Origin: Phenylobacterium sp.
GTDB lineage: Bacteria > Pseudomonadota > Alphaproteobacteria > Caulobacterales > Caulobacteraceae
Direction: 5' to 3'
NCBI RefSeq assembly: GCF_036677185.1
Contig: NZ_JAKFEN010000027.1
Coordinates: forward strand, 94,044-158,043
Length of the DNA stretch: 64,000 nucleotides
In this document: piece by piece, positions 1 through 64,000 of the stretch
How positions within the stretch are numbered: position 1 is the first letter of the stretch
Layout: each line of letters starts with the position of its first letter
Program-made: the position numbers and the translations under genes
The notes under the pieces: model-generated
What the model was told of the DNA's origin: nothing
The model's database searches: none
What the model saw: only the letters and a program-made list of their open reading frames with translations

Positions 1-733
1 CCGCCAGGGCGCCGCCGCGGGCCTCCTCGGCGTCGGCGAGCAGCAGCAACGGCCTGCCGCCACCGAAATCGAACTGGGCGTTCAGGTGGTCGCCCGCGTG
101 CAGAAGGCTGGCGGCGGCGATCTCGCCCTTCTGGCCGCCGTTGCGGCGTTGGACGTCCAGGCTCATGACCACGTCGTAGACGCCGCGCCGATAGCTGAAG
201 GCCGGCGTCATCTCGACCCGGGTCCGCACCTCGTCCAGCACGATGGAGACCGGCAGGCCGCGGGACTTCGACTTGGGCTCCAAGGTGGGGCGGCGCAGGA
301 GGGTCAACTTCTCGGCGACGACCCGATCTGCGTCCAGCCTGCGCATGAGCAGTTGGCTGTAACGCCACTTGATGGAGACGTTTTTCGCCTCCAGCCAGAC
401 GCCCTTCTCGTCGCTGACGGTCAGCCGCCGGATGGTGAAGTCGCGCCAGACGTCGCCGCCCAGGCCCTCGATCTTCAGCTTGCCGAACCGCCCCAGCTTC
501 AGCCCGCTGGCGCGGGCCTCGATCAGCAGCCGGCCCTGGGGCAGCAGCACGCCGAAGCGCGTGGTCAACGCCGCGGCGGTCACCAGCAGGAAGATCGCCG
601 CGCAGATCCCGATAATGATCTTGGGCAGCAGTGAGGTCTTGGCCGCCTTGACCACCTCGTCCGCCACCTCGTGGGCGATCGCCTCGACCACTTCGCCCGG
701 CGTTTCCGGAGGTTTTTCGGACGGCGGGCTCAA
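1..733 (-). CDS. tamB: TamB-like translocation/assembly module protein, N-terminal part (gene runs off the left window edge)
   Basis: It is absent from the ORF track because it stays open to position 1. My minus-strand translation starts at a TTG at 733 that overlaps the tamA stop (TTGA). It gives ..SPPSEKPPETPGEVVEAIAHEVADEVVKAAKTSLLPKIIIGICAAIFLLVTAAALTTRFGVLLPQGRLLIEARASGLKLGRFGKLKIEGLGGDVWRDFTIRRLTVSDEKGVWLEAKNVSIKW.. This is a single N-terminal TM anchor followed by a beta-rich region. The position directly after tamA matches the canonical tamAB order. The start codon is uncertain. Confidence 0.6.
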   Translation of the reverse strand, partial: MSPPSEKPPETPGEVVEAIAHEVADEVVKAAKTSLLPKIIIGICAAIFLLVTAAALTTRFGVLLPQGRLLIEARASGLKLGRFGKLKIEGLGGDVWRDFTIRRLTVSDEKGVWLEAKNVSIKWRYSQLLMRRLDADRVVAEKLTLLRRPTLEPKSKSRGLPVSIVLDEVRTRVEMTPAFSYRRGVYDVVMSLDVQRRNGGQKGEIAAASLLHAGDHLNAQFDFGGGRPLLLLADAEEARGGALA

Positions 734-2505
734 AAGCTTTGTCCGATGCTGAGATAGATCTGGAAGGCCGCGTCGCCCTCACGCTTGTCCAGCGGAATGG
801 CGATATCGGCGCGGATCGGGCCGAAGCCCAGGTCGTAACGCACGCCCAAGCCGACGCCGGCGCTGAAATCGTCCCCGGCCGGGAACTGGCGGTCGCCCAC
901 CGCCCCGCCGTCGATGAAGGCCACCACCCCCCAGCGCTGCCCGATCCGCTGGCGCACTTCGAACGAGGCCTCCAGCACCGAAGCGCCGCCTTGGGGGGTA
1001 TTGTCGGCCAGGCGCGGGCCGATGGCCTGATAGGCGTAGCCGCGCACCGATCCCCCGCCGCCGGCATAGAAGCGCCGCGAGGCCGGGACCTCGGGAACCG
1101 ATCCGCCGATCATCGCCCCGACCTTGCCCCGGGCGGCCAGCACCGTGCGAGCGCGGGGGCCGAAGGGCATGTAGATCGAGCCCTGGGTCTGGACCTTCAG
1201 ATAGGCCAGGCTGTCGTCGCCGGTGATGTAGGTGGGCTCGGCCCGCACCTCCAGCCGCCAGCCGCGCTTGGGATCCAGCGGATCGTCGGAGCGGTCCAGG
1301 GAGGCCGCGGCCAGCACCGCGGCGGTCCACAGGTCGCGGCCGAGCGGGGTCAGCAATTTGGTCTGTTTCTCAGCGGTCTCGCTGTAATCCAGCGACCCGC
1401 CGAGCGTGATGTAGGAGGTCTTGAAAAACCGCCGCTGGACGTCGGCGCGGACGCCGAAGCCCGTCTCGTCATAGGCGTCGGTCTTGACGTCGTAGATCGC
1501 CGCGGCGGACTTCAGGGTCTGTTGGGCGCGCCGCCAGTGCGGCAGGGTCGCCTCCGCCACCAGGCGGCTGTCGATGTCCGAGGCCCGGACGGCGAACGAG
1601 AGCGTGTCTGCCCGTCCGAAGGTGTTGTAGCGCGTCCAGCGGGCGTCGGCGCCCACGCCTTCGCTGGTCGAGTAGCTGGCCCCCAGCTCGATGGTGCGCG
1701 GCGCGCGGTCCACCAGGCTGACCACCACCGGCCGCAGGCCTTCCGGCGTGGTCCGCTCCGGGGGCGCCAGGGACACGGTCACCGAGTCATAGACCCCCGT
1801 GTCCAGCAGCCGCCGTTCCAGCTCGCCGACATCCTCGGGATCGTAGACCTCGCCGGGGCGCCATGGCGCCATCTGGTTCAGCCAGGGCCGCTTGGTCCGC
1901 TCGCCGCCGATCACCTCCATGCCGTTCAGCCGCACCAGCGGGCCTGAATCGATCCGGAAGGTCGGCCGCACCGTCTTGTCGGCATGGTCGACGATCACCT
2001 GGCGGGGAACCGGCGCCACGTCGGCATAGCCGCGCTTCTGGGCGGCGGCGACGATCCGGCCCTCGGCGCCGATCACGTCGGCCGCCCGGCCCGGCTGGCC
2101 GGTGGCCAGGCCCATGACCGCCTCACCCGAGGCCTGGACCTCCGGCGAGGGTGGGGTCGCCACCCATTCGATCGTCGGTTCGGCGATGGTGAACCTCGGA
2201 CCCGGGGTCACCTTGACCACCGCGGCCGGCGGCTCGGCCTCCCCCACGTCGGGCTCGACCTCGTAGGCGTAGTAGCCCTCGGACCGCAGGACCGCGATGG
2301 CGTTCTCCGCCGCCTCGCGGGCGCGACGCCTAGCCTCGAAACGGCTGCTGATCGGTTTGTCGGACTCGCCGACGGCGCGCGCGATCGCCGCGCGCAGATC
2401 ACCCGTCAGTTCCCCCTCGACGGCCGCGCGAGGCGTCTCGGCGCGAGCCGCGCCGTGCGCACACAGGGCCGCCGAGGCGGCGAATGCGACGACCAATCGC
2501 GCCAC
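730..2505 (-). CDS. tamA: TamA/BamA-family outer-membrane protein assembly factor (POTRA domains plus Omp85 barrel)
   Basis: 591-aa ORF with a signal peptide (MARLVVAFAASAALCAHGAARA) and POTRA-like N-terminal repeats. The C-terminal barrel ends in an aromatic residue (..FQIYLSIGQSF). It is followed by a TamB-like gene. Confidence 0.75.
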   Translation of the reverse strand: MARLVVAFAASAALCAHGAARAETPRAAVEGELTGDLRAAIARAVGESDKPISSRFEARRRAREAAENAIAVLRSEGYYAYEVEPDVGEAEPPAAVVKVTPGPRFTIAEPTIEWVATPPSPEVQASGEAVMGLATGQPGRAADVIGAEGRIVAAAQKRGYADVAPVPRQVIVDHADKTVRPTFRIDSGPLVRLNGMEVIGGERTKRPWLNQMAPWRPGEVYDPEDVGELERRLLDTGVYDSVTVSLAPPERTTPEGLRPVVVSLVDRAPRTIELGASYSTSEGVGADARWTRYNTFGRADTLSFAVRASDIDSRLVAEATLPHWRRAQQTLKSAAAIYDVKTDAYDETGFGVRADVQRRFFKTSYITLGGSLDYSETAEKQTKLLTPLGRDLWTAAVLAAASLDRSDDPLDPKRGWRLEVRAEPTYITGDDSLAYLKVQTQGSIYMPFGPRARTVLAARGKVGAMIGGSVPEVPASRRFYAGGGGSVRGYAYQAIGPRLADNTPQGGASVLEASFEVRQRIGQRWGVVAFIDGGAVGDRQFPAGDDFSAGVGLGVRYDLGFGPIRADIAIPLDKREGDAAFQIYLSIGQSF

Positions 2506-2712
2506 GCCAAAACTTTCCTCTCGCGCCCCTCCCGCCGATCTACCTCGCGTCGCAGGCAGATGTCACCCACGCCGGACGCTCAAGGCGCTTTCCTGCACGG
2601 CCGAAACTTGCCCAAATGCTGAGCAGCCGCGCCGCTGAGGTTCGCCGATTCCGAAAAGCCGCCCCAAATCCGGGCGCGCTTCCTAAGGTCGGAGAGGGAC
2701 GCGGAGGACCAG

Positions 2713-4221
2713 GTGGTGGAGTACGGCGTGGCGACGGCCCACAGTTCTGAAGACACGGCGGCGGGGCCGAACGTGGGGCCACAGGCTTCATTGAACGTCC
2801 CGTACGACGAGATGCTGACCTCCCGCGGTCTGGTGCGGCCGCACTACGCGGCCCTCGACGCCCGGATCGCGACCCTGGCGGCGGCCGACATGGCCGAGCG
2901 CCAGCGGGTGCTGGAACGCTACTTCCTGCTGCAGGGCATCACCTTCACCGTCTATGGCGGCGAGAGCTCCACCGAGCGGATCATCCCCACCGACCTGCTG
3001 CCGCGGATCATCCCGGCCGAGGAATGGTCGAAGATCGAGGCCGGCCTCACCCAGCGCCTGAAGGCGCTGAACATGTTCCTGGCCGATATCTATGGCGAGC
3101 AGCAAATCCTGATGGACGGGGTGGTGCCGCGCGAGCTGGTGCTGAGCGCGCCGTCCTATCGCCGGGAGATGCAGAACCTGTTCGTGCCGCACCAGGCCTA
3201 CGCCAATGTCTGCGGCTCGGACCTGATCCGCCAGACCGACGGCGCCTTTGCGGTGTTGGAGGACAATCTGCGGGTGCCGTCCGGGGTCTCGTACATGCTG
3301 GCAAACCGGGAGGCTTCGCGGCGGACCTTCCCGGGCACGTTCCGGGCGGCCAACGTGCGGGCCATCGACCGCTATCCCGACCTGCTGCTGGCGACCCTCA
3401 AGAGCATGGCCGCCGACTGGCGACCCAATCCCCAGGTCGCGGTCCTGACCCCCGGGGTCTACAACTCCGCTTACTACGAGCACGCCTATCTGGCCCGGTT
3501 GATGGGCTGCCCGCTGGTCGAGGGCCGCGATCTCGTGGTCCACGACAACATGGTCTACATGCGGACCACCACCGGCCTGCGTCGGATCGATGTGATCTAT
3601 CGTCGGGTCGACGACGACTTCATCGACCCCCTCACCTTCCGCCGGGACTCAGGCCTCGGCGTCGCGGGCCTGTTCAACGCCTACCGGGCCGGCAATGTGG
3701 TGATCTGCAACGCGCCCGGCACCGGCGTGGCCGACGACAAGGCCGTCTACGCCTATGTCCCGGAGATCATCCGCTACTATCTGGGCGAAGAAGCCATCCT
3801 GCCCAATATCGAGACCTATCTCTGCCGCGAGCCGGCCCAGCTCAGCCACGTCCTGGCCAATCTGGACAAGCTGGTGGTCAAGGCGGTCGGCGCCTCGGGC
3901 GGCTACGGCATGCTGATCGGCCCGCACGCCAGCAAGCAGGAGCGCGCCGACTTCGCCCAGGCGATCAAGGCCGACCCAGACAACTACATCGCCCAGCCGA
4001 CCATCCAGCTCTCCACCGCCCCCTGCCTGGTCGATGGGGCCATCGAACCGCGCCACGTGGACCTTCGGCCCTTCATCCTGTCGGGCGAGAAGATCGTGGT
4101 GACCCCGGGCGCCCTGACCCGCGTGGCCCTGCGCAAGGGCTCCCTGGTGGTCAATTCCAGCCAGGGCGGCGGCTCCAAGGACACCTGGGTGCTCACCGAG
4201 GGCAAGGAGACCCTGCCATGA
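2713..4221 (+). CDS. Circularly permuted type-2 ATP-grasp protein (DUF404/DUF407, COG2308 type)
   Basis: 502-aa ORF. ..YDEMLTSRGLVRPHYAALDARI..LERYFLLQGITFTVYG..ERIIPTDLLPRIIPAEEW..LKALNMFLADIYGEQ.. is the family-typical N-terminus. It is first of the conserved trio with the alpha-E and transglutaminase genes. The true start may be one of several downstream GTG/TTG codons. Confidence 0.85.
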   Translation: MVEYGVATAHSSEDTAAGPNVGPQASLNVPYDEMLTSRGLVRPHYAALDARIATLAAADMAERQRVLERYFLLQGITFTVYGGESSTERIIPTDLLPRIIPAEEWSKIEAGLTQRLKALNMFLADIYGEQQILMDGVVPRELVLSAPSYRREMQNLFVPHQAYANVCGSDLIRQTDGAFAVLEDNLRVPSGVSYMLANREASRRTFPGTFRAANVRAIDRYPDLLLATLKSMAADWRPNPQVAVLTPGVYNSAYYEHAYLARLMGCPLVEGRDLVVHDNMVYMRTTTGLRRIDVIYRRVDDDFIDPLTFRRDSGLGVAGLFNAYRAGNVVICNAPGTGVADDKAVYAYVPEIIRYYLGEEAILPNIETYLCREPAQLSHVLANLDKLVVKAVGASGGYGMLIGPHASKQERADFAQAIKADPDNYIAQPTIQLSTAPCLVDGAIEPRHVDLRPFILSGEKIVVTPGALTRVALRKGSLVVNSSQGGGSKDTWVLTEGKETLP

Positions 4222-4255
4222 TGCTCGCCAATCTTCGTCGCAAAGGATCGCGAGC

Positions 4256-5197
4256 ATGATGCTCGCGAGGGTCGCCGACAGTCTCTACTGGATCGGCCGC
4301 TATGTGGAACGGGCCGAGCATATGTGCCGGCTCTCGGACGTGATGCTGAACGCCACCCTCGACCGGACCGAGGGGGCGGCCCAGGTGGCTCGCATCGCGC
4401 TGGCGGCCGTCGGCGACTCCGACCGCGCCCACCTGACCAATCCCTATGAGGCGACGCTGGCCATGGCGCTGGACCGCGAGGACCAGGGCTCGATCGTCTC
4501 CTCCCTGGCGCTTGCCCGCGAGAACGCCCGCCAGGTGCGAGACCAGATCACCACCGAGACCTGGGAACGGCTCAACCTCATCTACCTGAAGATGACCGGA
4601 CCAGACGCCGCCAAGTCCTTCGCCGACGGATCCTCGGCCTTCCTGCATGACGTGATCGCCGACCTGCACCTGTTCCGCGGCGCGGCCGACGCCACCATGA
4701 GCCACGGCGAGGGCTGGCGGTTCTTGCTGCTGGGCATGTACCTGGAGCGCGCCCAGCTCATCGGCCGGCTGCTGGAGGTCTGTTTCGGCGACCGGCGCCG
4801 GGGCGCCTTCGACGAGCACTTCGCCCTGGTCAGCGTCCTGCGGATGAGCTGCGCGCTGGAGCCCTATCTGCGGCGCTACACCGCCGACATCCAGCCGCGG
4901 AAGGTGTTGGAGTTCCTACTGCTGGACGAGGACTTCCCACGCTCCATCCGCTTCGCCACCGCCCGGATCGAGGAACACACCACCGCGGCCAGCCGCTATG
5001 TGGAAGCCGGCCACGCAGGGCCCGAGCGCCTGGCCGGCCGGCTGAAGGCGCGCCTGCAATATGCCGACATGGACGAGCTGCAGGTGGCCGGGGCCAGCGC
5101 GCTCATCTCCACCGTGCTGGACGAGTGCGTGGCGATCCACCAGTCGATCTACGAGACCTTCGTCCACTATTCCCTTGAAATGCGACTGCCCGCCTGA
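4256..5197 (+). CDS. Alpha-E domain protein (DUF403, COG2307 type)
   Basis: 313-aa ORF beginning MLARVADSLYWIGRYVERAEHMCRL.., the hallmark alpha-E N-terminus. It sits immediately after the ATP-grasp gene. Confidence 0.85.
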   Translation: MMLARVADSLYWIGRYVERAEHMCRLSDVMLNATLDRTEGAAQVARIALAAVGDSDRAHLTNPYEATLAMALDREDQGSIVSSLALARENARQVRDQITTETWERLNLIYLKMTGPDAAKSFADGSSAFLHDVIADLHLFRGAADATMSHGEGWRFLLLGMYLERAQLIGRLLEVCFGDRRRGAFDEHFALVSVLRMSCALEPYLRRYTADIQPRKVLEFLLLDEDFPRSIRFATARIEEHTTAASRYVEAGHAGPERLAGRLKARLQYADMDELQVAGASALISTVLDECVAIHQSIYETFVHYSLEMRLPA

Positions 5198-5208
5198 GGC
5201 GCTGACCG

Positions 5209-6189
5209 ATGCTCTTGGAAGTCCGCCACGTCACCCAGTACCACTACGCCGAGCCGGTGCGCGAAAGCGTCATGGAGCTCTGGATGCAGCCGCAAAAGAG
5301 CGTGCGCCAGCGGCTGGTCAGCTTCGACCTGGACCTGGATCCGGCCGCGCAGCTGTTCTCCTACGCCGATCCGTTCGGCAATGCGGTCTATCACTTCGAC
5401 GTGCCCCAACCGCACGACCGCCTTAACATCGTCGCGCGCTCGGCGGTGGAGACCCAGCCGCCGACCGCCCTGCCCGAGGCGCTGGACATGGGCGAATGGG
5501 ACCGGCTGCGCAGCGACTTCGTCCGCGGAGAGAACTTCGATTTCCTGCGTCATCACGGCTTCGCGGTGGAAACCGAGGGGCTGAAGGCCTTCGTCGCCGA
5601 GCACAAGATCGACGAACTGAAGGCCCTCGACCCCCTGCGCGCCGTGCGCGAGCTGTCGAAGATCATCTACGAGTCGTTCGACTACGAGGCCGGCGTCACC
5701 CATGCCGACAGCCCCATCGACCTGGCCCTGAAGGCTCGCCGGGGGGTCTGCCAGGACTTCAGCCACATCATGCTGGCCATCTGCCGGTCCTGGGGCGTGC
5801 CGGCGCGCTACGTCTCGGGCTATCTGTTCACCGACCGCAAGGCCGGCGACCGCTCCGATCCGGACGCCACCCACGCCTGGGTGGAAATCTTCCTGCCCTC
5901 GACCCGCTGGATCGGCCTGGATCCCACCAACAATGTCGTCGCCGGCGAGCGCCACATCGCCGCCGCCTTGGGCCGCGACTACAACGACGTCCCGCCTTCG
6001 CGCGGAGTCTACAAGGGCGAGGCGGAGAGCCAGCTCGCGGTGGGCGTCTCGGTCCGCCGAGCGCGCGCGGCGATCACCGAGCCGGAGTTCATCCGCGTGG
6101 CCCAGCCTGCCTTCGCCCAAGGCGGCCGCAGGCGCGGACCGGCCGGCGGCCTCGCCTACGACCAGCAGCAGCAACAGCAGCAGCAATAG
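5209..6189 (+). CDS. Transglutaminase-like cysteine peptidase family protein with a C-terminal poly-Gln tail
   Basis: 326-aa ORF. It has a Bact_transglu_N-like start (MLLEVRHVTQYHYAEPV) and a core motif ..RRGVCQDFSHIMLAICRSWGVPARYVSGY..HAWVEIF..GLDPTN.. (Cys-His-Asp). It ends ..AYDQQQQQQQQ. Confidence 0.85.
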   Translation: MLLEVRHVTQYHYAEPVRESVMELWMQPQKSVRQRLVSFDLDLDPAAQLFSYADPFGNAVYHFDVPQPHDRLNIVARSAVETQPPTALPEALDMGEWDRLRSDFVRGENFDFLRHHGFAVETEGLKAFVAEHKIDELKALDPLRAVRELSKIIYESFDYEAGVTHADSPIDLALKARRGVCQDFSHIMLAICRSWGVPARYVSGYLFTDRKAGDRSDPDATHAWVEIFLPSTRWIGLDPTNNVVAGERHIAAALGRDYNDVPPSRGVYKGEAESQLAVGVSVRRARAAITEPEFIRVAQPAFAQGGRRRGPAGGLAYDQQQQQQQQ

Positions 6190-6381
6190 GGCTTAGCGGC
6201 CCATCCGGAAGAAGGCGACGCCCAGCAGCAAACCGCCAAGGACGATGAGACCGACCTCAAGCGCGACAGCGCGGTGGGGAGACGTCCGGAGACTCGCCAG
6301 AAACCGAAAGATCCAAGTCATCACCGCCCCATTTTTCGCGGGGCAACCTAGCGACGGCGCCTTACGGTTGCAAGATATCGA

Positions 6382-7416
6382 CTACGCGCTGAAGATGTAC
6401 GACCGTTGCGCGGCGAGCCCAAAGCGGACGCCGGATTGGAACCGGCCGGCGAGTTCGCGCGAGAAGGCCGCCTCGATCCGCTGACCGCCGGGGGTCAGGC
6501 CGTCCACGCGCACCACCGGACCGCTAGGCGCCACGCGCTCGGTGATCAGGAACAGCTGCTCCTGGCCGGCCGGGGCCAGGGTGAACTCGTGAGGACGCAC
6601 GAAGGCCACCGCGGCGCCGTCGGCCACGCCCTGGGCCGGCAACTCAATCTCCGCGGCGCGGAATCGGCCGCCCTTCACCGCCCCCTCGAACCGGTTGACC
6701 TCGCCGACGAAGCCACAGACGAAGGCGCCAGCGGGCTGGTCGTGGACCTCGTGTGGCATGCCGACCTGCTCGATGGCGCCATTGTTGAGGATCGCCACCC
6801 GGTCGGCCAGCTCCAGGGCTTCCTCCTGGTCATGGGTGACGAAGATGGTGGTGACGCCGGTGGCGTCATGGATGCGGCGCAGCTCCTTGCGCAGCGACTT
6901 GCGCACCGTGGCGTCCAGGGCGCCGAACGGCTCGTCCAGCAGTAGGACGCTGGGATTGACCGCCAGGGCGCGGGCGAGCGCTACGCGCTGGCGCTGGCCG
7001 CCGGAGAGCTGGGCCGGATAGCGCTTGCCCAGGTCGCCCAGTTCCACGAGCTCCAGCAGTTCGCCGACGCGGGCGGCGATCTCGCTCTTGGAGGGCTTGT
7101 CCGCGCCCCTGCGCACCTCCAGGCCGAAGGCGACGTTGCGGGCCACGGTCATGTGACGGAAGAGGGCGTACTGCTGGAACACGAAGCCCACCCGCCGCGC
7201 CGCGGCGCTGGCATAGGTCATGTCCTGCTCGCCATAGAGCACCTGACCCTTCTCGGGGAACTCCAGGCCGGCGATGACCCGCAGCAGGGTGGTCTTGCCC
7301 GAGCCCGACGGGCCGAGCAGGGCGAGCAGTTCGCCGTCGGCGATCTCCAGGCTCACCCCGTTCAGCGCCGGATAGCGCCCGAAGGTCTTCTCCACCGATC
7401 GGATGGAAATGGTCAT
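6382..7416 (-). CDS. cysA: Sulfate/thiosulfate ABC transporter ATP-binding protein
   Basis: 344 aa with Walker A GPSGSGKTT, signature LSGGQRQRVALARAL and Walker B LLLDEPFGALD. The CysA-type C-terminal regulatory domain is present. It is last in the cysT-cysW-cysA order. Confidence 0.9.
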   Translation of the reverse strand: MTISIRSVEKTFGRYPALNGVSLEIADGELLALLGPSGSGKTTLLRVIAGLEFPEKGQVLYGEQDMTYASAAARRVGFVFQQYALFRHMTVARNVAFGLEVRRGADKPSKSEIAARVGELLELVELGDLGKRYPAQLSGGQRQRVALARALAVNPSVLLLDEPFGALDATVRKSLRKELRRIHDATGVTTIFVTHDQEEALELADRVAILNNGAIEQVGMPHEVHDQPAGAFVCGFVGEVNRFEGAVKGGRFRAAEIELPAQGVADGAAVAFVRPHEFTLAPAGQEQLFLITERVAPSGPVVRVDGLTPGGQRIEAAFSRELAGRFQSGVRFGLAAQRSYIFSA

Positions 7417-7432
7417 GCGGCGGGTCTCACGA

Positions 7433-8278
7433 TCAATGACGGCCGGGCCGCGACTGCGGCTGGATGAGTTCGAGACCGGCCTTCAGCACCAGGGTGACGA
7501 TGGCCAGGAAGCACAACAGGGCGGCGACGGCGAAGGCGCCGACGAAATCGTACTCGTTGTAGAGTATCTCCACATGCAGCGGCATGGTGTTGGTCAGGCC
7601 GCGGATGTGGCCCGAGACCACCGAGACAGCGCCGAACTCCCCCATCGCCCGGGCGTTGCACAGCAGGACGCCGTAGAGCAGCCCCCAGCGGATATTGGGC
7701 GCGGTCACGCTCCAGAAGGTGCGCAGGCCCGAGGCCCCCATGGAGACCGCGGCCTCCTCCTCGTCGGCCCCCTGCTCCTGCATCAGCGGGATCAGCTCGC
7801 GGGCGATGAAGGGGAAGGTGACGAAGATGGTCGCCAGCACGATGCCCGGAATGGCGAAGATCACCTTGATGTCGTGCTCGATCAGCCAGGGCCCGAACCA
7901 GCCCTGGGCCCCGAACACCAGCACATAGATCAGTCCCGCCACCACCGGCGACACCGAGAACGGCAGGTCGATCAAGGTGATCAGGAAGGGCTTGAAGGGG
8001 AAATTGTGCTTGGCGATCGCCCAGGCGGCGCAGACGCCGAACACGGCGTTGAACGGCACGGTGATCGCCGCGGTGATCAGGGTCAGCTTGATCGCGGCGC
8101 GGGCGTCCTCCTGCCCGATCGCTTCCAGCGCCGGTCCCAGGCCCTTGCGCAGGGCCTCGAAGAACACCGTGACCATCGGCAAAATCAGGACGCTGACCAG
8201 GAACACCGCCACCAGGGCCAGGACGAGCGCCTTGGCCCAGGCGGGATCCTCGGTGGGGTGGCGCGGGCGGCGGCTCAT
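7433..8278 (-). CDS. cysW: Sulfate ABC transporter permease CysW
   Basis: The ORF-track entry 7433..8512 is over-extended. The ATG at 8278 ([23 protein letters not shown]..) overlaps the cysT stop as ATGA. It is a multi-TM permease with an EAA-like loop ([21 protein letters not shown]). Confidence 0.88.
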
Positions 8279-9147
8279 GAGAAACGCCTCGCCCAGGCCT
8301 GGATGGCGTTGATGAAGAACAGCATCAGGAACGAGACGCCCAGCATCACCACGGCCACGGTGGCCGCTCCGGCATAGTCGTACTGCTCCAACTCGATGAC
8401 GATCAGCAGCGGCGCGATCTCGGACTTGTAGGGCATGTTGCCGGCGATGAAGATCACCGAGCCGTATTCCCCCACGCCGCGGGCGAAGGCGAGCGCGAAG
8501 CCGGTCAACCATGCGGGGCCAAGCGCCGGCAGGATCACGCGCAGGACGGTGTCCAGCCGGCTGGCGCCCAGGCTGGCGGCGGCCTCCTCAACGTCGTGGG
8601 CTAGGTCGCGCATCACCGGCTCCAGGGTCCGCACCACGAACGGCAGGCCGATGAAGGTGAGCGCGATGACCACGCCCAGCGGCGTATAGGCGATCTTGAT
8701 CCCGGATGGCGCGAACAGGGCTCCGACCCAGCCGTTGGGCGCGTAGAGGGTGGCGAGCGCGATGCCGGCCACCGCGGTCGGCAGGGCGAAGGGCAGGTCG
8801 ATGATGCCGTTGACCAGGCTCTTTAGAGGAAACTCATAACGGACCAGGGCCCAGCAGGTCAGGACCCCGAACACCCCATTGACCAGGGCCGCGACCAGCG
8901 CCGCCCCAAAGGACAGCCGGTAGGCGGTGAGCGCCCGCGCGTTGAAGGCGGCCTCCAGCAGCTCCGGGAAGGTCTGCTGCGAGGCCTTCAGCGCCACGGC
9001 GACCAGCGGAACCAGGACGACGAGCGACAGGATCGACAGCGTCACGCCCATGGTCAGCGAGAATCCAGGGATCGCCGAGCGACGCCGGAACATCGGTCTG
9101 CGCGCCGCGGCGGCCGGGGCGGTCTCTGGCGGATGGGTCGCCGTCAT
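8275..9147 (-). CDS. cysT: Sulfate ABC transporter permease CysT
   Basis: 290-aa permease with the EAA loop [21 protein letters not shown]. It precedes cysW with a 4-nt overlap. Confidence 0.88.
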
Positions 9148-9294
9148 GCGGTGGTGCTTCGCCCCGGTTGAAACGCCTAAACGCCGACAAACGCGGTTTC
9201 GCTGCGTCTCGGTGCGCAGCCTGGCTAATTCCTACTCATCCCATGGACAATATAGATTTTCTGGGAGCACGGCGGGAAACCCTCACGCCGTGGC

Positions 9295-9963
9295 CTACCA
9301 GACGCCTGGAACCAGACGATAACGCACCCGCGCGGCGTAGTCCTCATAGCCCGCGAGCTCGCGCCGCAGCACCTGCTCCTCGCCCACCGCGCGGACCGCG
9401 ACCAGCAGGGTCAGCAACAGGCCGCCGGCCAGGCCCCACCAGGATCCGAGCATCAAGGCGGTGCCGGCGAAGAACAGCATGACGCCGAAATAGAGCGGGT
9501 GGCGCACCAGGCGGTAGGGACCAGTGTCGATCACCGTCTGGCCGGCCTGGACCTTCACCACCGCGGCGGCATAGCCATTCTCGCGGAAGGTCGCCCAGGC
9601 CACGGCGAAGGCCGCCGCGAGGCCCGCGGCGCCCGCAACCTGAGCCCAGGTTGGGACCCGCGACCACTGGAACCGCGCGTCCAGGCCCATCAAGACCAGC
9701 CAGCCGACGAAGCCTAAACCCACGCAGATGATGAACAGTCGGTCCCAGGCTTTCTGATTCGCCTGAATCGGCGAGCTCAGCCGCTCGGCCAGCAGGGCCG
9801 GATCATAACGGGCCATCCAGGCGGCCACCGCCAGGCTGAGAACCGCGAACTCTCCGAGGAACAACCACGCGGCCGGCCAGTCGAACGTCCCGGCCGACGC
9901 GAACAGGGCCGCGGCCATGACGACCATCAGAACGGTTTCCTCGAAGACGAGCTTCGTGATCAT
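9295..9963 (-). CDS. Isoprenylcysteine carboxyl methyltransferase (ICMT/PEMT-like) family membrane protein
   Basis: 222-aa polytopic membrane protein with the family-typical C-terminal segment ..TGPYRLVRHPLYFGVMLFFAGTALMLGSWW..EEQVLRRELAGYEDYAARVRYRLVPGVW. Confidence 0.7.
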   Translation of the reverse strand: MITKLVFEETVLMVVMAAALFASAGTFDWPAAWLFLGEFAVLSLAVAAWMARYDPALLAERLSSPIQANQKAWDRLFIICVGLGFVGWLVLMGLDARFQWSRVPTWAQVAGAAGLAAAFAVAWATFRENGYAAAVVKVQAGQTVIDTGPYRLVRHPLYFGVMLFFAGTALMLGSWWGLAGGLLLTLLVAVRAVGEEQVLRRELAGYEDYAARVRYRLVPGVW

Positions 9964-9997
9964 TCCACCATCTCCGAGCCAGTGTCGGGACGGGGAA

Positions 9998-10072
9998 TGG
10001 TAGGCCGGGTGAGGTTCGAACTCACGACCATTCGATTAAAAGTCGAATGCTCTACCACTGAGCTACCGGCCC
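9998..10072 (-). tRNA. tRNA-Lys (anticodon UUU), CCA encoded
   Basis: The minus strand reads GGGCCGGTAGCTCAGTGGTAGAGCATTCGACTTTTAATCGAATGGTCGTGAGTTCGAACCTCACCCGGCCTACCA. The cloverleaf folds cleanly: acceptor 7 bp (G1-U72 wobble), D stem GCTC/GAGC, anticodon stem TTCGA/TCGAA with loop CTTTTAA, T stem GTGAG/CTCAC with loop TTCGAAC. Confidence 0.9.
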
Positions 10073-10191
10073 TTGGCGCGGCGCGTTTAGGGCGCCGGGC
10101 GAAGCGGCGCGGACCTTAGGCGGGCGTCCGCGCCGGGGCAAGGCCGGGCGGGACCTTTCCATCCGCGGAGGGCTGGGGCTAGACTTTCGCC

Positions 10192-10779
10192 ATGCGCGCC
10201 GCGTTCCGAATCCTGCCCCTCCTCGTCCTGCTGGGCGGCTGCATGACCACGCGCGCCGACGGTTCGCCGGAGGTCCAGACGACCTCGGAGGCCAAGCGCG
10301 AAAGCATGGGCGCCGCGGTCGCGGCCCCGCTGCGAGACGTCAACCTGCTGCGGACCAAGATCCCGCCGGTGCTGCTGGAGGCCCTGGCCGATCCCTATCA
10401 GCGGCCGGTTCCGCCGACCTGCGCGCGGCTCGCAGAGCTGATCCGCCCCCTGAACGCCGCCATGGGGGACGACCTGGACGAGCCCGATATCGACAACCAG
10501 AGCGTCCAGGTCCGCGGCAAGGACGCCGCCCTGGGCGCGGTGGCGAGCGTCGCCTCCGACATCATCCCGTTCCGTGGCTGGGTGCGGAAACTCACCGGGG
10601 CCGAACGGCACGACACCCTGGTGGCCGCGGCGATCACCGCCGGCGGCGTGCGGCGGGCCTATCTGAAGGGCCTGGGCGAGGCGCGTGGCTGCCCGCCGCC
10701 GGCGACGCCTTCGCACATCCTGACCGGGACCACCGAGGTCCGCACCCAGGAGCTGAAGCCCCGCTATCCGATCCGCTGA
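10192..10779 (+). CDS. Hypothetical lipoprotein
   Basis: 195-aa ORF with a lipobox signal peptide ([17 protein letters not shown]). Codon usage fits the native bias. The overlapping antisense ORF 10087..10962 is rejected. I recognise no family. Confidence 0.55.
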
Positions 10780-11879
10780 CGGGCCTTGAACTCGCGGCGG
10801 AAGGCCTCGAACCGGCCTTCGGCGATAGCGCTGCGCATGGCGGCGGTCAGGGCCTGGAAGTGGGCGATGTTGTGCCAGGAGAGCAGCACCTGACCCAGGA
10901 TCTCCTGCGACTTCACCAGGTGGTGCAGATAGGCCTTGGAATAGTGGCTGGAGGCCGGGCAATCGCTGGTCTCATCCAGGGGGCTGTCGTCCTCCGCGAA
11001 CCGGGCGTTCTTCAGGTTGACCGAGCCCTCCCAGGTCCAGGCCTGGCCGTGGCGCCCCGAGCGGGTGGGCAGGACGCAGTCGAACATGTCGATCCCGCGC
11101 GCCACGGCCTCAACCAGGTCGATGGGCTTGCCGACCCCCATCAGGTAGCGCGGCCGGTCGGCGGGCAGCATGGCCGGCGCATAGTCCAGCACCTCGCACA
11201 TGGCCTCGTGCCCCTCGCCCACCGCCAGGCCGCCCAGGGCGTAGCCATCGTAGCCGGTCTCGACGAGGCGGTCGGCCGACTCCTTGCGCAGGTGCTCGAA
11301 GGTCGAGCCCTGCTGGATGCCGAACAGGGCCTGGCCCTCACGCTCACCGAAGGCCACCTTGGACCGCGCCCCCCAGCGGGCCGAGAGGCGCATCGCGTCG
11401 GCGGCGCGCGTCTCCTCGGCCGGCCAGGCGACGCACTCGTCCAGCTGCATGACGATGTCGGAACCCAGCAGGTCGGCCTGAATCTCGATGGAGCGTTCGG
11501 GGGTGAGGACGTGGCGCGAGCCGTCGATATGGCTCTGGAAGGCCACCGACTCCTCGGTGACCTTGGCGATCTTGGAGAGGCTCATCACCTGGAAGCCGCC
11601 GGAATCCGTCAGGATCGGCCGCTCCCAGCGCATGAAGCGATGCAGCCCGCCCAGCCGCGCCACCCGCTCGGCGGTTGGCCGCAGCATCAGGTGATAGGTG
11701 TTGCCCAGGATGATGTCGGCGCCGGTTTGGGCGACCTGGTCGACGGTCATGGCCTTGACCGTGGCCGCCGTGCCCACCGGCATGAAGGCCGGGGTGCGGA
11801 TGTCGCCGCGCGGGGTCTTTAGGGTCCCGGTCCGGGCCGCGCCTTCGGTGGCGGCGATCTCGAAGGGAAAGGCGGCCAT
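10764..11879 (-). CDS. tgt: tRNA-guanine transglycosylase (queuine tRNA-ribosyltransferase)
   Basis: 371 aa: ..[58 protein letters not shown].. plus the Zn motif C..C..C..H region ([16 protein letters not shown]). It lies downstream of queA with a 1-nt overlap. Confidence 0.95.
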
Positions 11880-12955
11880 CAGGCGGCGCTCCAGAGCAGG
11901 CTCGCATCGCCATAGGAGTAGAAACGATAGCCGTCCGCGATGGCGTGGGCGTAGGCGCGTTTCATGGCCTCCTGGCCGGCGAAGGCGCTGACCAGCATGA
12001 ACAGGGTCGACTTGGGCAGGTGGAAGTTGGTCATCAGCCCGTCGACGGCTCGGAACCGGTAGCCCGGCGTGATGAAGATGGCGGTCTCCGCGGCGAAGGG
12101 CCGAACCATCCCGTCCTCCCCCGTGGCGCTCTCGATCAGCCGCAGGGAGGTGGTGCCGACGCAGACGATGCGGCCGCCCGCGGCCTTGGCGGCGTTGAGC
12201 GCGTCGGCGGTGCCGGCGTCGACCTCGCCATATTCGGCATGCATCCGGTGGTCGGCCAGGTTCTCGGTCTTCACCGGCAGGAAGGTGCCCGCCCCCACGT
12301 GCAGGGTCACGAACCGCAGGCCCACGCCCATCTCGGCCAGCCGCGCCATCAGCTCCGGCGTGAAATGCAGGCCGGCCGTGGGGGCGGCGACCGACCCTTC
12401 CTCGTCGGCGTAGACGGTCTGGTAGTCGGCGCGGTCGCGGTCGTCCTCGCCCCGCTTGGCGGCGATATAGGGCGGCAGCGGCATAGACCCGCGCTCGGCG
12501 ATGACGGCGTCCAGGTCGGGGCCCATGAGGTCGAAGCTGAGCGTCACCTCGCCGCCCTCGCCTTTCTCCGTGAGGGTGGCGTCCAGGGCTCCGAGATAGC
12601 AGGCGCGATCATGCATGGCGCCGAAATGCACCCGGTCGCCGGGCGAAAGTCGTTTGCCGGGCCGCATGAAGGCCGTCCAGCGCGACGGCGACAACCGCCG
12701 GTGCAGGGTGGCCTCCACGGCGATATCCGAACCCTCGCGGGTGCGCCGACCCTTGAGGCGCGCGGGGATCACCTTGGTGTCGTTGAACACCAGGACATCG
12801 CCTGCGCGCAGCTCGCCCGGCAGGTCGCTGACCTTGAGGTCCTGCATCGGCGCGCCGGGCGCCACCAGCAGCAGACGAGCGGAATCGCGCGGGTTCGCCG
12901 GCCGCAGGGCGATGCGGTCCTCGGGCAGGTCGAAATCGAAATCAGCAAGCTGCAT
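11879..12955 (-). CDS. queA: S-adenosylmethionine:tRNA ribosyltransferase-isomerase
   Basis: 358 aa: [84 protein letters not shown]. Confidence 0.95.
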
Positions 12956-13018
12956 GGGCCGGCCTCAAGGCCATGGGCCGGCTCACGCGTCAAGCGCGGC
13001 TCTATGCTAGGTGGGCGC

Positions 13019-13978
13019 ATGGGCTTCCTTCGAATCGTCGCGACCGGCCTCGGCGCCCTTTGCGCCCTGGCCGCGGTCCTGGCCCAGGGCGGGCGCTGGA
13101 GCGGCGTACTGGACGCCCTCACCCACCTGGCCCCGCTCTATCTGGCCGGCGGCGTCCTGGTGCTGGGCGTCGCCCTCTTCACGCCGCAACGGCTGGGCGG
13201 AACGCGGCTGGCGGTCCTGGGCGGGATCGCCGCCATCGCCTCGTTGGTCCTCGTGGTCCCGGAACTTGCGGCGGCGGTTCCGGCCAGAGCGCCGTCCGAC
13301 GCGCCCAGGCAGCTAAAGCTCATCCAGTTCAACGCCGAGCGAGATCCGGCCCGCTACGCAAGCCAGGTCCGGTGGCTGGTTGAGCAGGACCCCGACGTCC
13401 TGGTGCTGGAGGGCTCCGGCCCCCAGCTTCGCGCGGCGATCCTGCGGCGCATGCCTCGCCACCTGACCTGCTCGCCGACCTGCGACGTCGCCATCTACAG
13501 CCGCGCCCGCCCGGCCTCGGTCGGGCGTTTCGGTGGCGGCAGCTACGGCCTGGGCCCTGAGATGGCGGTGGTGGGATTCTCGCCCGGCGACGGCGGCCAC
13601 GCCATCGTGGGCCTGCATTATGCGCGCCCGGGCGGCGTGGCCAAGAAATCCAAGACGGCCAAGGCCGTCGTCCAGTCCGAAAACAGCCGCCGGATGCTGA
13701 AGGTCGTCGCCCCCCTAGCCAAGCCCCGCTTGATCGTCGCCGGGGACTTCAACTCCGCCCCCTGGTCATTCGTGCGCCGCCGCGAGGACGCGGCCCTGGG
13801 GATCGAGCGTCGCACACGGGCGCTGTTCTCATGGCCGGCCCAGGGCCCGACCCCACCGTTCCTGCCCATCGACCATGTCTATGCCGGCCCCGACTGGAGG
13901 ACGGTGAGCGTCCAGCGCGGCCCACGCATCGGGTCGGACCACTATCCGGTGGTGGCGGTCCTGGCCCGAGTCCCGTAG
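13019..13978 (+). CDS. Membrane-anchored endonuclease/exonuclease/phosphatase (EEP) family protein, copy 1
   Basis: Only the 3' third of ORF 11945..13978 is real; the upstream part is antisense to queA. In-frame ATGs lie at 13004 and 13019 (MGFLRIVATGLGALCALAAVLAQGGRW..). The protein has N-terminal TM helices and then an EEP core (LKLIQFNAE..DVLVLEG..IVAGDFNSAPWS..LPIDHVY..GSDHYPV). Confidence 0.7.
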   Translation: MGFLRIVATGLGALCALAAVLAQGGRWSGVLDALTHLAPLYLAGGVLVLGVALFTPQRLGGTRLAVLGGIAAIASLVLVVPELAAAVPARAPSDAPRQLKLIQFNAERDPARYASQVRWLVEQDPDVLVLEGSGPQLRAAILRRMPRHLTCSPTCDVAIYSRARPASVGRFGGGSYGLGPEMAVVGFSPGDGGHAIVGLHYARPGGVAKKSKTAKAVVQSENSRRMLKVVAPLAKPRLIVAGDFNSAPWSFVRRREDAALGIERRTRALFSWPAQGPTPPFLPIDHVYAGPDWRTVSVQRGPRIGSDHYPVVAVLARVP

Positions 13979-13982
13979 CGCC

Positions 13983-14939
13983 ATGGAGTTCCTCCGCGCC
14001 TTCTTCAACGCCCAGATGCTTGTCGTCGGGCTGGTCTGCGCCAGCGCGGCCCTGGCGGCCCAGGGCGGTCGCTGGAGTCCGCAGCTCGACGTCCTCAGCC
14101 ACTTCGCCCCGTTCTGGTTGGTCGGCGCCCTGGCGGCGGGCCTCTACGGCCTGACGCTTGGCGAACCCGGCTCGCGGCGCGGCCTGGTCGCCCTGGGCGT
14201 CGCCGGCGTGGCGCTGGCCGCCCTGCTGATCGCCCCGGAATATCTGCGCCCGGCCACGCCCAAGGCGGCGGCTGACGCGCCCGACCAGATCAAGCTGATC
14301 CAGTTCAACGCCTGGCGCGGCAACCGCGACATAGGTCCGGCCCTCGACTGGCTGGCCGCCCAGGACGCCGACATCATCGTGCTGGAGGAAGGCGAACGCC
14401 TGCGCGGACCCCTGGCGCGCCGCACCGGCTACCACCTGACCGAGGGCTCCGAGAGTCTGGCCATCCTCAGCAAGGCCAAGCCGATCGCGGAGGGGGTGCG
14501 GCTGCCGCCGGGACGCTGGGCGCAGCCTCCGTTGGCGCGCGCCACCTTCGCCGGGCCCCACGGCGCCTTCACGCTGATCGGCGCCCACTATGTCTGGCCG
14601 GTCTATGGCGGGTTCCAGCTCGCCCAGGGTCGGATCGTCGGCGAGCTGTTGGAGCAATTCCCAAAGGAGCGCGTGATCCTGGCCGGCGATTTCAACTCCA
14701 CGCCCTGGTCATTCGCCCGCCGCGGGGAGGATCGCCGTTTCGGCCTGGAGCGGCGTACCCGGGGCCTGTTCACCTGGCCCGCCACGGCGCCCATTCCGTT
14801 GCTGCCCATCGACCAAGTCTATGCCGGTTCAGGGTGGCGCACGGTGAGCATCGCCCGCGGGCCACGCCTGGGCTCAGACCACTATCCGGTGGTGGTGATC
14901 CTGGCCCCGATCCGTTCGCCGAACAGATCGGGGACTTGA
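13983..14939 (+). CDS. Membrane-anchored EEP family protein, copy 2 (tandem paralogue)
   Basis: 318 aa with the same architecture and motifs as copy 1 (AAQGGRWS..IKLIQFNAW..DIIVLEE..ILAGDFNSTPWS..LPIDQVY..GSDHYPV). It starts 5 nt after the stop of copy 1. Confidence 0.7.
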   Translation: MEFLRAFFNAQMLVVGLVCASAALAAQGGRWSPQLDVLSHFAPFWLVGALAAGLYGLTLGEPGSRRGLVALGVAGVALAALLIAPEYLRPATPKAAADAPDQIKLIQFNAWRGNRDIGPALDWLAAQDADIIVLEEGERLRGPLARRTGYHLTEGSESLAILSKAKPIAEGVRLPPGRWAQPPLARATFAGPHGAFTLIGAHYVWPVYGGFQLAQGRIVGELLEQFPKERVILAGDFNSTPWSFARRGEDRRFGLERRTRGLFTWPATAPIPLLPIDQVYAGSGWRTVSIARGPRLGSDHYPVVVILAPIRSPNRSGT

Positions 14940-14963
14940 CCGACGGAAACGCGAAGCGTTGCG

Positions 14964-15425
14964 TCAGGCGTCGGCGGCGACCTTCATCGAAACGATCTTG
15001 CCGGGGCTGCGCGGCGGCTCGCCCTTGGGCAGGCCGTCGACCAGGTCCATGCCCTCGGTCACCTCGCCCCAGACGGTGTACTGGCCGTCCAGGAAGGTGG
15101 CGTCGTCGAAGCAGATGAAGAACTGGCTGTTGGCGGAGTTCGGCTGGTTGGTCCGCGCCATCGAGCAGACGCCGCGCACGTGCGGTTCGCGGGAGAACTC
15201 GGCCTGCAGGTTCGGCTTGTCCGAGCCGGAGGTCCCGGTCCCGGTCGGATCGCCACCCTGGGCCATGAAGCCCGGGATCACCCGGTGGAAAACCACGCCG
15301 TCATAGAAGCCCTCGCGGGCCAGTTCCTTGATGCGGGCCACGTGGCCGGGCGCCAGGTCGGGACGAAGCTTGATCGTCACCGGACCGCTTTCCAGCGCCA
15401 TGATTATCGTGTTTTCCGGGTCCAT
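14964..15425 (-). CDS. ppiB: Cytoplasmic cyclophilin-type peptidyl-prolyl cis-trans isomerase
   Basis: The ORF-track entry is over-extended. The ATG at 15425 gives MDPENTIIMALESGPVTIKLRPDLAPGHVARIKELAREGFYDGVVFHRVIPGFMAQGGDPTGTG..ANSQFFICF..LDGQYTVWGEV.., a canonical cyclophilin. The start overlaps the upstream PPIase stop (TGATG). Confidence 0.9.
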   Translation of the reverse strand: MDPENTIIMALESGPVTIKLRPDLAPGHVARIKELAREGFYDGVVFHRVIPGFMAQGGDPTGTGTSGSDKPNLQAEFSREPHVRGVCSMARTNQPNSANSQFFICFDDATFLDGQYTVWGEVTEGMDLVDGLPKGEPPRSPGKIVSMKVAADA

Positions 15426-16297
15426 CACTTCACCTCCGAGGGAATTCTGATCGCGCACGCCGTGAAATCGGCTCCCTTTGCGGCGCGGACGCTCTCGATC
15501 TCGGCCTTGAACCAGGCGCTGTTGGGATCGATCACACGCACCGAGGGGCGCTCGGCGGCCGGGATATCGGCCAGGACGCGCACCTTGTCCATGGTGTCTT
15601 GCGGTTGGGCCACCGGTTCGCCCACCTTGATGGCGCGAACGGCCTCGAGGCCGGCGATCACCCGACCAAAGGCCGTGTACCGCTTTTCCAGCGACGGATA
15701 GGCCTGGCGCATCAGGAAGAACTGGCTGTTGGCGCTGTCGGTCTCTTCGCCGCGCGCCATGCCGGCCACGCCCGGGCAATAGAGCGCCCAGGCCGAGATC
15801 TTGCCGTCGGCCGTCATCGCCATGAGCATCGCGCTCTGGCTCATGATCGGCAGGGATTTCAGGAATCCGACCTGGCTGACCGTCTGGTCGGCGGCGAGCA
15901 CGAACGGCGTCTCGGGTCCGCGCCGGAACAGGAATTCCTGGGCGATGTCGGGCTTGTCCGAGCCTCCCGAGCCGGTGTCCAGCGGGTCGCCGGTCTGGGC
16001 CATGAAGGCGTCGATCACCCGGAAGAACTTGCGCCCGTCATAGAGCCCCGCGCGGGTCAGCTCGCGGATGCGGACCACATGGTTGGGCGCGACCTCGGGG
16101 ATCAGCTCGACGAAGACACGGCCCTTGTTGGTATCGATGACCAGCACGTCCTCGGGATTGGGCGTGCGCCAGTCCGAGGCCTTGGGATCGCCGGGAGCGG
16201 CTGGGGCGGCGGGGACCGGGGCGCCCTTGGCGGGCGCGGCGGCGGCGGGCGCGGCCATCGCAAGGACGGCGGCGGCGAGAAGAGCGGTTCGGATCAT
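15425..16297 (-). CDS. Periplasmic cyclophilin-type PPIase with an internal insertion and a C-terminal extension
   Basis: The ATG at 16297 gives a signal peptide, MIRTALLAAAVLAMAAPAAAAPA. Cyclophilin motifs follow (FFRVIDAFMAQTGDP..GSGGS..ANSQFFLM..YTAFGRVI), interrupted by an approximately 45-aa insert. Confidence 0.85.
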   Translation of the reverse strand: MIRTALLAAAVLAMAAPAAAAPAKGAPVPAAPAAPGDPKASDWRTPNPEDVLVIDTNKGRVFVELIPEVAPNHVVRIRELTRAGLYDGRKFFRVIDAFMAQTGDPLDTGSGGSDKPDIAQEFLFRRGPETPFVLAADQTVSQVGFLKSLPIMSQSAMLMAMTADGKISAWALYCPGVAGMARGEETDSANSQFFLMRQAYPSLEKRYTAFGRVIAGLEAVRAIKVGEPVAQPQDTMDKVRVLADIPAAERPSVRVIDPNSAWFKAEIESVRAAKGADFTACAIRIPSEVK

Positions 16298-16345
16298 GAT
16301 TTCACTCGTAATGGGCGGCGGCCTCGACCGCCAGCCCGACAACAC

Positions 16346-16840
16346 TCAGCCGGCCGCGACCTTGGCCATGAGCGCGTCCTTGACCCGCGGGCTGGTGAAG
16401 CGCGTGACGTCGCCGCCAAGCTGGGCGATCTCCTTGACCAGCTTGGACGAGATCGCCTGGTGGCGGGGATCGGCCATCAGGAACACGGTCTCGATCTCAC
16501 GCTCGAGTTGCTGGTTCATGGCGGTCATCTGGAATTCGTATTCGAAATCGGCCACGGCGCGCAGGCCGCGCACGATGACCGCGGCGCCGATCTCGCGAGC
16601 GAAGTGGATCAGCAAGCCCTCGAAGGGCTGGACGATGATCTCGGCGCGGTCGCCGAGGTGCTCGGTCTCGCTGCGAAGGATCGCGACGCGCTCCTCTAGG
16701 GTGAACAGCGGGCCCTTACCGGCGTTGATCGCCACGCCGATGACCAGCTTGTCCACCAGCTTCACGGCCCGCCCGATGATGTCGGTGTGGCCATTGTGGA
16801 TCGGGTCGAAGGTCCCCGGATAAAGCCCCACACGCGTCAT
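16346..16840 (-). CDS. coaD: Phosphopantetheine adenylyltransferase
   Basis: 164 aa: VGLYPGTFDPIHNGHTDII.RA..LVDKLVIGVA.N..K.PLF.LEER..IVRGLRAV.DFEYE.QM..MN. Confidence 0.95.
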   Translation of the reverse strand: MTRVGLYPGTFDPIHNGHTDIIGRAVKLVDKLVIGVAINAGKGPLFTLEERVAILRSETEHLGDRAEIIVQPFEGLLIHFAREIGAAVIVRGLRAVADFEYEFQMTAMNQQLEREIETVFLMADPRHQAISSKLVKEIAQLGGDVTRFTSPRVKDALMAKVAAG

Positions 16841-17355
16841 TCGACGTCCCCCCTTTTTTGCGGTGCAGCAGGGATTTCACCGGCGGGAGGAATGAAAGCA
16901 AGCCATAACTTGGAGGAGGGGCGTCTAGGACAGGACGAGACAGGCCGCCTGATGCGGCGGCGGGGTGTCCGCCGCAGATTCTAAGCGTGACCTCAGGTTG
17001 TCGGTGCGAACCCGACCGCCGATGGCGACTTGCGACCCTTGGTAGGCCAATTGCAGCGAAGCCTGCGCTACTGCATCTCGACTGGATGAAGACCCCCGCC
17101 CCCTTCGTGGCGAGCCTTATGTTCGCTGGCGCTGCGGCGGCCCATTGCAGCGGTCAGGGACCAACACGCCAGGCGGCGCGCGCCATAGATAGTCCTTGGC
17201 GAGCGCGTTCTCCGTCCGGTCTCCAATGTGGCGTGTAAGCACGGCTTCGTGTTACGCTTGGACTTCGATCTTTAGAGTGGCGGCCTGTAGCAGACGCTGG
17301 CTCAACTGGCGGACATCCTGCGCAAACCGCACCCCTAGAAGGCGGGAGGTAAGCG

Positions 17356-18222
17356 ATGGCGAGCCGCGAGCATGTTGTAAATCCGTTTGAGTATCTGCTG
17401 AAGGGGCTGAGCCGGCCCTTTACCGAGGCGCATTGGCGCAGCGATCCCGCCGCCCGCGCGGCCGCCCGGGTGGCGCCGCAGGTCCGCCGCATCGAGGCGG
17501 CCGACCTTTGGGACTCGTTGCGTAGAGGGTTCGACGACTTCGCCGCCGCGCGCGACGACGTGATCTTCATCGTCATCCTCTATCCGCTGGCTGGGCTGCT
17601 GCTGGCGGTCGCGGCCGCCCGCTATGACCTGCTGCCGATGATCTTCCCGCTGCTCTCGGGCTTCGCATTGATCGGACCGGTCGCGGCGGTCGGCCTCTAC
17701 GAGGTCAGCCGCCGCCGCGAGCGCGGCGACACGGTGAGCTGGCTGGATGCGGTCGGCGTGTTCCGCTCACCTGCCATCGGGTCGATCATGGGGATGGGCC
17801 TGGTCCTGGTCACCCTCTTCGTCCTGTGGCTGCTCACGGCCTACGAGATCAGCCTGCTGGCGTTCGCCGACGGTGCGCCCGCGACGGTGGAGGGCTTCCT
17901 CAAGGAGGTGTTCGCCACCAGCGCGGGATTGTGGATGGCCGCCGTGGGGATCGGCGTGGGCTTCCTCTACGCGGCGGTGGCGCTCGCCATCAGCGCGGTT
18001 TCCTTTCCGCTGCTCCTCGACAAGCACGTGGATATGGACGTGGCGATCAGGACCTCGCTGAAGGTCGTGGCCCGCAACCCGGTGACGATGGCGCTGTGGG
18101 GCCTGGTCGTCGCCGCCGCCCTGGCGATCGGCTCGCTCCCGGCGCTGATGGGGCTCATCGTGGTCCTGCCGGTGCTGGGCCACGCCACCTGGCATCTCTA
18201 CCGCAAGGCCGTGGAGCCCTGA
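17356..18222 (+). CDS. DUF2189-type integral membrane protein (COG5473 type)
   Basis: 288 aa with a GGGAGG RBS 6 nt upstream of the ATG. The segment ..IEAADLWDSLRRGFDDFAAARDDVIFIVILYPLAGLLL.. is followed by multiple TM helices. The family call is from memory of this N-terminal pattern. Confidence 0.7.
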   Translation: MASREHVVNPFEYLLKGLSRPFTEAHWRSDPAARAAARVAPQVRRIEAADLWDSLRRGFDDFAAARDDVIFIVILYPLAGLLLAVAAARYDLLPMIFPLLSGFALIGPVAAVGLYEVSRRRERGDTVSWLDAVGVFRSPAIGSIMGMGLVLVTLFVLWLLTAYEISLLAFADGAPATVEGFLKEVFATSAGLWMAAVGIGVGFLYAAVALAISAVSFPLLLDKHVDMDVAIRTSLKVVARNPVTMALWGLVVAAALAIGSLPALMGLIVVLPVLGHATWHLYRKAVEP

Positions 18223-18239
18223 ACCTAAGCGGCCGCGCC

Positions 18240-21002
18240 CTATTCCGCGGCGGTATCGTCGCCTTCGGGCTCTGAGTCGTCGCCGCCCTGGTCCGCCAGC
18301 CGCTCGACCGACACCACGTGCTCGTCCGCCGCGGTGCGGAAGATGGTGACGCCCGAGGTGTTGCGTCCGACCATGCGGACCTGGCTGACCGGGGTGCGGA
18401 TCAGTTGACCCTGGTCGGTGACCAGCAGGATCTCGTCGAATTCTTCCACCGGGAAGGAGGCCGCGAGCCGGCCGCCCTTCTTGGTCAGGTCCTGGGCCAG
18501 GAGCCCCTGCCCGCCCCGTCCGGTGCGGCGGAACTCGTAGGCCGAGGTGCGCTTGCCGAAGCCCTCGGTGGAGACGGTGAGGATCACCTCCTCCGCCGCG
18601 CCCAGGGCGGCGATGCGGTCGGGGCTCAGCGCCGCCAGATCGCCGTCCGCCTCGTCGTCGTCCGGCGTGGGCGCCTCCTCGACCTCGACCCCGTCCTCGC
18701 CCGCGGCCCGGCGCATGGCGTTGGCGTGCTTCACATAGGCGGCCCGTTCGGCCGGGGTGGCGTCCACCGAGCGCAGGATGGCCATGGAGATGACGCTGTC
18801 GCCCTCCGCCAGGCGGATGCCGCGCACGCCGGTGGAATCACGGCCAGCGAAGACGCGGACCTCCTCGGTGGCGAAGCGGATGCAGCGGCCGAGCGCCGTG
18901 GTCAGCAGGATGTCATTCTGGGTGGCGTTGCACAGGCCGACCCCGATGATGGAGTCCCCGTCGTCCAGTTTCATGGCGATCTTGCCGTTGCGCCGGATGC
19001 CCTGGAAATCGCTGAGCTTGTTGCGCCGCACGCCACCCGACTTGGTGGAGAACATGACGTCGTACTGATCCCAGGTCGCTTCGTCCTCGGGCAGGGGCAG
19101 GATCGAGGTGATGCTCTCGCCGGGCTCGATGGGCAGCAGGTTGACGAAGGCCTTGCCGCGCGAGGTCGGAGTCCCGACCGGCAAGCGCCAGACCTTGAGC
19201 TGATAGACCTTGCCGCCGGAGGAGAAGAACAACATCGGCGTATGGGTCGAGGCGGAGAACACGCGGGTGACCGCGTCCTCGTCCTTGGTCGACATGCCCG
19301 AGCGGCCCTTGCCGCCGCGATGCTGGGTCCGGTAGGTGGTCAGCGGCGTGCGCTTCACATAGCCGCCGTGGGTGACGGTGATCACCATCTCCTCGCGGAC
19401 GATCAGGTCCTCGTCCTCGACGTCGGCGTCGCCGTCGACGATCTCGGTGCGGCGCGGCACGGCGAAGGCGTCGCGCACGGCGACCAGCTCCTCGCGGACG
19501 ATGGCCATGACGTTCTCGCGCGACGACAGGGTGGTCAGGTGGCCCTGGATGGCGTCGGCCAGTTCACGGGCCTCGCCGAAGATCTCGTCGCGGCCGAGTC
19601 CGGTCAGGCGCGACAGGGTGAGCGCCAGGATGGCGCGGGCCTGCTCTTCGGTCAGCCGGATCTTGTTGGCGTCGATGACCAGGGTGCGCGGATCGGCGAT
19701 CAGTTCGACCAGGGGCAGCATATCGCCCGCCGGCCAGTCCTTGGCCACCAGGCGCTCGCGCGCCTCGGCCGGGTCCTTGGACGAGCGGATGATGTGGATG
19801 AACTCGTCGATATTGGCCACGGCGATGGCCAGGCCCACCAAGACGTGACCGCGATCACGGGCCTTGGAGAGTTCGAACTTCACACGCCGGACGACCACTT
19901 CCTCGCGGAAGTCGACGAAGGCCACGACCAGGTCGCGCAGGTGCATCTCGCGCGGGCGCCCGCGATCAAGCGCCAGCATGTTGACGGCGAAGGAGCTCTG
20001 CAGCGGGGTGTAGCGATAGAGCTGGTTCAGCACCACGTCCGGTGAGGCGTCGCGCTTCATCTCGATGACCACGCGCATGCCGTCGCGATCACTCTCGTCG
20101 CGCAGGTCGGCCACGCCCTCGATGCGCTTCTCGCGCACCAGCTCGGCGATCCGCTCGACCATGGCGGCCTTGTTCACCTGATACGGGATCTGGGTGATGA
20201 CGATGGCTTCGCGATCCTTGCGGACAGTCTCGATGGCCGCCTTGCCGCGCATGATCACCGAGCCACGGCCGGTGGCCAGCGCGGTGCGCGCGCCCGTGCG
20301 CCCGATGATCTCGCCGCCGGTAGGGAAATCGGGGCCCGGCACGATGTCCAGCAGCGCGTCGAGGGTGACGGCCGGATCGTCCACATAGGCCAGGCAGGCG
20401 TCGACGACCTCGCCCAGGTTATGCGGCGGGATGTTGGTGGCCATGCCGACGGCGATGCCGCCCGCGCCGTTGACCAGCAGGTTGGGGATGCGCGACGGCA
20501 AGACCACGGGCTCGCTTTCCGAGCCGTCGTAGTTCTCCTTGAAGTCGACCGTGTCCTTGTCCAGGTCGGCCACGATCATCATCGCGGCCTTGGTCATGCG
20601 GCTTTCTGTATAGCGCATGGCCGCCGGCGGATCGTTGTCCACCGAGCCGAAATTGCCCTGGCCGTCGATCAGCAGCAGTCCCATGGAGAACGGCTGGGCC
20701 ATCCGCACCATGGTGAAGTAGATCGAGGCGTCGCCGTGCGGGTGATACTTACCCATCACGTCCCCGACCACGCGCGCGGATTTCACATAGGCCCGGTCGG
20801 GCGTATGTCCCTGCTCGTTCATCGAGAACAGGATGCGACGGTGGACAGGCTTCAAACCGTCGCGCGCGTCTGGCAGGGCGCGGCTGACGATCACGCTCAT
20901 GGCGTAGTCGAGGTACGAGCGCTTCAGCTCATCTTCGATGGCGATAGGGGCGATGCCCCCGCGCCGCCCGTCATCCGGCGGGGTTTGGGTTTCGTCGGTC
21001 AA
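18240..21002 (-). CDS. gyrA: DNA gyrase subunit A
   Basis: 920 aa: ..[64 protein letters not shown].. (active-site and QRDR region). It has C-terminal beta-pinwheel repeats and an acidic tail. Confidence 0.97.
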
Positions 21003-21112
21003 GGAGAGGATTTAGCCGGTTAGAATCGGACACAAAACAGGGTTCAGTAGTTACCATCCGCAGGCCTTGAAGGCCAACTTCCGTCAACGCCCCAACCCAG
21101 GTCGAACGCCCC

Positions 21113-21640
21113 ATGAGATATGCCCTCGCCGCCACGATTGCCACCCTTTTCGCAACTGCGGCATGGGCGGACGACGCTCCGGCCAACCTGCGGATCGAAT
21201 TGAAGAATTCCGCCGGCGCCGCGGTCGGGACCGCCAGCCTGACCCAGGCCCCCAACGGTCTGCTGGCGCGGATCGAGCTCAAGGGCGTCGCGCCCGGCTG
21301 GCACGGTCTGCATTTCCACGAGAAAGGCGACTGTTCGAAGGCCGACTTCACCTCGGCTGGCGGCCACGTGCACGGCAAGCCGACCATGGTCCACGGCCTG
21401 CTGAACCCCGACGCCAACGAGGCCGGCGACCTGCCCAACATCTTCGTCGCCGCCGACGGGACCGGCCAGGCCGAGGTCTTCTCGACCTATGTGTCGTTGG
21501 GGTCGACGGCGGCCCGGGAGGCCCTGGCCGACAAGGATGGCTCGGCCCTGGTGATCCACGCCAATCCCGACGACCACAAGGCCCAGCCGATCGGCGGCGC
21601 CGGACCGCGCATCGCCTGCGCGGTCATCCCGGCCGGGTGA
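21113..21640 (+). CDS. sodC: Periplasmic Cu/Zn superoxide dismutase
   Basis: 175 aa with a signal peptide MRYALAATIATLFATAAWA. The metal-ligand pattern is GWHGLHFHEKGDC..GGH...GDLPN..VIHANPDD..GGAGPRIACAVI. Confidence 0.9.
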   Translation: MRYALAATIATLFATAAWADDAPANLRIELKNSAGAAVGTASLTQAPNGLLARIELKGVAPGWHGLHFHEKGDCSKADFTSAGGHVHGKPTMVHGLLNPDANEAGDLPNIFVAADGTGQAEVFSTYVSLGSTAAREALADKDGSALVIHANPDDHKAQPIGGAGPRIACAVIPAG

Positions 21641-21642
21641 GG

Positions 21643-22050
21643 TCACCTGAGGCTGAGAACGTAGTCCGCGACAGCTTCGGCTTCCTTCGTGTCCTCAAGG
21701 CCCGGATAGAGCATGCGCGTTCCCGGAAGGGTCTTGTGCGGGTCGTGAAGGAACGCAGCCAGACGCTGGCGGTCCCAGGTGAAACCTGCGCCGCTCAAGG
21801 CTGGCGAGAAGCTGTAACCCAGCGCTGAGCCGGCCCTACGCGCGGACAGGCCCCATAGACTCGGGCCGACGTCGTGGACGCCCGGCTCGACCTGATGGCA
21901 GCGCGCGCAGTCCGCGAAGGCCGTAGGTTGCGGCAGGGGCTTCGTCGCGGCCCCGTCACCCCCCGATTTCGAGCACCCGGTGGTCAAGCCAAGCGCGACG
22001 ACGACCGCCACCTTTGCTGCGATGAAACGGGTCGGTGATCGCCTAGGCAT
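21643..22050 (-). CDS. Lipoprotein mono-haem c-type cytochrome (third gene of the GMC dehydrogenase operon)
   Basis: The ATG at 22050 gives MPRRSPTRFIAAKVAVVVALGLTTGCSK.. with a lipobox. It has a single CxxCH (CARCH) and a distal Met region (..LPGTRMLYPGL..). The start overlaps the upstream gene's stop by 8 nt. Confidence 0.7.
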   Translation of the reverse strand: MPRRSPTRFIAAKVAVVVALGLTTGCSKSGGDGAATKPLPQPTAFADCARCHQVEPGVHDVGPSLWGLSARRAGSALGYSFSPALSGAGFTWDRQRLAAFLHDPHKTLPGTRMLYPGLEDTKEAEAVADYVLSLR

Positions 22051-22405
22051 TGGTGTCCATGGGTTGGTTATAGTGGACGGCGGCATAGACGAGCGCCTCG
22101 CTACGCGCGAGCTGCCATCCATCGACCGAGGTTATCGCCCCTTGGGCGAAGTCGTCGGCGATCCGGGCATTCAGCGCCGCTTGGCCGACCGCTTGGATTT
22201 GAGCCCATTCGGCCGCCACCAACGACTCGCTGAAGTCCGGATTGCACGCGACGCAGGCGCGACCGAGACGCGCCAGGCCAACCTGTTGATACTCTCGGGT
22301 CTGGCCGCTGCAAACGAGTTCACGGGCCGCCGGAGTGTTGAGCGCGAGCCCCCCGACGACCAGGGCGCCGCCGCCAAGCACCCAGGCTCGTCGGTTCATC
22401 CTCAT
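22043..22405 (-). CDS. Small Tat-signal subunit associated with the GMC oxidoreductase
   Basis: The ATG at 22405 overlaps the GMC stop (ATGA). The protein MRMNRRAWVLGGGALVVGGLAL.. carries a twin-arginine-like signal. The C-terminal ..DFAQGAITSVDGWQLARSEALVYAAV resembles small subunits encoded next to periplasmic flavoprotein dehydrogenases (from memory). Confidence 0.55.
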   Translation of the reverse strand: MRMNRRAWVLGGGALVVGGLALNTPAARELVCSGQTREYQQVGLARLGRACVACNPDFSESLVAAEWAQIQAVGQAALNARIADDFAQGAITSVDGWQLARSEALVYAAVHYNQPMDTNA

Positions 22406-23985
22406 GCGAATTGCCCATCGATATGATCGGCCAGCCGTAGGGCCAGCGCCGTGATCATCATGGTCGTCGAGCCGCCGCCCACCGTGGGAAACACCGAACT
22501 GCCGGCGACATAGAGGTTGGACACCCCATGTACACGGCAGTTCCGGTCGACCACGCCCGTCTTGGGATCGTCGCTCATCCGTGTGGTGCCGGTGTGGTGG
22601 TTGCCGCAGACAAAGCCCTGCGCTTCCGACCACGGCTTCTTTGGATCGAAGGTCAGGCGCACACGACCGGTGTTGGTGCGCCCCGCCTCCTGAGCGAAAA
22701 GTTGCAGCGCGCGGTGCAGCGAATGCTTCGCGGTGTCCGGCAGCACCCAGTGAAGGTTCAGGATCGGCATGCCCAGGGCGTCGAGCTCAGGCGTCAAGGT
22801 TACGCGGCTCTCGGCCACCGGGGGCGGGTCGACAGTGGCGGAGAGCAAGTACCTTATCGGCTTGGACCGGCAGTAGTAGCGATCCACGCCGCGCTCCGCC
22901 ACGTCGCCGAAGTTCTGCATCGCCAATGCAAGGTCGTCCGCGCTGACCTGCGACAGGTCGCGAGCCCCCAAGGCGTCCGTCAGCCGACCTGCGGCGGCGG
23001 TTCCAGGCGTTGACTCATAGACCGGGCGGAACCGGAACAGGATGCTGTCCAGACGCTCGCTATCCAGGATGTGGTCTGACAGGAGGTAGTGGTTGAAGAC
23101 GAAGATATCTCCCGGCGCCTCGGTGAAGACCACCCGGTCGTCGGGTTCGCGATCCGGGTTCCTCACGAAATCCTGGAGAATTCGGGCATGGTCGGCGAAA
23201 TAACGGCCAACCTGATCGTGATTGTTCCCCACCCCGTGAGGACTGGATCGCCGAGACGCCAGCATGAGGCGGGGGTTCTCGAGGCCTCCGGTCGCCAGGA
23301 TGAAGATGCGAGCCCGGACCCTGAACTCGGCGCCGGCCAGGGTCTTGACGACGACTTCCTCGATCTTGGTGCGATCGGGGCCCTCGATCAGTTCGGTCGC
23401 GTTGGCATACTGGATGACACGGATATTCTTCGCCGAATCCAACGGCCGCCTATAGGCCGCGTAGGTCCGATTGCCGGTATCGGCGTGTGGGCGTGCGAAG
23501 ATTTCGGTACGAACCGGGAAGATCGCTTCATCGATGGGCCAGGCGGGGGAACCGAACCTATTGCGCCAATAGTCCGTTGACCAGTTGACGTCCTGCGTCT
23601 GGAACATCGCGATCCGTTGGGCCTGCTGGTAGTAGGGCGCGACATCCTTCAAGGAGATCGGCCAACCAACGACTTTCGGTCCTCCGACCGACAGGAAATC
23701 GTGATCCCGGAACAGGAAGCACCGGCCTGACCAATGATTGGTCGTGCCGCCGAAGAAGCGAAGACGGCTCGACTCGATTGTATAGGGATCACCCGTCACC
23801 GTGGCGTTGGTGTTGAGCTTCTCCGTTTCCCGATCCATCGAGTCGCCGCCGCTCTCGAGCAGGACGATCTTCAATTTAGAGTCGACGAATTTATTGGCGA
23901 GCGTAATTCCAGCGGCTCCACCGCCAATTATGCACAGGTCTGCGGCGACAATCTTTTCCGCGATCTTGTTTGCATCGACAAACAT
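22402..23985 (-). CDS. GMC-family FAD-dependent oxidoreductase (large subunit, no signal peptide of its own)
   Basis: 527 aa with an N-terminal Rossmann motif, DLCIIGGGAAGITLA. The GMC C-terminal region is ..CGNHHTGTTRM..GVVD...RVHGVSNLYVAGSSVFPT.G...T..I.ALALRLADHI. Confidence 0.85.
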   Translation of the reverse strand: MFVDANKIAEKIVAADLCIIGGGAAGITLANKFVDSKLKIVLLESGGDSMDRETEKLNTNATVTGDPYTIESSRLRFFGGTTNHWSGRCFLFRDHDFLSVGGPKVVGWPISLKDVAPYYQQAQRIAMFQTQDVNWSTDYWRNRFGSPAWPIDEAIFPVRTEIFARPHADTGNRTYAAYRRPLDSAKNIRVIQYANATELIEGPDRTKIEEVVVKTLAGAEFRVRARIFILATGGLENPRLMLASRRSSPHGVGNNHDQVGRYFADHARILQDFVRNPDREPDDRVVFTEAPGDIFVFNHYLLSDHILDSERLDSILFRFRPVYESTPGTAAAGRLTDALGARDLSQVSADDLALAMQNFGDVAERGVDRYYCRSKPIRYLLSATVDPPPVAESRVTLTPELDALGMPILNLHWVLPDTAKHSLHRALQLFAQEAGRTNTGRVRLTFDPKKPWSEAQGFVCGNHHTGTTRMSDDPKTGVVDRNCRVHGVSNLYVAGSSVFPTVGGGSTTMMITALALRLADHIDGQFA

Positions 23986-24098
23986 CGCGGACCCCGAATC
24001 AAAAACTCGCCTTCGAGATTTGACCTAGCCAAACGCCGTTATTCAAGGTCATTGATAGCTTGTCTGCGCCGGACGCTCAGCCGGCGCACCGCCCGCCC

Positions 24099-24599
24099 CT
24101 AGAACGGGATCTCGTCGTCCAGGTCGGCCGAGAAGTCCTCGCGCGGGCCCGAGGCCGGACGGCGCTGGCCGCCGCCGCTGAACCCGCCGCCGCCACTGCT
24201 CGCCCCGCCGTAGTCTCCGCCGCCGGAGCTCGCGCCCTCGCTGTCGCCGCGGCCGTCCAGCATGGTCAGCTCGCCGCGGAACTTCTGCAGCACGACCTCG
24301 GTGGAGAACTTCTCCACGCCCGACTGGTCGGTCCATTTGCGGGTCTGGATCGAGCCCTCGAGATAGACCTTCGAACCCTTGCGCAGGTACTGCTCAGCCA
24401 CCTTCACGAGGTTGTCGTTGAAGATCACCACCCGGTGCCATTCGGTCTTTTCCTTGCGCTCGCCCGAAGACTTGTCGCGCCAGGTTTCCGACGTGGCGAC
24501 GCGTAGGTTGGCGACGCGATCCCCCGAGGTGAGACTGCGGATTTCGGGATCGGCGCCCAGATTGCCGACCAGAATGACCTTGTTGACGCTGCCCGCCAT
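24099..24599 (-). CDS. ssb: Single-stranded DNA-binding protein
   Basis: 166 aa: [21 protein letters not shown]....[28 protein letters not shown].. It has a Gly-rich linker and the acidic tip ..DLDDEIPF. Confidence 0.95.
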
Positions 24600-24681
24600 G
24601 TGAGTGTCCCTTGCTTTCCGTGCTTGCGCGCTCGCGCTCAGCCCCGACGCTAGCGGACGGCGATCAGCGGATCAAGTTAAT

Positions 24682-24696
24682 GTTCCGCCTTTGTTC
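24682..24696. promoter_or_regulatory. Alphaproteobacterial LexA (SOS) box GTTC-N7-GTTC upstream of ssb
   Basis: GTTCcgcctttGTTC lies 83-97 nt upstream of the ssb ATG. On the ssb strand it abuts a TTGATC..N14..GCTAGC promoter-like pair. The direct-repeat GTTC-N7-GTTC is the published LexA operator of Rhodobacter, Rhizobium and Caulobacter. Confidence 0.55.
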
Positions 24697-24747
24697 CCGC
24701 CTTGCAGAGCTTCGTCCACAGATGTCTGCTGCGCTGGACCGCCGCGC

Positions 24748-25137
24748 CTACTGGCCCGGGGCCTGCTGGGGCATGGCGCCGGGAATGACCAGGCGGCCGT
24801 CGCCCGTGCGCACCAGCGCCAGATAGCGGTGCGATTCCATCGTCGGCGCGGTGAAGATCCCGTTCCGTTCGACGAAGATGAAATTGCCCTTGAAGGCGCC
24901 GGCGACCTCGCGGTTCGAGCCGCCCATGCGCAGGAATTTCAGCCGCATGGTCTCCAGAGCCGCGGCGCAGTGCTCGAGGTCGGCCACGCCGGTCGCCAGC
25001 TTGTTGTATTTGAGCTCGCCGTCCTTCCCCTGGCCCACATGCCAGCAGACGCCTTCTCCGCCGGGCGGCAAGGTTTTCTTGGCGCAGGCGGCGAGGGCCA
25101 GGACGGAGAGGCCGGCGATCAGGGCGGTGCGAAGCAT
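24748..25137 (-). CDS. Hypothetical lipoprotein
   Basis: 129 aa with the lipobox MLRTALIAGLSVLALAAC. Codon bias is native. I recognise no family. Confidence 0.5.
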   Translation of the reverse strand: MLRTALIAGLSVLALAACAKKTLPPGGEGVCWHVGQGKDGELKYNKLATGVADLEHCAAALETMRLKFLRMGGSNREVAGAFKGNFIFVERNGIFTAPTMESHRYLALVRTGDGRLVIPGAMPQQAPGQ

Positions 25138-25176
25138 GGTGAAGCCTATGGCGGCGATTGCGGCGACCCGAAGGCG

Positions 25177-25863
25177 TCAGCCCACGGGGGAGATCGAACA
25201 GTTCTCGGCCTGGCTGGCCAGGGCCCGGAAGCTGCGGTTGTCGCCCGACACCTCCACCCGTCCGGGGACCAGGCGCAGGGTCTGCTGCATCCAGCGGCCG
25301 TAGATGGCGCCGCCCGAACGCTCGCAGCGTCCAGCGAACAGGGACTGCACGCAGGCGTTCAGGGTCATGTCGGCCGGTTGCTTGCGCCAGCCGCCGTCGG
25401 CATAGCGCCAGCAGGCGCCGGCCGGGGCTGGCGCGGCGGGCGTCGCGGCGGGGGCCGGCGCGGCGGGAGTCGCGGTCGGGGCCTCGACCTGCGCCTCCTC
25501 CACCGGCGGCAGCGGCGTCAGCATGGTGCCGGCCTGGTCGGCGGCCGCCAGGTTGCCGGCCTCGTCGACACCCACGTCCAGGGCCCCTGTGGCCACGCCA
25601 TTGCGCTTGGCGCAGTCGGCCAGGGTCACCTCGCCCACATACTGGCCGGCGACGTAGCAGCGCAGCGGCCGGGCGGGATCGAGACGTCCGTCGTCGGCCG
25701 CGCCCGTCTCCACCACCAAGCCGCCTTGCGAGGCCGGCGGCGGCGGGGCGTTCTCGCCCTTGCCGCCGGAGATCAGGGCCGCGGCGATGCCGATGCCGGC
25801 CACGAGGGCGAGAGCGCCGCCCGCCAGGACGAGTCGACTCCGCCGGTCGTTCAGGAATTCCAT
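25177..25863 (-). CDS. Hypothetical membrane-anchored Cys-rich protein with a Pro/Ala/Thr linker
   Basis: 228 aa with one N-terminal TM helix (LVLAGGALALVAGIGIAAALI). It contains a repeated PAAPAPAATPAAPAPA linker flanked by Cys-containing modules. Confidence 0.5.
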   Translation of the reverse strand: MEFLNDRRSRLVLAGGALALVAGIGIAAALISGGKGENAPPPPASQGGLVVETGAADDGRLDPARPLRCYVAGQYVGEVTLADCAKRNGVATGALDVGVDEAGNLAAADQAGTMLTPLPPVEEAQVEAPTATPAAPAPAATPAAPAPAGACWRYADGGWRKQPADMTLNACVQSLFAGRCERSGGAIYGRWMQQTLRLVPGRVEVSGDNRSFRALASQAENCSISPVG

Positions 25864-25903
25864 GGACCTTCGCTAGACCGCGCCTGCGAAGGATTCAAGG
25901 CGC

Positions 25904-28693
25904 CTAACCACCGCTCAGGCGGTTCAGGGCGGCCTGGTAGTTGGCGATCTGGTTGGTCAGATAGGTCGGGACCTTGCCGCCCGACGCCGCGGCGGCGGCC
26001 TTCTGGGCGTCGAGCACGGCCTGCGGCGTCGAGGCGGTCTGCAGGTGCTTATAGGCCGCGCGAACCTGGTTCATGGCCGCGGTCAGCTCGGCCAGGGTGT
26101 GGTTGACCTGTTCCGAGTCCTTGAGATTGAGGTCCGTGGGCAGGCCCAGGCCGAACATCATCGCCTTGCCGTCGGACGGGACGGTCTTGCCGTCCTCGGT
26201 GATGGTGTTGCGGATGATGCCCTCGGTCAGGCCCAGCAGGCTGAGCGCGTCCTTGCCGGTCTTGCCTTCGAACAGCTCGATGGTGGACCGGTCGTTCATC
26301 GGCTTGATCTGCAGGCGGCGCACGCCCTCGACCGTCACGGTCTCGACCTTGGCCTGGAAGCCCAGCGCGCGCTTCAGCTTGGTGGCCAGCGTCGTGAAAG
26401 TCTCGCCGGTCTCGATGGTGATGGTCTTCTTGGCGCCACTGCCGGACAGGACCTGGAACTGGTCGCCCGTGCGCACCGAGCTGAAGGCGCTGACCTGGGC
26501 GGAATCGGTGAAGTCCAGCGTGCCCTTCGGCAGGCCCAGCCGGTCCAGGACCGTTGAGCCCTGGGTGTCGATGGCGATGGCGCTGGGGGCGGCATAGCCC
26601 TCCTTGCCGGTGAACCGCCGCGACCAGTCGATGGCGCCGGTGTCGAGGTCGAGCCGGGTGAGAAAGCCGTCCTTCTTGCCGACCGCCGGCTGGCCCGGCA
26701 GGTCGGTCCCAGCCGAGCCCGCGATCCAGACCTGGCCGCCGGCCACGGCCACGGAGGTCGCCTTGTCGTCGCCGGTCCCGCCGTAATAGGCCAGCCGATC
26801 GGCGCCGCTGGCGCCGAGGCCGGCGTCCAGCCGCGCGGCGAAGGCGTCCGTGCCGCCCGCCAGGGCCCGCGTGATGGTTCCGGCCGAGAGCGCGCCGTTC
26901 TTGGTGGTGCCGGCCACGACGACCTGGCCGCCGTCGATGCCGAGCCCCGTCAGCTCCCCGCCCTGCAGATCGCCCAGATCGCGGGTGGCGGTGAGCGACG
27001 GCGTGGCCGTCGAGACGTCGAAGCGGCGCAGCACGGCGCGGCCGTTCTCGTTGGAAGCCACCACCAGCGACGTACCGTCGACCACCAGGCCCGCGGGCTT
27101 GTCGGCGCCGGTGGAGCCGAAGGCCTGGGTGAACACGGTCGAGACCTTGCCGGCGGCGTCGGCCTTGAAGGCTTCGACATACCCGTCCCAGTCGCCGATC
27201 GCCGTCGTCCCCGGCATGGTCGACTTGGACCGCCCGGCGACATAGACCGTGCCGTCGGCGGCGAAGGCGAGATTGGTCGCCTCGTCCGCCTGACGAGCGC
27301 CGCGACGCTGGGTCCACACCTCCTGGCCGTCGGCGTCGAACAGGGTGACGAAGCTGTCGGAATTGGTGGCGAAACTGCCGGTGGCGCCGGAATTGAGCGG
27401 GCCGTCGGTCGCCCCCTCCAGGCCGCCGGTCACCGAGCCGGCGATGGCGATCTTGCCGTCCGCCGAGACGGCCAGCGCCATGCCAGTGGCCTGGTCGGCC
27501 GCGCCGAGGGTGCGAGTGTAGAGCAGCTTGCCCGCCGAATCGTACTTCATCAGGGCGACGTCCTTGGCGCCCTTGATCTCCTGACCCGAGACCGCGGCGT
27601 CGACATCGGCCAGGACATAGACCGCGCCGTCAGGCCCGACCGTCGTGGCGCGCACGTTCTGCACCGACTTGGCGAGATCCTCCGCCCAGGCTCGGCCGTC
27701 GACCCAATTGGCCCCGTCGTCCTGCGGCGGGGTCGGGACGGAGGTGGTGTCGGTCTGGAATTTCAGCAGCTGGCGGTTGGTGACGCCGTCATTGGTGGTG
27801 GTCTTGCCGTCGGGATTGGGGTCGCCGACGCTCTGGGCCACATAGACCGAACCCGCGGTGCTCGGCGCGCCGAAGGTGACGGTTTCGCCGGAGTCGACCT
27901 TGACCTTCAGCGCCCAGGAATCCTGGGTGGCCGGAAGGGTGACGGGCTTGCCGCCCACGGTGATGGTGCGCGGCTCGCCGGGGACCCGCTGGCTGGCGAA
28001 GCGGGTCTCGAGGCCGTCAGCGGCCAGCTTGCCGTTGATGTGCGCCAGGACGTTGGTCAGGGTCCGTGGCGTCGCGCCCATGTCGTTGAGGTCGATCGCC
28101 ACATTATGAGTCACGTTCACGCGCTTGATAGACATCGTGAATTTGACATCGCCAGCGAAGGCCGGAACGACGGTGGAGCTGTCGCCCTTCAGCAGAGCCA
28201 CGCCGCCGAGATACTCTTCCTTGGCGACCGGGGCGCCGATCTTGGTCTTCGCCACCGTCATCAGCTCGCCGCGGTTCAAGCGGATCTGGTCGAACTCCGC
28301 GCTGTCGGCATAGGCGGTGATCTCGGCCAGACCCTTGGTGAAGATCTGCTGGATGCGGTTCTTCTCGGTCGAGGTCAGGTTCTTGCCGTTCATCCGCTCG
28401 GCCACGCCGTTCAGAGTGCTTAGTCCCTGATAGAGCGCGAAGAGCTTGCGGTAGTCGGCGCTCGCGCCCGGCAGGTCGAGCTTGGCGGCGCTCTCGTCCA
28501 CCAGCTTCTTGCCGAGCATGGCGCTCTTCACCGCCTCGGAGACCTGCTCGTCGATCTTGGTGTTGGTGATCGACCAGGGGGCGGTCGGCGCATACTTCTT
28601 GCCCAGCAGCGCGGACGTGCTCGAGGCCCCCGTCCCGCCGTAGCGCGACTGGTAGTAGCTGGTCAGCAGATTGGTGTCGAAGCTGATCGCCAT
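25904..28693 (-). CDS. Large flagellar-locus protein, FlaEY-like, with beta-propeller-type repeats and axial-protein-like termini
   Basis: 929 aa with no Sec signal. The N-terminus MAISFDTNLL.. and C-terminus ..TYLTNQIANYQAALNRLSGG resemble flagellar axial-protein ends. The centre has repeated D-G-x-[VI]-x-[VI]-A-G-[ST] units (ADGKIAIAGSV, ADGTVYVAGRS, DGGQVVVAGTT, AGGQVWIAGSA). Its size and its position next to the flagellin genes match my memory of the Caulobacter FlaEY regulatory protein. Homology is not verified. Confidence 0.55.
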   Translation of the reverse strand: MAISFDTNLLTSYYQSRYGGTGASSTSALLGKKYAPTAPWSITNTKIDEQVSEAVKSAMLGKKLVDESAAKLDLPGASADYRKLFALYQGLSTLNGVAERMNGKNLTSTEKNRIQQIFTKGLAEITAYADSAEFDQIRLNRGELMTVAKTKIGAPVAKEEYLGGVALLKGDSSTVVPAFAGDVKFTMSIKRVNVTHNVAIDLNDMGATPRTLTNVLAHINGKLAADGLETRFASQRVPGEPRTITVGGKPVTLPATQDSWALKVKVDSGETVTFGAPSTAGSVYVAQSVGDPNPDGKTTTNDGVTNRQLLKFQTDTTSVPTPPQDDGANWVDGRAWAEDLAKSVQNVRATTVGPDGAVYVLADVDAAVSGQEIKGAKDVALMKYDSAGKLLYTRTLGAADQATGMALAVSADGKIAIAGSVTGGLEGATDGPLNSGATGSFATNSDSFVTLFDADGQEVWTQRRGARQADEATNLAFAADGTVYVAGRSKSTMPGTTAIGDWDGYVEAFKADAAGKVSTVFTQAFGSTGADKPAGLVVDGTSLVVASNENGRAVLRRFDVSTATPSLTATRDLGDLQGGELTGLGIDGGQVVVAGTTKNGALSAGTITRALAGGTDAFAARLDAGLGASGADRLAYYGGTGDDKATSVAVAGGQVWIAGSAGTDLPGQPAVGKKDGFLTRLDLDTGAIDWSRRFTGKEGYAAPSAIAIDTQGSTVLDRLGLPKGTLDFTDSAQVSAFSSVRTGDQFQVLSGSGAKKTITIETGETFTTLATKLKRALGFQAKVETVTVEGVRRLQIKPMNDRSTIELFEGKTGKDALSLLGLTEGIIRNTITEDGKTVPSDGKAMMFGLGLPTDLNLKDSEQVNHTLAELTAAMNQVRAAYKHLQTASTPQAVLDAQKAAAAASGGKVPTYLTNQIANYQAALNRLSGG

Positions 28694-28780
28694 GGTTCGC
28701 CGTCCGCGGGCGCAGTCCCGCCACCCGACCTTGGCCTCGGAAGCCCTGCCAAGGCGTTAAGACCTAAGGTGAATCCCTTG

Positions 28781-28811
28781 AATCAAAAGGCCTGGGCGAT
28801 CCGCCCAGGCC
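28781..28811 (-). terminator. Rho-independent terminator after flagellin gene 1
   Basis: The minus strand reads GGCCTGGGCGgatCGCCCAGGCC followed by TTTTGATT, 26 nt after the stop codon. Confidence 0.65.
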
Positions 28812-28836
28812 CTTCGACGCCCCAACGAAACGGGTC

Positions 28837-29670
28837 TTAGCCCTTGAAGAGCTGCAGCACGATCTGCGGGGCCTGATTGGCGATGGAGAGCGCCTGGGCG
28901 CCCAGCTGCTGCTGCACCTGCAGCGCCTGGAGCCGCGCGCTTTCCTTGGCCAGATCGGCGTCCACCAGGTTGCCGACCCCGGCCTGCAGCACGTCCTGCA
29001 GCTTGCCGACGAACTTGTTGTGCGCCTCGATCTGCTTGGCCTGGGCGCCCAGATTGCCCAGGGCCTGGTTGACGTTGGTCATCGAAGCGGTGAGATCGAC
29101 CAGAGCCGCCGCGGCCAGGGTCACCGTGCCGATCGACGCCGTCGAGGCGATGGTTATGATGCCGCCGCCCAAGGTCATGTTCTGGGTCGAGAGCGTGATG
29201 TAGGCGTTGGCGTCGGCGTTAGCCAGGAAGCGGATGCTGCCGGCGATCGAGCCGTTCATGATATTGGCGCCGTCGAACTCCGAATTGGAGACGACCTGGC
29301 CGATCTGACGCAGGATGGACTTGAAGTCGGCGTTCAGCGCGCCGCGCGAGGTGGCGTCCAGGGAGGTGTCCTGGGCGGCGACCACCTTCTCCTTGAGCTG
29401 CACCAGCAGGTCGGAGACCGACTCGCCGGCCGACATGGAGACCTCGGCGATGGACTGGGCGCGGTTAAGACTCATGGTCACCGCGGAGAGCGCGCCGATG
29501 TCGGCGCGCTGGCCCTGGGCGATGGACCAGACCGAGGCGTTGTCCTTGGCGTTGCCGATCTTCAGACCGGTGTTGATGCGGTTCTGGGTGTCCGCCAGTT
29601 GATCGTTGGTTTTGTTGAGGTTCTGGAGGGCTGTCAGGGCCGACTTATTGGTGTGCACGCTGATCGACAT
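28837..29670 (-). CDS. Flagellin (copy 1, divergent paralogue)
   Basis: The ATG at 29670 gives MSISVHTNKSALTALQNLNKTNDQLADTQNRINTGLKI.. and ends ..[31 protein letters not shown]. These are typical short (about 277 aa) Caulobacter-type flagellin termini. Confidence 0.9.
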   Translation of the reverse strand: MSISVHTNKSALTALQNLNKTNDQLADTQNRINTGLKIGNAKDNASVWSIAQGQRADIGALSAVTMSLNRAQSIAEVSMSAGESVSDLLVQLKEKVVAAQDTSLDATSRGALNADFKSILRQIGQVVSNSEFDGANIMNGSIAGSIRFLANADANAYITLSTQNMTLGGGIITIASTASIGTVTLAAAALVDLTASMTNVNQALGNLGAQAKQIEAHNKFVGKLQDVLQAGVGNLVDADLAKESARLQALQVQQQLGAQALSIANQAPQIVLQLFKG

Positions 29671-29859
29671 GACCTGCTCTCCTCTAGAACGGTCCCCCAA
29701 TCGGCGTTTTGCGACTCGCCGGGGACAGCTCTTTCCGGGGCAGAAGCTATGGAATCATGGTGTCCAGAAAGTTAACGACCCAAATGGCCGCAGCCGCCGA
29801 CCGGTCTGCCCGGGGCGGTTGGAAAGCTTGGCGGACCGGCGCGAAGGGCCGGTCGGGGA

Positions 29860-30150
29860 TCAGGCGCTGGCGCTGATGACCGCGCCTGCCTCGTAGTCGG
29901 TCTCCTCGCGCATCCTCAGGATCTCCTCGCGGGGAAATTGCGCGACGACTTCGCCGGTGCGCCGGTCGATCGTCTTGTAGACGTACGAGCCGCCGCCCTC
30001 TTCGATGACCAGCCGCAGATCGGCCGCGTCTGGGGTCATCTCGACGGGCTCCTTGGCCGCGACGCCCGGATCTGGCGTGGGGCGACGGGCCGCCGCTTGG
30101 TTGAGCGTCGGGTCGGTTACCGAGGTGATTGCGGCAAGTTTGTTTTCCAT
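29860..30150 (-). CDS. flaG: FlaG family flagellar protein
   Basis: 96 aa. ..DLRLVIEEGGGSYVYKTIDRRTGEVVAQFPREEILRMRE.. matches the FlaG signature (xYVYKxxDxxTGEVxxQxP). Confidence 0.8.
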   Translation of the reverse strand: MENKLAAITSVTDPTLNQAAARRPTPDPGVAAKEPVEMTPDAADLRLVIEEGGGSYVYKTIDRRTGEVVAQFPREEILRMREETDYEAGAVISASA

Positions 30151-30271
30151 TTCTCCGTGCGCCGGCGCCGGTCAGGCGTTCGACGTCCCTGTTGAACCGT
30201 GAAGCGGCGGGAAGGTCCCCCTCCCCGCCGCCCACAGTCACCGCGGGGCGAAGGCCCCGCGGCCGTGCGTC

Positions 30272-31099
30272 CTATCGGAAGAGACCGAGAAGCTGCGACG
30301 AACCCTGGTTGGCGATGGACAGGGCCTGGATCCCCAGCTGCTGCTTGGTTTGCAGCGACTGCAGACGGGCGCTTTCCTTGGCCAGGTCGGCGTCGACGAG
30401 GTTACCCACGCCGGCGTCGATCGAGTCCTGGAGCTTGTTGGTGAAGTCCAGGTGGGCGCCAATCGACTTGGAGCCGGTGCCGAACTTCGACAGAGCGGTC
30501 GACACGTTGGTGATCGAAGTCTTGATGGTCGCGATCATGGCCGTGGCCGTGGTCACGGTGCCGATCGTGGCCGCCGCGCCGACGGTGACATTGCTGCCGC
30601 CGAGGGCCAGGCTCTGCGCCGCGACCGTGATCTTCGAGGTGCCGTCGGCGTTGGCGAGAGCCGCCATCGTCGCGCCACCGGTCTTGATCATGTTCGCGCC
30701 GTTGAACTCGGCGTTGTTCACGGCCTTGGAGATCTGGTCGCGCAGGGCCTTGAAGTCTTCGTTCAGGGCCGTCCGCGACGAGGCGTCGAGGGTCGTGTCA
30801 GAAGCCGCCAGGGCCTTCTCTTTCATTTGAACGAGCAGGTCGGAGACGGATTCACCCGCCGACATGGCGACGTCGATCGTCGAAGCAGTACGCTGCAGCG
30901 AGTCACGGACGGCGTTCAGCGAGCTGGAAGTCGCGCGTTGGTTTTGCGCGATGGCCCAGATAGCGCCGTTGTCCTTGGCGGAGGAGACTTTCTTGCCGGT
31001 GTTGATCCGGCCTTGAACCTGCTGCAGCTCGGAATTGGTGCTGTTCAGGTTCTGCAGCGCAACCATGGCGCCGACATTGGTATTGACGGAATTGCCCAT
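30272..31099 (-). CDS. Flagellin (copy 2)
   Basis: The ATG at 31099 gives [52 protein letters not shown].. and ends ..[30 protein letters not shown]. It is near-identical to copy 3. Confidence 0.9.
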
Positions 31100-31171
31100 C
31101 AATTCGTTCCTTTTTCTCAGGTCGCCGACGTCATTTTGACTGCCGGGAGCTTTTTGCTCAGGAACGACCGC

Positions 31172-31187
31172 TGCAATGAACAAGCCA
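31172..31187 (-). promoter_or_regulatory. Sigma54 (-24/-12) promoter of flagellin copy 2
   Basis: The minus strand reads TGGCTTgttcaTTGCA (consensus TGGCAC-N5-TTGCW), about 73 nt upstream of the ATG. An IHF-like site, AATCAATAACTTG, lies at 31212..31226. Confidence 0.6.
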
Positions 31188-31260
31188 ATAGGCGTGCGTC
31201 ATCGCAACGATTCAAGTTATTGATTTATCGAAGTTATACCCTTGTTAGGGACGTTTTCGG

Positions 31261-31306
31261 CCGGCAAGATTTGCCTAGCCTGGCGTTGCGCGGGCAGAAA
31301 TTGCCG
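31261..31306. promoter_or_regulatory. Pair of GGCAR-N3-YTGCC dyads (putative FlbD/ftr-type enhancer) upstream of flagellin copy 2
   Basis: GGCAAGATTTGCC (31263-31275) and GGCAGAAATTGCC (31293-31305) are spaced 30 nt apart. They lie about 90-130 nt upstream of the sigma54 promoter. Confidence 0.4.
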
Positions 31307-31347
31307 ACCTCATGCGGCAAACGGCGCCCAGCGATTCAAAGAGCTCG

Positions 31348-31373
31348 CCGGGCGGGTCCGAAGACCCGCCCGG
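31348..31373 (-). terminator. Terminator hairpin after flagellin copy 3
   Basis: The minus strand reads CCGGGCGGGTCttcgGACCCGCCCGG followed by cgagcTCTTTg, 11 nt after the stop. The U-tract is weak. Confidence 0.55.
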
Positions 31374-31383
31374 CGCCGCGACA

Positions 31384-32214
31384 TTAGCGGAAGAGCGAAA
31401 GAACTTGCGACGAACCCTGGTTGGCGATGGACAGCGCCTGGATGCCGAGTTGCTGCTTGGTCTGCAGCGACTGGAGCTTGGCGCTTTCCTTGGCCAGGTC
31501 GGCGTCGACGAGGTTACCCACGCCGGCGTCGATCGAGTCCTGGAGCTTGTTGGTGAAGTCCAGGTGCGCGGCGATCGACTTGGAGCCGGTGCCGAACTTC
31601 GACAGAGCGGTAGACACGTTGGTGATCGACGTCTTGATCGTCGCGATCATGGCCGTGGCCGTGGTCACGGTGCCGATCGAGGTCGCCGCGCCGACAGTGA
31701 CGTTGGCGCCGCCGAGAGCCAGGCTCTGCGCCGCGACCGTGATCTTCGAGGTGCCGTCGGCGTTGGCGAGAGCCGCCATCGTCGCGCCACCGGTCTTGAT
31801 CATGTTCGCGCCGTTGAACTCGGCGTTGTTCACCGCCTTGGCGATCTGGTCGCGCAGGGCCTTGAAGTCTTCGTTCAGGGCCGTCCGCGACGAGGCGTCG
31901 AGGGTCGTGTCAGAAGCCGCTAGTGCTTTCTCCTTCATCTGGACGAGCAGGTCCGAAACCGATTCCCCCGCCGACATGGCCACGTCGATCGTCGAAGCAG
32001 TACGCTGCAGCGAGTCACGGACGGCGTTCAGCGAACTGGAAGTCGCGCGTTGGTTTTGCGCGATGGCCCAGATGGCTCCGTTTTCTTTCGCGGACGAGAC
32101 TTTCTTGCCCGTATTGATCCGCGTTTGGACCTGCGACAGCTCCGCATTCGTCGCGTTGAGGTTTTGCAGGGCGACCATCGCGCCCACGTTGGTGTTGACG
32201 GAATTCATAGCCAT
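31384..32214 (-). CDS. Flagellin (copy 3)
   Basis: 276 aa: [53 protein letters not shown].. ending ..[30 protein letters not shown]. Confidence 0.92.
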
Positions 32215-32292
32215 TTTAGTACCCTTCCATTCTGGTCGGAGGTGTTGCGGCCGTTTTGGCCGTGGAGCGCATTTTCGCTCTCCGTTAACCGT

Positions 32293-32308
32293 AGCAAGGC
32301 GCGGGCCA
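32293..32308 (-). promoter_or_regulatory. Sigma54 (-24/-12) promoter of flagellin copy 3
   Basis: The minus strand reads TGGCCCgcgccTTGCT, about 79 nt upstream of the ATG. An IHF-like site, AAATCAATAGGTTC, lies at 32332..32345. Confidence 0.65.
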
Positions 32309-32409
32309 GCCCGGCCACTTTTCGGACCAACGAACCTATTGATTTAGCTATCTATTCCGAGCCCGCCGGCGGCGCGATCGGCAGGCTTGACCATGCGAAC
32401 TTGCCGATG

Positions 32410-32445
32410 GGCAGCGCCTGCCGAACAGCCTCGGCAGTATCTGCC
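32410..32445. promoter_or_regulatory. Two perfect GGCAG-N3-CTGCC dyads (putative enhancer) upstream of flagellin copy 3
   Basis: GGCAGCGCCTGCC (32410-32422) and GGCAGTATCTGCC (32433-32445) have centres 23 nt apart. They lie about 100-150 nt upstream of the sigma54 promoter. Confidence 0.45.
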
Positions 32446-32511
32446 GCCGCAAACGAAAACGCCGGATCGAGGCCCGATCCGGCGGTCAGACTATCTCGAT
32501 GTGAAGGGGCC

Positions 32512-32880
32512 TCAGGCGGCTTCGGCGACCGCGCCGCTCAGGCCCTGCATGATCGCGCGATTGACGTCGATCAGGGCCTGGATGTCGTCGTCCTCGCGAC
32601 GGATCACCATGCTAGTGTACTTCCCCACCCAGATACTGATCGAGATGATCTGGGCCTTCAGGGCGGCCGGAAGCGCGTTCTCGGGCTCGGCCACGATGCC
32701 GGCCAGGGTCGCCCATAGCCGACGATTCCAGTCCAGGGCGTCGGCGCGGGCCGACACCTCGCTGGGGTCGAGGGCCGCGGCCTCCATCAGGGCGCGCGTC
32801 ACCTGGCCGAACAGCCGGTACTCCAGCTCGCGGCCGGACTCGCCCCTAGCCGCGGTCTGCTGGTACGCCCGAAGCGACAT
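32512..32880 (-). CDS. flaF: Flagellar biosynthesis regulator FlaF
   Basis: 122 aa: MSLRAYQQTAARGESGRELEYRLFGQVTRALMEA......ADALDWNRRLWATL.......NALPAALKAQIISISIWVGKYT.., the FlaF family pattern. Confidence 0.85.
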   Translation of the reverse strand: MSLRAYQQTAARGESGRELEYRLFGQVTRALMEAAALDPSEVSARADALDWNRRLWATLAGIVAEPENALPAALKAQIISISIWVGKYTSMVIRREDDDIQALIDVNRAIMQGLSGAVAEAA

Positions 32881-33265
32881 TCCCCAACCTTTCGTCTTCG
32901 TATTCGATCAGCTTCCGGCAAAGCATGAGCGCCTTGTAGTACTCGCGCGCCATGCATTGCTTGGAGATGTTCACGCAGTCGGCCAGCACCGGAGGGTTCT
33001 TGATGACCCCCATGAACTCGGTGAGCCGCCGCACGAATTCGTCATAGTAGCGCTCGGCCCCGGCCTCATCGAGGTACATCATCATCACCGGAAAATAGAT
33101 CCGGCGGGCCGGCGAGGTGACCTCGTCTTCCTGCATGATGTCCTTCTCACGAAGGACCGAAGCCTTGTTCTGGAGAATCAGCACGCCGCGCCGGTCGCCG
33201 TTCTGGACGACCGCGCCGTTGAGCACGAACTTTTCGCCCGGCTTCAGCGACAGTTTAAGCGGCAA
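32846..33265 (-). CDS. flbT: Flagellin translational repressor FlbT
   Basis: 139 aa: MPLKLSLKPGEKFVLNGAVVQNGDRRGVLILQNKASVLREKDIMQ..ARRIYFPVMMMYLD.., the canonical FlbT N-terminus. It overlaps flaF by 35 nt. Confidence 0.9.
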   Translation of the reverse strand: MPLKLSLKPGEKFVLNGAVVQNGDRRGVLILQNKASVLREKDIMQEDEVTSPARRIYFPVMMMYLDEAGAERYYDEFVRRLTEFMGVIKNPPVLADCVNISKQCMAREYYKALMLCRKLIEYEDERLGNVASGVPADRG

Positions 33266-33530
33266 GGCCCGTCCCCCCGAATTGACCTGCGTCGGACCGA
33301 CGCGAGCTACCCGTTCCGATCCTGTCCCGGATCGATTCCAACCCCGGACCCGTCACGCTTACCGAGCGCGAGTTAACGACCTCTTGCGGGGGGCGTGACG
33401 CAATGCCGCATCATACCCCAGGCCCAGGTCAAAGGTTAGCGCCGCGGCTGAACCCGGGAACGCCGGGCGCCGTGGAACGGTTAGTCCTGTCGAGGGGCGT
33501 CACCCGGCGCCCGTGGCGAGGAGCGACCCG

Positions 33531-34007
33531 ATGCCCGGACCCGAGATCGGCGACGGCTATGACGAACAGGACGGCGCCGAGACCTATGACGAGAGCAATC
33601 TCGACGACCACGAGGGGCTCAATGAGATGCGCACCTTCGAGGAACTACCCGACCTGCTCGATGTCACCAGCGCCCGGGGTGATCGCGACGAGGACGAGGC
33701 CCTGGCCCTCGACGCCGACGAATTCGACGAGGACGCCTTCACGGACTCCGACCTCGAGGATGACGACGAACTCCACTACCGCGCGGTCGCCGGCGACGAG
33801 GACGAAGACGAGGACGCCTTCGACGAGGATCAGGTCGATCCTGACTCCATCGACGGCCTTGAGGAGGTCGGTGACGCCGCGCTGGTCAGCGGGGGCGAGG
33901 ATGACTTCACCAACTTCCAGTCCAAGGGCCTAAGCGACGAGGATCTCGACCACATGGGCTATGCCCGCCAGCCCGCCTCGACGCAGGATTCAGCGCGCAA
34001 GGACTAG
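33531..34007 (+). CDS. Highly acidic (Asp/Glu-rich) hypothetical protein
   Basis: The ATG at 33531 is preceded by GAGGAG-N7, whereas the ORF track starts at the GTG at 33513. About 158 aa dominated by D/E runs (DEDEALALDADEFDEDAFTDSDLEDDDE..DEDEDEDAFDEDQVD). The correct frame is supported by third-position GC bias. I recognise no family. Confidence 0.55.
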   Translation: MPGPEIGDGYDEQDGAETYDESNLDDHEGLNEMRTFEELPDLLDVTSARGDRDEDEALALDADEFDEDAFTDSDLEDDDELHYRAVAGDEDEDEDAFDEDQVDPDSIDGLEEVGDAALVSGGEDDFTNFQSKGLSDEDLDHMGYARQPASTQDSARKD

Positions 34008-34150
34008 GCGTCGACCGAGCGTTTTACGCCCACAGAACGGCCCGCGACGCTCAAGCCGCTTGAATGTCGCGCGACTGGCTTTAGTTTGTCCCCAGTTGAA
34101 ACATTTGTTCGAAAGCGGGCGCATTCTACGCTCGCCCCTGGGGACCCCGC

Positions 34151-35023
34151 ATGAGCCAGCGTTTTGAAGGCACCAAAGATTACGTCGCCACCGAGGATTT
34201 GAAGGTCGCCGTCAACGCCGCCGTGGCGCTGGAACGGCCGTTGCTGATCAAGGGCGAACCGGGCACGGGCAAGACCGTGTTGGCCTATGAGATCGCCAAG
34301 GCGCTGAACGCCGAGCTGATCACCTGGCACATCAAGTCGACCACCAAGGCCCACCAGGGCCTCTACGAATATGACGCCGTCACCCGCCTGCGCGACAGTC
34401 AGCTGGGCGACGAGCGGGTCAAGGACGTTAAGAACTACATCAAGAAGGGCAAGCTCTGGGAGGCCTTCACCTCCGACAAGCGCCCCGTCCTGCTGATCGA
34501 CGAGATCGACAAGGCCGACATCGAGTTCCCGAACGACCTCCTGCAGGAGCTCGATCGGATGGAATTCTACGTCTATGAGACCAATGAGACGATCAAGGCC
34601 GAGGTTCGGCCGATCGTGATCATCACCTCCAACAATGAGAAGGAGCTGCCGGACGCCTTCCTGCGCCGCTGCTTCTTCCACTACATCCGCTTCCCGGAAG
34701 CCGAGACGATGAACGAGATCGTCGAGGTCCACTATCCGGGCATCAAGCAGAAGCTGGTCGCCGAGGCGCTGCGCATCTTCTACGACATGCGCAAGGTGCC
34801 GGGCCTGAAGAAGAAGCCCTCCACCTCCGAGCTTCTCGACTGGTTGAAGCTGCTGATGGTCGAGGATATCGACGAGAACGCGCTGAAGGAACGCGATCCC
34901 ACCAAGTTGATCCCGCCCCTGCACGGCGCCCTGCTCAAGAACGAGCAGGACGTTCACCTGTTCGAGCGCCTCGCCTTCCTGGCGCGACGCGAGGGCGCAG
35001 GCTCGCGGCCGGGCCAACAGTAG
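34151..35023 (+). CDS. MoxR-like AAA+ ATPase
   Basis: 290 aa with Walker A GEPGTGKT and Walker B LLIDEIDKA. The typical MoxR segments ..YEYDAVTRLRDSQL.. and ..VIITSNNEKELPDAFLRRCFFHYI.FP are present. Confidence 0.9.
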   Translation: MSQRFEGTKDYVATEDLKVAVNAAVALERPLLIKGEPGTGKTVLAYEIAKALNAELITWHIKSTTKAHQGLYEYDAVTRLRDSQLGDERVKDVKNYIKKGKLWEAFTSDKRPVLLIDEIDKADIEFPNDLLQELDRMEFYVYETNETIKAEVRPIVIITSNNEKELPDAFLRRCFFHYIRFPEAETMNEIVEVHYPGIKQKLVAEALRIFYDMRKVPGLKKKPSTSELLDWLKLLMVEDIDENALKERDPTKLIPPLHGALLKNEQDVHLFERLAFLARREGAGSRPGQQ

Positions 35024-35100
35024 CCGTTACGGCGAATTCACTCGACCAATCAAGGCGCTCCGGTCAGGTTCCCTGGCGAACGGACCGGAGTGAGACGTCC

Positions 35101-35907
35101 ATGAAGACCACCCTGCTGATCGCGGCTTCCGCCCTGGCTCTGAGCGCCTGCGGCCAGGACGGACCTCGCACGATCGCCAAGCTCACCTGCCCGACAACTG
35201 AGGGCGACCTGACTCGCGTAAGCGTCAGCGCCGATGGCAAGACCTGCGCCTATCGCTCGTCGGACGGAGCTGAGGTCACCCTGGAACTGGTCGCGGTGAA
35301 GGGCGACGTCAACGCCACCCTGGACGCCATCGAGAAGGAACTGCGCAGCACGCCTGGCCCGCTTTCGCTCGAGGCTAAGCAGACCCAGGCCGAAGTCGGA
35401 GCCCTCGTGGCCGACGCCCAGGCCGCGAAGGCCCGGCTCGGCAGCGTCGCGGCCGAGGTCGCCCGGGTTCAGGCCGAAGCCGCAGCCGACGCCGGCGTCA
35501 CCGTCCGCGCGGGCGGCATGGGCGTCGGGACGGTCGACACCGAGGACGGCGAGGTGACCCGCGTCGACTTGCCGGGCATCCACATCAACACCCGCGGCGA
35601 AGAGGCCAATGTCCGGGTCGGCCCGATCCACGTCGACGCCAACGACGACGACACCACGGTCAGGATGTTCCGCGACGTGCGCCTGCGCGGCCAGGCCCTG
35701 TCGCGTGAGAAGCGCGGCGTCCGCGCCACCTTCATCTACACCGGCAAGGACCTGCCCTCCGGCTACCGCTACGTCGGCTACGAAGCCGGCGGCCCGAAGA
35801 CCGGGCCGATCACCGTCGCCAAGGTGAAGTCGAAGGTCGACACTGAGTCCGGCGACAACATCTATCACGACGTCCAGGACCTCGTGCGCCGCAACGGCGG
35901 CGTCTAG
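35101..35907 (+). CDS. Hypothetical lipoprotein
   Basis: 268 aa with the lipobox MKTTLLIAASALALSAC. It has an Ala-rich coiled segment and then a beta-rich C-terminus. It is not a VWA protein. Confidence 0.55.
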   Translation: MKTTLLIAASALALSACGQDGPRTIAKLTCPTTEGDLTRVSVSADGKTCAYRSSDGAEVTLELVAVKGDVNATLDAIEKELRSTPGPLSLEAKQTQAEVGALVADAQAAKARLGSVAAEVARVQAEAAADAGVTVRAGGMGVGTVDTEDGEVTRVDLPGIHINTRGEEANVRVGPIHVDANDDDTTVRMFRDVRLRGQALSREKRGVRATFIYTGKDLPSGYRYVGYEAGGPKTGPITVAKVKSKVDTESGDNIYHDVQDLVRRNGGV

Positions 35908-36284
35908 CCCGCGGGCTGGACCTCGACGACCTTGTAGGTCAGGGGCCGGCCGTCCTCGTCGGTGACGGTCACGTACTCGCCCACCGCGAAGCGATGCTCG
36001 CCCAGCCGATGGACGGGCTCGTCGTCGGCCTCTTCGGCGTCGTCATAGTCGAAGAACCAGCGCGCGCCCTTGCGGGCCAGGCGGCCGTCGATGGCTTCCT
36101 CGTCCGGCGCGAACCGCCGCACCACGCAATTGGCTTTCGATTTCGCATAGGCCGCGGCGTCCAGGAGCCCGTCGGCCGTCAGAGGCGCCGTCAGGGCGTA
36201 ACCCCTATGATCGTCTCCGCCGGCGAACTCGGTGCCGGGATTGCGGGCGAGACGCATCACAATGCGCGACAGGGACAGTGGCAT
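35904..36284 (-). CDS. Hypothetical small acidic protein
   Basis: The ATG at 36284 gives MPLSLSRIVMRLARNPGTEFAGGDDHRGYALTAPL.. (126 aa). The longer ORF-track version (to 36644) would overlap the Usp gene and looks like an Arg-rich artefact. Confidence 0.45.
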   Translation of the reverse strand: MPLSLSRIVMRLARNPGTEFAGGDDHRGYALTAPLTADGLLDAAAYAKSKANCVVRRFAPDEEAIDGRLARKGARWFFDYDDAEEADDEPVHRLGEHRFAVGEYVTVTDEDGRPLTYKVVEVQPAG

Positions 36285-36298
36285 AGTCGGACCTCGTA

Positions 36299-37111
36299 CT
36301 AGTGAGACAGGAAGAGCGACGGCTGATCGGACGCCAGCAGAGTGCGCGTCGTGCCGCCGAAAATAAACTCCTGCAATCGCGGATGGCCGAAGGCGCCGGC
36401 GACCAGGATCTGGGCCTCGGCCTTGCGCGCAGCGTAGAGCAGCAGCGGGGCGGCGTCCCCGCTGTCGGGCAGGATGTCGATGTCGGCCTTCACCCCCCGC
36501 GCGGCGTAGTAGGCCTGTAGCCGGGCGGGCTCGAAGCTGCGCGAGGTCGCCTTGGGCGCGGCCAGGATCACGACGCGCGGCGCCTTTTCCAACATCGGAA
36601 GCGCCAGGCGCGCGGCGCGGGAAGCTTCCTTGCCGCCGTCCCAAGCCACCGCCACAGGGCCGCCGACCGCGAAGCCCTCGCGGGCGATCAGGACCGGCCG
36701 CTGCTCGTCGGCCACCATCTGCTGGAAGGCCTCGGCCAGGGGGCCGCGCCCACGGGCCGGGTCGTTGTTGAACACCACCACGTCCGACAGCCGGCTCTCG
36801 GCCGACAGTCCGGCCCAGACCGGGGTCTGCAGGGCGATGAAGCGGCGCTTCTCGTAGGTGATGGTGTCCATGGCCGCGCGCGCGTTGCGTTCGCCGGCGG
36901 CGGCGGCCTCCTTCAGGGACTCCAGCGCGGTGGTCTGGACCCCGCCCAGGAACCCCTCGCCCATCCAGGGCATGACGTCGGCCACGTCGGCCGGGGTGTA
37001 GACGCAGGCGAGTTCAGCGCCGAACGGCTCTGCAAGCTTGGCGCCCGCGGCGATCGCCGTCTTGTCGCCTTCCCCGCCCGAAAGCGGAACCATGATCCTC
37101 GCCCAGCTCAT
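36299..37111 (-). CDS. Universal stress protein (tandem UspA domains)
   Basis: The ATG at 37111 gives MSWARIMVPLSGGEGDKTAIAAGAKLAEPFGAELACVY.. The C-terminal Usp ATP-binding-like motif is ..ILVAGAFGHPRLQEFIFGGTTRTLL. Confidence 0.8.
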   Translation of the reverse strand: MSWARIMVPLSGGEGDKTAIAAGAKLAEPFGAELACVYTPADVADVMPWMGEGFLGGVQTTALESLKEAAAAGERNARAAMDTITYEKRRFIALQTPVWAGLSAESRLSDVVVFNNDPARGRGPLAEAFQQMVADEQRPVLIAREGFAVGGPVAVAWDGGKEASRAARLALPMLEKAPRVVILAAPKATSRSFEPARLQAYYAARGVKADIDILPDSGDAAPLLLYAARKAEAQILVAGAFGHPRLQEFIFGGTTRTLLASDQPSLFLSH

Positions 37112-37268
37112 GCTCTGTCCCCTATTGACGCCTGTCTGGACCTTAACCCCGTTCCACGCCTTGATATGGCGCAACTCCTGGGTCAGTTCAGACCTTCACT
37201 GTGAAAGGAACGCGTCGGTGAGGAAAGGGCTGCGTAAAACCGTGCAACAACCGCGCGCCTGGCAGCGA

Positions 37269-37865
37269 ATGCTGTCGGGACGGCGGCTGGACCTGCTGGA
37301 TCCCTCGCCGATGGATATCGAGATCGAGGACATCGCCCACGGCCTGGCCCGGGTGGCCCGCTGGAACGGCCAGACGGTGGGCGAGCACGCCTTCTCCGTC
37401 GCCCAACATTCGGTGGTGGTCGAGGAGATCTGCGCCCATATCCAGCCGGACCTCGAGCCGAAATGGCGGCTGGCGGCCTTGCTGCATGACGCTTCGGAGT
37501 ACGTCATCGGCGACATGATCAGTCCGTTCAAGGCGGCGCTGGGGGTGGACTACAAGACCTTCGAGGAGCGGCTGGAGACGGCGATCCACGTGCGGTTCGG
37601 AATTCCGGCCAAGGCCCCGATTCATATCAAGAAATTGATCAAGACAGCGGACCGGGCCTGCGCGTTCTTCGAGGCGACGCAACTGGCGGGTTTCACGGCC
37701 GCCGAGGCGCTGGAGTTCTTCGACGCCCCGCCGGACGGCTACCTTCTGCACATCGAGCCGCAGAGCGCCGCCGTCGCGCAATCGCGTTACATTCAGCGCT
37801 ACAATGTGCTGTCGCAGGCGGCCGGATTCGCCACCTCCCCCGCCGCGGCCTTCGAGACGGAGTAG
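37269..37865 (+). CDS. HD-domain phosphohydrolase (YfbR/5'-deoxynucleotidase-like)
   Basis: ..AWQRMLSGRRLDLLDPSP..IEDIAHGLARVARWNGQT...FSVAQHSVVV......LLHDASEYVIGDMISP.. (H...HD...D metal ligands). The start is either the ATG at 37269 or an in-frame GTG at 37218. Confidence 0.75.
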   Translation: MLSGRRLDLLDPSPMDIEIEDIAHGLARVARWNGQTVGEHAFSVAQHSVVVEEICAHIQPDLEPKWRLAALLHDASEYVIGDMISPFKAALGVDYKTFEERLETAIHVRFGIPAKAPIHIKKLIKTADRACAFFEATQLAGFTAAEALEFFDAPPDGYLLHIEPQSAAVAQSRYIQRYNVLSQAAGFATSPAAAFETE

Positions 37866-37872
37866 GACGCGC

Positions 37873-38388
37873 GTGACCCTCATCGTATGCGGATTGGCCG
37901 AGCTCCCGGGGATCATCGCCGCGCGCCACCCCTCGCACCTGGTCACCCTGCTCGACCCCGCCAGCATGATCGAGACCCCGGCGGGCTTCGCCGACCGGCA
38001 CCTGAAGCTGGGGGTCAACGACATCGCCGAGCCGATGGAGGGCATGGTCCTGCCGCACGCGGGCCTTGTGGCCGACCTGCTGGCCTTCGGCAGAACCTGG
38101 GACGAGAGCGCGCCGATGATCGTCCACTGCTGGGCCGGGATCAGCCGCTCCAGCGCCAGCGCCTTCGTCCTGGCCTGCGAGCGCAATCCCGACGTCTCGG
38201 AAAAGGCCATCGCGCTCGCCATGCGCAAGGCCGCCCGCCACGCCTATCCCAACCGCCGCATCGTGGCGCTGGCCGACGACATGCTGTCGCGCAAGGGCCG
38301 GATGGTCGACGCGGTGGAGGCCATGGGCGACTACGAATATTCCGGGATCGGCCAGCCGTTCGACTTCCCGGTCCGCTACCCGTGGTAG
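37873..38388 (+). CDS. Cys-based protein-tyrosine/dual-specificity phosphatase-like protein (COG5350 type)
   Basis: The GTG at 37873 gives VTLIVCGLAELPGII.. The active-site P-loop is HCWAGISRS (HCX5R[ST]). The ORF-track start at 37804 would overlap the HD gene. Confidence 0.7.
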   Translation: MTLIVCGLAELPGIIAARHPSHLVTLLDPASMIETPAGFADRHLKLGVNDIAEPMEGMVLPHAGLVADLLAFGRTWDESAPMIVHCWAGISRSSASAFVLACERNPDVSEKAIALAMRKAARHAYPNRRIVALADDMLSRKGRMVDAVEAMGDYEYSGIGQPFDFPVRYPW

Positions 38389-39347
38389 TCATCGGGCTCT
38401 CGGCGGTGGTGGTGGCCATCCAGGACGGCGACGCCGTGGTCCTGACCGTGCGCCCGCCCGGCCAGCTGCCCGGCCTGCCCTTCGGTCCCTTCGATCCCAA
38501 CGGCCATCGGACCTTCGAACTGGCCCTGCGCGCCTTCGTGACCGCCCAGACCCGGTTCGACCTGGGCTATGTGGAGCAGCTCTACACCTTCGGCGACCGG
38601 GGCCGCGACGCGCCCCTCGCCGACATGGGCCCCAGAAATGGGGGCGACGGCGCCCAGACCGGGGCGGCGCGGGTGCTGTCGGTGGGCTATCTGGCGCTCA
38701 CCCCCAAGGCGGTGGACACCGCCGCGCCCGACACCGCCTGGGCCAGCTGGGCGCGGTTCTTTCCCTATGAGGACTGGCGCGACGGCCGCCCCGACGCGCT
38801 CGGCGCCATCGAGCCGGCCCTGCGCCAGTGGGCGCACGGCGCCACGGAACGGCTCTCCCGCGCGCGGCTGCTGTTCGCGCTGGACGGCGCGCCCTGGAAC
38901 GAGGAGCGGGTGCTGGAGCGCTACGAGTTGCTCTATGAGGCGGGCCTTGCGCCCGAGGCCGCCCGCGACCGCGGCGAGGCCGCGGCCCTACCCGCCCCCG
39001 ACCTGGCCGCGGCGCTGGGTGAACCGATGATCAGCGACCACCGTCGCATCCTGGCCACCGCCCTGTCGCGCCTAAGGGGCAAGCTGAAATACCGCCCGGT
39101 GGCGTTCGAGCTGATGCCCGAGGCCTTCACGCTGTCGGCCCTGCAGCGGGCCGTCGAGGCCGTGGCCGGGGTTCCGCTGCACAAGCAGAACTTCCGCCGC
39201 GCCCTGGAGCGCGCCGACCTGGTGGAGGGCCTGGGCCGCGTCGATTCCGACACCGGCGGCCGGCCGGCCGAGCTGTTCCGCTTCCGCCGCGAGATCCTCG
39301 GCGCCCGGCCGGTGTCGGGCTTGAGCCTGCCCCTGCTGCGGGAGTAG
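38382..39347 (+). CDS. NrtR-like regulator: degenerate Nudix domain plus C-terminal winged-helix domain
   Basis: Only the 3' two-thirds of ORF 37887..39347 is real. The GTG at 38382 overlaps the PTP stop. The N-terminal Nudix-fold region lacks the REUxEE catalytic box (..GLPFGPFDPNGHRTFELALRAFVTAQT..). The C-terminal ..LMPEAFTLSALQRAVEAVAGVPLHKQNFRRAL.. matches the NrtR winged-helix signature as I remember it. Confidence 0.65.
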   Translation: MVVIGLSAVVVAIQDGDAVVLTVRPPGQLPGLPFGPFDPNGHRTFELALRAFVTAQTRFDLGYVEQLYTFGDRGRDAPLADMGPRNGGDGAQTGAARVLSVGYLALTPKAVDTAAPDTAWASWARFFPYEDWRDGRPDALGAIEPALRQWAHGATERLSRARLLFALDGAPWNEERVLERYELLYEAGLAPEAARDRGEAAALPAPDLAAALGEPMISDHRRILATALSRLRGKLKYRPVAFELMPEAFTLSALQRAVEAVAGVPLHKQNFRRALERADLVEGLGRVDSDTGGRPAELFRFRREILGARPVSGLSLPLLRE

Positions 39348-39387
39348 GCGCTGGGGTCCTTGGAGCATGTGGAGCCGATCTTGGCGC

Positions 39388-39563
39388 CCTTCTCCCCCTG
39401 CGGGAGAAGGTGGCCGTTCGGAGAACGGTCGGATGAGGGGTCTCTCAGAACTCGCCGGTTAGCCTCGGCGCGCTCTTCAACTCAGCTGGCAGACCGATAG
39501 GGCTTTCGACCCCTCATCCGACCCCGCTCTCGCGGGGCCACCTTCTCCCGCAAGGGGAGAAGG
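39388..39563. repeat. Nested palindromic intergenic element (REP/MITE-like), copy A
   Basis: The left arm is CCTTCTCCCCCTGCGGGAGAAGGTGGCC..TCGGATGAGGGGT (39388-39441). The right arm ACCCCTCATCCGA..GGCCACCTTCTCCCGCAAGGGGAGAAGG (39509-39563) is its near-perfect reverse complement. Each arm contains its own 8-bp hairpin. The element fills the gap between two convergent genes. Confidence 0.75.
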
Positions 39564-39564
39564 A

Positions 39565-40173
39565 TCATGAGGCCCTAGCCGCGGCGACCAGGGCGCGGAT
39601 GGCCCAGCGGGTGACCTTGCGCGACTGGCGGTCGTCGAGGCGCAGGACGTCCTTGAACACCACCATGGCCTCCGTGCCGATGATCAGCGCCAGGGCCGGG
39701 CCGAGCAGCTCCAGGGCCTTGGGGTCGAATTCGCCGCGCGCGGGCGCCAGGGCGGCCTCGATCAGCGGGGTGCGGCGGTTCTGGCGGGCGGGCAGGTCCG
39801 GGGCGGCGTCGCCCTTGAGGCCGGCCTGCAGGGTGTTGGCCAGCATCATCCGCAGCGGCGCCTCGTTGGCCGCCATCATCTCGTGCATGGCGGCCTCGAC
39901 GCGGTCGAGCCGCGCCACCGGGTCGGCGGGCGGGCCGTCGGCGAACAGTTCGGCGGGCGTCGGCAGGGCCACGTGCAGGGCGGCCTCCAACAGCAGCGCC
40001 TCGACGCTGGGGAAATAGCGGTAGGCGGTGGCGCGCGAGACCAGGGCCTCCTCGGCGATCTCCTCCAGGCCCGCCTTGCGGCCCTGTTTCATCAGCCGGG
40101 CGGCGGCGTCCAGCAGGTCCTTGCGGGTGCGCTGCTTCTGGTTCGGGCGGCCCGGCTTTTCGGCGAGGCTCAT
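39565..40173 (-). CDS. TetR-family transcriptional regulator
   Basis: The ATG at 40173 gives MSLAEKPGRPNQKQRTRKDLLDAAARLMKQGRKAGLEEIAEEALVSRATAYRYFPSVEALL.., a TetR HTH. The ORF-track start at 40371 is over-extended. Confidence 0.85.
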   Translation of the reverse strand: MSLAEKPGRPNQKQRTRKDLLDAAARLMKQGRKAGLEEIAEEALVSRATAYRYFPSVEALLLEAALHVALPTPAELFADGPPADPVARLDRVEAAMHEMMAANEAPLRMMLANTLQAGLKGDAAPDLPARQNRRTPLIEAALAPARGEFDPKALELLGPALALIIGTEAMVVFKDVLRLDDRQSRKVTRWAIRALVAAARAS

Positions 40174-40174
40174 C

Positions 40175-40597
40175 TCAGTCCTGCGGCAGCTGGCGCATGA
40201 TGGCCGCCAGGTCGAGCCAGACGTTCTCGCGGCTGATGTCGCCGTCCGGCGCGAACTCGACCACATGCAGCAACCTGAACTCCAGCGGACGGTCGCGACC
40301 CTCCAGGCCGAAGGGCATACCGGTCGCCCTGCCCCGCCAGAAGGAATCGTCGACCATGAAGCCGTCGCCATAGAGCCGCTTCCGGGTCTCGATCCTGCCG
40401 TCGGCCAGATCGCCGAACAGGATCTCGTAGAACGGCCGCGCGCCTTCCCGCCCGTGGGTCGGCCCGGTGGGCCAGCCGACGATGTCGTGCTCGACGTCGT
40501 GGGTGAGGGTCGCCAGCACGCCCTCCACGTCGTCGCGGGCCTCGAACCCGAAATGCTCGTCCATCTTGGCGTCCATCTGCTCGCGGGTCAGCGCCAC
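40175..40597 (-). CDS. SnoaL-like / NTF2-fold (ester cyclase-like) protein
   Basis: 140 aa: ..MDEHFGFEARDDVEGVLATLTHDVEHDIVG...GPTHGREGARPFYE.LF......ETRKRLYGDGFMVDDS... It is co-oriented with the TetR gene, 2 nt upstream of it. Confidence 0.6.
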   Translation of the reverse strand: MALTREQMDAKMDEHFGFEARDDVEGVLATLTHDVEHDIVGWPTGPTHGREGARPFYEILFGDLADGRIETRKRLYGDGFMVDDSFWRGRATGMPFGLEGRDRPLEFRLLHVVEFAPDGDISRENVWLDLAAIMRQLPQD

Positions 40598-40638
40598 GGT
40601 CGTCCCTCCCAGTGAATGATTTGATACCGAGTGCTCTT

Positions 40639-40658
40639 AATGAGATTTTGATCTCATT
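40639..40658. promoter_or_regulatory. Perfect inverted repeat, candidate TetR operator
   Basis: AATGAGAT-tttg-ATCTCATT lies in the divergent intergenic region between the SnoaL-TetR operon and the GST gene. Confidence 0.45.
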
Positions 40659-40777
40659 GCAAGACCCACATATCGCCGGCCTGTCACTGTCCGGGTGATT
40701 TCCATTTGCTTGCGCGGCGACGAGATGCCGAACTGGCGAGCAGCCGAGGCCGCCTTCGCCTCAAGCCAGGAGATCCC

Positions 40778-41425
40778 ATGACCATCCAGCTCACCGCGTT
40801 CCGCTGGGTTCCGCCGTTCGCACAGGGCTATGTCCGCGACCTGCGGATTCGCTGGGCGCTGGAGGAGGCTGGCCTGCCCTATGAGGTGGTGCTGGTCGAC
40901 GGCGAGGCCCTGGCCTCGGATCACCATCGCCAATGGCAGCCCTTCGGCCAGGTTCCCGCCTATCGCGACGGCGAGGTGGAGATGTTCGAGTCCGGCGCCA
41001 TCGTGCTGCATATCGCCGCCAAGTCGGAGGCGCTTTCGCCGCGCGACCCGGCCGGGGCGGCGCGGGTCGCCACCTGGGTGCTGGCGGCGCTGAACTCCAT
41101 CGAGCCCCACGCCCAGAACCTGATCGAACTCGACGACTCCGGCGAGGCCTGGGCCGCGGAACGCCGGCCTCAGGTCCGGGCCAAGCTCGACCGGCGGCTG
41201 GAGGGGCTCAGCGTCTGGCTTGGGGAGAAGGATTATCTGGAGGGCGACGCCTTCACGGCGGGAGACCTGATGATGACGGCGGTGCTGCGCGAGCTAGTGG
41301 ACAGCGGGACGCTGAAGCGGTTTCCCAAGCTCGACGCCTACCGGGTCAGGTGCGAGGCGCGGCCGGCCTTCGCGCGGGCCATGGAGGGGCAGATGGCGGC
41401 GTTCCGGGCGAACGCGCCGGGGTGA
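40778..41425 (+). CDS. Glutathione S-transferase (paralogue 1)
   Basis: The ATG at 40778 gives MTIQLTAFRWVPPFAQGYVRDLRIRWALEEAGLPYEVVLV..FGQVPAYRDGEVEMFESGAIVLHIA.. It has a C-terminal GST helix domain. It is similar to the GST at 56002..56652. Confidence 0.85.
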   Translation: MTIQLTAFRWVPPFAQGYVRDLRIRWALEEAGLPYEVVLVDGEALASDHHRQWQPFGQVPAYRDGEVEMFESGAIVLHIAAKSEALSPRDPAGAARVATWVLAALNSIEPHAQNLIELDDSGEAWAAERRPQVRAKLDRRLEGLSVWLGEKDYLEGDAFTAGDLMMTAVLRELVDSGTLKRFPKLDAYRVRCEARPAFARAMEGQMAAFRANAPG

Positions 41426-41649
41426 GGTGGGGGCGGTTAATTAGTATAGTGTCCCCGAAATTTCCGCCTTCAGCTGGCCTGAGATCAGCGATGTATAATC
41501 CACCTTACGCCCCTAGATGCCGCTTCAATGGTTCACTGTAATATCAGTTCACCTGAAACGTAAAATTCAGCACACCTTGACTAAGAGCTTCTGATCCCGC
41601 GACGAATTTCAGCGGTTTCGATATCTCGATACCACTGCCAGGACGCTTT

Positions 41650-42444
41650 CTAGAAGATAGCGCGTCGCTTTCGTGGCGGGCTAGTGATCAGTTTCTCACT
41701 CCAACCCGGCACCAGTTGCTCCATCGTCCGATAAACCATTCGCGCATCTTGAATCGACTGGATTATTTCTTCCTCTGTAACCTCCTCACCATGGATGGCG
41801 CGGCTCGCTACGCGATAGAAGCGCCGGAAAAAGCGCTCGGCGTCTATTGGCACGGGCACCTTATGCATCGGCATGCGCGAGGCCACGGGATCTACTTCCA
41901 TCAGTTCAGCTCGAAACCTCGCCTCCAGGTCTCGACGTAGCCGAGCAAGCGCGTTCCAGCTTTCACCAGTCCGCGCGCTGTCAATCGCGGTCACTATCTG
42001 AGGCGGATCATCTGGATCGTGCTGCCAATAGGAAGTGAGATGCTGCGCCAGTCCCGCGACAGGGGCTTCCACCTCAGGGGCCACCCGATCTCGCCCCGGC
42101 TCTGGGGTTGCCGCTTCAGCCGGTGGAGCAGCCACATAGTCAGTCAGACGAGCGAGATACCTATCCAACCGGGCCCGCAGCTTCACGTCGCGAAGATATA
42201 TGGCCAGTGGCACCTCGCCGAATTCGTCACGAAGGTATCCGGAGAGCTTGCTCAGATCGTCACTGGCAATTGCACTGTTGAAGGCCTCCTCAGCGGCCAA
42301 TTTCTGCGCCTGGCGAGACAGAAGCCTTGCGCGAACCGCCGTGAAAACTAGCGGAACAAGCGCTCCGATTGCTACCGGCAGGGCGCTACCTGCAAGCCAC
42401 CCAATGCCACGCGCCGTTGCTTCCAAAAGGTCGGGGACGCTCAC
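41650..42444 (-). CDS. Hypothetical membrane-anchored protein with a HEPN-like (Rx6H, DUF4145-like) C-terminal domain
   Basis: 264 aa with an N-terminal TM helix (IGWLAGSALPVAIGALVPLVFTAV), a P/A/E linker and a helical C-terminus. The C-terminus contains FFRRFYRVASRAIHGEEVTEEEIIQSI (R211..H218, nt 41791-41814). The region is lower in GC with A/T-ending codons. The start overlaps the upstream stop (ATGA). The CDS is likely real; the domain call is inference. Confidence 0.5.
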   Translation of the reverse strand: MSVPDLLEATARGIGWLAGSALPVAIGALVPLVFTAVRARLLSRQAQKLAAEEAFNSAIASDDLSKLSGYLRDEFGEVPLAIYLRDVKLRARLDRYLARLTDYVAAPPAEAATPEPGRDRVAPEVEAPVAGLAQHLTSYWQHDPDDPPQIVTAIDSARTGESWNALARLRRDLEARFRAELMEVDPVASRMPMHKVPVPIDAERFFRRFYRVASRAIHGEEVTEEEIIQSIQDARMVYRTMEQLVPGWSEKLITSPPRKRRAIF

Positions 42445-42884
42445 TCCGATGTCGCCCGGTCATCCGCTGCGCGCTTCAGAAATGGGCGGATTTCAACCAT
42501 CTTAGCGACTAGGGCCAGCGTGAGGACGAAGCGGCGTTCAATCTGAGATGCGAGGATCAGAGACCCCGCACCCACGACGAGCAACACACCCGCGATCCCG
42601 AGCGAAGCAACGGTCCAGAAGCCCATGTCTGCCAGGGGAAATGCCGACGCACTTTTAGCTACCTGTTGGCTCGCGTCTGCCTGGCGCAAGATGCCGGTAG
42701 CCACGGCGGCGAGAAGCGCAGTCGCACCAGCTAGCGACCACTTACCCACTTCTAGAGCCCTGGCATGCTCCCATTCATAGCTCTTCTCCACGGCCTTATG
42801 CGGATCAACCGCATCGTTAGCGACGAGCCGGAATAGATCGGCGATCCTTGTTGACGCTGCCATCGATTGCACCCCCGTCTTCAA
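42441..42884 (-). CDS. Hypothetical two-TM membrane protein
   Basis: 147 aa from a TTG at 42884, or 140 aa from the ATG at 42863. Two hydrophobic helices are present (WSLAGATALLAAVATGIL; FWTVASLGIAGVLLVVGAGSLIL). It lies in the lower-GC operon with 41650..42444. Confidence 0.5.
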   Translation of the reverse strand: MKTGVQSMAASTRIADLFRLVANDAVDPHKAVEKSYEWEHARALEVGKWSLAGATALLAAVATGILRQADASQQVAKSASAFPLADMGFWTVASLGIAGVLLVVGAGSLILASQIERRFVLTLALVAKMVEIRPFLKRAADDRATSE

Positions 42885-43000
42885 ACCTGCGCCAAACTCA
42901 GGGTTGTTTCAATATTGGAACCTACCCAGCGTGTAGACGGGCAGCGGTCCAAGGAGACTTCGACTGCAGTTGGATTTGCGGAAGACGACATTTGCGCCTC

Positions 43001-43264
43001 CTACCGAGGACGGCGCCTGCCGCGCGCGATCACGGTGTCGGCGTCGAGCGGCTGGTAGCTGTCGTCAGGGGCGGCGAAGGCGTGCTGCAGTTCGGCCTTC
43101 AGGCGCTGGAGGGTCTCGCCCTCGGCGCGCTCCATGTCCCGCCGGATCAGGTCGCGGACATATTCGCTGACATTCTCGTAGACGCCGTCGTCGCCGACAT
43201 TGGCCGCCACGAATTCGCCGAGCACGCCGCTGACCCGCACATTGAGCGTCATCGTCCTGGACAT
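43001..43264 (-). CDS. parD: ParD/COG3609-type ribbon-helix-helix antitoxin-like protein (no cognate ParE)
   Basis: The ATG at 43264 has a GGAGG RBS. The protein MSRTMTLNVRVSGVLGEFVAANVGDDGVYENVSEYVRDLIRRDMERAEGE..LKAELQ.. shows the RHH beta-strand plus the Y-x-S/N-x-SE-[YV]-[VI]-R-D-L-[IL]-R pattern of ParD-family antitoxins. Confidence 0.75.
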   Translation of the reverse strand: MSRTMTLNVRVSGVLGEFVAANVGDDGVYENVSEYVRDLIRRDMERAEGETLQRLKAELQHAFAAPDDSYQPLDADTVIARGRRRPR

Positions 43265-43367
43265 GGGGCCTCCGTTCACGATGTCCACATGATCAGGGAT
43301 ATTGTGGACACATCAAGCGCCGGCCTCCCCTTTCAAAGTAGGGCTATCGCCCATGCGAGAGACTGAA

Positions 43368-43511
43368 GATGCTCCCCCTCTGGGGGAGCTGGCCCGAAGG
43401 GCCTGAGGGGGACTTTGACTCCTGCTCAGACCCATCGAATCGCTGCGGAAGACCATCAAAGTCCCCCTCACCCGGCCATTCGGCCGGGAGCTCCCCCAGG
43501 AGGGGAGCATC
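43368..43511. repeat. Nested palindromic intergenic element (REP/MITE-like), copy B
   Basis: The left arm is GATGCTCCCCCTCTGGGGGAGCTGGCCCGAAGGGCCTGAGGGGGACTTTGA (43368-43418). The right arm TCAAAGTCCCCCTCACCCGGCCATTCGGCCGGGAGCTCCCCCAGGAGGGGAGCATC (43456-43511) is its imperfect reverse complement. It has the same modular layout as copy A. Confidence 0.75.
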
Positions 43512-43531
43512 TGATCACCGTGTTGTTCCGA

Positions 43532-43560
43532 CCATCGGGCGATAGCGCCTCGCCCGATGG
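43532..43560. other. Perfect 11-bp stem hairpin followed by a T-rich tract
   Basis: CCATCGGGCGA-tagcgcc-TCGCCCGATGG is followed by cattTGTTCCCTTTTTGTTCTTT. It looks like an intrinsic terminator on the + strand. No + strand gene lies upstream of it, and the T-tract coincides with the LexA-type box. Confidence 0.5.
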
Positions 43561-43565
43561 CATTT

Positions 43566-43580
43566 GTTCCCTTTTTGTTC
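43566..43580. promoter_or_regulatory. LexA (SOS) box GTTC-N7-GTTC abutting a promoter-like -35/-10 pair
   Basis: GTTCcctttttGTTC is immediately followed by TTTACA (43581-86), a 16-nt spacer and CATACT (43603-08). It lies 63 nt upstream of the ATG at 43643. Confidence 0.5.
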
Positions 43581-43642
43581 TTTACATTTCGCCGTTATTC
43601 GGCATACTCCAGGGTCGCCCTCGGCCTTTCACGGAGTCGCCC

Positions 43643-44314
43643 ATGACCGCCCTGCCCGCTCGTATCTGCGGTTATACGCCTGAGCTGGGGGCGGAGATCG
43701 TGCGGCGGGTGGGGGTTGGTGAGAGCATCCGCTCCATCGGGCGCGATCCGGCCATGCCGGCGGCGGCGACCATCCATAAGTGGCTGAGCGAGAACCCCGA
43801 CTTCGCCGAACAGCGGCGGGAGGCGCGTAGCGCGGCGCGGCGGGCGGCGGCCAGCGCCCATTTGGAGTTGATCGAGGCGCGCAAGGCGCGGCGCAAGCAC
43901 GACTGGGGGCGCCGCGACCTCTATGCCGTGGAGATCGGCGAGGCGATCTGCCGGCGGATCGCGGCCGGCGAGAGCATGGTCGATATCTGCGCGGGGCCCG
44001 ACATGCCGGTGACGGGCACGGTCTATGAGTGGCTGCGGGTGCATCCCGACTTCAGCGACATGTATGTGCTGGCGCGCGGCGTGCAGGCCGAGCTGCTGGC
44101 CGACGAGGCCTGGTCCATCGCCAAGGCCGCGGCGCCCACGACCGTGCCGGTGGCGCGGCTGCAGTTCGACGTGATCCGCTGGCGGGCCGCGCGGCTGGCG
44201 CCCAAGGTCTGGGGCGAGGGCGACAAGGCGTCCGGGCCGACCAAGATCAACGTGTTCGTGCAGAATTTCGGGGATGGCGAGGTGATCAGCGGGCCCGGGG
44301 TTGGGGAGCGGTAG
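43643..44314 (+). CDS. Phage terminase small-subunit-like protein with a duplicated N-terminal HTH module (isolated, prophage-remnant-like)
   Basis: The ATG at 43643 gives MTALPARICGYTPELGAEIVRRVGVGESIRSIGRDPAMPAAATIHKWLSENPDFAEQRREAR.. A second copy follows: ..YAVEIGEAICRRIAAGESMVDICAGPDMPVTGTVYEWLRVHPDFSDMYVLAR..ARLQFDVIRWRAARLAPKVWGE.. This is the pattern I remember from alphaproteobacterial phage small terminase / DNA-packaging proteins. No other phage genes are nearby. Confidence 0.65.
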   Translation: MTALPARICGYTPELGAEIVRRVGVGESIRSIGRDPAMPAAATIHKWLSENPDFAEQRREARSAARRAAASAHLELIEARKARRKHDWGRRDLYAVEIGEAICRRIAAGESMVDICAGPDMPVTGTVYEWLRVHPDFSDMYVLARGVQAELLADEAWSIAKAAAPTTVPVARLQFDVIRWRAARLAPKVWGEGDKASGPTKINVFVQNFGDGEVISGPGVGER

Positions 44315-44332
44315 GGTGGCTCATCCACTCGT

Positions 44333-44440
44333 GTCATCCCGGTTTGCGAAGCAAGACCGGGATGACAGGCGTTGGGGGATGACAGGCGTTGGGGTGATGG
44401 GCGTTGGGGGGTGACAGGCGTTGGGGATGATGGGCGTTGA
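44333..44440. repeat. 11-bp-stem hairpin followed by about 5 tandem copies of a 16-17-nt unit
   Basis: The hairpin is GTCATCCCGGT..ACCGGGATGAC (44333-44366). Then come GATGACAGGCGTTGGGG x2 (44361-44394) and degenerate copies TGATGGGCGTTGGGGG, GTGACAGGCGTTGGGG and ATGATGGGCGTTGA, ending at 44440. Confidence 0.8.
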
Positions 44441-44454
44441 TCAGCCCGCGCCCC

Positions 44455-45368
<914 letters not shown>

Positions 45369-45369
<1 letters not shown>

Positions 45370-45761
45370 CAGGCGGCCTCGCGCGGGGTCGGGGGCCAGC
45401 GGTCCAGGGCGATGCGGGCCATGGGCGCGGCGACGTCGGAGAGGTCGATCTTGACCACCCCGTCGCGGAACGAGGACGACACCGCCTGGGCCCAGGGGAC
45501 GTGGCGAGCCACATAGGCGTCGCCCAACTCGAACAGCACCAGGGCCGAGGCGCCGGAGCGAGCCACCGCGCCGCGGCCGTCCGTAGCCACCCAGATGCGC
45601 TCCAGGGGCTTGCCGGGGAACTCCTGCGCCAGCAGGCGGCGCGCGCGGGCGTCGTCGAGCGGGGTGAGCGGCTTGGCGATCTTGGCCCAGGCGGCCAGGG
45701 CCACCAGGGCCATGACCGCGGCGGCCGAGCCGGCCAGTTGAATCAGAAAGGCCTTGTCCAA
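45369..45761 (-). CDS. Hypothetical membrane-anchored protein
   Basis: 130 aa with an N-terminal TM helix (LIQLAGSAAAVMALVALAAWA). Its stop overlaps the desaturase start by 1 nt. Confidence 0.5.
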
Positions 45762-45810
45762 TTTGGCGTCACTCCCCTGCCCCGCAGGGTCGGCCGTAGG
45801 GGGCGGAGCG

Positions 45811-47085
45811 TCAAGGCGCCGGAAAGTCGCTGAGCTTCGGCACCCTGGAGAAGGCCAGCAGGCCCGCCACGATCAGCAGCATCAGGGCGCCGGGGAAGAT
45901 CACCGCGGCGTGGGGGCCGATGGCCTGGGCCAGGAAGCCGTCGGCCACCGCCCCCAGCGGCCCGCCGCCCATCAGGCCCAGGGTGAAGATCGACAGCACC
46001 CGGGCGCGGACCGCCTCCGGGGCGTGCTGCTGGACGAAGCTGCGGCCGAGCGTCATGGCCACCCCGCCGCCCAGGCCCCAGGCGAAGTTCAGCCCGCAGA
46101 GCAGCCAGAAGGGCATGTGGAAGCCGCAGAGGATCAGGATGACGCCCCCTGCCCCCAGCGCCGTGAGATAGATCAGGCCCTTGCGGCGCAGGGGGCCGAT
46201 GCGCACCAGGGCGAGCGCCGAGACCATGCTGCCGATCCAGAAGCACATGCTGAACAGGCCGAGCGCCGCGGCGATCTCGGTCTTGCCGGGACTGAGGACC
46301 TGGCCGTCGAAATAGCTCTCCACGATCAGCGGCAGCAGGACGAAGAAGCTGCCCATGAAGCAGACGCCCATGGCCACGCCGCACAGCATGACCGGGGCGA
46401 TGACCGGCGAGGCCAGGACCGCGGCGAAGCCCTCGCGGATGTCGCGGCCGATACCGATCAGCAGGCCGCCCTCGCGGCGCGGGCGCACATGGGCCGGGCG
46501 CGGGCGGATGCGCAGGGCCGCGAGCGTCGCCACGGCCATGAGCCCCGCCTGGCCCAGCAGCAGGGGTCCGACCCCCACCAGCGGGGCGGCGGCGGCGCAG
46601 GCCATGCCCAGGATCTGGCCGCCGAACTGGGCGAGCGAGGCGTAGGCCACCGCGCCCTGGATCCCGCCCTTGGCCGGGGCCACCAGGCTGAGCAGGCTGT
46701 CGCGGGCCGGGGTGGCGAAGGCCTGGGCGGTCCCCACGGTCAGGGCGTAGGTGATGATCAGGCCGTAGGTCAGCACGCCCAGGCTCACCGTTGCGCCGAG
46801 GCTCGCGAAGGTCAGCACCGCGAAGGCGCAGGCGGCCACGACGATGGACCTGACCGGGACCCGGTCGGCCAGCGCCCCGCCCAGCAGGATGAACAGGGTG
46901 GTGGGCAGCTGCAGCGCCATCTGGGCCAGGCCGAAGCGGACCTCGCTCTCCTGCAGCACCACCCGCACCAGATAGGGGAACAGCACCACCTGCACCCCGA
47001 AGGCCAGGAACCAGGCCGCGTGGGCGAACAGATAGGGCGCGAACCCCGTGGGCGTCTCGCCCGACGGGCTGGATTGCGATGTCAC
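45811..47085 (-). CDS. MFS transporter
   Basis: 424 aa with about 12 hydrophobic segments. An MFS loop motif, GGALADRVPVR, lies between TM2 and TM3. Confidence 0.85.
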   Translation of the reverse strand: MTSQSSPSGETPTGFAPYLFAHAAWFLAFGVQVVLFPYLVRVVLQESEVRFGLAQMALQLPTTLFILLGGALADRVPVRSIVVAACAFAVLTFASLGATVSLGVLTYGLIITYALTVGTAQAFATPARDSLLSLVAPAKGGIQGAVAYASLAQFGGQILGMACAAAAPLVGVGPLLLGQAGLMAVATLAALRIRPRPAHVRPRREGGLLIGIGRDIREGFAAVLASPVIAPVMLCGVAMGVCFMGSFFVLLPLIVESYFDGQVLSPGKTEIAAALGLFSMCFWIGSMVSALALVRIGPLRRKGLIYLTALGAGGVILILCGFHMPFWLLCGLNFAWGLGGGVAMTLGRSFVQQHAPEAVRARVLSIFTLGLMGGGPLGAVADGFLAQAIGPHAAVIFPGALMLLIVAGLLAFSRVPKLSDFPAP

Positions 47086-47151
47086 GAAGGCCTCCCCTTG
47101 CGGGCCAGCGTCTAGGAGCTAGATGGAAAGCGCAAGCTAGCGGGGTTCGAC

Positions 47152-47640
47152 ATGCGCAGGGCCGCCTCCAAGACCGGCAAGGCCTCGGCCGTCCAGGCGG
47201 CGGGCGCCTGCGTCTGCGGCGCGGTGGCGCTGGAGATAGACGTCCCCGCCCGCTGGGCCTGGCACGACCATTCCCCCGCCAGCCGCCATGCCCAGGGGGC
47301 CGCCTATGCGACCTATGTGGGCAGCTACCGCAGCCGGTTCCGGATCCTGAAGGGCGCGGCGAGCATCAGCCGGTTCGAGGACGCCAAGGCCGGGACCGCG
47401 CGGAGCTTCTGCGCCAGGTGCGGGACGCCGCTGTTCTACGAACGCGCCCGCTCGCCGACCATGGTCAACATCCCCCGCGCCCTCTTCGCCACCCGCACCG
47501 GGCGCGAGCCGCGCTACCACATGTCGCTGCAGGAAAAGGCCGACTGGACCTATGCCGGCGAGCCCCTGGCGCCGCTGAAGGGCTATCCCGGCGTGATGTG
47601 GGCTCGGCCCCGGCGCAAGAAGCCCGGAGAGGGTCTCTGA
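47152..47640 (+). CDS. GFA (glutathione-dependent formaldehyde-activating/CENP-V-like) family protein
   Basis: 162 aa with the Zn-Cys pattern CVCG...and...FCARCGTPLF typical of GFA domains. Confidence 0.7.
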   Translation: MRRAASKTGKASAVQAAGACVCGAVALEIDVPARWAWHDHSPASRHAQGAAYATYVGSYRSRFRILKGAASISRFEDAKAGTARSFCARCGTPLFYERARSPTMVNIPRALFATRTGREPRYHMSLQEKADWTYAGEPLAPLKGYPGVMWARPRRKKPGEGL

Positions 47641-47806
47641 GACCAAGTTGGCGGCGCCGTCGCCCCTCAATTCCTAATGCATCATAATGATATTGCATCA
47701 GTTGTTGCCAAGTGTCTGACACGGGCGTCAGGTATCGACTGGACGACGGTCAGCAAGATAGGGCTCGGGGGAGTTCCACCGTCTTGTCCCGATAGCGAGA
47801 AGCGTC

Positions 47807-48259
47807 ATGAAGACTATCATTCGCGCCGCAACGCTTGCCGCAACCATCGCTTGCGGTTGCGTCGGTATTGCCCAGGCTCAGACGGCCGAACGCGTTTACG
47901 CTCAAGGTACGGTCTGGTCGGTCGGCTATATCGAGACCAAACCCGGCATGTTCGACGACTACATGGCCTATCTGAACGGCCCCTGGAAGGCGATCCAGGA
48001 AGCCGCCAAGAAGCGCGGCGACGTCATCAGCTACAAGATCCTCAGCGTGAACGACGTGCGCGACAATGAACCGGATCTGGTCCTGATGGTCGAGTACAAG
48101 AACATGGCCGTCTTCGATCAGTCGGACGAGGAACTGGACAAGCAGACCTCGGCGGCCTTCGGCTCGCCGGTGAAGGCCAACCAGGCCGCGGTGTCGCGCG
48201 AGAGCCTGCGGACCACCCGGGGCGGCTTCCTCAGCCGCGAGCTGAAGTTCATCAAGTAG
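47807..48259 (+). CDS. Hypothetical secreted protein
   Basis: 150 aa with the signal peptide MKTIIRAATLAATIACGCVGIAQA. GC is somewhat lower than in the neighbours. I recognise no family. Confidence 0.5.
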   Translation: MKTIIRAATLAATIACGCVGIAQAQTAERVYAQGTVWSVGYIETKPGMFDDYMAYLNGPWKAIQEAAKKRGDVISYKILSVNDVRDNEPDLVLMVEYKNMAVFDQSDEELDKQTSAAFGSPVKANQAAVSRESLRTTRGGFLSRELKFIK

Positions 48260-48404
48260 GCTCTACAGATTCACCTCGAGCGGGTCGCCCTTCTCGCGAT
48301 TGAGGGCGACCATGCCGTCCCTCGGCGCTCTCGGCTCTCGCGCTGGTTGGTTGCGGCGGAACCTGGATCATGTGCTTCGTTTTCATGCAGAACATCGGTG
48401 AAAC

Positions 48405-50285
48405 GTGGGCCAGCCAGACCATCCGGGCGATGATGCGGCCTTCCTCCGCGACGGCGGCGCGACAGGCGCCCTGATCGCGACGTTCGACTGGGCCTCGACC
48501 TCTCTCGGCCCCCTGAGCGCCTGGCCCCAGAGCCTGAGGACCGCCACGGCGATCGTGCTGCGCTCGCGGACGCCCATGGCGCTGCTGTGGGGCGAGGAAG
48601 GCGTGATGATCTACAATGACGGCTATGCCGAGATCGCCGGGTCTCGTCACCCGGACCTGCTCGGCAGCAAGGTGGCCGAAGCCTGGCCCGAGGGGGTCGA
48701 GTTCAACGAGCAGGTGCTCAGGACCGTGCTTACGGGCGCGACCCTGAACTACCGCGACCAGCCGCTGGAGCTGCGCCGTTCGGGCGTGCTGGAAACGCTC
48801 TGGTTCGACCTCGACTACTCTCCCGTCCCCGACGAGGCGGGGCGGCCCGCCGGCGTGCTGGCCGTCGTGGTGGAGACCACCCAGCGGGTGCTCGCCGAGC
48901 GGCGGGACGCGGCCAACGCGGAGCGGCAGCGGCAGATGCTGGAACAGGCGCCGGGGTTCATCTGCCTCCTGAGCGGCCCAGACCACGTCTTCGAGTTTCG
49001 AAACGAAGCCCACAAGCGCCTGTTCGGGGAGCGGGAGCCGATTGCAAGATCCCACAGCGAGGTCTTCGCCGACCTCCCGGATCCGGGGTTCGTCGAGCTG
49101 TTGGACCACGTCTACGCGACCGGAAAGCGCCATGTCGCCCGGGCCCGGCCGGTGAACCTGAGAGATCGGCCGGACGGCCCCTTGGAGCAGCACCTTCTCG
49201 ATTTCGTCCTGCAGCCGGTGAGCAATGAGCAGGGCGAGGTTTCCGGCATCTTCGTCGAGGGCTTCGACGTCACCGAGCAGGCGCGCGCCCAGGCGGCGGC
49301 CGAGGAGAGCGGTCAGCGGCTGAGCGCAGCCATCGCGATCGCACGCCTGGGCGCCATCTGCTGGGATCGCGAGACCCGCGAAGCCACCCTTGACGAGCGC
49401 GCGCGCGAGATCTTCGGCTTCGAACCCGACGCGATCGTGACCATCGACGACGTGATCCTCCGGATCGCTCCCAAGGACCTCGCCCGCATCGGCGTCGGGA
49501 CGACGCCCGATTGGTCGGAGAGTCCGAGGCAGGAGCGTGAGTTCCGGATCCACCTGCCCAACGGCGTCGAGCGCGACATCGTCAGCGTCAGCGTCCTGTC
49601 GCCGGGTCCGCACGGCCCGAACACGCGGGCGGTGGGGCTCTTCAGGGACGTCACCGAAATGCGCGCCGCCGAGCAGCGGCAGCGGATGCTGATCAACGAG
49701 TTGAACCACCGGGTGAAGAACAGCCTGGCCACGGTGCAGTCGATCGCCGCCCAGACGCTGCGCTCCGCCCCCGACCTGCTGAGCGCACGCATCGCGTTGG
49801 AAGCGCGCCTGGTGGCGCTCGCGGCCGCGCACGATATCCTCACGGCCGAGAGCTGGCACGGCGCGCGCCTGATCGAGGTGATCGCCGCGGCCATGGGCCC
49901 CTTCGAAACCCTGCAGCGGCCGCAGATCAGCCGCTCCGGCCCGCCCGTCTGGCTGGCCGCTCAACCCGCCTTGGCGCTGAGCCTGGCGCTGCACGAACTC
50001 GCCACCAACGCGGTGAAGTACGGCGCGCTGTCCAGGCCCGAGGGGCGCGTCACGATCCGCTGGAACCTGGTCGGGGACATGTTGACGATCACCTGGCGCG
50101 AGGACGGCGGGCCGCCAGTCCGAGCGCCGGTCCGCTCGGGCTTCGGCTCCCGCCTCCTGCAACGGAGCCTCGCCCGCGACCTGCACGGCGAGGTCGTGGT
50201 CGCCTTTGCGCCCGAAGGCGTCGTCTGCGAGATCCGCTGCCGTCCGAGCGCGCTCCAGGCCGCGCGTGGGTTCATTGACGCCTGA
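48405..50285 (+). CDS. PAS-domain sensor histidine kinase of the HWE/HisKA_2 family (orphan)
   Basis: 626 aa with several PAS-like repeats. The H-box is LINELNHRVKNSLATVQSIA and the N-box is HELATNAVKYGALS. The C-terminus is ..FGSRLL.RSL, as in HWE kinases. It starts at a GTG. No response regulator is adjacent. Confidence 0.85.
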   Translation: MGQPDHPGDDAAFLRDGGATGALIATFDWASTSLGPLSAWPQSLRTATAIVLRSRTPMALLWGEEGVMIYNDGYAEIAGSRHPDLLGSKVAEAWPEGVEFNEQVLRTVLTGATLNYRDQPLELRRSGVLETLWFDLDYSPVPDEAGRPAGVLAVVVETTQRVLAERRDAANAERQRQMLEQAPGFICLLSGPDHVFEFRNEAHKRLFGEREPIARSHSEVFADLPDPGFVELLDHVYATGKRHVARARPVNLRDRPDGPLEQHLLDFVLQPVSNEQGEVSGIFVEGFDVTEQARAQAAAEESGQRLSAAIAIARLGAICWDRETREATLDERAREIFGFEPDAIVTIDDVILRIAPKDLARIGVGTTPDWSESPRQEREFRIHLPNGVERDIVSVSVLSPGPHGPNTRAVGLFRDVTEMRAAEQRQRMLINELNHRVKNSLATVQSIAAQTLRSAPDLLSARIALEARLVALAAAHDILTAESWHGARLIEVIAAAMGPFETLQRPQISRSGPPVWLAAQPALALSLALHELATNAVKYGALSRPEGRVTIRWNLVGDMLTITWREDGGPPVRAPVRSGFGSRLLQRSLARDLHGEVVVAFAPEGVVCEIRCRPSALQAARGFIDA

Positions 50286-50372
50286 CGGAAGATCTGAGGT
50301 CCCATTCCGGCAGGTTCGCGCCCTGCCAGCCAGCGTGGCCGGTCACGCATTTATCGACGCTCTCGGCCATGG

Positions 50373-50855
50373 TCAGGCGCGGCCCTCGGCGGCGGCCTTG
50401 AGGTCGGCCAGGCCGCTTTCGAACTGGCCGCCGACGAACTTGTCCATGTTGAAGATGAGACCCATCAGCTTGGAGATCAGGGTCTTGGTCCCGGTCATGG
50501 CCCAGGTCACCCGCGTGCCGTCGCCCAGCGGCGTCAGGGTGAACTCCGCCAGGTTGCTGGCCTGGAACGGCTTGATCATGTTGAGGTCGATCTGCACCAG
50601 GGACGGGGTGGCGCGGGTGATCCGCATGTTACCCGAGCCGGTCTTCTTGCCTTCCCACGCATAGGTCGCCCCCTCGCCCTTGGCCGCGCCGCCATAGGTG
50701 CGCTTGAGGTCGGCGTCCATGCGCTCGTAGGGCGACCAATGGATCCATTTCTGGAAGTCTTCGATCAGGGCGAGGACGGTTTCCGGCGCGGCGGCGATCT
50801 GGATCGCGCGTTCGACGCGGAAGGTGTCGGGGCGGGTCTTGAGGTCGGTGGTCAC
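50373..50855 (-). CDS. SRPBCC (START/AHSA1/polyketide-cyclase-like) family protein
   Basis: 160 aa: ..FRVERAIQIAAAPETVLALIEDFQKWIHWSPYE......Y.G...G.GA.Y.W.G....G.G.M.I.. is the typical pattern. It starts at a GTG. Confidence 0.75.
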   Translation of the reverse strand: MTTDLKTRPDTFRVERAIQIAAAPETVLALIEDFQKWIHWSPYERMDADLKRTYGGAAKGEGATYAWEGKKTGSGNMRITRATPSLVQIDLNMIKPFQASNLAEFTLTPLGDGTRVTWAMTGTKTLISKLMGLIFNMDKFVGGQFESGLADLKAAAEGRA

Positions 50856-50907
50856 GGCGGGCTCCTTTCCGAGCGATATGGCGGCGCCTGGGCGCTTTCA
50901 TACCCAG

Positions 50908-50934
50908 GACGAACCGAACCACACGCCCCCGACA
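50908..50934 (-). promoter_or_regulatory. ECF-type promoter candidate TGTCG-N18-CGTCC upstream of the SRPBCC gene
   Basis: The minus strand reads TGTCGGgggcgtgtggttcggttCGTCCTGGG, with its -10 element 53 nt upstream of the GTG. It has the same bipartite motif and spacing as 56683..56709 and 58414..58440. Confidence 0.45.
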
Positions 50935-51118
50935 CCCGCTTTCAAAAAACTCGTGTGAAAGGGCTTGTGTTTCAGCCGTTGATCGATGGTGGAGAGGCGG
51001 GGCTGTCCGGGGGAGCCTGACGGGCGCTTTGCGCCACTAGCAGACTCTCGACTGTCGACAGAATCCGGACATGGCGAACGAGCGAGGGCTGCGGCGCCGC
51101 AGGGACTTGGAAGAGGCC

Positions 51119-51748
51119 CTATGGATCGAGCCGGTAGACCGCCCGGCTGATCCGTCGCCACTCGCGCGCGATGTGGCCGAACCAGCGCACGCGCGCCTCG
51201 TCGTCGAGCCCGTCCCGATCCTCGATCCAGTTGATCAGCGTCTCGGTGACGATGCCGATCAGGGTGTGCGCGGCCCGCCGCGCCCGGTCCTCCGCGCCGG
51301 GGGGCGCGCCTTCGGCCGGCTTCAGGAAGGTGAGGAAGGGCTCGATCTGCCGCGCCTCGTAGATCGCGTACCAGCGGCGCGCCTCTGGGTCCGATCGGCT
51401 GTCGCGCAGCAACAGCAGGTACGCCGCCCGGTTGCCCCGCGCGCGTCGCAGCACCTCGATGACCGCGCCGCCGTAGCCAGGCCAGGGGCTGTCGTAGACC
51501 GCGCGGATCTCGCTCAACACCTCCTCGAAGATGGCCGCCAGCAGCGCGTCCTTCGACGGGAATTGTCGGTAGATCAGGATCTTGGCGACCCCCGCCGCAT
51601 CCGCGACGTCCTGCATCGATGCGCGCTGCAGGCCCCGTTCGTAGAACACCTGCGCCGCGACGCGCACGTACTGCGCCTGCCGCGCAGAGCGGTCCACCCG
51701 CGGCATGCGCCGCCGGGCGGCCCGCCGCCCCTCCGCCTTCTCATTCAT
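51119..51748 (-). CDS. TetR-family transcriptional regulator
   Basis: The HTH is ..YVRVAAQVFYERGLQRASMQDVADAAGVAKILIYRQFPSKDALL.. The start is taken at the ATG at 51748 (MNEKAEG..). The ORF track starts at 51763. Confidence 0.8.
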   Translation of the reverse strand: MNEKAEGRRAARRRMPRVDRSARQAQYVRVAAQVFYERGLQRASMQDVADAAGVAKILIYRQFPSKDALLAAIFEEVLSEIRAVYDSPWPGYGGAVIEVLRRARGNRAAYLLLLRDSRSDPEARRWYAIYEARQIEPFLTFLKPAEGAPPGAEDRARRAAHTLIGIVTETLINWIEDRDGLDDEARVRWFGHIAREWRRISRAVYRLDP

Positions 51749-51829
51749 GATTATCATTAGCACGAAAATGTTGCGTCTGCCGCGGCCGCGGCCTAATGAA
51801 ACTCATCGGTTTCAAATGGACCCTCGATC

Positions 51830-53272
51830 ATGATCGGGCAATGCGCCGTCTCGGCTTTGGCGATGCTGGCGCTGGCTGGCGCCGCCCAGGCGCAGGCCCG
51901 CGCCTATCCCTGGCAACCGGCGCCGAGCTACCCGCTGCAGGCGGTGGATCAGTTCGCGCCGACGCCCGCCGGCGACGTGTTGCCGAAGGATCCGGCGGCG
52001 CGCACGGCGCTGGCGAGGTCCATCGCCATGGACGCGGTGATCTATGGCTTGCCAGCCGTCTATCAGTACCGCGAGCTGTTCCAGCAGGCGCTCGATCCGA
52101 AGAGCCCGCGCTACACCGGCTTCAACCGGTTCGCCCACGACCGGGACCTCGCCGGCCCCGACTACAGGGCGTTCAAGAGCCCCAACTCCGACACGCTCTA
52201 TTCCAACGCCTGGCTGGACCTGACGGCGGGGCCGGTGCTGATCGAAACGCCGGACGTGCCGCTGAAGTACCACACGCTGAACTTCCTCGACATGTTCAGC
52301 AACGCCAGCAACATCGGCACACGCACCTTCGGGTCGAAGGCTGGCCGCTATCTCATCGCCCCCGCCGGCTGGGCGGGCGATGTCCCCGTCGGCGCGAGGC
52401 TATTCCGCGTCGCCACGCCCCACGCCTGGATCCTGATGCGCGTCTTCGCCCAGAAGCCGTCGGAGCTGGCTGAGGCCCGCGCCGTCCAGGACGCGGTGAA
52501 GATCACGCCGCTGACGCGTCCCAACGCTGCCGAGGGCTATCCGCCGCCGGAGATCGACACCGCCGGCGGCTTCCTCAAGGTGCTGGACCACGTCCTGCGC
52601 ACCGACGGTCATCCCGACCAGGAGGACGCCCTCGTCTACCGCTTCCGCACGATCGGCCTCGGCGGTCGCGAGCCCTTCGACCTCGCCCACCTCGACCCCG
52701 AGACCCGCGCCGGCGTCGCCGCCGGCTTCGACGACGCCATGAAGATCATCGTCGCCTCGCGCGCCCAACTGGGCATGCCCACCGGCACGGGCTGGAGCCG
52801 AGTGGAAAAGGCCCGCTACGGCTTCAATTACCTCAGCCGGGCCACGATCAACTATGTGGGCCTGGGGGCCAACGTCGACGCCGAGAACCTCTCCTTCAAC
52901 ACCTTCGTGGACGGCGCCGGCGCCCCGCTCGACGGCGCCAAGGCCGACTATGCCTTCACGCTGAAGCCGCCGCCCCCAGTGAACGCCTTCTGGTCGGTGA
53001 CGCTCTATGACGCCCGCACCCTGGCGCTATATCCCAACGCGCAGAACCGCTACCTCATCAACGACCGCGCGCCTGGCCTGAAGGTGGAGCCCGACGGCGC
53101 CGTGCGGCTGCACATCCAGCACGCCAAACCCAGGTCCGCCACCAACTGGCTGCCGGCGCCCGACGGTCCCTTCTACCTCGTCGTGCGCTCCTACCTGCCC
53201 AAGCCCGAGATGATCTCCGGCGGCTGGCGGCCAGAGCCCGTCGCCGCAACCCCGCACCCCGCACCTCGCTGA
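51830..53272 (+). CDS. DUF1254/DUF1214 domain protein (secreted)
   Basis: 480 aa with a signal peptide. ..AMDAVIYGLPAVYQYR..FNRFAH.R.LA.P.....SPN.DTLYS.AWLDL..GP.. is DUF1254. ..FWSVTLYD......PN...RY.I.DR...L....DG...L.IQ........NWLPAP.GPF.L..R.Y.P.. is DUF1214. Confidence 0.8.
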   Translation: MIGQCAVSALAMLALAGAAQAQARAYPWQPAPSYPLQAVDQFAPTPAGDVLPKDPAARTALARSIAMDAVIYGLPAVYQYRELFQQALDPKSPRYTGFNRFAHDRDLAGPDYRAFKSPNSDTLYSNAWLDLTAGPVLIETPDVPLKYHTLNFLDMFSNASNIGTRTFGSKAGRYLIAPAGWAGDVPVGARLFRVATPHAWILMRVFAQKPSELAEARAVQDAVKITPLTRPNAAEGYPPPEIDTAGGFLKVLDHVLRTDGHPDQEDALVYRFRTIGLGGREPFDLAHLDPETRAGVAAGFDDAMKIIVASRAQLGMPTGTGWSRVEKARYGFNYLSRATINYVGLGANVDAENLSFNTFVDGAGAPLDGAKADYAFTLKPPPPVNAFWSVTLYDARTLALYPNAQNRYLINDRAPGLKVEPDGAVRLHIQHAKPRSATNWLPAPDGPFYLVVRSYLPKPEMISGGWRPEPVAATPHPAPR

Positions 53273-53447
53273 CAGCGGCATCTTTGCTGGGAGGGCTTGG
53301 AGGACCGGTCTGCGCGTCGTCCAAGCCCGCGATCCAGACGACTGGGATGCGCCAGGAGCTGACGTTCGGACCAGGCCGCGAAGCGGGCCACCGAGACAGG
53401 TGTTGGTGACCAGAAAGTCCGGGAATGACAGGCAGGGAGAGGGATCG

Positions 53448-54827
53448 TCAGGCCGTCACGATCGCCTCGAAGTCACCCCGGGACAGCGCATCGTCCGGGA
53501 CAAGGCCCTGATGGCCCGCCACGTAGGGCTGGACGCGCGACATCACCATCGGATCGCCGAACAGCTTGGCGGGCGGATCGAGCAAGTGGTTGAGGCGGGC
53601 CCACCGGCGCGCAAGATCCGGGTCATTGATGGCCAGGGCCCACATGGCGTTGCCGACCGCGGCCATGGGACCCGCCGGTGCGTCCTCGCCCCGGCAGGAC
53701 CGCGCCATCTGCGCGGCCTTGCTGAGGTCGGCCTGGACCGAGCCCGGATACCAGACGTTGATATGCTCGCGAGTCCAGGCTTCAAAGGCGACCGCGTAGC
53801 CCAAAGGATCGGCCGGCTGTTGCTCGATCGTCGCAGCCAGCTGCCGGGCTTGCGCATAGGCCAGCGAGACGCCGCGCGCGAACACCGGGTTGGTGTGCAT
53901 CGCCGCGTCGCCCAGCAACACATAGCCGCTCGCCACCGGGCCCTCGCCGTCGACCAGGCTCCGCAAACGATTGTCGATGCGCCCCAGCGCCAGGGGCTCG
54001 TTGATCGGCGTCGCGATCGACGTCCAGGCCGCCATGGCCGGGATGGCCTCCATCACCGCGTGGAAGCGGTCGGCTTTGGTCAGCGCGCCGCGATACGGGT
54101 CGAAGGTCGAGGTGAGGAAGGCCATGGCGAACGCGCCGTCGTCGCCCTTGAAGGTCGTTGCGCCGCCGTAGGAGAGGTCGACGCTGGAGGCGACCAGCGG
54201 GACCGGGAACACTTCGCCCGCCTTCAGCCTGTAGTGGCGGGTCACATAGACGAACGGGGTTTCGCTAACGTCGTCGCGCCACGGCCGCGCCCCCACAGCC
54301 GCCAGCCATTCCGCGCCCTTGGTCCAGCGTCCGGAGGCGTCGATAACCAGATCGCCCCGGCAGTCCTGTCCCGCGGCGGTGCGCAGGCCGATGACGCGCG
54401 GCGGGGAGCTTCCGGGCTCAGCGATCAGGCCGTCCACCGTGGCGCCGCGATGGATCCGGACGCGGGTCTCGGCGGCGACCGCCTGTCGAAGCACGGCCTC
54501 ATAGACGAGCCGCCGGACCGCGAGCAGCTTCACCTGCGGCAGGGGGTGGTTCGTCATGTCGATCACCGACGCGCCCGCCTCGACAAGGCGATCGAGCACA
54601 TCCGGCGCTTCGGTCTTGAGCACTTCGCTCGAGAGGCCCAGGAAGCCGTGGCCCTGCCGCGCCTGGGGCAGGCCGCGCCGAGTCCAGGACGCGAACGCCG
54701 ATGGTGGGTCGGCAGGCGGGTCATCGCCGTCGCGCTCGAACAGATCGACCTCATGGCCGCGCCGCGCCAGGAAGAGCGCGCACGCCAACCCCCCAAGCCC
54801 TGCGCCGATGATCACCGCGTGCGTCAT
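53448..54827 (-). CDS. FAD-dependent oxidoreductase/monooxygenase
   Basis: The ATG at 54827 gives MTHAVIIGAGLGGLACALFLARRGHEVDLFERD (GxGxxG beta-alpha-beta). A later ..LLGDAAMHTNPVFARGVS matches the GD..H motif of flavoprotein monooxygenases. Confidence 0.75.
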   Translation of the reverse strand: MTHAVIIGAGLGGLACALFLARRGHEVDLFERDGDDPPADPPSAFASWTRRGLPQARQGHGFLGLSSEVLKTEAPDVLDRLVEAGASVIDMTNHPLPQVKLLAVRRLVYEAVLRQAVAAETRVRIHRGATVDGLIAEPGSSPPRVIGLRTAAGQDCRGDLVIDASGRWTKGAEWLAAVGARPWRDDVSETPFVYVTRHYRLKAGEVFPVPLVASSVDLSYGGATTFKGDDGAFAMAFLTSTFDPYRGALTKADRFHAVMEAIPAMAAWTSIATPINEPLALGRIDNRLRSLVDGEGPVASGYVLLGDAAMHTNPVFARGVSLAYAQARQLAATIEQQPADPLGYAVAFEAWTREHINVWYPGSVQADLSKAAQMARSCRGEDAPAGPMAAVGNAMWALAINDPDLARRWARLNHLLDPPAKLFGDPMVMSRVQPYVAGHQGLVPDDALSRGDFEAIVTA

Positions 54828-54958
54828 GCAAACCCCCACCCGCCGCCGCGCCGAGGGGCCACGGGGTCATTTCAGAACTGGCTTTGTCAGATGAGGCGCC
54901 GCGTCAGCGATGAGCAGGAGGCCGCGCCTGAAGACCTGTCGTCGATGGCGCCCCGGGC

Positions 54959-55459
54959 CTAGCTGCTGTCGGTGCGGGCCAACTGCACGGTCGCGATGCG
55001 CTCCGCGAGCGGCGAGCGGCTGAGTTCTCCGGAGGCTTCCAGCACCTTGGCCGCGAGGTCGCAGCCGAGCTTGTCGAACATGTCCTCGTAGGCCACCTCG
55101 ATCAGGTCGAGGATCTCCTTGAGCTTGACCAGCTGGGTATAGCCCTTCGGAGTGATCTTCAGGAGCTTGCGCCGCGCATCGTGCGGGTCGCTTACGCGCG
55201 CGACGATCTTGAGAGACACGAGGGCATCGACATGGTGGGTCACCAGCTGGTGCGCCTGGTTCAGCGCCTTGGCCACGTCCGCCGCAGTCATCGGCCCATG
55301 CTTCATCAGCATGAGGATGATAGGTGCGGCCCGGGTGGAAAGCTCGACCCCCGCTTCGCGCAAGACTTGTTGGGCCTGCTCGACGATCTGCGCCGACAGC
55401 TGATCGATCGAATTGCCCAGAAACACCCTGCGAAGGGGGGCCTCACTTAAACTCGCCAT
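54959..55459 (-). CDS. MarR-family transcriptional regulator
   Basis: 166 aa with the winged helix ..GPMTAADVAKALNQAHQLVTHHVDALVSLKIVARVSDPHDARRKLLKITPKG.. Confidence 0.85.
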   Translation of the reverse strand: MASLSEAPLRRVFLGNSIDQLSAQIVEQAQQVLREAGVELSTRAAPIILMLMKHGPMTAADVAKALNQAHQLVTHHVDALVSLKIVARVSDPHDARRKLLKITPKGYTQLVKLKEILDLIEVAYEDMFDKLGCDLAAKVLEASGELSRSPLAERIATVQLARTDSS

Positions 55460-55482
55460 GTCGCCCTCGCAATTCTACGCAC

Positions 55483-55494
55483 ATTTGTACAAAT
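55483..55494. promoter_or_regulatory. Perfect 12-bp palindrome, candidate MarR operator
   Basis: ATTTGTACAAAT lies 24 nt upstream of the MarR start, in an AT-rich patch (ctacgcacATTTGTACAAATatccgtatatatcc). Confidence 0.4.
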
Positions 55495-55727
55495 ATCCGT
55501 ATATATCCGGCCGTCAAGGGCGGCGGAAGCAGAAGGAGGCCTGAGCGCGGGTCTAGTGGACCTTTGTCGCCTGCTGGTTTTGCGACGCTTGACCACGAAG
55601 CGGACCTTCCGAACTTCGCCTTGGAGTCAGGTTCCGTCATTGGGCGGCGCCTGGCTCTCGAACCCGAGCTCGCTGTGCAAGGTGCCCAGAGTGGACATCC
55701 CGAACGACCGCAACGAGCCCGAAGCGG

Positions 55728-55997
55728 TTGAGGCGCCGATGGATGTTGGTGGCGGCGAGTTCTGGGCCGACCCCGTCAGGCGCCCTGAGCGTCCGGACCC
55801 ACGCCGCCTTCGTCGAGCTGGCGCGGGTGGACCGCGCCAAGGCCCTACTGGAGACCTCGGACTGGCCCCTGGCGCGGGCGGCGGAGCGGGCCGGATTCGG
55901 CAGCTTGGACGCCCTGCACCGAGCCTTCCTGCGACGCCTGAACGCGACGCCGGGCGAGTACCGGCAGCGGTTCAACGCCGTGTCGCGGAGGGTCTAG
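55728..55997 (+). pseudogene. Remnant of an AraC/GlxA-family regulator (C-terminal HTH only)
   Basis: The 89-aa ORF ends ..FVELARVDRAKALLETSDWPLARAAERAGFGSLDALHRAFLRRLNATPGEYRQRF, the second AraC HTH. No N-terminal domain is present. The upstream sequence gives no continuous frame. Confidence 0.5.
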
Positions 55998-56001
55998 GCT
56001 A

Positions 56002-56652
56002 TCAGCCGCTCGAGGCGGCGATGAAGACCGCGTATTGCGCGTCGAACGCGCGCTTGTAGGCGGGCCGCGCTTCGGCGCGGGTAATATAGGCGGCGAGGTT
56101 CGGATATTCGTCCACAAGGCCCGATCCGCCCAACCTCTGCAGCACCGACACCATCATCAGGTCGCCGGCGCTGAACGCACCGTCGAGCCAGTCGGCGTCG
56201 CCAAGGCGATTGGAAAGTTCGCCCAGTCGGGCGCGCACGCGACCATCGAGAATAGGCAGGCGTTCCTCGTACCAGCTCTTGCCGCGGTCCACGAGCGTCG
56301 CCATTGACCGATCCACGATCGGCGGCTCCACCGTGCTGAGCGCGGCGAACATCCATGTGATGGCGCGCGCCCGGGCGTTCGCCTCGTCCGGCAGCAGGCC
56401 CGCATGGCGCTCGGCGATATGGAACACGATGGCGCCGGACTCGAAGAGCGCGAGGCCGCCGTCTTCATAGGTTGGGATCTGCCCGAAGGGATGAAGCGCC
56501 AGATGCGCGGGCTCCTTCATCTCAGCGAATGTGACCAGGCGAACGTCGTAGGCCTGGCCGGCTTCTTCGAACGCCCAGCGAACGCGCATGTCACGCGCCA
56601 GTCCCCTGCCGCGATCGGGTGAGCTTTTGAAGGCGGTGATGGTGGGGCTCAT
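56002..56652 (-). CDS. Glutathione S-transferase (paralogue 2)
   Basis: 216 aa: MSPTITAFKSSPDRGRGLARDMRVRWAFEEAGQAYDVRLV..FGQIPTYEDGGLALFESGAIVFHIA.. It is collinear with the GST at 40778. Confidence 0.85.
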   Translation of the reverse strand: MSPTITAFKSSPDRGRGLARDMRVRWAFEEAGQAYDVRLVTFAEMKEPAHLALHPFGQIPTYEDGGLALFESGAIVFHIAERHAGLLPDEANARARAITWMFAALSTVEPPIVDRSMATLVDRGKSWYEERLPILDGRVRARLGELSNRLGDADWLDGAFSAGDLMMVSVLQRLGGSGLVDEYPNLAAYITRAEARPAYKRAFDAQYAVFIAASSG

Positions 56653-56682
56653 ATTCTCTCTCCGGGCTCTTCGTATCCCCAG

Positions 56683-56709
56683 GACGAACGACCGGTCGGC
56701 CTCACGACA
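56683..56709 (-). promoter_or_regulatory. ECF-type promoter candidate TGTCG-N18-CGTCC upstream of GST paralogue 2
   Basis: The minus strand reads TGTCGTgaggccgaccggtcgttCGTCCTGGG, inside the 90-nt gap between the sigma-factor stop (56743) and the GST ATG (56652). Confidence 0.45.
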
Positions 56710-56742
56710 TGCGCTCGAGTCTTTTCTCGCGGACCCGCCCGC

Positions 56743-57999
56743 CTAAACCCGATCCGCGCCCTCGGTGAGCTGGTCCAGGTGCAGGCGGATGTGGGCGGCT
56801 TCGGCGGCGGTGTGGGCGAGCGAGATGGCCTGGTCGAAGGCGGTGCGGGCCTCGCCGTTGCGGCCGAGCTGCTTGAGCAGCGCGCCCTTGAGGCCGAAAT
56901 AGTGGAAATAGCCCGACAGCCGCGTGGCCAGGGGCTCGATCATCTCCAGGGCCGCCTGCGGCCCGGCCACCTTGGAGACCGCCACGGCGCGGTTGAGGGT
57001 GACCACCGGCGAGGGCGTCAGCACTTCCAGGGTGGCGTACAGCAGGTCGATCTGAGCCCAGTCGGTGTCTTCGGCCTTGGCGGCGCGGGCGTGCAAGGCG
57101 GCGATGGCGGCCTGGACCTGGTAGGGGCCGGGGGTGCGGTGGCGGATGGCCTTGTCGATCAAGGCCAGGCCCTCGGCGATATGGCGGGAATTCCACCGGG
57201 AGCGATCCTGATCGGCCAGCAGGACCGCCATGCCCTCGGCGTCGAAGCGGGCGGCGACGCGGGCGTGCTGCAGCAACATCAGCGCCGTCAGCCCCATGAT
57301 CTCCGGGTCCGAGGGGAAGAGCCGCAGCAGCAGGCGGGCCAGGCGGATCGCCTCGTCGCAGAGCGGGGCGCGGCGTTCGGCCTCGTCGCCGCCAGCGGCC
57401 GAATAGCCCTCGTTGAACACCAAGTAGATCATCGCCGCCACCGCTGTCAGCCGCGCGGCGCGCTCGTCCGGCGTCGGGTTCTCGAAGGCTACCCCGGCCT
57501 TGGCGATGCGGCCCTTGGCGCGGGTGATCCGCTGCTCCATGGCGCTCTCGCTCACGAGGAAGGCGCGGGCGACCTGGCGCACCGACAGGCCCGAGACGAT
57601 GCGCAGGGCCACGGCGATCTGCTGGGTGGCCGGCAGGTCCGGATGGCAGCAGATGAACAGCAGCCGCAGGATGTCGTCGCGATAATGGGCGCCGTCCAGG
57701 CGCTCGGCCATGTCCGCCTCGGCGTCCTCGAGGTCGGAAATCGCCGCCTCGTCGGGCAGCTCGGTCTGCTTGTTGCGGCGACGCGCGGCGTCGATGCCGG
57801 AGTTGCGCCCCACCAGGATCAGCCAGGCGGCCGGGTCGCGGGGCGGTCCGTTCCCCGGCCAGGACTTCAGCGCCCGCAGGCAGGCGTCCTGGAATGCCTC
57901 CTCGGCGGTGTCCAGGTCGCGGAAATAGCGCAGCAGGGCGCCCATGGCCTGGGGCCGGGCGGAGGTCAGCGCCGCGTCGATCCAGCCGATATCGCTCAT
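56743..57999 (-). CDS. ECF sigma factor with a long C-terminal TPR-like extension (COG4941 / ECF42-like)
   Basis: 418 aa. The sigma2 region is ..AEEAFQDACLRALKSWP..G.P.DPAAWL..VGRN..ID..RR. The sigma4 region is ..ALRIVSGLSVRQVARAFLVSESAMEQRITRAK. The diagnostic ..VFNEGYSA.. follows, then an approximately 200-aa helical extension. It is preceded by a YciI/DGPF gene with an ATGA overlap. Confidence 0.8.
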   Translation of the reverse strand: MSDIGWIDAALTSARPQAMGALLRYFRDLDTAEEAFQDACLRALKSWPGNGPPRDPAAWLILVGRNSGIDAARRRNKQTELPDEAAISDLEDAEADMAERLDGAHYRDDILRLLFICCHPDLPATQQIAVALRIVSGLSVRQVARAFLVSESAMEQRITRAKGRIAKAGVAFENPTPDERAARLTAVAAMIYLVFNEGYSAAGGDEAERRAPLCDEAIRLARLLLRLFPSDPEIMGLTALMLLQHARVAARFDAEGMAVLLADQDRSRWNSRHIAEGLALIDKAIRHRTPGPYQVQAAIAALHARAAKAEDTDWAQIDLLYATLEVLTPSPVVTLNRAVAVSKVAGPQAALEMIEPLATRLSGYFHYFGLKGALLKQLGRNGEARTAFDQAISLAHTAAEAAHIRLHLDQLTEGADRV

Positions 58000-58391
58000 G
58001 GGAGGGGCTTCTGAAGCAGAAGCGTCTGGGGCAGGTTCAGGCTCATGGTGTCGATCGGCCGGATCTCATAGGCGCCGCCGGATGGGTTGGCCCCGGCGAG
58101 CTCCAGGGCGGTCTCGATGGCCTGTTCGAGGTCGACGCAGTCGACCACGTAGAAGCCGAGCAACTGTTCCTTGGTCTCGGCGAAGGGGCCGTCCAGCACG
58201 ACGTTCTTACGGCTCTTGCGCAGGGTGGTGGCCGAGGTCGTGGGCAACAGGCGCGCGGTGGGACCGAGCCGCCCTTCCCTCATGAGCCTGCCCTCAACGA
58301 CGGCCAGTCTTCCCATGACAGCCCTTTCCTCTTCCAGGGTCCAGGCCCCGACGGCGTCCTCGCAACTGTAGCAAAGTATCGCGTAGCGCAT
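57996..58391 (-). CDS. YciI-like (DGPF-domain) protein
   Basis: The ATG at 58391 gives MRYAILCYSCEDAVGAWTLEEERAVMGRL....L...G.L......L......TT.R.......V.DGPFAETKEQLLGFYVVDC.DL..A.E.A. The ORF-track start at 58565 is over-extended. Confidence 0.8.
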   Translation of the reverse strand: MRYAILCYSCEDAVGAWTLEEERAVMGRLAVVEGRLMREGRLGPTARLLPTTSATTLRKSRKNVVLDGPFAETKEQLLGFYVVDCVDLEQAIETALELAGANPSGGAYEIRPIDTMSLNLPQTLLLQKPLP

Positions 58392-58413
58392 CCGACCGCC
58401 TCGTTTCCCGAAG

Positions 58414-58440
58414 GACGGCCGAGGATGGCTGGCGCCGACA
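58414..58440 (-). promoter_or_regulatory. ECF-type promoter candidate TGTCG-N18-CGTCC upstream of the yciI-sigma operon
   Basis: The minus strand reads TGTCGGcgccagccatcctcggcCGTCCTTCGG. The -10 element lies 23 nt upstream of the yciI ATG. Confidence 0.45.
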
Positions 58441-58450
58441 AGGACGCTCC

Positions 58451-58492
58451 AAGAAAAAGCGAGGCGGCGGAAGGGTCGCCCCCTCCGCCGCC
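58451..58492 (-). terminator. Rho-independent terminator after the TonB-dependent receptor gene
   Basis: The minus strand reads GGCGGCGGAgggggcgacccttTCCGCCGCC followed by tcgCTTTTTCTT, 24 nt after the stop. Confidence 0.6.
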
Positions 58493-58515
58493 CCGCTCCC
58501 CACGAAAGTCGCCGA

Positions 58516-61386
58516 CTATTGGCGGTAGCTGAGCCGCATGTAGAAGAAGCGGCCCGGGGCGTCATAGGCGTTGGGATCGTAGTTGTTCAGGCCGCAGCTG
58601 ACGCAGCCCGGCGGGTCCTTCTCGAACAGGTTGTTGACCCCGGCCGCCAGGGTGACCCGCTCGTCGAGGAAGGCCGGCTCCCAGCGCACCTGGGCGTCGA
58701 CATAGGTCCGGGCGCCGAGCTTGTTGACCACGGTGGTCTCGTCGATCGAGGAGATGTGGCGCAGGGCCGCCGTCGCGCCCCATTCGCCGCGGTCCCAGTC
58801 CAGCATCAGGGTCGACTTGGTCTTGGGATAGGCCTGGTCCGGGCTGCCCTTCTCCGTGCCCTCGCGCTCGACCGGCGCCAGGCCGGTGGAGGTCGGGACG
58901 AACTCGGTGAACTCCAGCAGGAAGGTGGTGTACCAGCGCAGGCCGAAGGTCCCGACGCTGGTCTCCGGCGAGGTGTAGTTGAGGTTCACGTCGACGGCGC
59001 GGGTCTTGATGCCGCCGATATTGATCAGCGGGTTGGAGATCGCGGCCACCTGGCCCGAGGCGGTGCGGGTGATGGTGGCGCAGGCCACCGCGTCGGCCGT
59101 CTGGGCGCAGCGGTCCAGCAGGCTCTGGCCGTTCTGGGCCTGGATCGCCTGGTCGAGCTCGATCTTGGAATAGACCACCTCGATCGAGCCGCCATTGGCC
59201 CAGCTGGCGCCCTTCAGCGCGCTGGGCTCCCAGACGAAGCTGTAGTTTTCGCTCTCGCTGGTCTCCGGAGCCAGGTTGCGGTTGCCGCTGGTGATCACCG
59301 AGACCTGCGGGTTGAGCTGCACGTAGCTGCCGTTGGCCGGTACGCCGCGGGCGATGCAGTTGGCCTGCACCGTGGCGCTGGCGGCGGGCGGGCCGCCGGG
59401 CTGCAGGTTGAGCATGTCCGAACAGGGGTCGACCACCTCCTGGTCGAACCGCGAGGCGGTGCCGAACAGCTCGCCGATGGCCGGGGCCCGGAAGCCCTCG
59501 CCCCAGGACGCGCGCAGCAGCACGTCTTCGACCGGCTTCCAGGTGAGGCCCGCCTTGTAGGTGGCGTCCTTGCCCGAGGTCGAATAGTCGAACCAGCGGC
59601 CGGCCAGGGAGACGTCCAGCTTGTGGAACATGGGCATGTCCGCCAGCAGCGGCACGCGCACCTCGCCGTAGAACTCGTCGATGGTGATCGAGCCCCGGGC
59701 CGGCTGGGCCGGTATGTCGGAGGAGAGCCCGGCGACCACCAGGGGGTCGGGCTGGAAGAAGCCCTCGGTCTCGCGGTGCTCATATCCGGCGGCGAAGGCC
59801 AGGGCCCCCGCCGGCAGGTCGAACAGGTCGCCGGTCAGGTTGGCGCTGAAGTCCCGCAGTTCCTGCTGCGAGACGTCCTGCTGGGTGAAGGCGATGAAGT
59901 TCAGCATCGCCGGGGTGATGGTCCCCGCCCCCCCGAAGATGTTGAGCGGCACGCAGGAGCCGGTGCAGCCGGCGAGCGGACCTAGCGCCTGCTGCACGCG
60001 CTGGGCGTTGACGTTGCCGGTGAAGGTCTGCTCGGCGCGGTTGCGCGACCAGACATAGTTGGCGTCCCAGAACCAGGTCCTGGATCCCAGCGGAATCTCG
60101 CCGGCCAGGGTGGTGGTGATGTTCCAGGTGTTGACGGTCTGCTCATAGTGGCGCGGCCCGTTCTCCACCAGGCGGCGGCCGATGAAGGCGTAGGTGCCCG
60201 GCTGCAAGGAGAAACCGAACGGATTGAAGGGATTGGTGGCGTCGACCGCGATGGTGTCGAGCAGGTTGCCGTTGCCGGCGTCCGGGCCGACGAACAGCGG
60301 CAGGGGCGCGGCCTGGTTGGCGGACTTGCGTTCCACATAGCTGCCGCGCACCCGCAGGCGAAGGCTGTCGCTGAACTCCTGGGTCAGGTTTCCGAACAGG
60401 CTGAGGCGCTCGGACGGGGTGACGATGTAGTTGTAGGGCTGGAAGTTGAAGCGATCGATGGTGGCGAAGGGCTTGTAGCTGCCGGCGGCCCCGGTGGGGT
60501 CGCCGGGGATGTAGGTCGGCCGAACCCCCGGCGACAGCGCCGCCTTCAGGGTCATGTCGAGATCCTGGCCGGTGTTCGGGTCGCTGATGATGAAGCGGCC
60601 GAGCGGGGTGCCGGAGCTGCATCCGCCGCCCAGGCAGGAGGTGGCGAACGGGCTGGGGAACCGCGAGATGTCGCGGTCGGCGGCATAGACCGGGTCCTGC
60701 TTGAAATAGCCGCCTCCGACGACCACCCGCAGGTTGTCCTGATTGACGCCCCAGGAGACCGTGTAGTCCTGGCTGAAGCCGTCGCCGTCGCCATAGCCGC
60801 CGAAATTGGCCGTGGCCTGCAGACCCTCCTGGCGATCCTTGGTGATGATGTTGACCACCCCGGCGATGGCGTCGGAGCCGTAGATCGGCGAGGCGCCTTC
60901 CTGCAGCACCTCGACCCGCCCGATCATGCCGGTCGGGATGGTGTTGAGGTCGACGGAGCCCGGCACGCCGGAAGCCGCCGCGCCGCTGACCCAGCGCAGG
61001 CCGTCGACCAGCACCAGGACCCGGCGCGAGCTCAGATAGCGCAGGTCGATTTCGGCCGACCCGGCGCCGACCCCGCCGCCATCCGGCGGATTGCCGAAGT
61101 TGCCGGAGTTGTTGAACTTGGAATTGAGACCGCCGCCCGCCGAGGGGATCCGCTGCAGGACGTCGGCGGTGGAGGTGAGGCCCGTCTTGGCGATGGCCTC
61201 CTGGTCGATCTGGACGATCGGCTGGGCCTGGTCCAGCGGACTGGTCCGGATCCGCGAGCCGGTGACGACGATTTCCTCGACGGCCGTGCCCTGGTCCCTG
61301 GCCTGGGCTGCCGCCGCCTGCGGCGTTGCGGCCATAGCTGTGACGGCTAGAGAGGCCAAGCCTCCCGTTAGGCGCTTCATGATCAC
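58516..61386 (-). CDS. TonB-dependent outer-membrane receptor
   Basis: 956 aa with a signal peptide and a TonB box/plug (..[42 protein letters not shown]..). It has a long beta-barrel and ends ..[12 protein letters not shown] (terminal aromatic-x pattern). Confidence 0.9.
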
Positions 61387-61596
61387 CTCCCCAGGTGCGA
61401 GGCGCAGTCCTAACGGCGAGCGCTAGTGAGAGCGCCTTCTTTGATTGATTTGGTAATGCCGTAGTTACTCGCCGGAGGATGGGGGGCGCGTCGCAAAACT
61501 GTCAAGTTGTTCGACGGATATGGCCCGCGAGCGCATAAAATTGCACTCGTCCAGCAGTCTCGGGGAAGGTTTTGGTGGTTTCGCAACCCAAGCGAT

Positions 61597-61621
61597 CCCC
61601 TCTCCCGTCGCGGGAGAGGGG
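61597..61621. repeat. Half-element of the palindromic repeat family, terminator-like hairpin after the OMP gene
   Basis: CCCCTCTCCCG-tcg-CGGGAGAGGGG lies 13 nt downstream of the stop at 61634 on the minus strand. There is no U-tract. Its sequence is related to the inner hairpins of copies A and B. Confidence 0.45.
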
Positions 61622-61633
61622 CGCTCCAGAGTC

Positions 61634-62173
61634 TTAGAATTTGCGGACGTAGCCCACCGACCAGACGTCGGCGTCGCCGTCGCCGTCACGGAAATCGTAA
61701 CGGGTGTAGTCGGCGCGGACGCCGTTCTTTTCGTCCAGGAAGTACTGGCCGCCGACGCCATAGTTCCAGCTGTCGCCGTCGGCGCTGGCCGAGGCGCCCG
61801 GCGCGGACGCCTTGATCTCGGTCGTGCCGTAGCCGACGCGAGCATAGAGGTCGGCGTTGGGGGCGACCGGCAGGAAGCCGACGCCGTAGACGGCGAAGCT
61901 GTTCTTCAGCTCGACGTCGACATTGGTGGCGCCGACGCGGACGGTGTCGTCCTTCACGCCGAAGCCGGCTTCACCTTCGACGCCCAGATACTGGCCGAAG
62001 CGGGCGCCGACCCGGCCGGTGATGGCGCCGAGCTTCACGTCGTCGAGGTCGGCGTGGCTGTAGCCAGCCGAACCGTAGAAGGTGGTCGGGCCGAGGTCCT
62101 GGGCCTGGGCCGCCATGGGGAGGGCGGCTGCGGCGATCGCGGCGAAGGCCGCGGCGGTTGCGAGAGACTTCAT
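61634..62173 (-). CDS. Small outer-membrane beta-barrel protein (OmpA-like transmembrane / OMP_b-brl family)
   Basis: 179 aa with the signal peptide MKSLATAAAFAAIAAAALPMAAQA. It has alternating beta-strand patterning and a C-terminal ..VWSVGYVRKF. Confidence 0.8.
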   Translation of the reverse strand: MKSLATAAAFAAIAAAALPMAAQAQDLGPTTFYGSAGYSHADLDDVKLGAITGRVGARFGQYLGVEGEAGFGVKDDTVRVGATNVDVELKNSFAVYGVGFLPVAPNADLYARVGYGTTEIKASAPGASASADGDSWNYGVGGQYFLDEKNGVRADYTRYDFRDGDGDADVWSVGYVRKF

Positions 62174-62397
62174 ATTGTTACTCCGTACTTACTACACTCA
62201 AGCTCCCCAGCCGGGTCGTTAGGTGGGGTGCAAACGCGGCCGGAAAAGGCCGGTTCGCCGGTTTTGCCAAGACCATTCGCGGTTGTGACCTTATGGCCAC
62301 AAGGCCGCTGACCTAGCGTGAAGGCGTGCTATCACTTGCCCCGCAAGCGCCCGCCGGCATACCGGCGACAAGGAGCGCGACGTCGGAGAAGACCATT

Positions 62398-63513
62398 TTG
62401 CATCACGCCGTGATCGCGGCCACCGGGCTCTACACCCCGCCGCACAGCCTCTCGAACACCGAGCTGGTCGAGACCTTCAACGCCTATGTGGACCGCTTCA
62501 ACGCGGCCAACGCCGCCGCCATCGCCGCCGGCGAGACCCCGGCCCTGACCCATTCCTCGCCCGAATTCATCGAGAAGGCCTCGGGCATCAAGTCGCGGTT
62601 CGTGATCGACAAGTCCGGCCTGGTCGACCCCGACGTCATGCGTCCGGTGATCCCTGAGCGGCCGAACGACGAGATCTCGGTGCTGGCGGAAATCGCCGTG
62701 GCCGCGGCCCGTGAGGCCCTCGCGCGCTGGGGAAAGGACCCTTCCCAGATCGACGCGGTGATCTGCGCGGCGTCCAACATGCAGCGGGCCTATCCGGCCA
62801 TGGCCATCGAGGTGCAGCAGGCGCTCGGGATCGAGGGCTTCGCCTTCGATATGAACGTCGCCTGCTCCTCGGCCACCTTCGGGATCAAGACGGCGGCCGA
62901 CTTCGTGGCCTCCGGCTCGGCCCGCGCGGTGCTGATGGTCAATCCGGAGATCTGCTCGGGCCACCTGAACTTCCGCGACCGCGACAGCCACTTCATCTTC
63001 GGCGACGTGGCCACGGCGGTGATCGTGGAGCGGGCCGAGGACGCCACGGATGGGTGGGAGATCCTGGGCACGCGCCTGAAGACGGTGTTCTCCAACAACA
63101 TCCGCAACAATTTCGGCTTCCTCAACCGCGCGGCGCCCGAGGGGATCGGCGCGACCGACAAGCTGTTCGTGCAGGAGGGCCGCAAGGTGTTCCGCGAGGT
63201 GGTGCCGATGGTGGCCGAGATGATCCTCCAGCACGCCGCGGACCTGGGCGTCGACCCCAAGGGGCTGAAGCGCCTCTGGCTGCACCAGGCCAACATCAAC
63301 ATGAACGAGATGATCGGCAAACGCGTCCTGGGCCGCGAGCCCGCGCCCGGCGAGAACGTCATCATCCTGGACGAATACGCCAACACCTCCTCGGCCGGCT
63401 CGATCATCGCCTTTCACAAGGCCAGCGAGGACTTCGCCAGTGGCGAGACCGGGCTGATCTGCTCGTTCGGGGCGGGCTATTCGGCGGGGACCGTGTTCGT
63501 GCGCAAGCGGTAG
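62398..63513 (+). CDS. KAS III-type beta-ketoacyl-ACP synthase, PA3286-like subgroup
   Basis: ..HHAVIAATGLYTPPHSLSNTELVETFNAYVDRFNAANAAAI..FIEKASGIKSRFV..AFDMNVACSSATFGI..NPEICSGHLNFRDRDSHFIFGD..LWLHQANINMN..NTSSAGS.. (Cys-His-Asn triad). It closely follows my memory of Pseudomonas PA3286. The start is taken at the TTG at 62398, preceded by GGAGAA-N7. The ORF track starts at 62326. Confidence 0.8.
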   Translation: MHHAVIAATGLYTPPHSLSNTELVETFNAYVDRFNAANAAAIAAGETPALTHSSPEFIEKASGIKSRFVIDKSGLVDPDVMRPVIPERPNDEISVLAEIAVAAAREALARWGKDPSQIDAVICAASNMQRAYPAMAIEVQQALGIEGFAFDMNVACSSATFGIKTAADFVASGSARAVLMVNPEICSGHLNFRDRDSHFIFGDVATAVIVERAEDATDGWEILGTRLKTVFSNNIRNNFGFLNRAAPEGIGATDKLFVQEGRKVFREVVPMVAEMILQHAADLGVDPKGLKRLWLHQANINMNEMIGKRVLGREPAPGENVIILDEYANTSSAGSIIAFHKASEDFASGETGLICSFGAGYSAGTVFVRKR

Positions 63514-64000
63514 ATGGCGCCGCCCCTCGCCGTTCCGACGCTGCGGTCGCAACGCCTGATCCTGGAGCCGCTGTCGAGCGCCCATTCGGCCGGCATGTTC
63601 GCCCTGTGGTCGCGCCCCGAGGTCTGCGAATACTCGGGCGGGGCCCGCGACCTCGAGGGCCGTCCGATCCGCCTGCCGGCCCAGGCGCCGGAAGACAGCG
63701 ACAAGATCATCGCCTTCTTCGCGCACGGCGCGGCGCGCGGCGCGCGGTTCCGCTGGGCGATGCTGACGCGCGACGACCGCAGCTTCGTGGGCGCCATCGG
63801 CTTCAACGCCCTGGGCGCCTGCTCCGAGCTCGCCTACCACGTGCGCCCGGAATACTGGGGCCAGGGCCTGATGACCGAGGCGGCGGTCCTGGCGGTCAAC
63901 TGGCTGCGTCAACGCCCGGGCGCGGTTGAGGTCGAGGCCTTCGTCGAACCGGCCAACCTCGCCTCCGTCCGGCTGGCGGAACGCCTGGGCCTGAGCGCCA
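63514..64000 (+). CDS. GNAT-family N-acetyltransferase (RimJ/RimL-like), 3' end beyond the window
   Basis: It is absent from the ORF track because it stays open to the window end. The ATG at 63514 gives MAPPLAVPTLRSQRLILEPLSSAHSAGMFALWSRPEVCEYSGG....WAMLTRDDRSFVGAIGFNAL...SELAYHVRPEYWGQGLMTEAA.AV..W......VEAFVEPANLASVRLAERLGL. Confidence 0.75.
   Translation, partial: MAPPLAVPTLRSQRLILEPLSSAHSAGMFALWSRPEVCEYSGGARDLEGRPIRLPAQAPEDSDKIIAFFAHGAARGARFRWAMLTRDDRSFVGAIGFNALGACSELAYHVRPEYWGQGLMTEAAVLAVNWLRQRPGAVEVEAFVEPANLASVRLAERLGLSA

Follow-up and report, generated by a model that had tools for sequence, protein, structure and literature searches.

The window, the whole stretch of DNA analysed here, is 64,000 nt of a Phenylobacterium sp. 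genome (contig NZ_JAKFEN010000027.1). Next to a GST gene it carries four ORFs on the minus strand, which the initial annotation read as a single operon in a low-GC tract; all four were found, co-oriented and at the positions first assigned to them. They are an orphan parD gene (43001..43264, 87 aa), a 36-codon ORF (42881..42991), gene A, which encodes a protein with two transmembrane (TM) helices (42441..42863, 140 aa), and gene B, which encodes a membrane-anchored protein (41650..42444, 264 aa).

A foreign insertion beside an orphan parD

The boundaries of the inserted DNA were placed by blastn comparison with two close relatives, L040 and L007. Homology with L040 stops at 41467 and starts again at 43008, and homology with L007 stops at 41460. 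In the junction alignment the flank 3' of the GST stop codon (41426..41467) is common to the three genomes as far as the breakpoint. The tract of about 1.5 kb from 41468 to 43007 is specific to the window, holds only gene A, gene B and the 36-codon ORF, and is foreign DNA. Its mean GC content is 0.579 in comparison with 0.678 for the whole window; 400 nt windows give 0.52-0.62 within the islet and about 0.70 on both sides, and GC3 is 0.60-0.64 for genes A and B (0.60 for gene B), whereas native genes have 0.89-0.96. The drop in GC noted by eye is real, but its value is in the high 50s rather than the mid-50s. As had been reported, the islet contains neither an integrase nor a transposase, and no packaging context was seen there either. 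No direct repeats or att-like sites flank it, no tRNA was found near it, and Rfam gave no match over positions 38000-48000.

Comparison with the relatives shows that the site is variable. Genes A and B are absent from L007, and in L040 other genes occupy the same place, with matches to the PADLOC candidates PDC-M36A (E 1e-11) and PDC-S11 (E 1e-5). Describing the site as a hotspot rests on three genomes. The stretch between the GST gene and parD is prone to rearrangement.

The parD gene lies outside this insertion, as part of the conserved flank. It has a GGAGG ribosome-binding site 5' of its ATG at 43264, and it is a true ParD homologue of the ribbon-helix-helix (RHH) type, as first proposed. 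It matches TIGR02606 (E 3.4e-7) with 30 bits, below the cut-off of 46 bits, it shares 65-73% identity with annotated ParD genes of plasmids, and it aligns over its full length (residues 2-85, E 0.04) with a solved ParD structure (PDB 7ycs), so that the similarity spans the RHH as well as the toxin-binding region at the C-terminus. Each of the plasmid homologues is followed by parE, which starts 1-4 nt after parD; the window gene has no such partner. The observation that the toxin is missing from its usual slot holds, and it extends to remnants: tblastn with three ParE proteins against the window, L040 and L007 found none (best E 0.25). The locus was accordingly rejected as a parDE type II toxin-antitoxin (TA) system. 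The gene had been placed within the low-GC tract, but its GC content (0.678) and GC3 (0.89) are native-like, and it is a native-looking remnant of a parDE pair. Just 5' of its ribosome-binding site, on the minus strand, there is an inverted repeat, TGTCCACA-N13-TGTGGACA (43282..43310), read from the sequence, which is a candidate ParD operator.

The 36-codon ORF is preceded, directly after the parD stop codon, by the TAGGAGG-N5-ATG arrangement first described for it. It is not conserved in the four nearest loci (L001, L002, L041 and L042), and a search for any conserved leader ORF upstream of gene A found none. It does not have the composition of a coding sequence (GC1 0.46, lower than GC2 at 0.59; GC3 0.51) and it has no family match in Pfam, NCBIfam or PADLOC. 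These features suggest that it is probably not a gene. The overlap of its TGA with a TTG at 42884 exists, but the translational coupling read into it is a longest-ORF artefact, because the homologues of gene A all begin at a conserved M-A-x-S-T-R, which corresponds to the ATG at 42863.

These data bear on the first reading of the locus, in which the RHH gene heads and regulates a four-gene operon, the membrane proteins stand in for the ParE toxin and the gene B product is an active HEPN RNase that uses R211 and H218. The ORFs are indeed co-oriented and close-set, no minus-strand terminator is predicted between parD and gene A, there is a strong ribosome-binding site after the parD stop codon, the R-x6-H motif is present in the clade of the window protein and transcription could physically read through from the parD promoter. 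However, parD is outside the insert and has native GC3, the DNA 3' of its stop codon differs between sister genomes, and in L040 a 91% identical parD adjoins an unrelated, convergent gene. Additionally, no RHH gene was found upstream of the pair in any other locus examined, the 36-codon ORF is unconserved, and the arginine of the motif is rare in the family (see below). We consider this reading improbable. By descent parD is an unrelated leftover and not the regulator of genes A and B, to which it supplies at most read-through transcription in the window genome and nothing more. An orphan antitoxin gene ahead of unrelated cargo can pass for the regulator of that cargo.

Genes A and B form a conserved pair

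Gene A was first described as a 147 aa protein starting at the TTG; its two TM helices are borne out, but with the start at ATG 42863 the product has 140 aa. Its N-terminal helix is cytoplasmic and bears the conserved motif E-W-x-H-x-R...K-W; a TM hairpin follows, and the C-terminal helix is basic (IRPFLKR). An AlphaFold2 (AF2) model gives a helical hairpin (pLDDT 66), for which Foldseek found nothing in the PDB at E<0.2. The window protein has no match in Pfam, NCBIfam or PADLOC. Within its family, SLATT_1 is matched by six of 20 members (best E 0.017) and the PADLOC profile RTasTM by five of the six 2-TM proteins scanned (E 0.015-0.06). SLATT likeness, as first suggested, thus shows in weak matches within the family but not in the window protein itself, and we regard the gene A product as weakly SLATT-like. 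With SLATT 2-TM effectors and the TM proteins associated with DRT reverse transcriptases it shares two TM helices, cytoplasmic helical extensions and these weak yet recurrent profile matches. It differs from them in that its E-values reach just 0.015-0.06, and in that no nucleotide cyclase, SMODS, SLOG or reverse-transcriptase partner is found among the neighbours of the pair in any locus.

Gene B starts at a GTG that overlaps the stop codon of gene A by 4 nt; the overlap had been noted, with the letters ATGA where the sequence has GTGA. The start is supported by homologues whose N-termini read M-S-(L/V). The architecture first described, one N-terminal TM helix, a Pro/Ala/Glu linker and a helical C-terminal domain, agrees with the AF2 model. 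The TM helix (approximately aa 13-37, 42334..42408 on the minus strand) was placed by hydropathy across the family, is found in 92% of its members and runs N-out/C-in. It is followed by a conserved juxtamembrane helical region, the disordered linker (residues 100-137, pLDDT <50) and the C-terminal domain (aa 141-250, 41695..42024 on the minus strand, pLDDT >90). On average, family members have 0.26 Lys plus Arg residues before the TM helix and 4.0 after it, which places the C-terminal domains in the cytoplasm. In the gene B alignment of 129 sequences, the first 40 columns contain no conserved position.

An exhaustive search returned 325 clusters of gene B homologues (50% identity representatives) at E<=1e-3, of which 263 reach E<=1e-10. 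Related loci were searched with a subset of the 129-sequence alignment. In all 22 loci with upstream sequence a gene A homologue ends a few nucleotides from the start of gene B, and this includes a TPR-fused variant of gene B in L057. No third gene recurs across loci; one Mrr-like gene occurs in two of them, at differing positions. The conserved unit is thus the pair of gene A and gene B. It is uncharacterised and matches no named system in Pfam, NCBIfam or PADLOC, in keeping with the failure to name one at the outset. In five further loci (L045, L050, L052, L056 and L058) the GC content of the pair is also below that of its flanks. Some gene B homologues carry fusions of the sensor type, namely TPR (including TPR-S), HEAT and DUF3606. 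Neither tblastn of the 264 aa protein against plasmids nor the family consensus against 72,556 plasmids and 50,697 phage genomes gave a match, and a scan of IMG/VR for the gene B family found none.

It could be argued that the pair is decaying foreign DNA whose ORFs are no longer under selection in the window genome. The site is prone to rearrangement and no sigma-70-like promoter is detectable. However, both ORFs are full length and can be aligned over their entire length with homologues (58-75% identity), all family-invariant residues are kept and the 4 nt overlap is intact, so that decay appears extremely unlikely.

A further alternative is a selfish, TA-like addiction pair with no immune role, in which the 2-TM protein would be a membrane-depolarizing toxin, the HEPN-like protein its neutralizer, and loss of the pair would kill the cell. 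Small 2-TM proteins are common toxins. Tight translational coupling, strict co-occurrence, a patchy, horizontally transferred distribution and the proximity of TA genes (HipAB in L003, parD in the window) are consistent with such a pair. Against this, addiction modules are common on plasmids, yet the plasmid collection does not contain the pair, and the C-terminal TPR and HEAT fusions are of the sensor type and suggest ligand sensing. We regard an addiction pair as unlikely; TA and defence roles can, moreover, coexist.

The C-terminal domain of gene B

The gene B product had been proposed to carry a membrane-tethered HEPN/DUF4145-like domain, and this is upheld at the level of the family. The window protein alone has no match in Pfam at E<=1, nor any in NCBIfam or PADLOC. 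Among the 129 family members, 32 match the Pfam DUF4145 profile (best E 6e-6) and 13 match HepT-like. The consensus C-terminal domain matches HepT-like at E 0.015, HEPN at E 0.099 and DUF4145 at E 0.024, the last over positions 14-86 of the 88 in the profile. When aligned by hhalign with a genuine DUF4145 profile, the whole domain is covered (95 columns, E 1e-3, probability 22%), and R171/E174 and N214/H218 of gene B are paired with the conserved R116/E120 and N163/H167 of the profile. The AF2 model gives a confident helical bundle for the domain. Foldseek, which resolves small all-helical domains poorly, found nothing in the PDB at E<1 (the best bundle-like matches have target-normalized TM-scores of 0.46-0.47) and nothing in the viral BFVD at E<0.2. 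A profile search of PDB sequences gave chance matches only. Taken together, the profile evidence suggests with moderate confidence that this is probably a divergent DUF4145/HEPN domain. The PADLOC candidate PDC-M16 was rejected as an assignment for the family: the match to the PDC-M16A profile covers only positions 29-112 of 930, the shared DUF4145-like segment, and the window protein does not match it.

Whether the domain could cut RNA is a separate matter. The segment FFRRFYRVASRAIHGEEVTEEE, with R211 and H218, is present exactly as first reported, and it had been likened to the catalytic R-x4-6-H motif of HEPN/DUF4145-type domains. The histidine is found in 128 of the 129 family members; W163, R170, R171, E174, N/S214 and G219 are likewise invariant or nearly so. 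The arginine seven positions before the histidine occurs in 21 of the 129 (16%) and is clade-specific. In the DUF4145 protein RAZR the catalytic arginine lies eight positions before the histidine (R146/H154; PMC13017515). An arginine occupies that position in one of 127 gene B family members; the residue is hydrophobic in the other 126, with Ile, Val, Leu or Tyr in its place. Neither the canonical R-x4-6-H arrangement nor the R-x7-H of RAZR-type DUF4145 proteins is therefore found family-wide. Because the canonical DUF4145 arginine position is hydrophobic and R-x6-H is confined to one clade, catalytic HEPN RNase activity of gene B is doubtful, and to judge from these residues it may have been lost.

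The helical domain of gene B has the length and helix order of DUF4145-type HEPN domains (PF13643, clan CL0291; RAZR/PD-T7-4), its R-x3-E in an early helix and the N-x3-H that closes its third helix are aligned with theirs, and both occur in defence contexts. In contrast with RAZR, gene B has no catalytic arginine eight positions before the histidine and no zinc ribbon, is anchored in the membrane and is always paired with a 2-TM protein. In the passages drawn on here, Anantharaman et al. (2013; PMC3710099) describe a membrane-associated HEPN family that overlaps DUF4145 and has a single N-terminal TM helix, for which the proposed role is action on RNA at the inner face of the membrane; for TM-fused HEPN proteins they propose stimulus-dependent RNA processing. 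Gene B shares with that family the single N-terminal TM helix and the cytoplasmic HEPN domain of the DUF4145-like type. The defining feature of the family is a WP signature, strictly conserved, in its TM domain (PMC3710099), whereas no TM-region residue is conserved in the gene B family, and an obligatory 2-TM partner gene is not mentioned in those passages.

Genomic neighbourhoods and a proposed defence module

The neighbours of the pair are mostly defence or mobile genes, which agrees with the early impression that the locus resembles a defence module. In L003 they include HEPN, HipAB, N6 methyltransferase and AAA_13 genes. L058 has an AbiU2 HEPN protein and a DUF4145 protein with a zinc ribbon, which matches PD-T7-4/RAZR (E 1e-6). 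Other neighbours match PDC-S06 (L052, E 2e-302), PDC-S60 (L005, E 2e-58) and Mrr/PDC-S02 (L047 and L051); PDC families are candidate defence genes only. In the Bradyrhizobium copies the pair follows an eCIS cluster and not classical defence genes.

The eCIS cluster would fit an accessory membrane function outside defence, such as the sensing of envelope stress or other signals, in which the tethered HEPN-like domain modulates RNA at the membrane much as Anantharaman et al. (2013; PMC3710099) propose, in the passages cited above, for TM-fused HEPN proteins. However, the closest relative lacks the pair and another relative carries different cargo in its place, the composition of the pair is foreign and its neighbours are mostly defence or mobile genes. 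We consider such a function quite unlikely.

The explanation that we put forward, at about an even chance of being right, is that a horizontally acquired, self-contained two-gene membrane module of the abortive-infection type lies between the GST gene and the orphan parD. Genes A and B would be translationally coupled by the 4 nt overlap, and we infer that their products associate into an inner-membrane complex. In it, the HEPN-like domain would act as a cytoplasmic sensor or regulator that binds RNA or protein, with TPR or HEAT repeats added at its C-terminus in some relatives. A trigger, for example phage infection, would cause the 2-TM partner to permeabilize the membrane or, less likely, the HEPN-like domain itself to cut RNA; by either route the infected cell would halt growth. 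A narrower version is possible but tentative: an undescribed stand-alone immune module in which a catalytically degenerate, tethered HEPN/DUF4145 sensor gates a SLATT-like 2-TM pore, is extended by TPR or HEAT repeats in some lineages and uses no nucleotide second messenger.

Several observations count against a defence module. Absence of the family from the plasmid and phage collections and from IMG/VR is unusual for a widespread defence system. The window proteins by themselves match no profile in Pfam, NCBIfam or PADLOC, the hhalign probability is just 22%, the best SLATT match has E 0.017, the Foldseek results against PDB and viral structures are not significant and the canonical arginine is absent. 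Additionally, the neighbouring PDC families are candidates, the hotspot rests on n=3 genomes and the Bradyrhizobium pair follows an eCIS cluster. On balance the pair is a plausible new module of the defence type.

A comparable arrangement is the HEPN-TM defence system of phage-inducible chromosomal islands (PICIs) named in a review (PMC12948488). Compared by description only, both are gene pairs on mobile DNA in which a HEPN-domain protein is combined with a transmembrane one, and the PICI pair acts in phage defence. The window pair is set apart, by description, in that the HEPN-like protein is itself membrane-anchored; the islet also lacks PICI features, and carriage by satellites was not seen in IMG/VR or the phage genomes. 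The PICI system, which we take to be FS_HEPN_TM of DefenseFinder, was reportedly described by Fillol-Salom et al. in 2022.

In Phenylobacterium-like genomes different candidate defence cargos are exchanged at the site between the GST gene and the orphan parD, which could be mined for systems. Should the pair prove to work in defence or abortive infection, the HEPN repertoire would gain a compact membrane system of two proteins, in which the HEPN domain is without the canonical catalytic arginine and may be a sensor instead of a nuclease.

Composition and boundaries of the inserted DNA

The four ORFs of the tract lie on the minus strand at the coordinates given in the initial annotation. The RHH gene (43264 to 43001, 87 aa) has a GGAGG 4 nt ahead of its ATG, and its TAG stop runs into the ribosome-binding motif of the 36-codon ORF (42991 to 42881), which opens with TAGGAGG-N5-ATG as had been described. 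A TTG at 42884 overlaps the TGA of this ORF, and homologues set the start of the next gene (gene A, 42863 to 42441, encoding the 2-TM protein) at ATG 42863 (M-A-x-S-T-R). The gene for the 264-aa protein (gene B, 42444 to 41650) has a start that overlaps the stop of gene A, as annotated, but the junction reads GTGA and not ATGA; homologues set this start at GTG 42444.

The drop in GC content noted by eye is borne out in 400-nt windows (0.52-0.62 at 41400-43000 vs ~0.70 on both sides). Codon-position analysis gives a GC3 of 0.64 for gene A, 0.60 for gene B and 0.89 for the RHH gene. The last value lies within the range of the native neighbour genes (0.89-0.96) and the RHH gene is therefore compositionally outside the low-GC tract. 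The 36-codon ORF is without coding periodicity (GC3 0.51; GC1 0.46, lower than GC2 at 0.59) and its region shows no conservation even in the nearest loci of genes A and B.

Two close genomes, L007 and L040, were identified through relatives of the flanking GST gene. L007, a Phenylobacterium MAG, shares TetR-SnoaL-GST with the window and also the terminase-like gene, the desaturase and the MFS transporter; the proteins are 82-96% identical. The RHH gene, gene A and gene B are absent from L007, and the gap is filled by a DUF2188 gene (6779-7105) and a GST fragment. In L040 the GST end is followed by a 482-aa gene, a 405-aa gene, the same RHH gene (91% identical) and the terminase-like gene, and the flanks have 90-96% DNA identity to the window despite a Devosia MAG label. 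At the DNA level, the window and L040 are homologous up to 41467 and again from 43008, within the last codons of the RHH gene, and the inserted DNA therefore spans ~41468-43007. It contains gene B, gene A and the 36-codon ORF only. Because three related genomes have three different fillings, this is a variable site. No direct repeats were found flanking the insert.

Several further features of the site were observed. The fragment at L007 7264-7433, before the truncated terminase-like gene, resembles an inner portion of the GST gene (window 41089-41251; ~72% identity) and is a rearrangement scar. The Devosia-labelled contig of L040 is probably mis-binned: its positions 1-5750 share 90-96% DNA identity with the window and also with a Phenylobacterium MAG. 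Its cargo, within 128-2915, encodes a PDDEXK_9-like protein of 482 aa matching PDC-M36A (E 1e-11) and, convergently, a 405-aa protein matching PDC-S11 (E 1e-5), both of them candidate phage-defence families of PADLOC, and is an alternative candidate defence cargo at the chromosomal site of the window insert. The first ~42 bp past the GST stop (41426-41467), including TTAA(T/G)TATAG(T/C)G(T/C)CCC, are conserved across the three genomes up to the breakpoint and may serve as a terminator or as a site of recombination.

The orphan parD and its upstream region

The RHH protein matches TIGR02606 (ParD) at E 3.4e-7, under the curated cut-off, and ParD chains of solved structure align with it along its entire length (E 0.04). 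Plasmid genes with an antitoxin annotation share 65-73% identity with it. In 3 of 3 plasmid loci inspected, a parE/relE toxin gene (~104 aa) begins 1-4 nt past the antitoxin stop. A tblastn search with the ParE proteins of these loci found no match in the window, L040 or L007; the RHH gene is an orphan parD. The sister-genome breakpoint coincides exactly with the expected start of parE.

An 8-bp inverted repeat, TGTCCACA-N13-TGTGGACA (43310-43282, minus strand), lies just 5' of the ribosome-binding site of parD and is a candidate operator for autoregulation by ParD. Between parD and the terminase-like gene there is a nested palindromic element (43367-43512) with 24-nt arms, 92% complementary and 98 nt apart, and perfect 15-nt inner arms (43404-43418 and 43456-43470). 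It is absent from L007 and conserved in L040, with which the window copy also aligns reversed at 74%, as palindromes should. The terminase-like gene (43415-44314, plus strand) encodes two Sf6-type small-terminase-like domains (E 1.8e-46) and stands alone, without further phage genes in its vicinity. The first ~76 codons of the ORF overlap the palindrome, and translation probably begins at the ATG near 43643. Ahead of this ATG are a terminator-like hairpin (43532-43560) and a promoter-like site (43581-43608). In L007 this gene is truncated at its N-terminus.

A conserved pair of membrane proteins

Word-indexed searches found only seven relatives of the gene B protein and nine of the gene A protein. 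An exhaustive profile search gave 325 clusters (50% identity) for the gene B family at E<=1e-3, of which 263 reach E<=1e-10. Almost all are of 220-260 aa with end-to-end matches. We recovered 26 loci from assemblies and metagenomes. A 2-TM homologue (110-156 aa) is directly upstream of the gene B homologue in every locus with upstream sequence, its stop usually overlapping the start of gene B, and no recurrent third gene was found across the loci. The conserved unit is thus a two-gene pair. No RHH gene precedes it in the recovered loci, and in Bradyrhizobium the gene upstream is on the opposite strand. The insert boundary and this synteny contradict the proposal in the initial annotation that ParD heads a four-gene operon, although transcriptional read-through from parD is possible.

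The gene A protein (140 aa) is a helical hairpin of two TM segments; its cytoplasmic N-terminus bears a conserved motif and its C-terminal helix is basic. Matches to SLATT_1 (6 of 20 family members, best E 0.017) and to the RT-associated TM models of PADLOC (E 0.015-0.06) are weak and recurrent, and give a hint of a SLATT-like effector.

The gene B protein has a single N-terminal TM helix. Across the family there is almost no K/R before this helix and about four after it, and the remainder is therefore cytoplasmic. It starts with a conserved helical stretch next to the membrane, from which a variable linker, acidic or rich in proline, leads to a helical domain at the C-terminus (pLDDT >90 in the AF2 prediction). 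The consensus of 129 diverse members is GExWNALARLRRxIE ... LRYAIxVANRAIHGxDVS, with W163, R170 and G219 invariant and H218 (128/129), E174 (127/129), N/S214 (125/129) and R171 (118/129) nearly so.

By itself the window protein matched no Pfam model and Foldseek gave no significant match. Within the family, DUF4145 is matched by 32 of 129 members (best E 6e-6) and HepT-like by 13, and the consensus domain matches HepT-like, DUF4145 (profile positions 14-86 of 88) and HEPN at E 0.015-0.099. The hhalign comparison with a profile built from genuine DUF4145 proteins (E 1e-3, 95 columns) pairs R171/E174 with conserved R116/E120, and N214/H218 with N163/H167. We take homology of the domain to the HEPN superfamily as probable, not proven.

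The annotated peptide FFRRFYRVASRAIHGEEVTEEE, with R211 and H218, matches the 264-aa protein exactly; its Arg at H-7 is shared by 21 of 129 members, and R/K is commoner at H-3 (99/129) and H-11 (80/129). RAZR, a DUF4145 RNase, has the catalytic pair R146/H154, i.e. Arg at H-8 (PMC13017515), where all but one member of the gene B family have I/V/L/Y. A classical HEPN RNase site therefore does not characterise the family. Some members (P0047, P0075, P0106, P0039 and L057 861-2756) have C-terminal additions of TPR (including TPR-S), HEAT or DUF3606; those with TPR are ~630 aa and one, in L057, is still behind a 2-TM gene.

Neighbourhoods of the pair and likely role

GC content of the pair is below that of the flanks in L045, L050, L052, L056 and L058. 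Neighbours include a HEPN protein, HipAB, an N6-methyltransferase, AAA_13 and conjugation genes (L003); an AAA_13 protein matching PDC-S06 at E 2e-302 (L052); Mrr-type nucleases matching PDC-S02 or type IV restriction (L047, L051); a zinc-ribbon DUF4145 protein matching PD-T7-4/RAZR (E 1e-6) and an AbiU2 HEPN protein (L058); PDC-S60 (L005, E 2e-58); an IS66 transposase (L050); and, upstream of the pair in Bradyrhizobium (L001, L002), an eCIS cluster. As a system, the pair has no entry in PADLOC v2. No member of the gene B family was found in IMG/VR or among the 50,697 phage genomes and 72,556 plasmids searched.

In L058 the pair is inside a ~5-kb stretch (5087-10273) with a GC of 0.40-0.51 vs 0.61-0.64 in the flanks, which holds several small genes, the zinc-ribbon DUF4145 and AbiU2-type HEPN proteins among them. 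Two loci of the same subclade, L003 (6295-7887, minus strand) and a JGI contig (3550-5139, minus strand), each have a gene divergent from the pair for a ~530-aa protein without Pfam or PADLOC match; the two may or may not be homologous. Membership in PDC-M16 was rejected because the similarity to PDC-M16A is limited to a domain-sized segment.

Of the kinds already known, DUF4145-type HEPN defence proteins (e.g. RAZR) come closest to the pair, together with the HEPN-TM system of PICIs (PMC12948488), which is likened by description and not by sequence. The membrane-associated HEPN families of Anantharaman et al. (2013; PMC3710099) are also close, but the WP signature that defines them is absent from the gene B family.

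Taken together, the evidence best supports a self-contained membrane module of two genes, acquired horizontally, of abortive-infection or defence type and placed beside an orphan parD. The two proteins would form a membrane complex. In view of the absent canonical Arg and of the TPR/HEAT extensions in some members, we favour a role as sensor or regulator for the HEPN-like domain of gene B and as effector for the 2-TM protein; RNA cleavage is possible for the window's clade (R-x6-H). Competing explanations are a pure addiction module, a non-immune accessory for membrane signalling, the ParD-headed four-gene operon contradicted above, and decaying DNA without function. The pair is a well-defined, widespread and unstudied candidate module, one of many such candidates.
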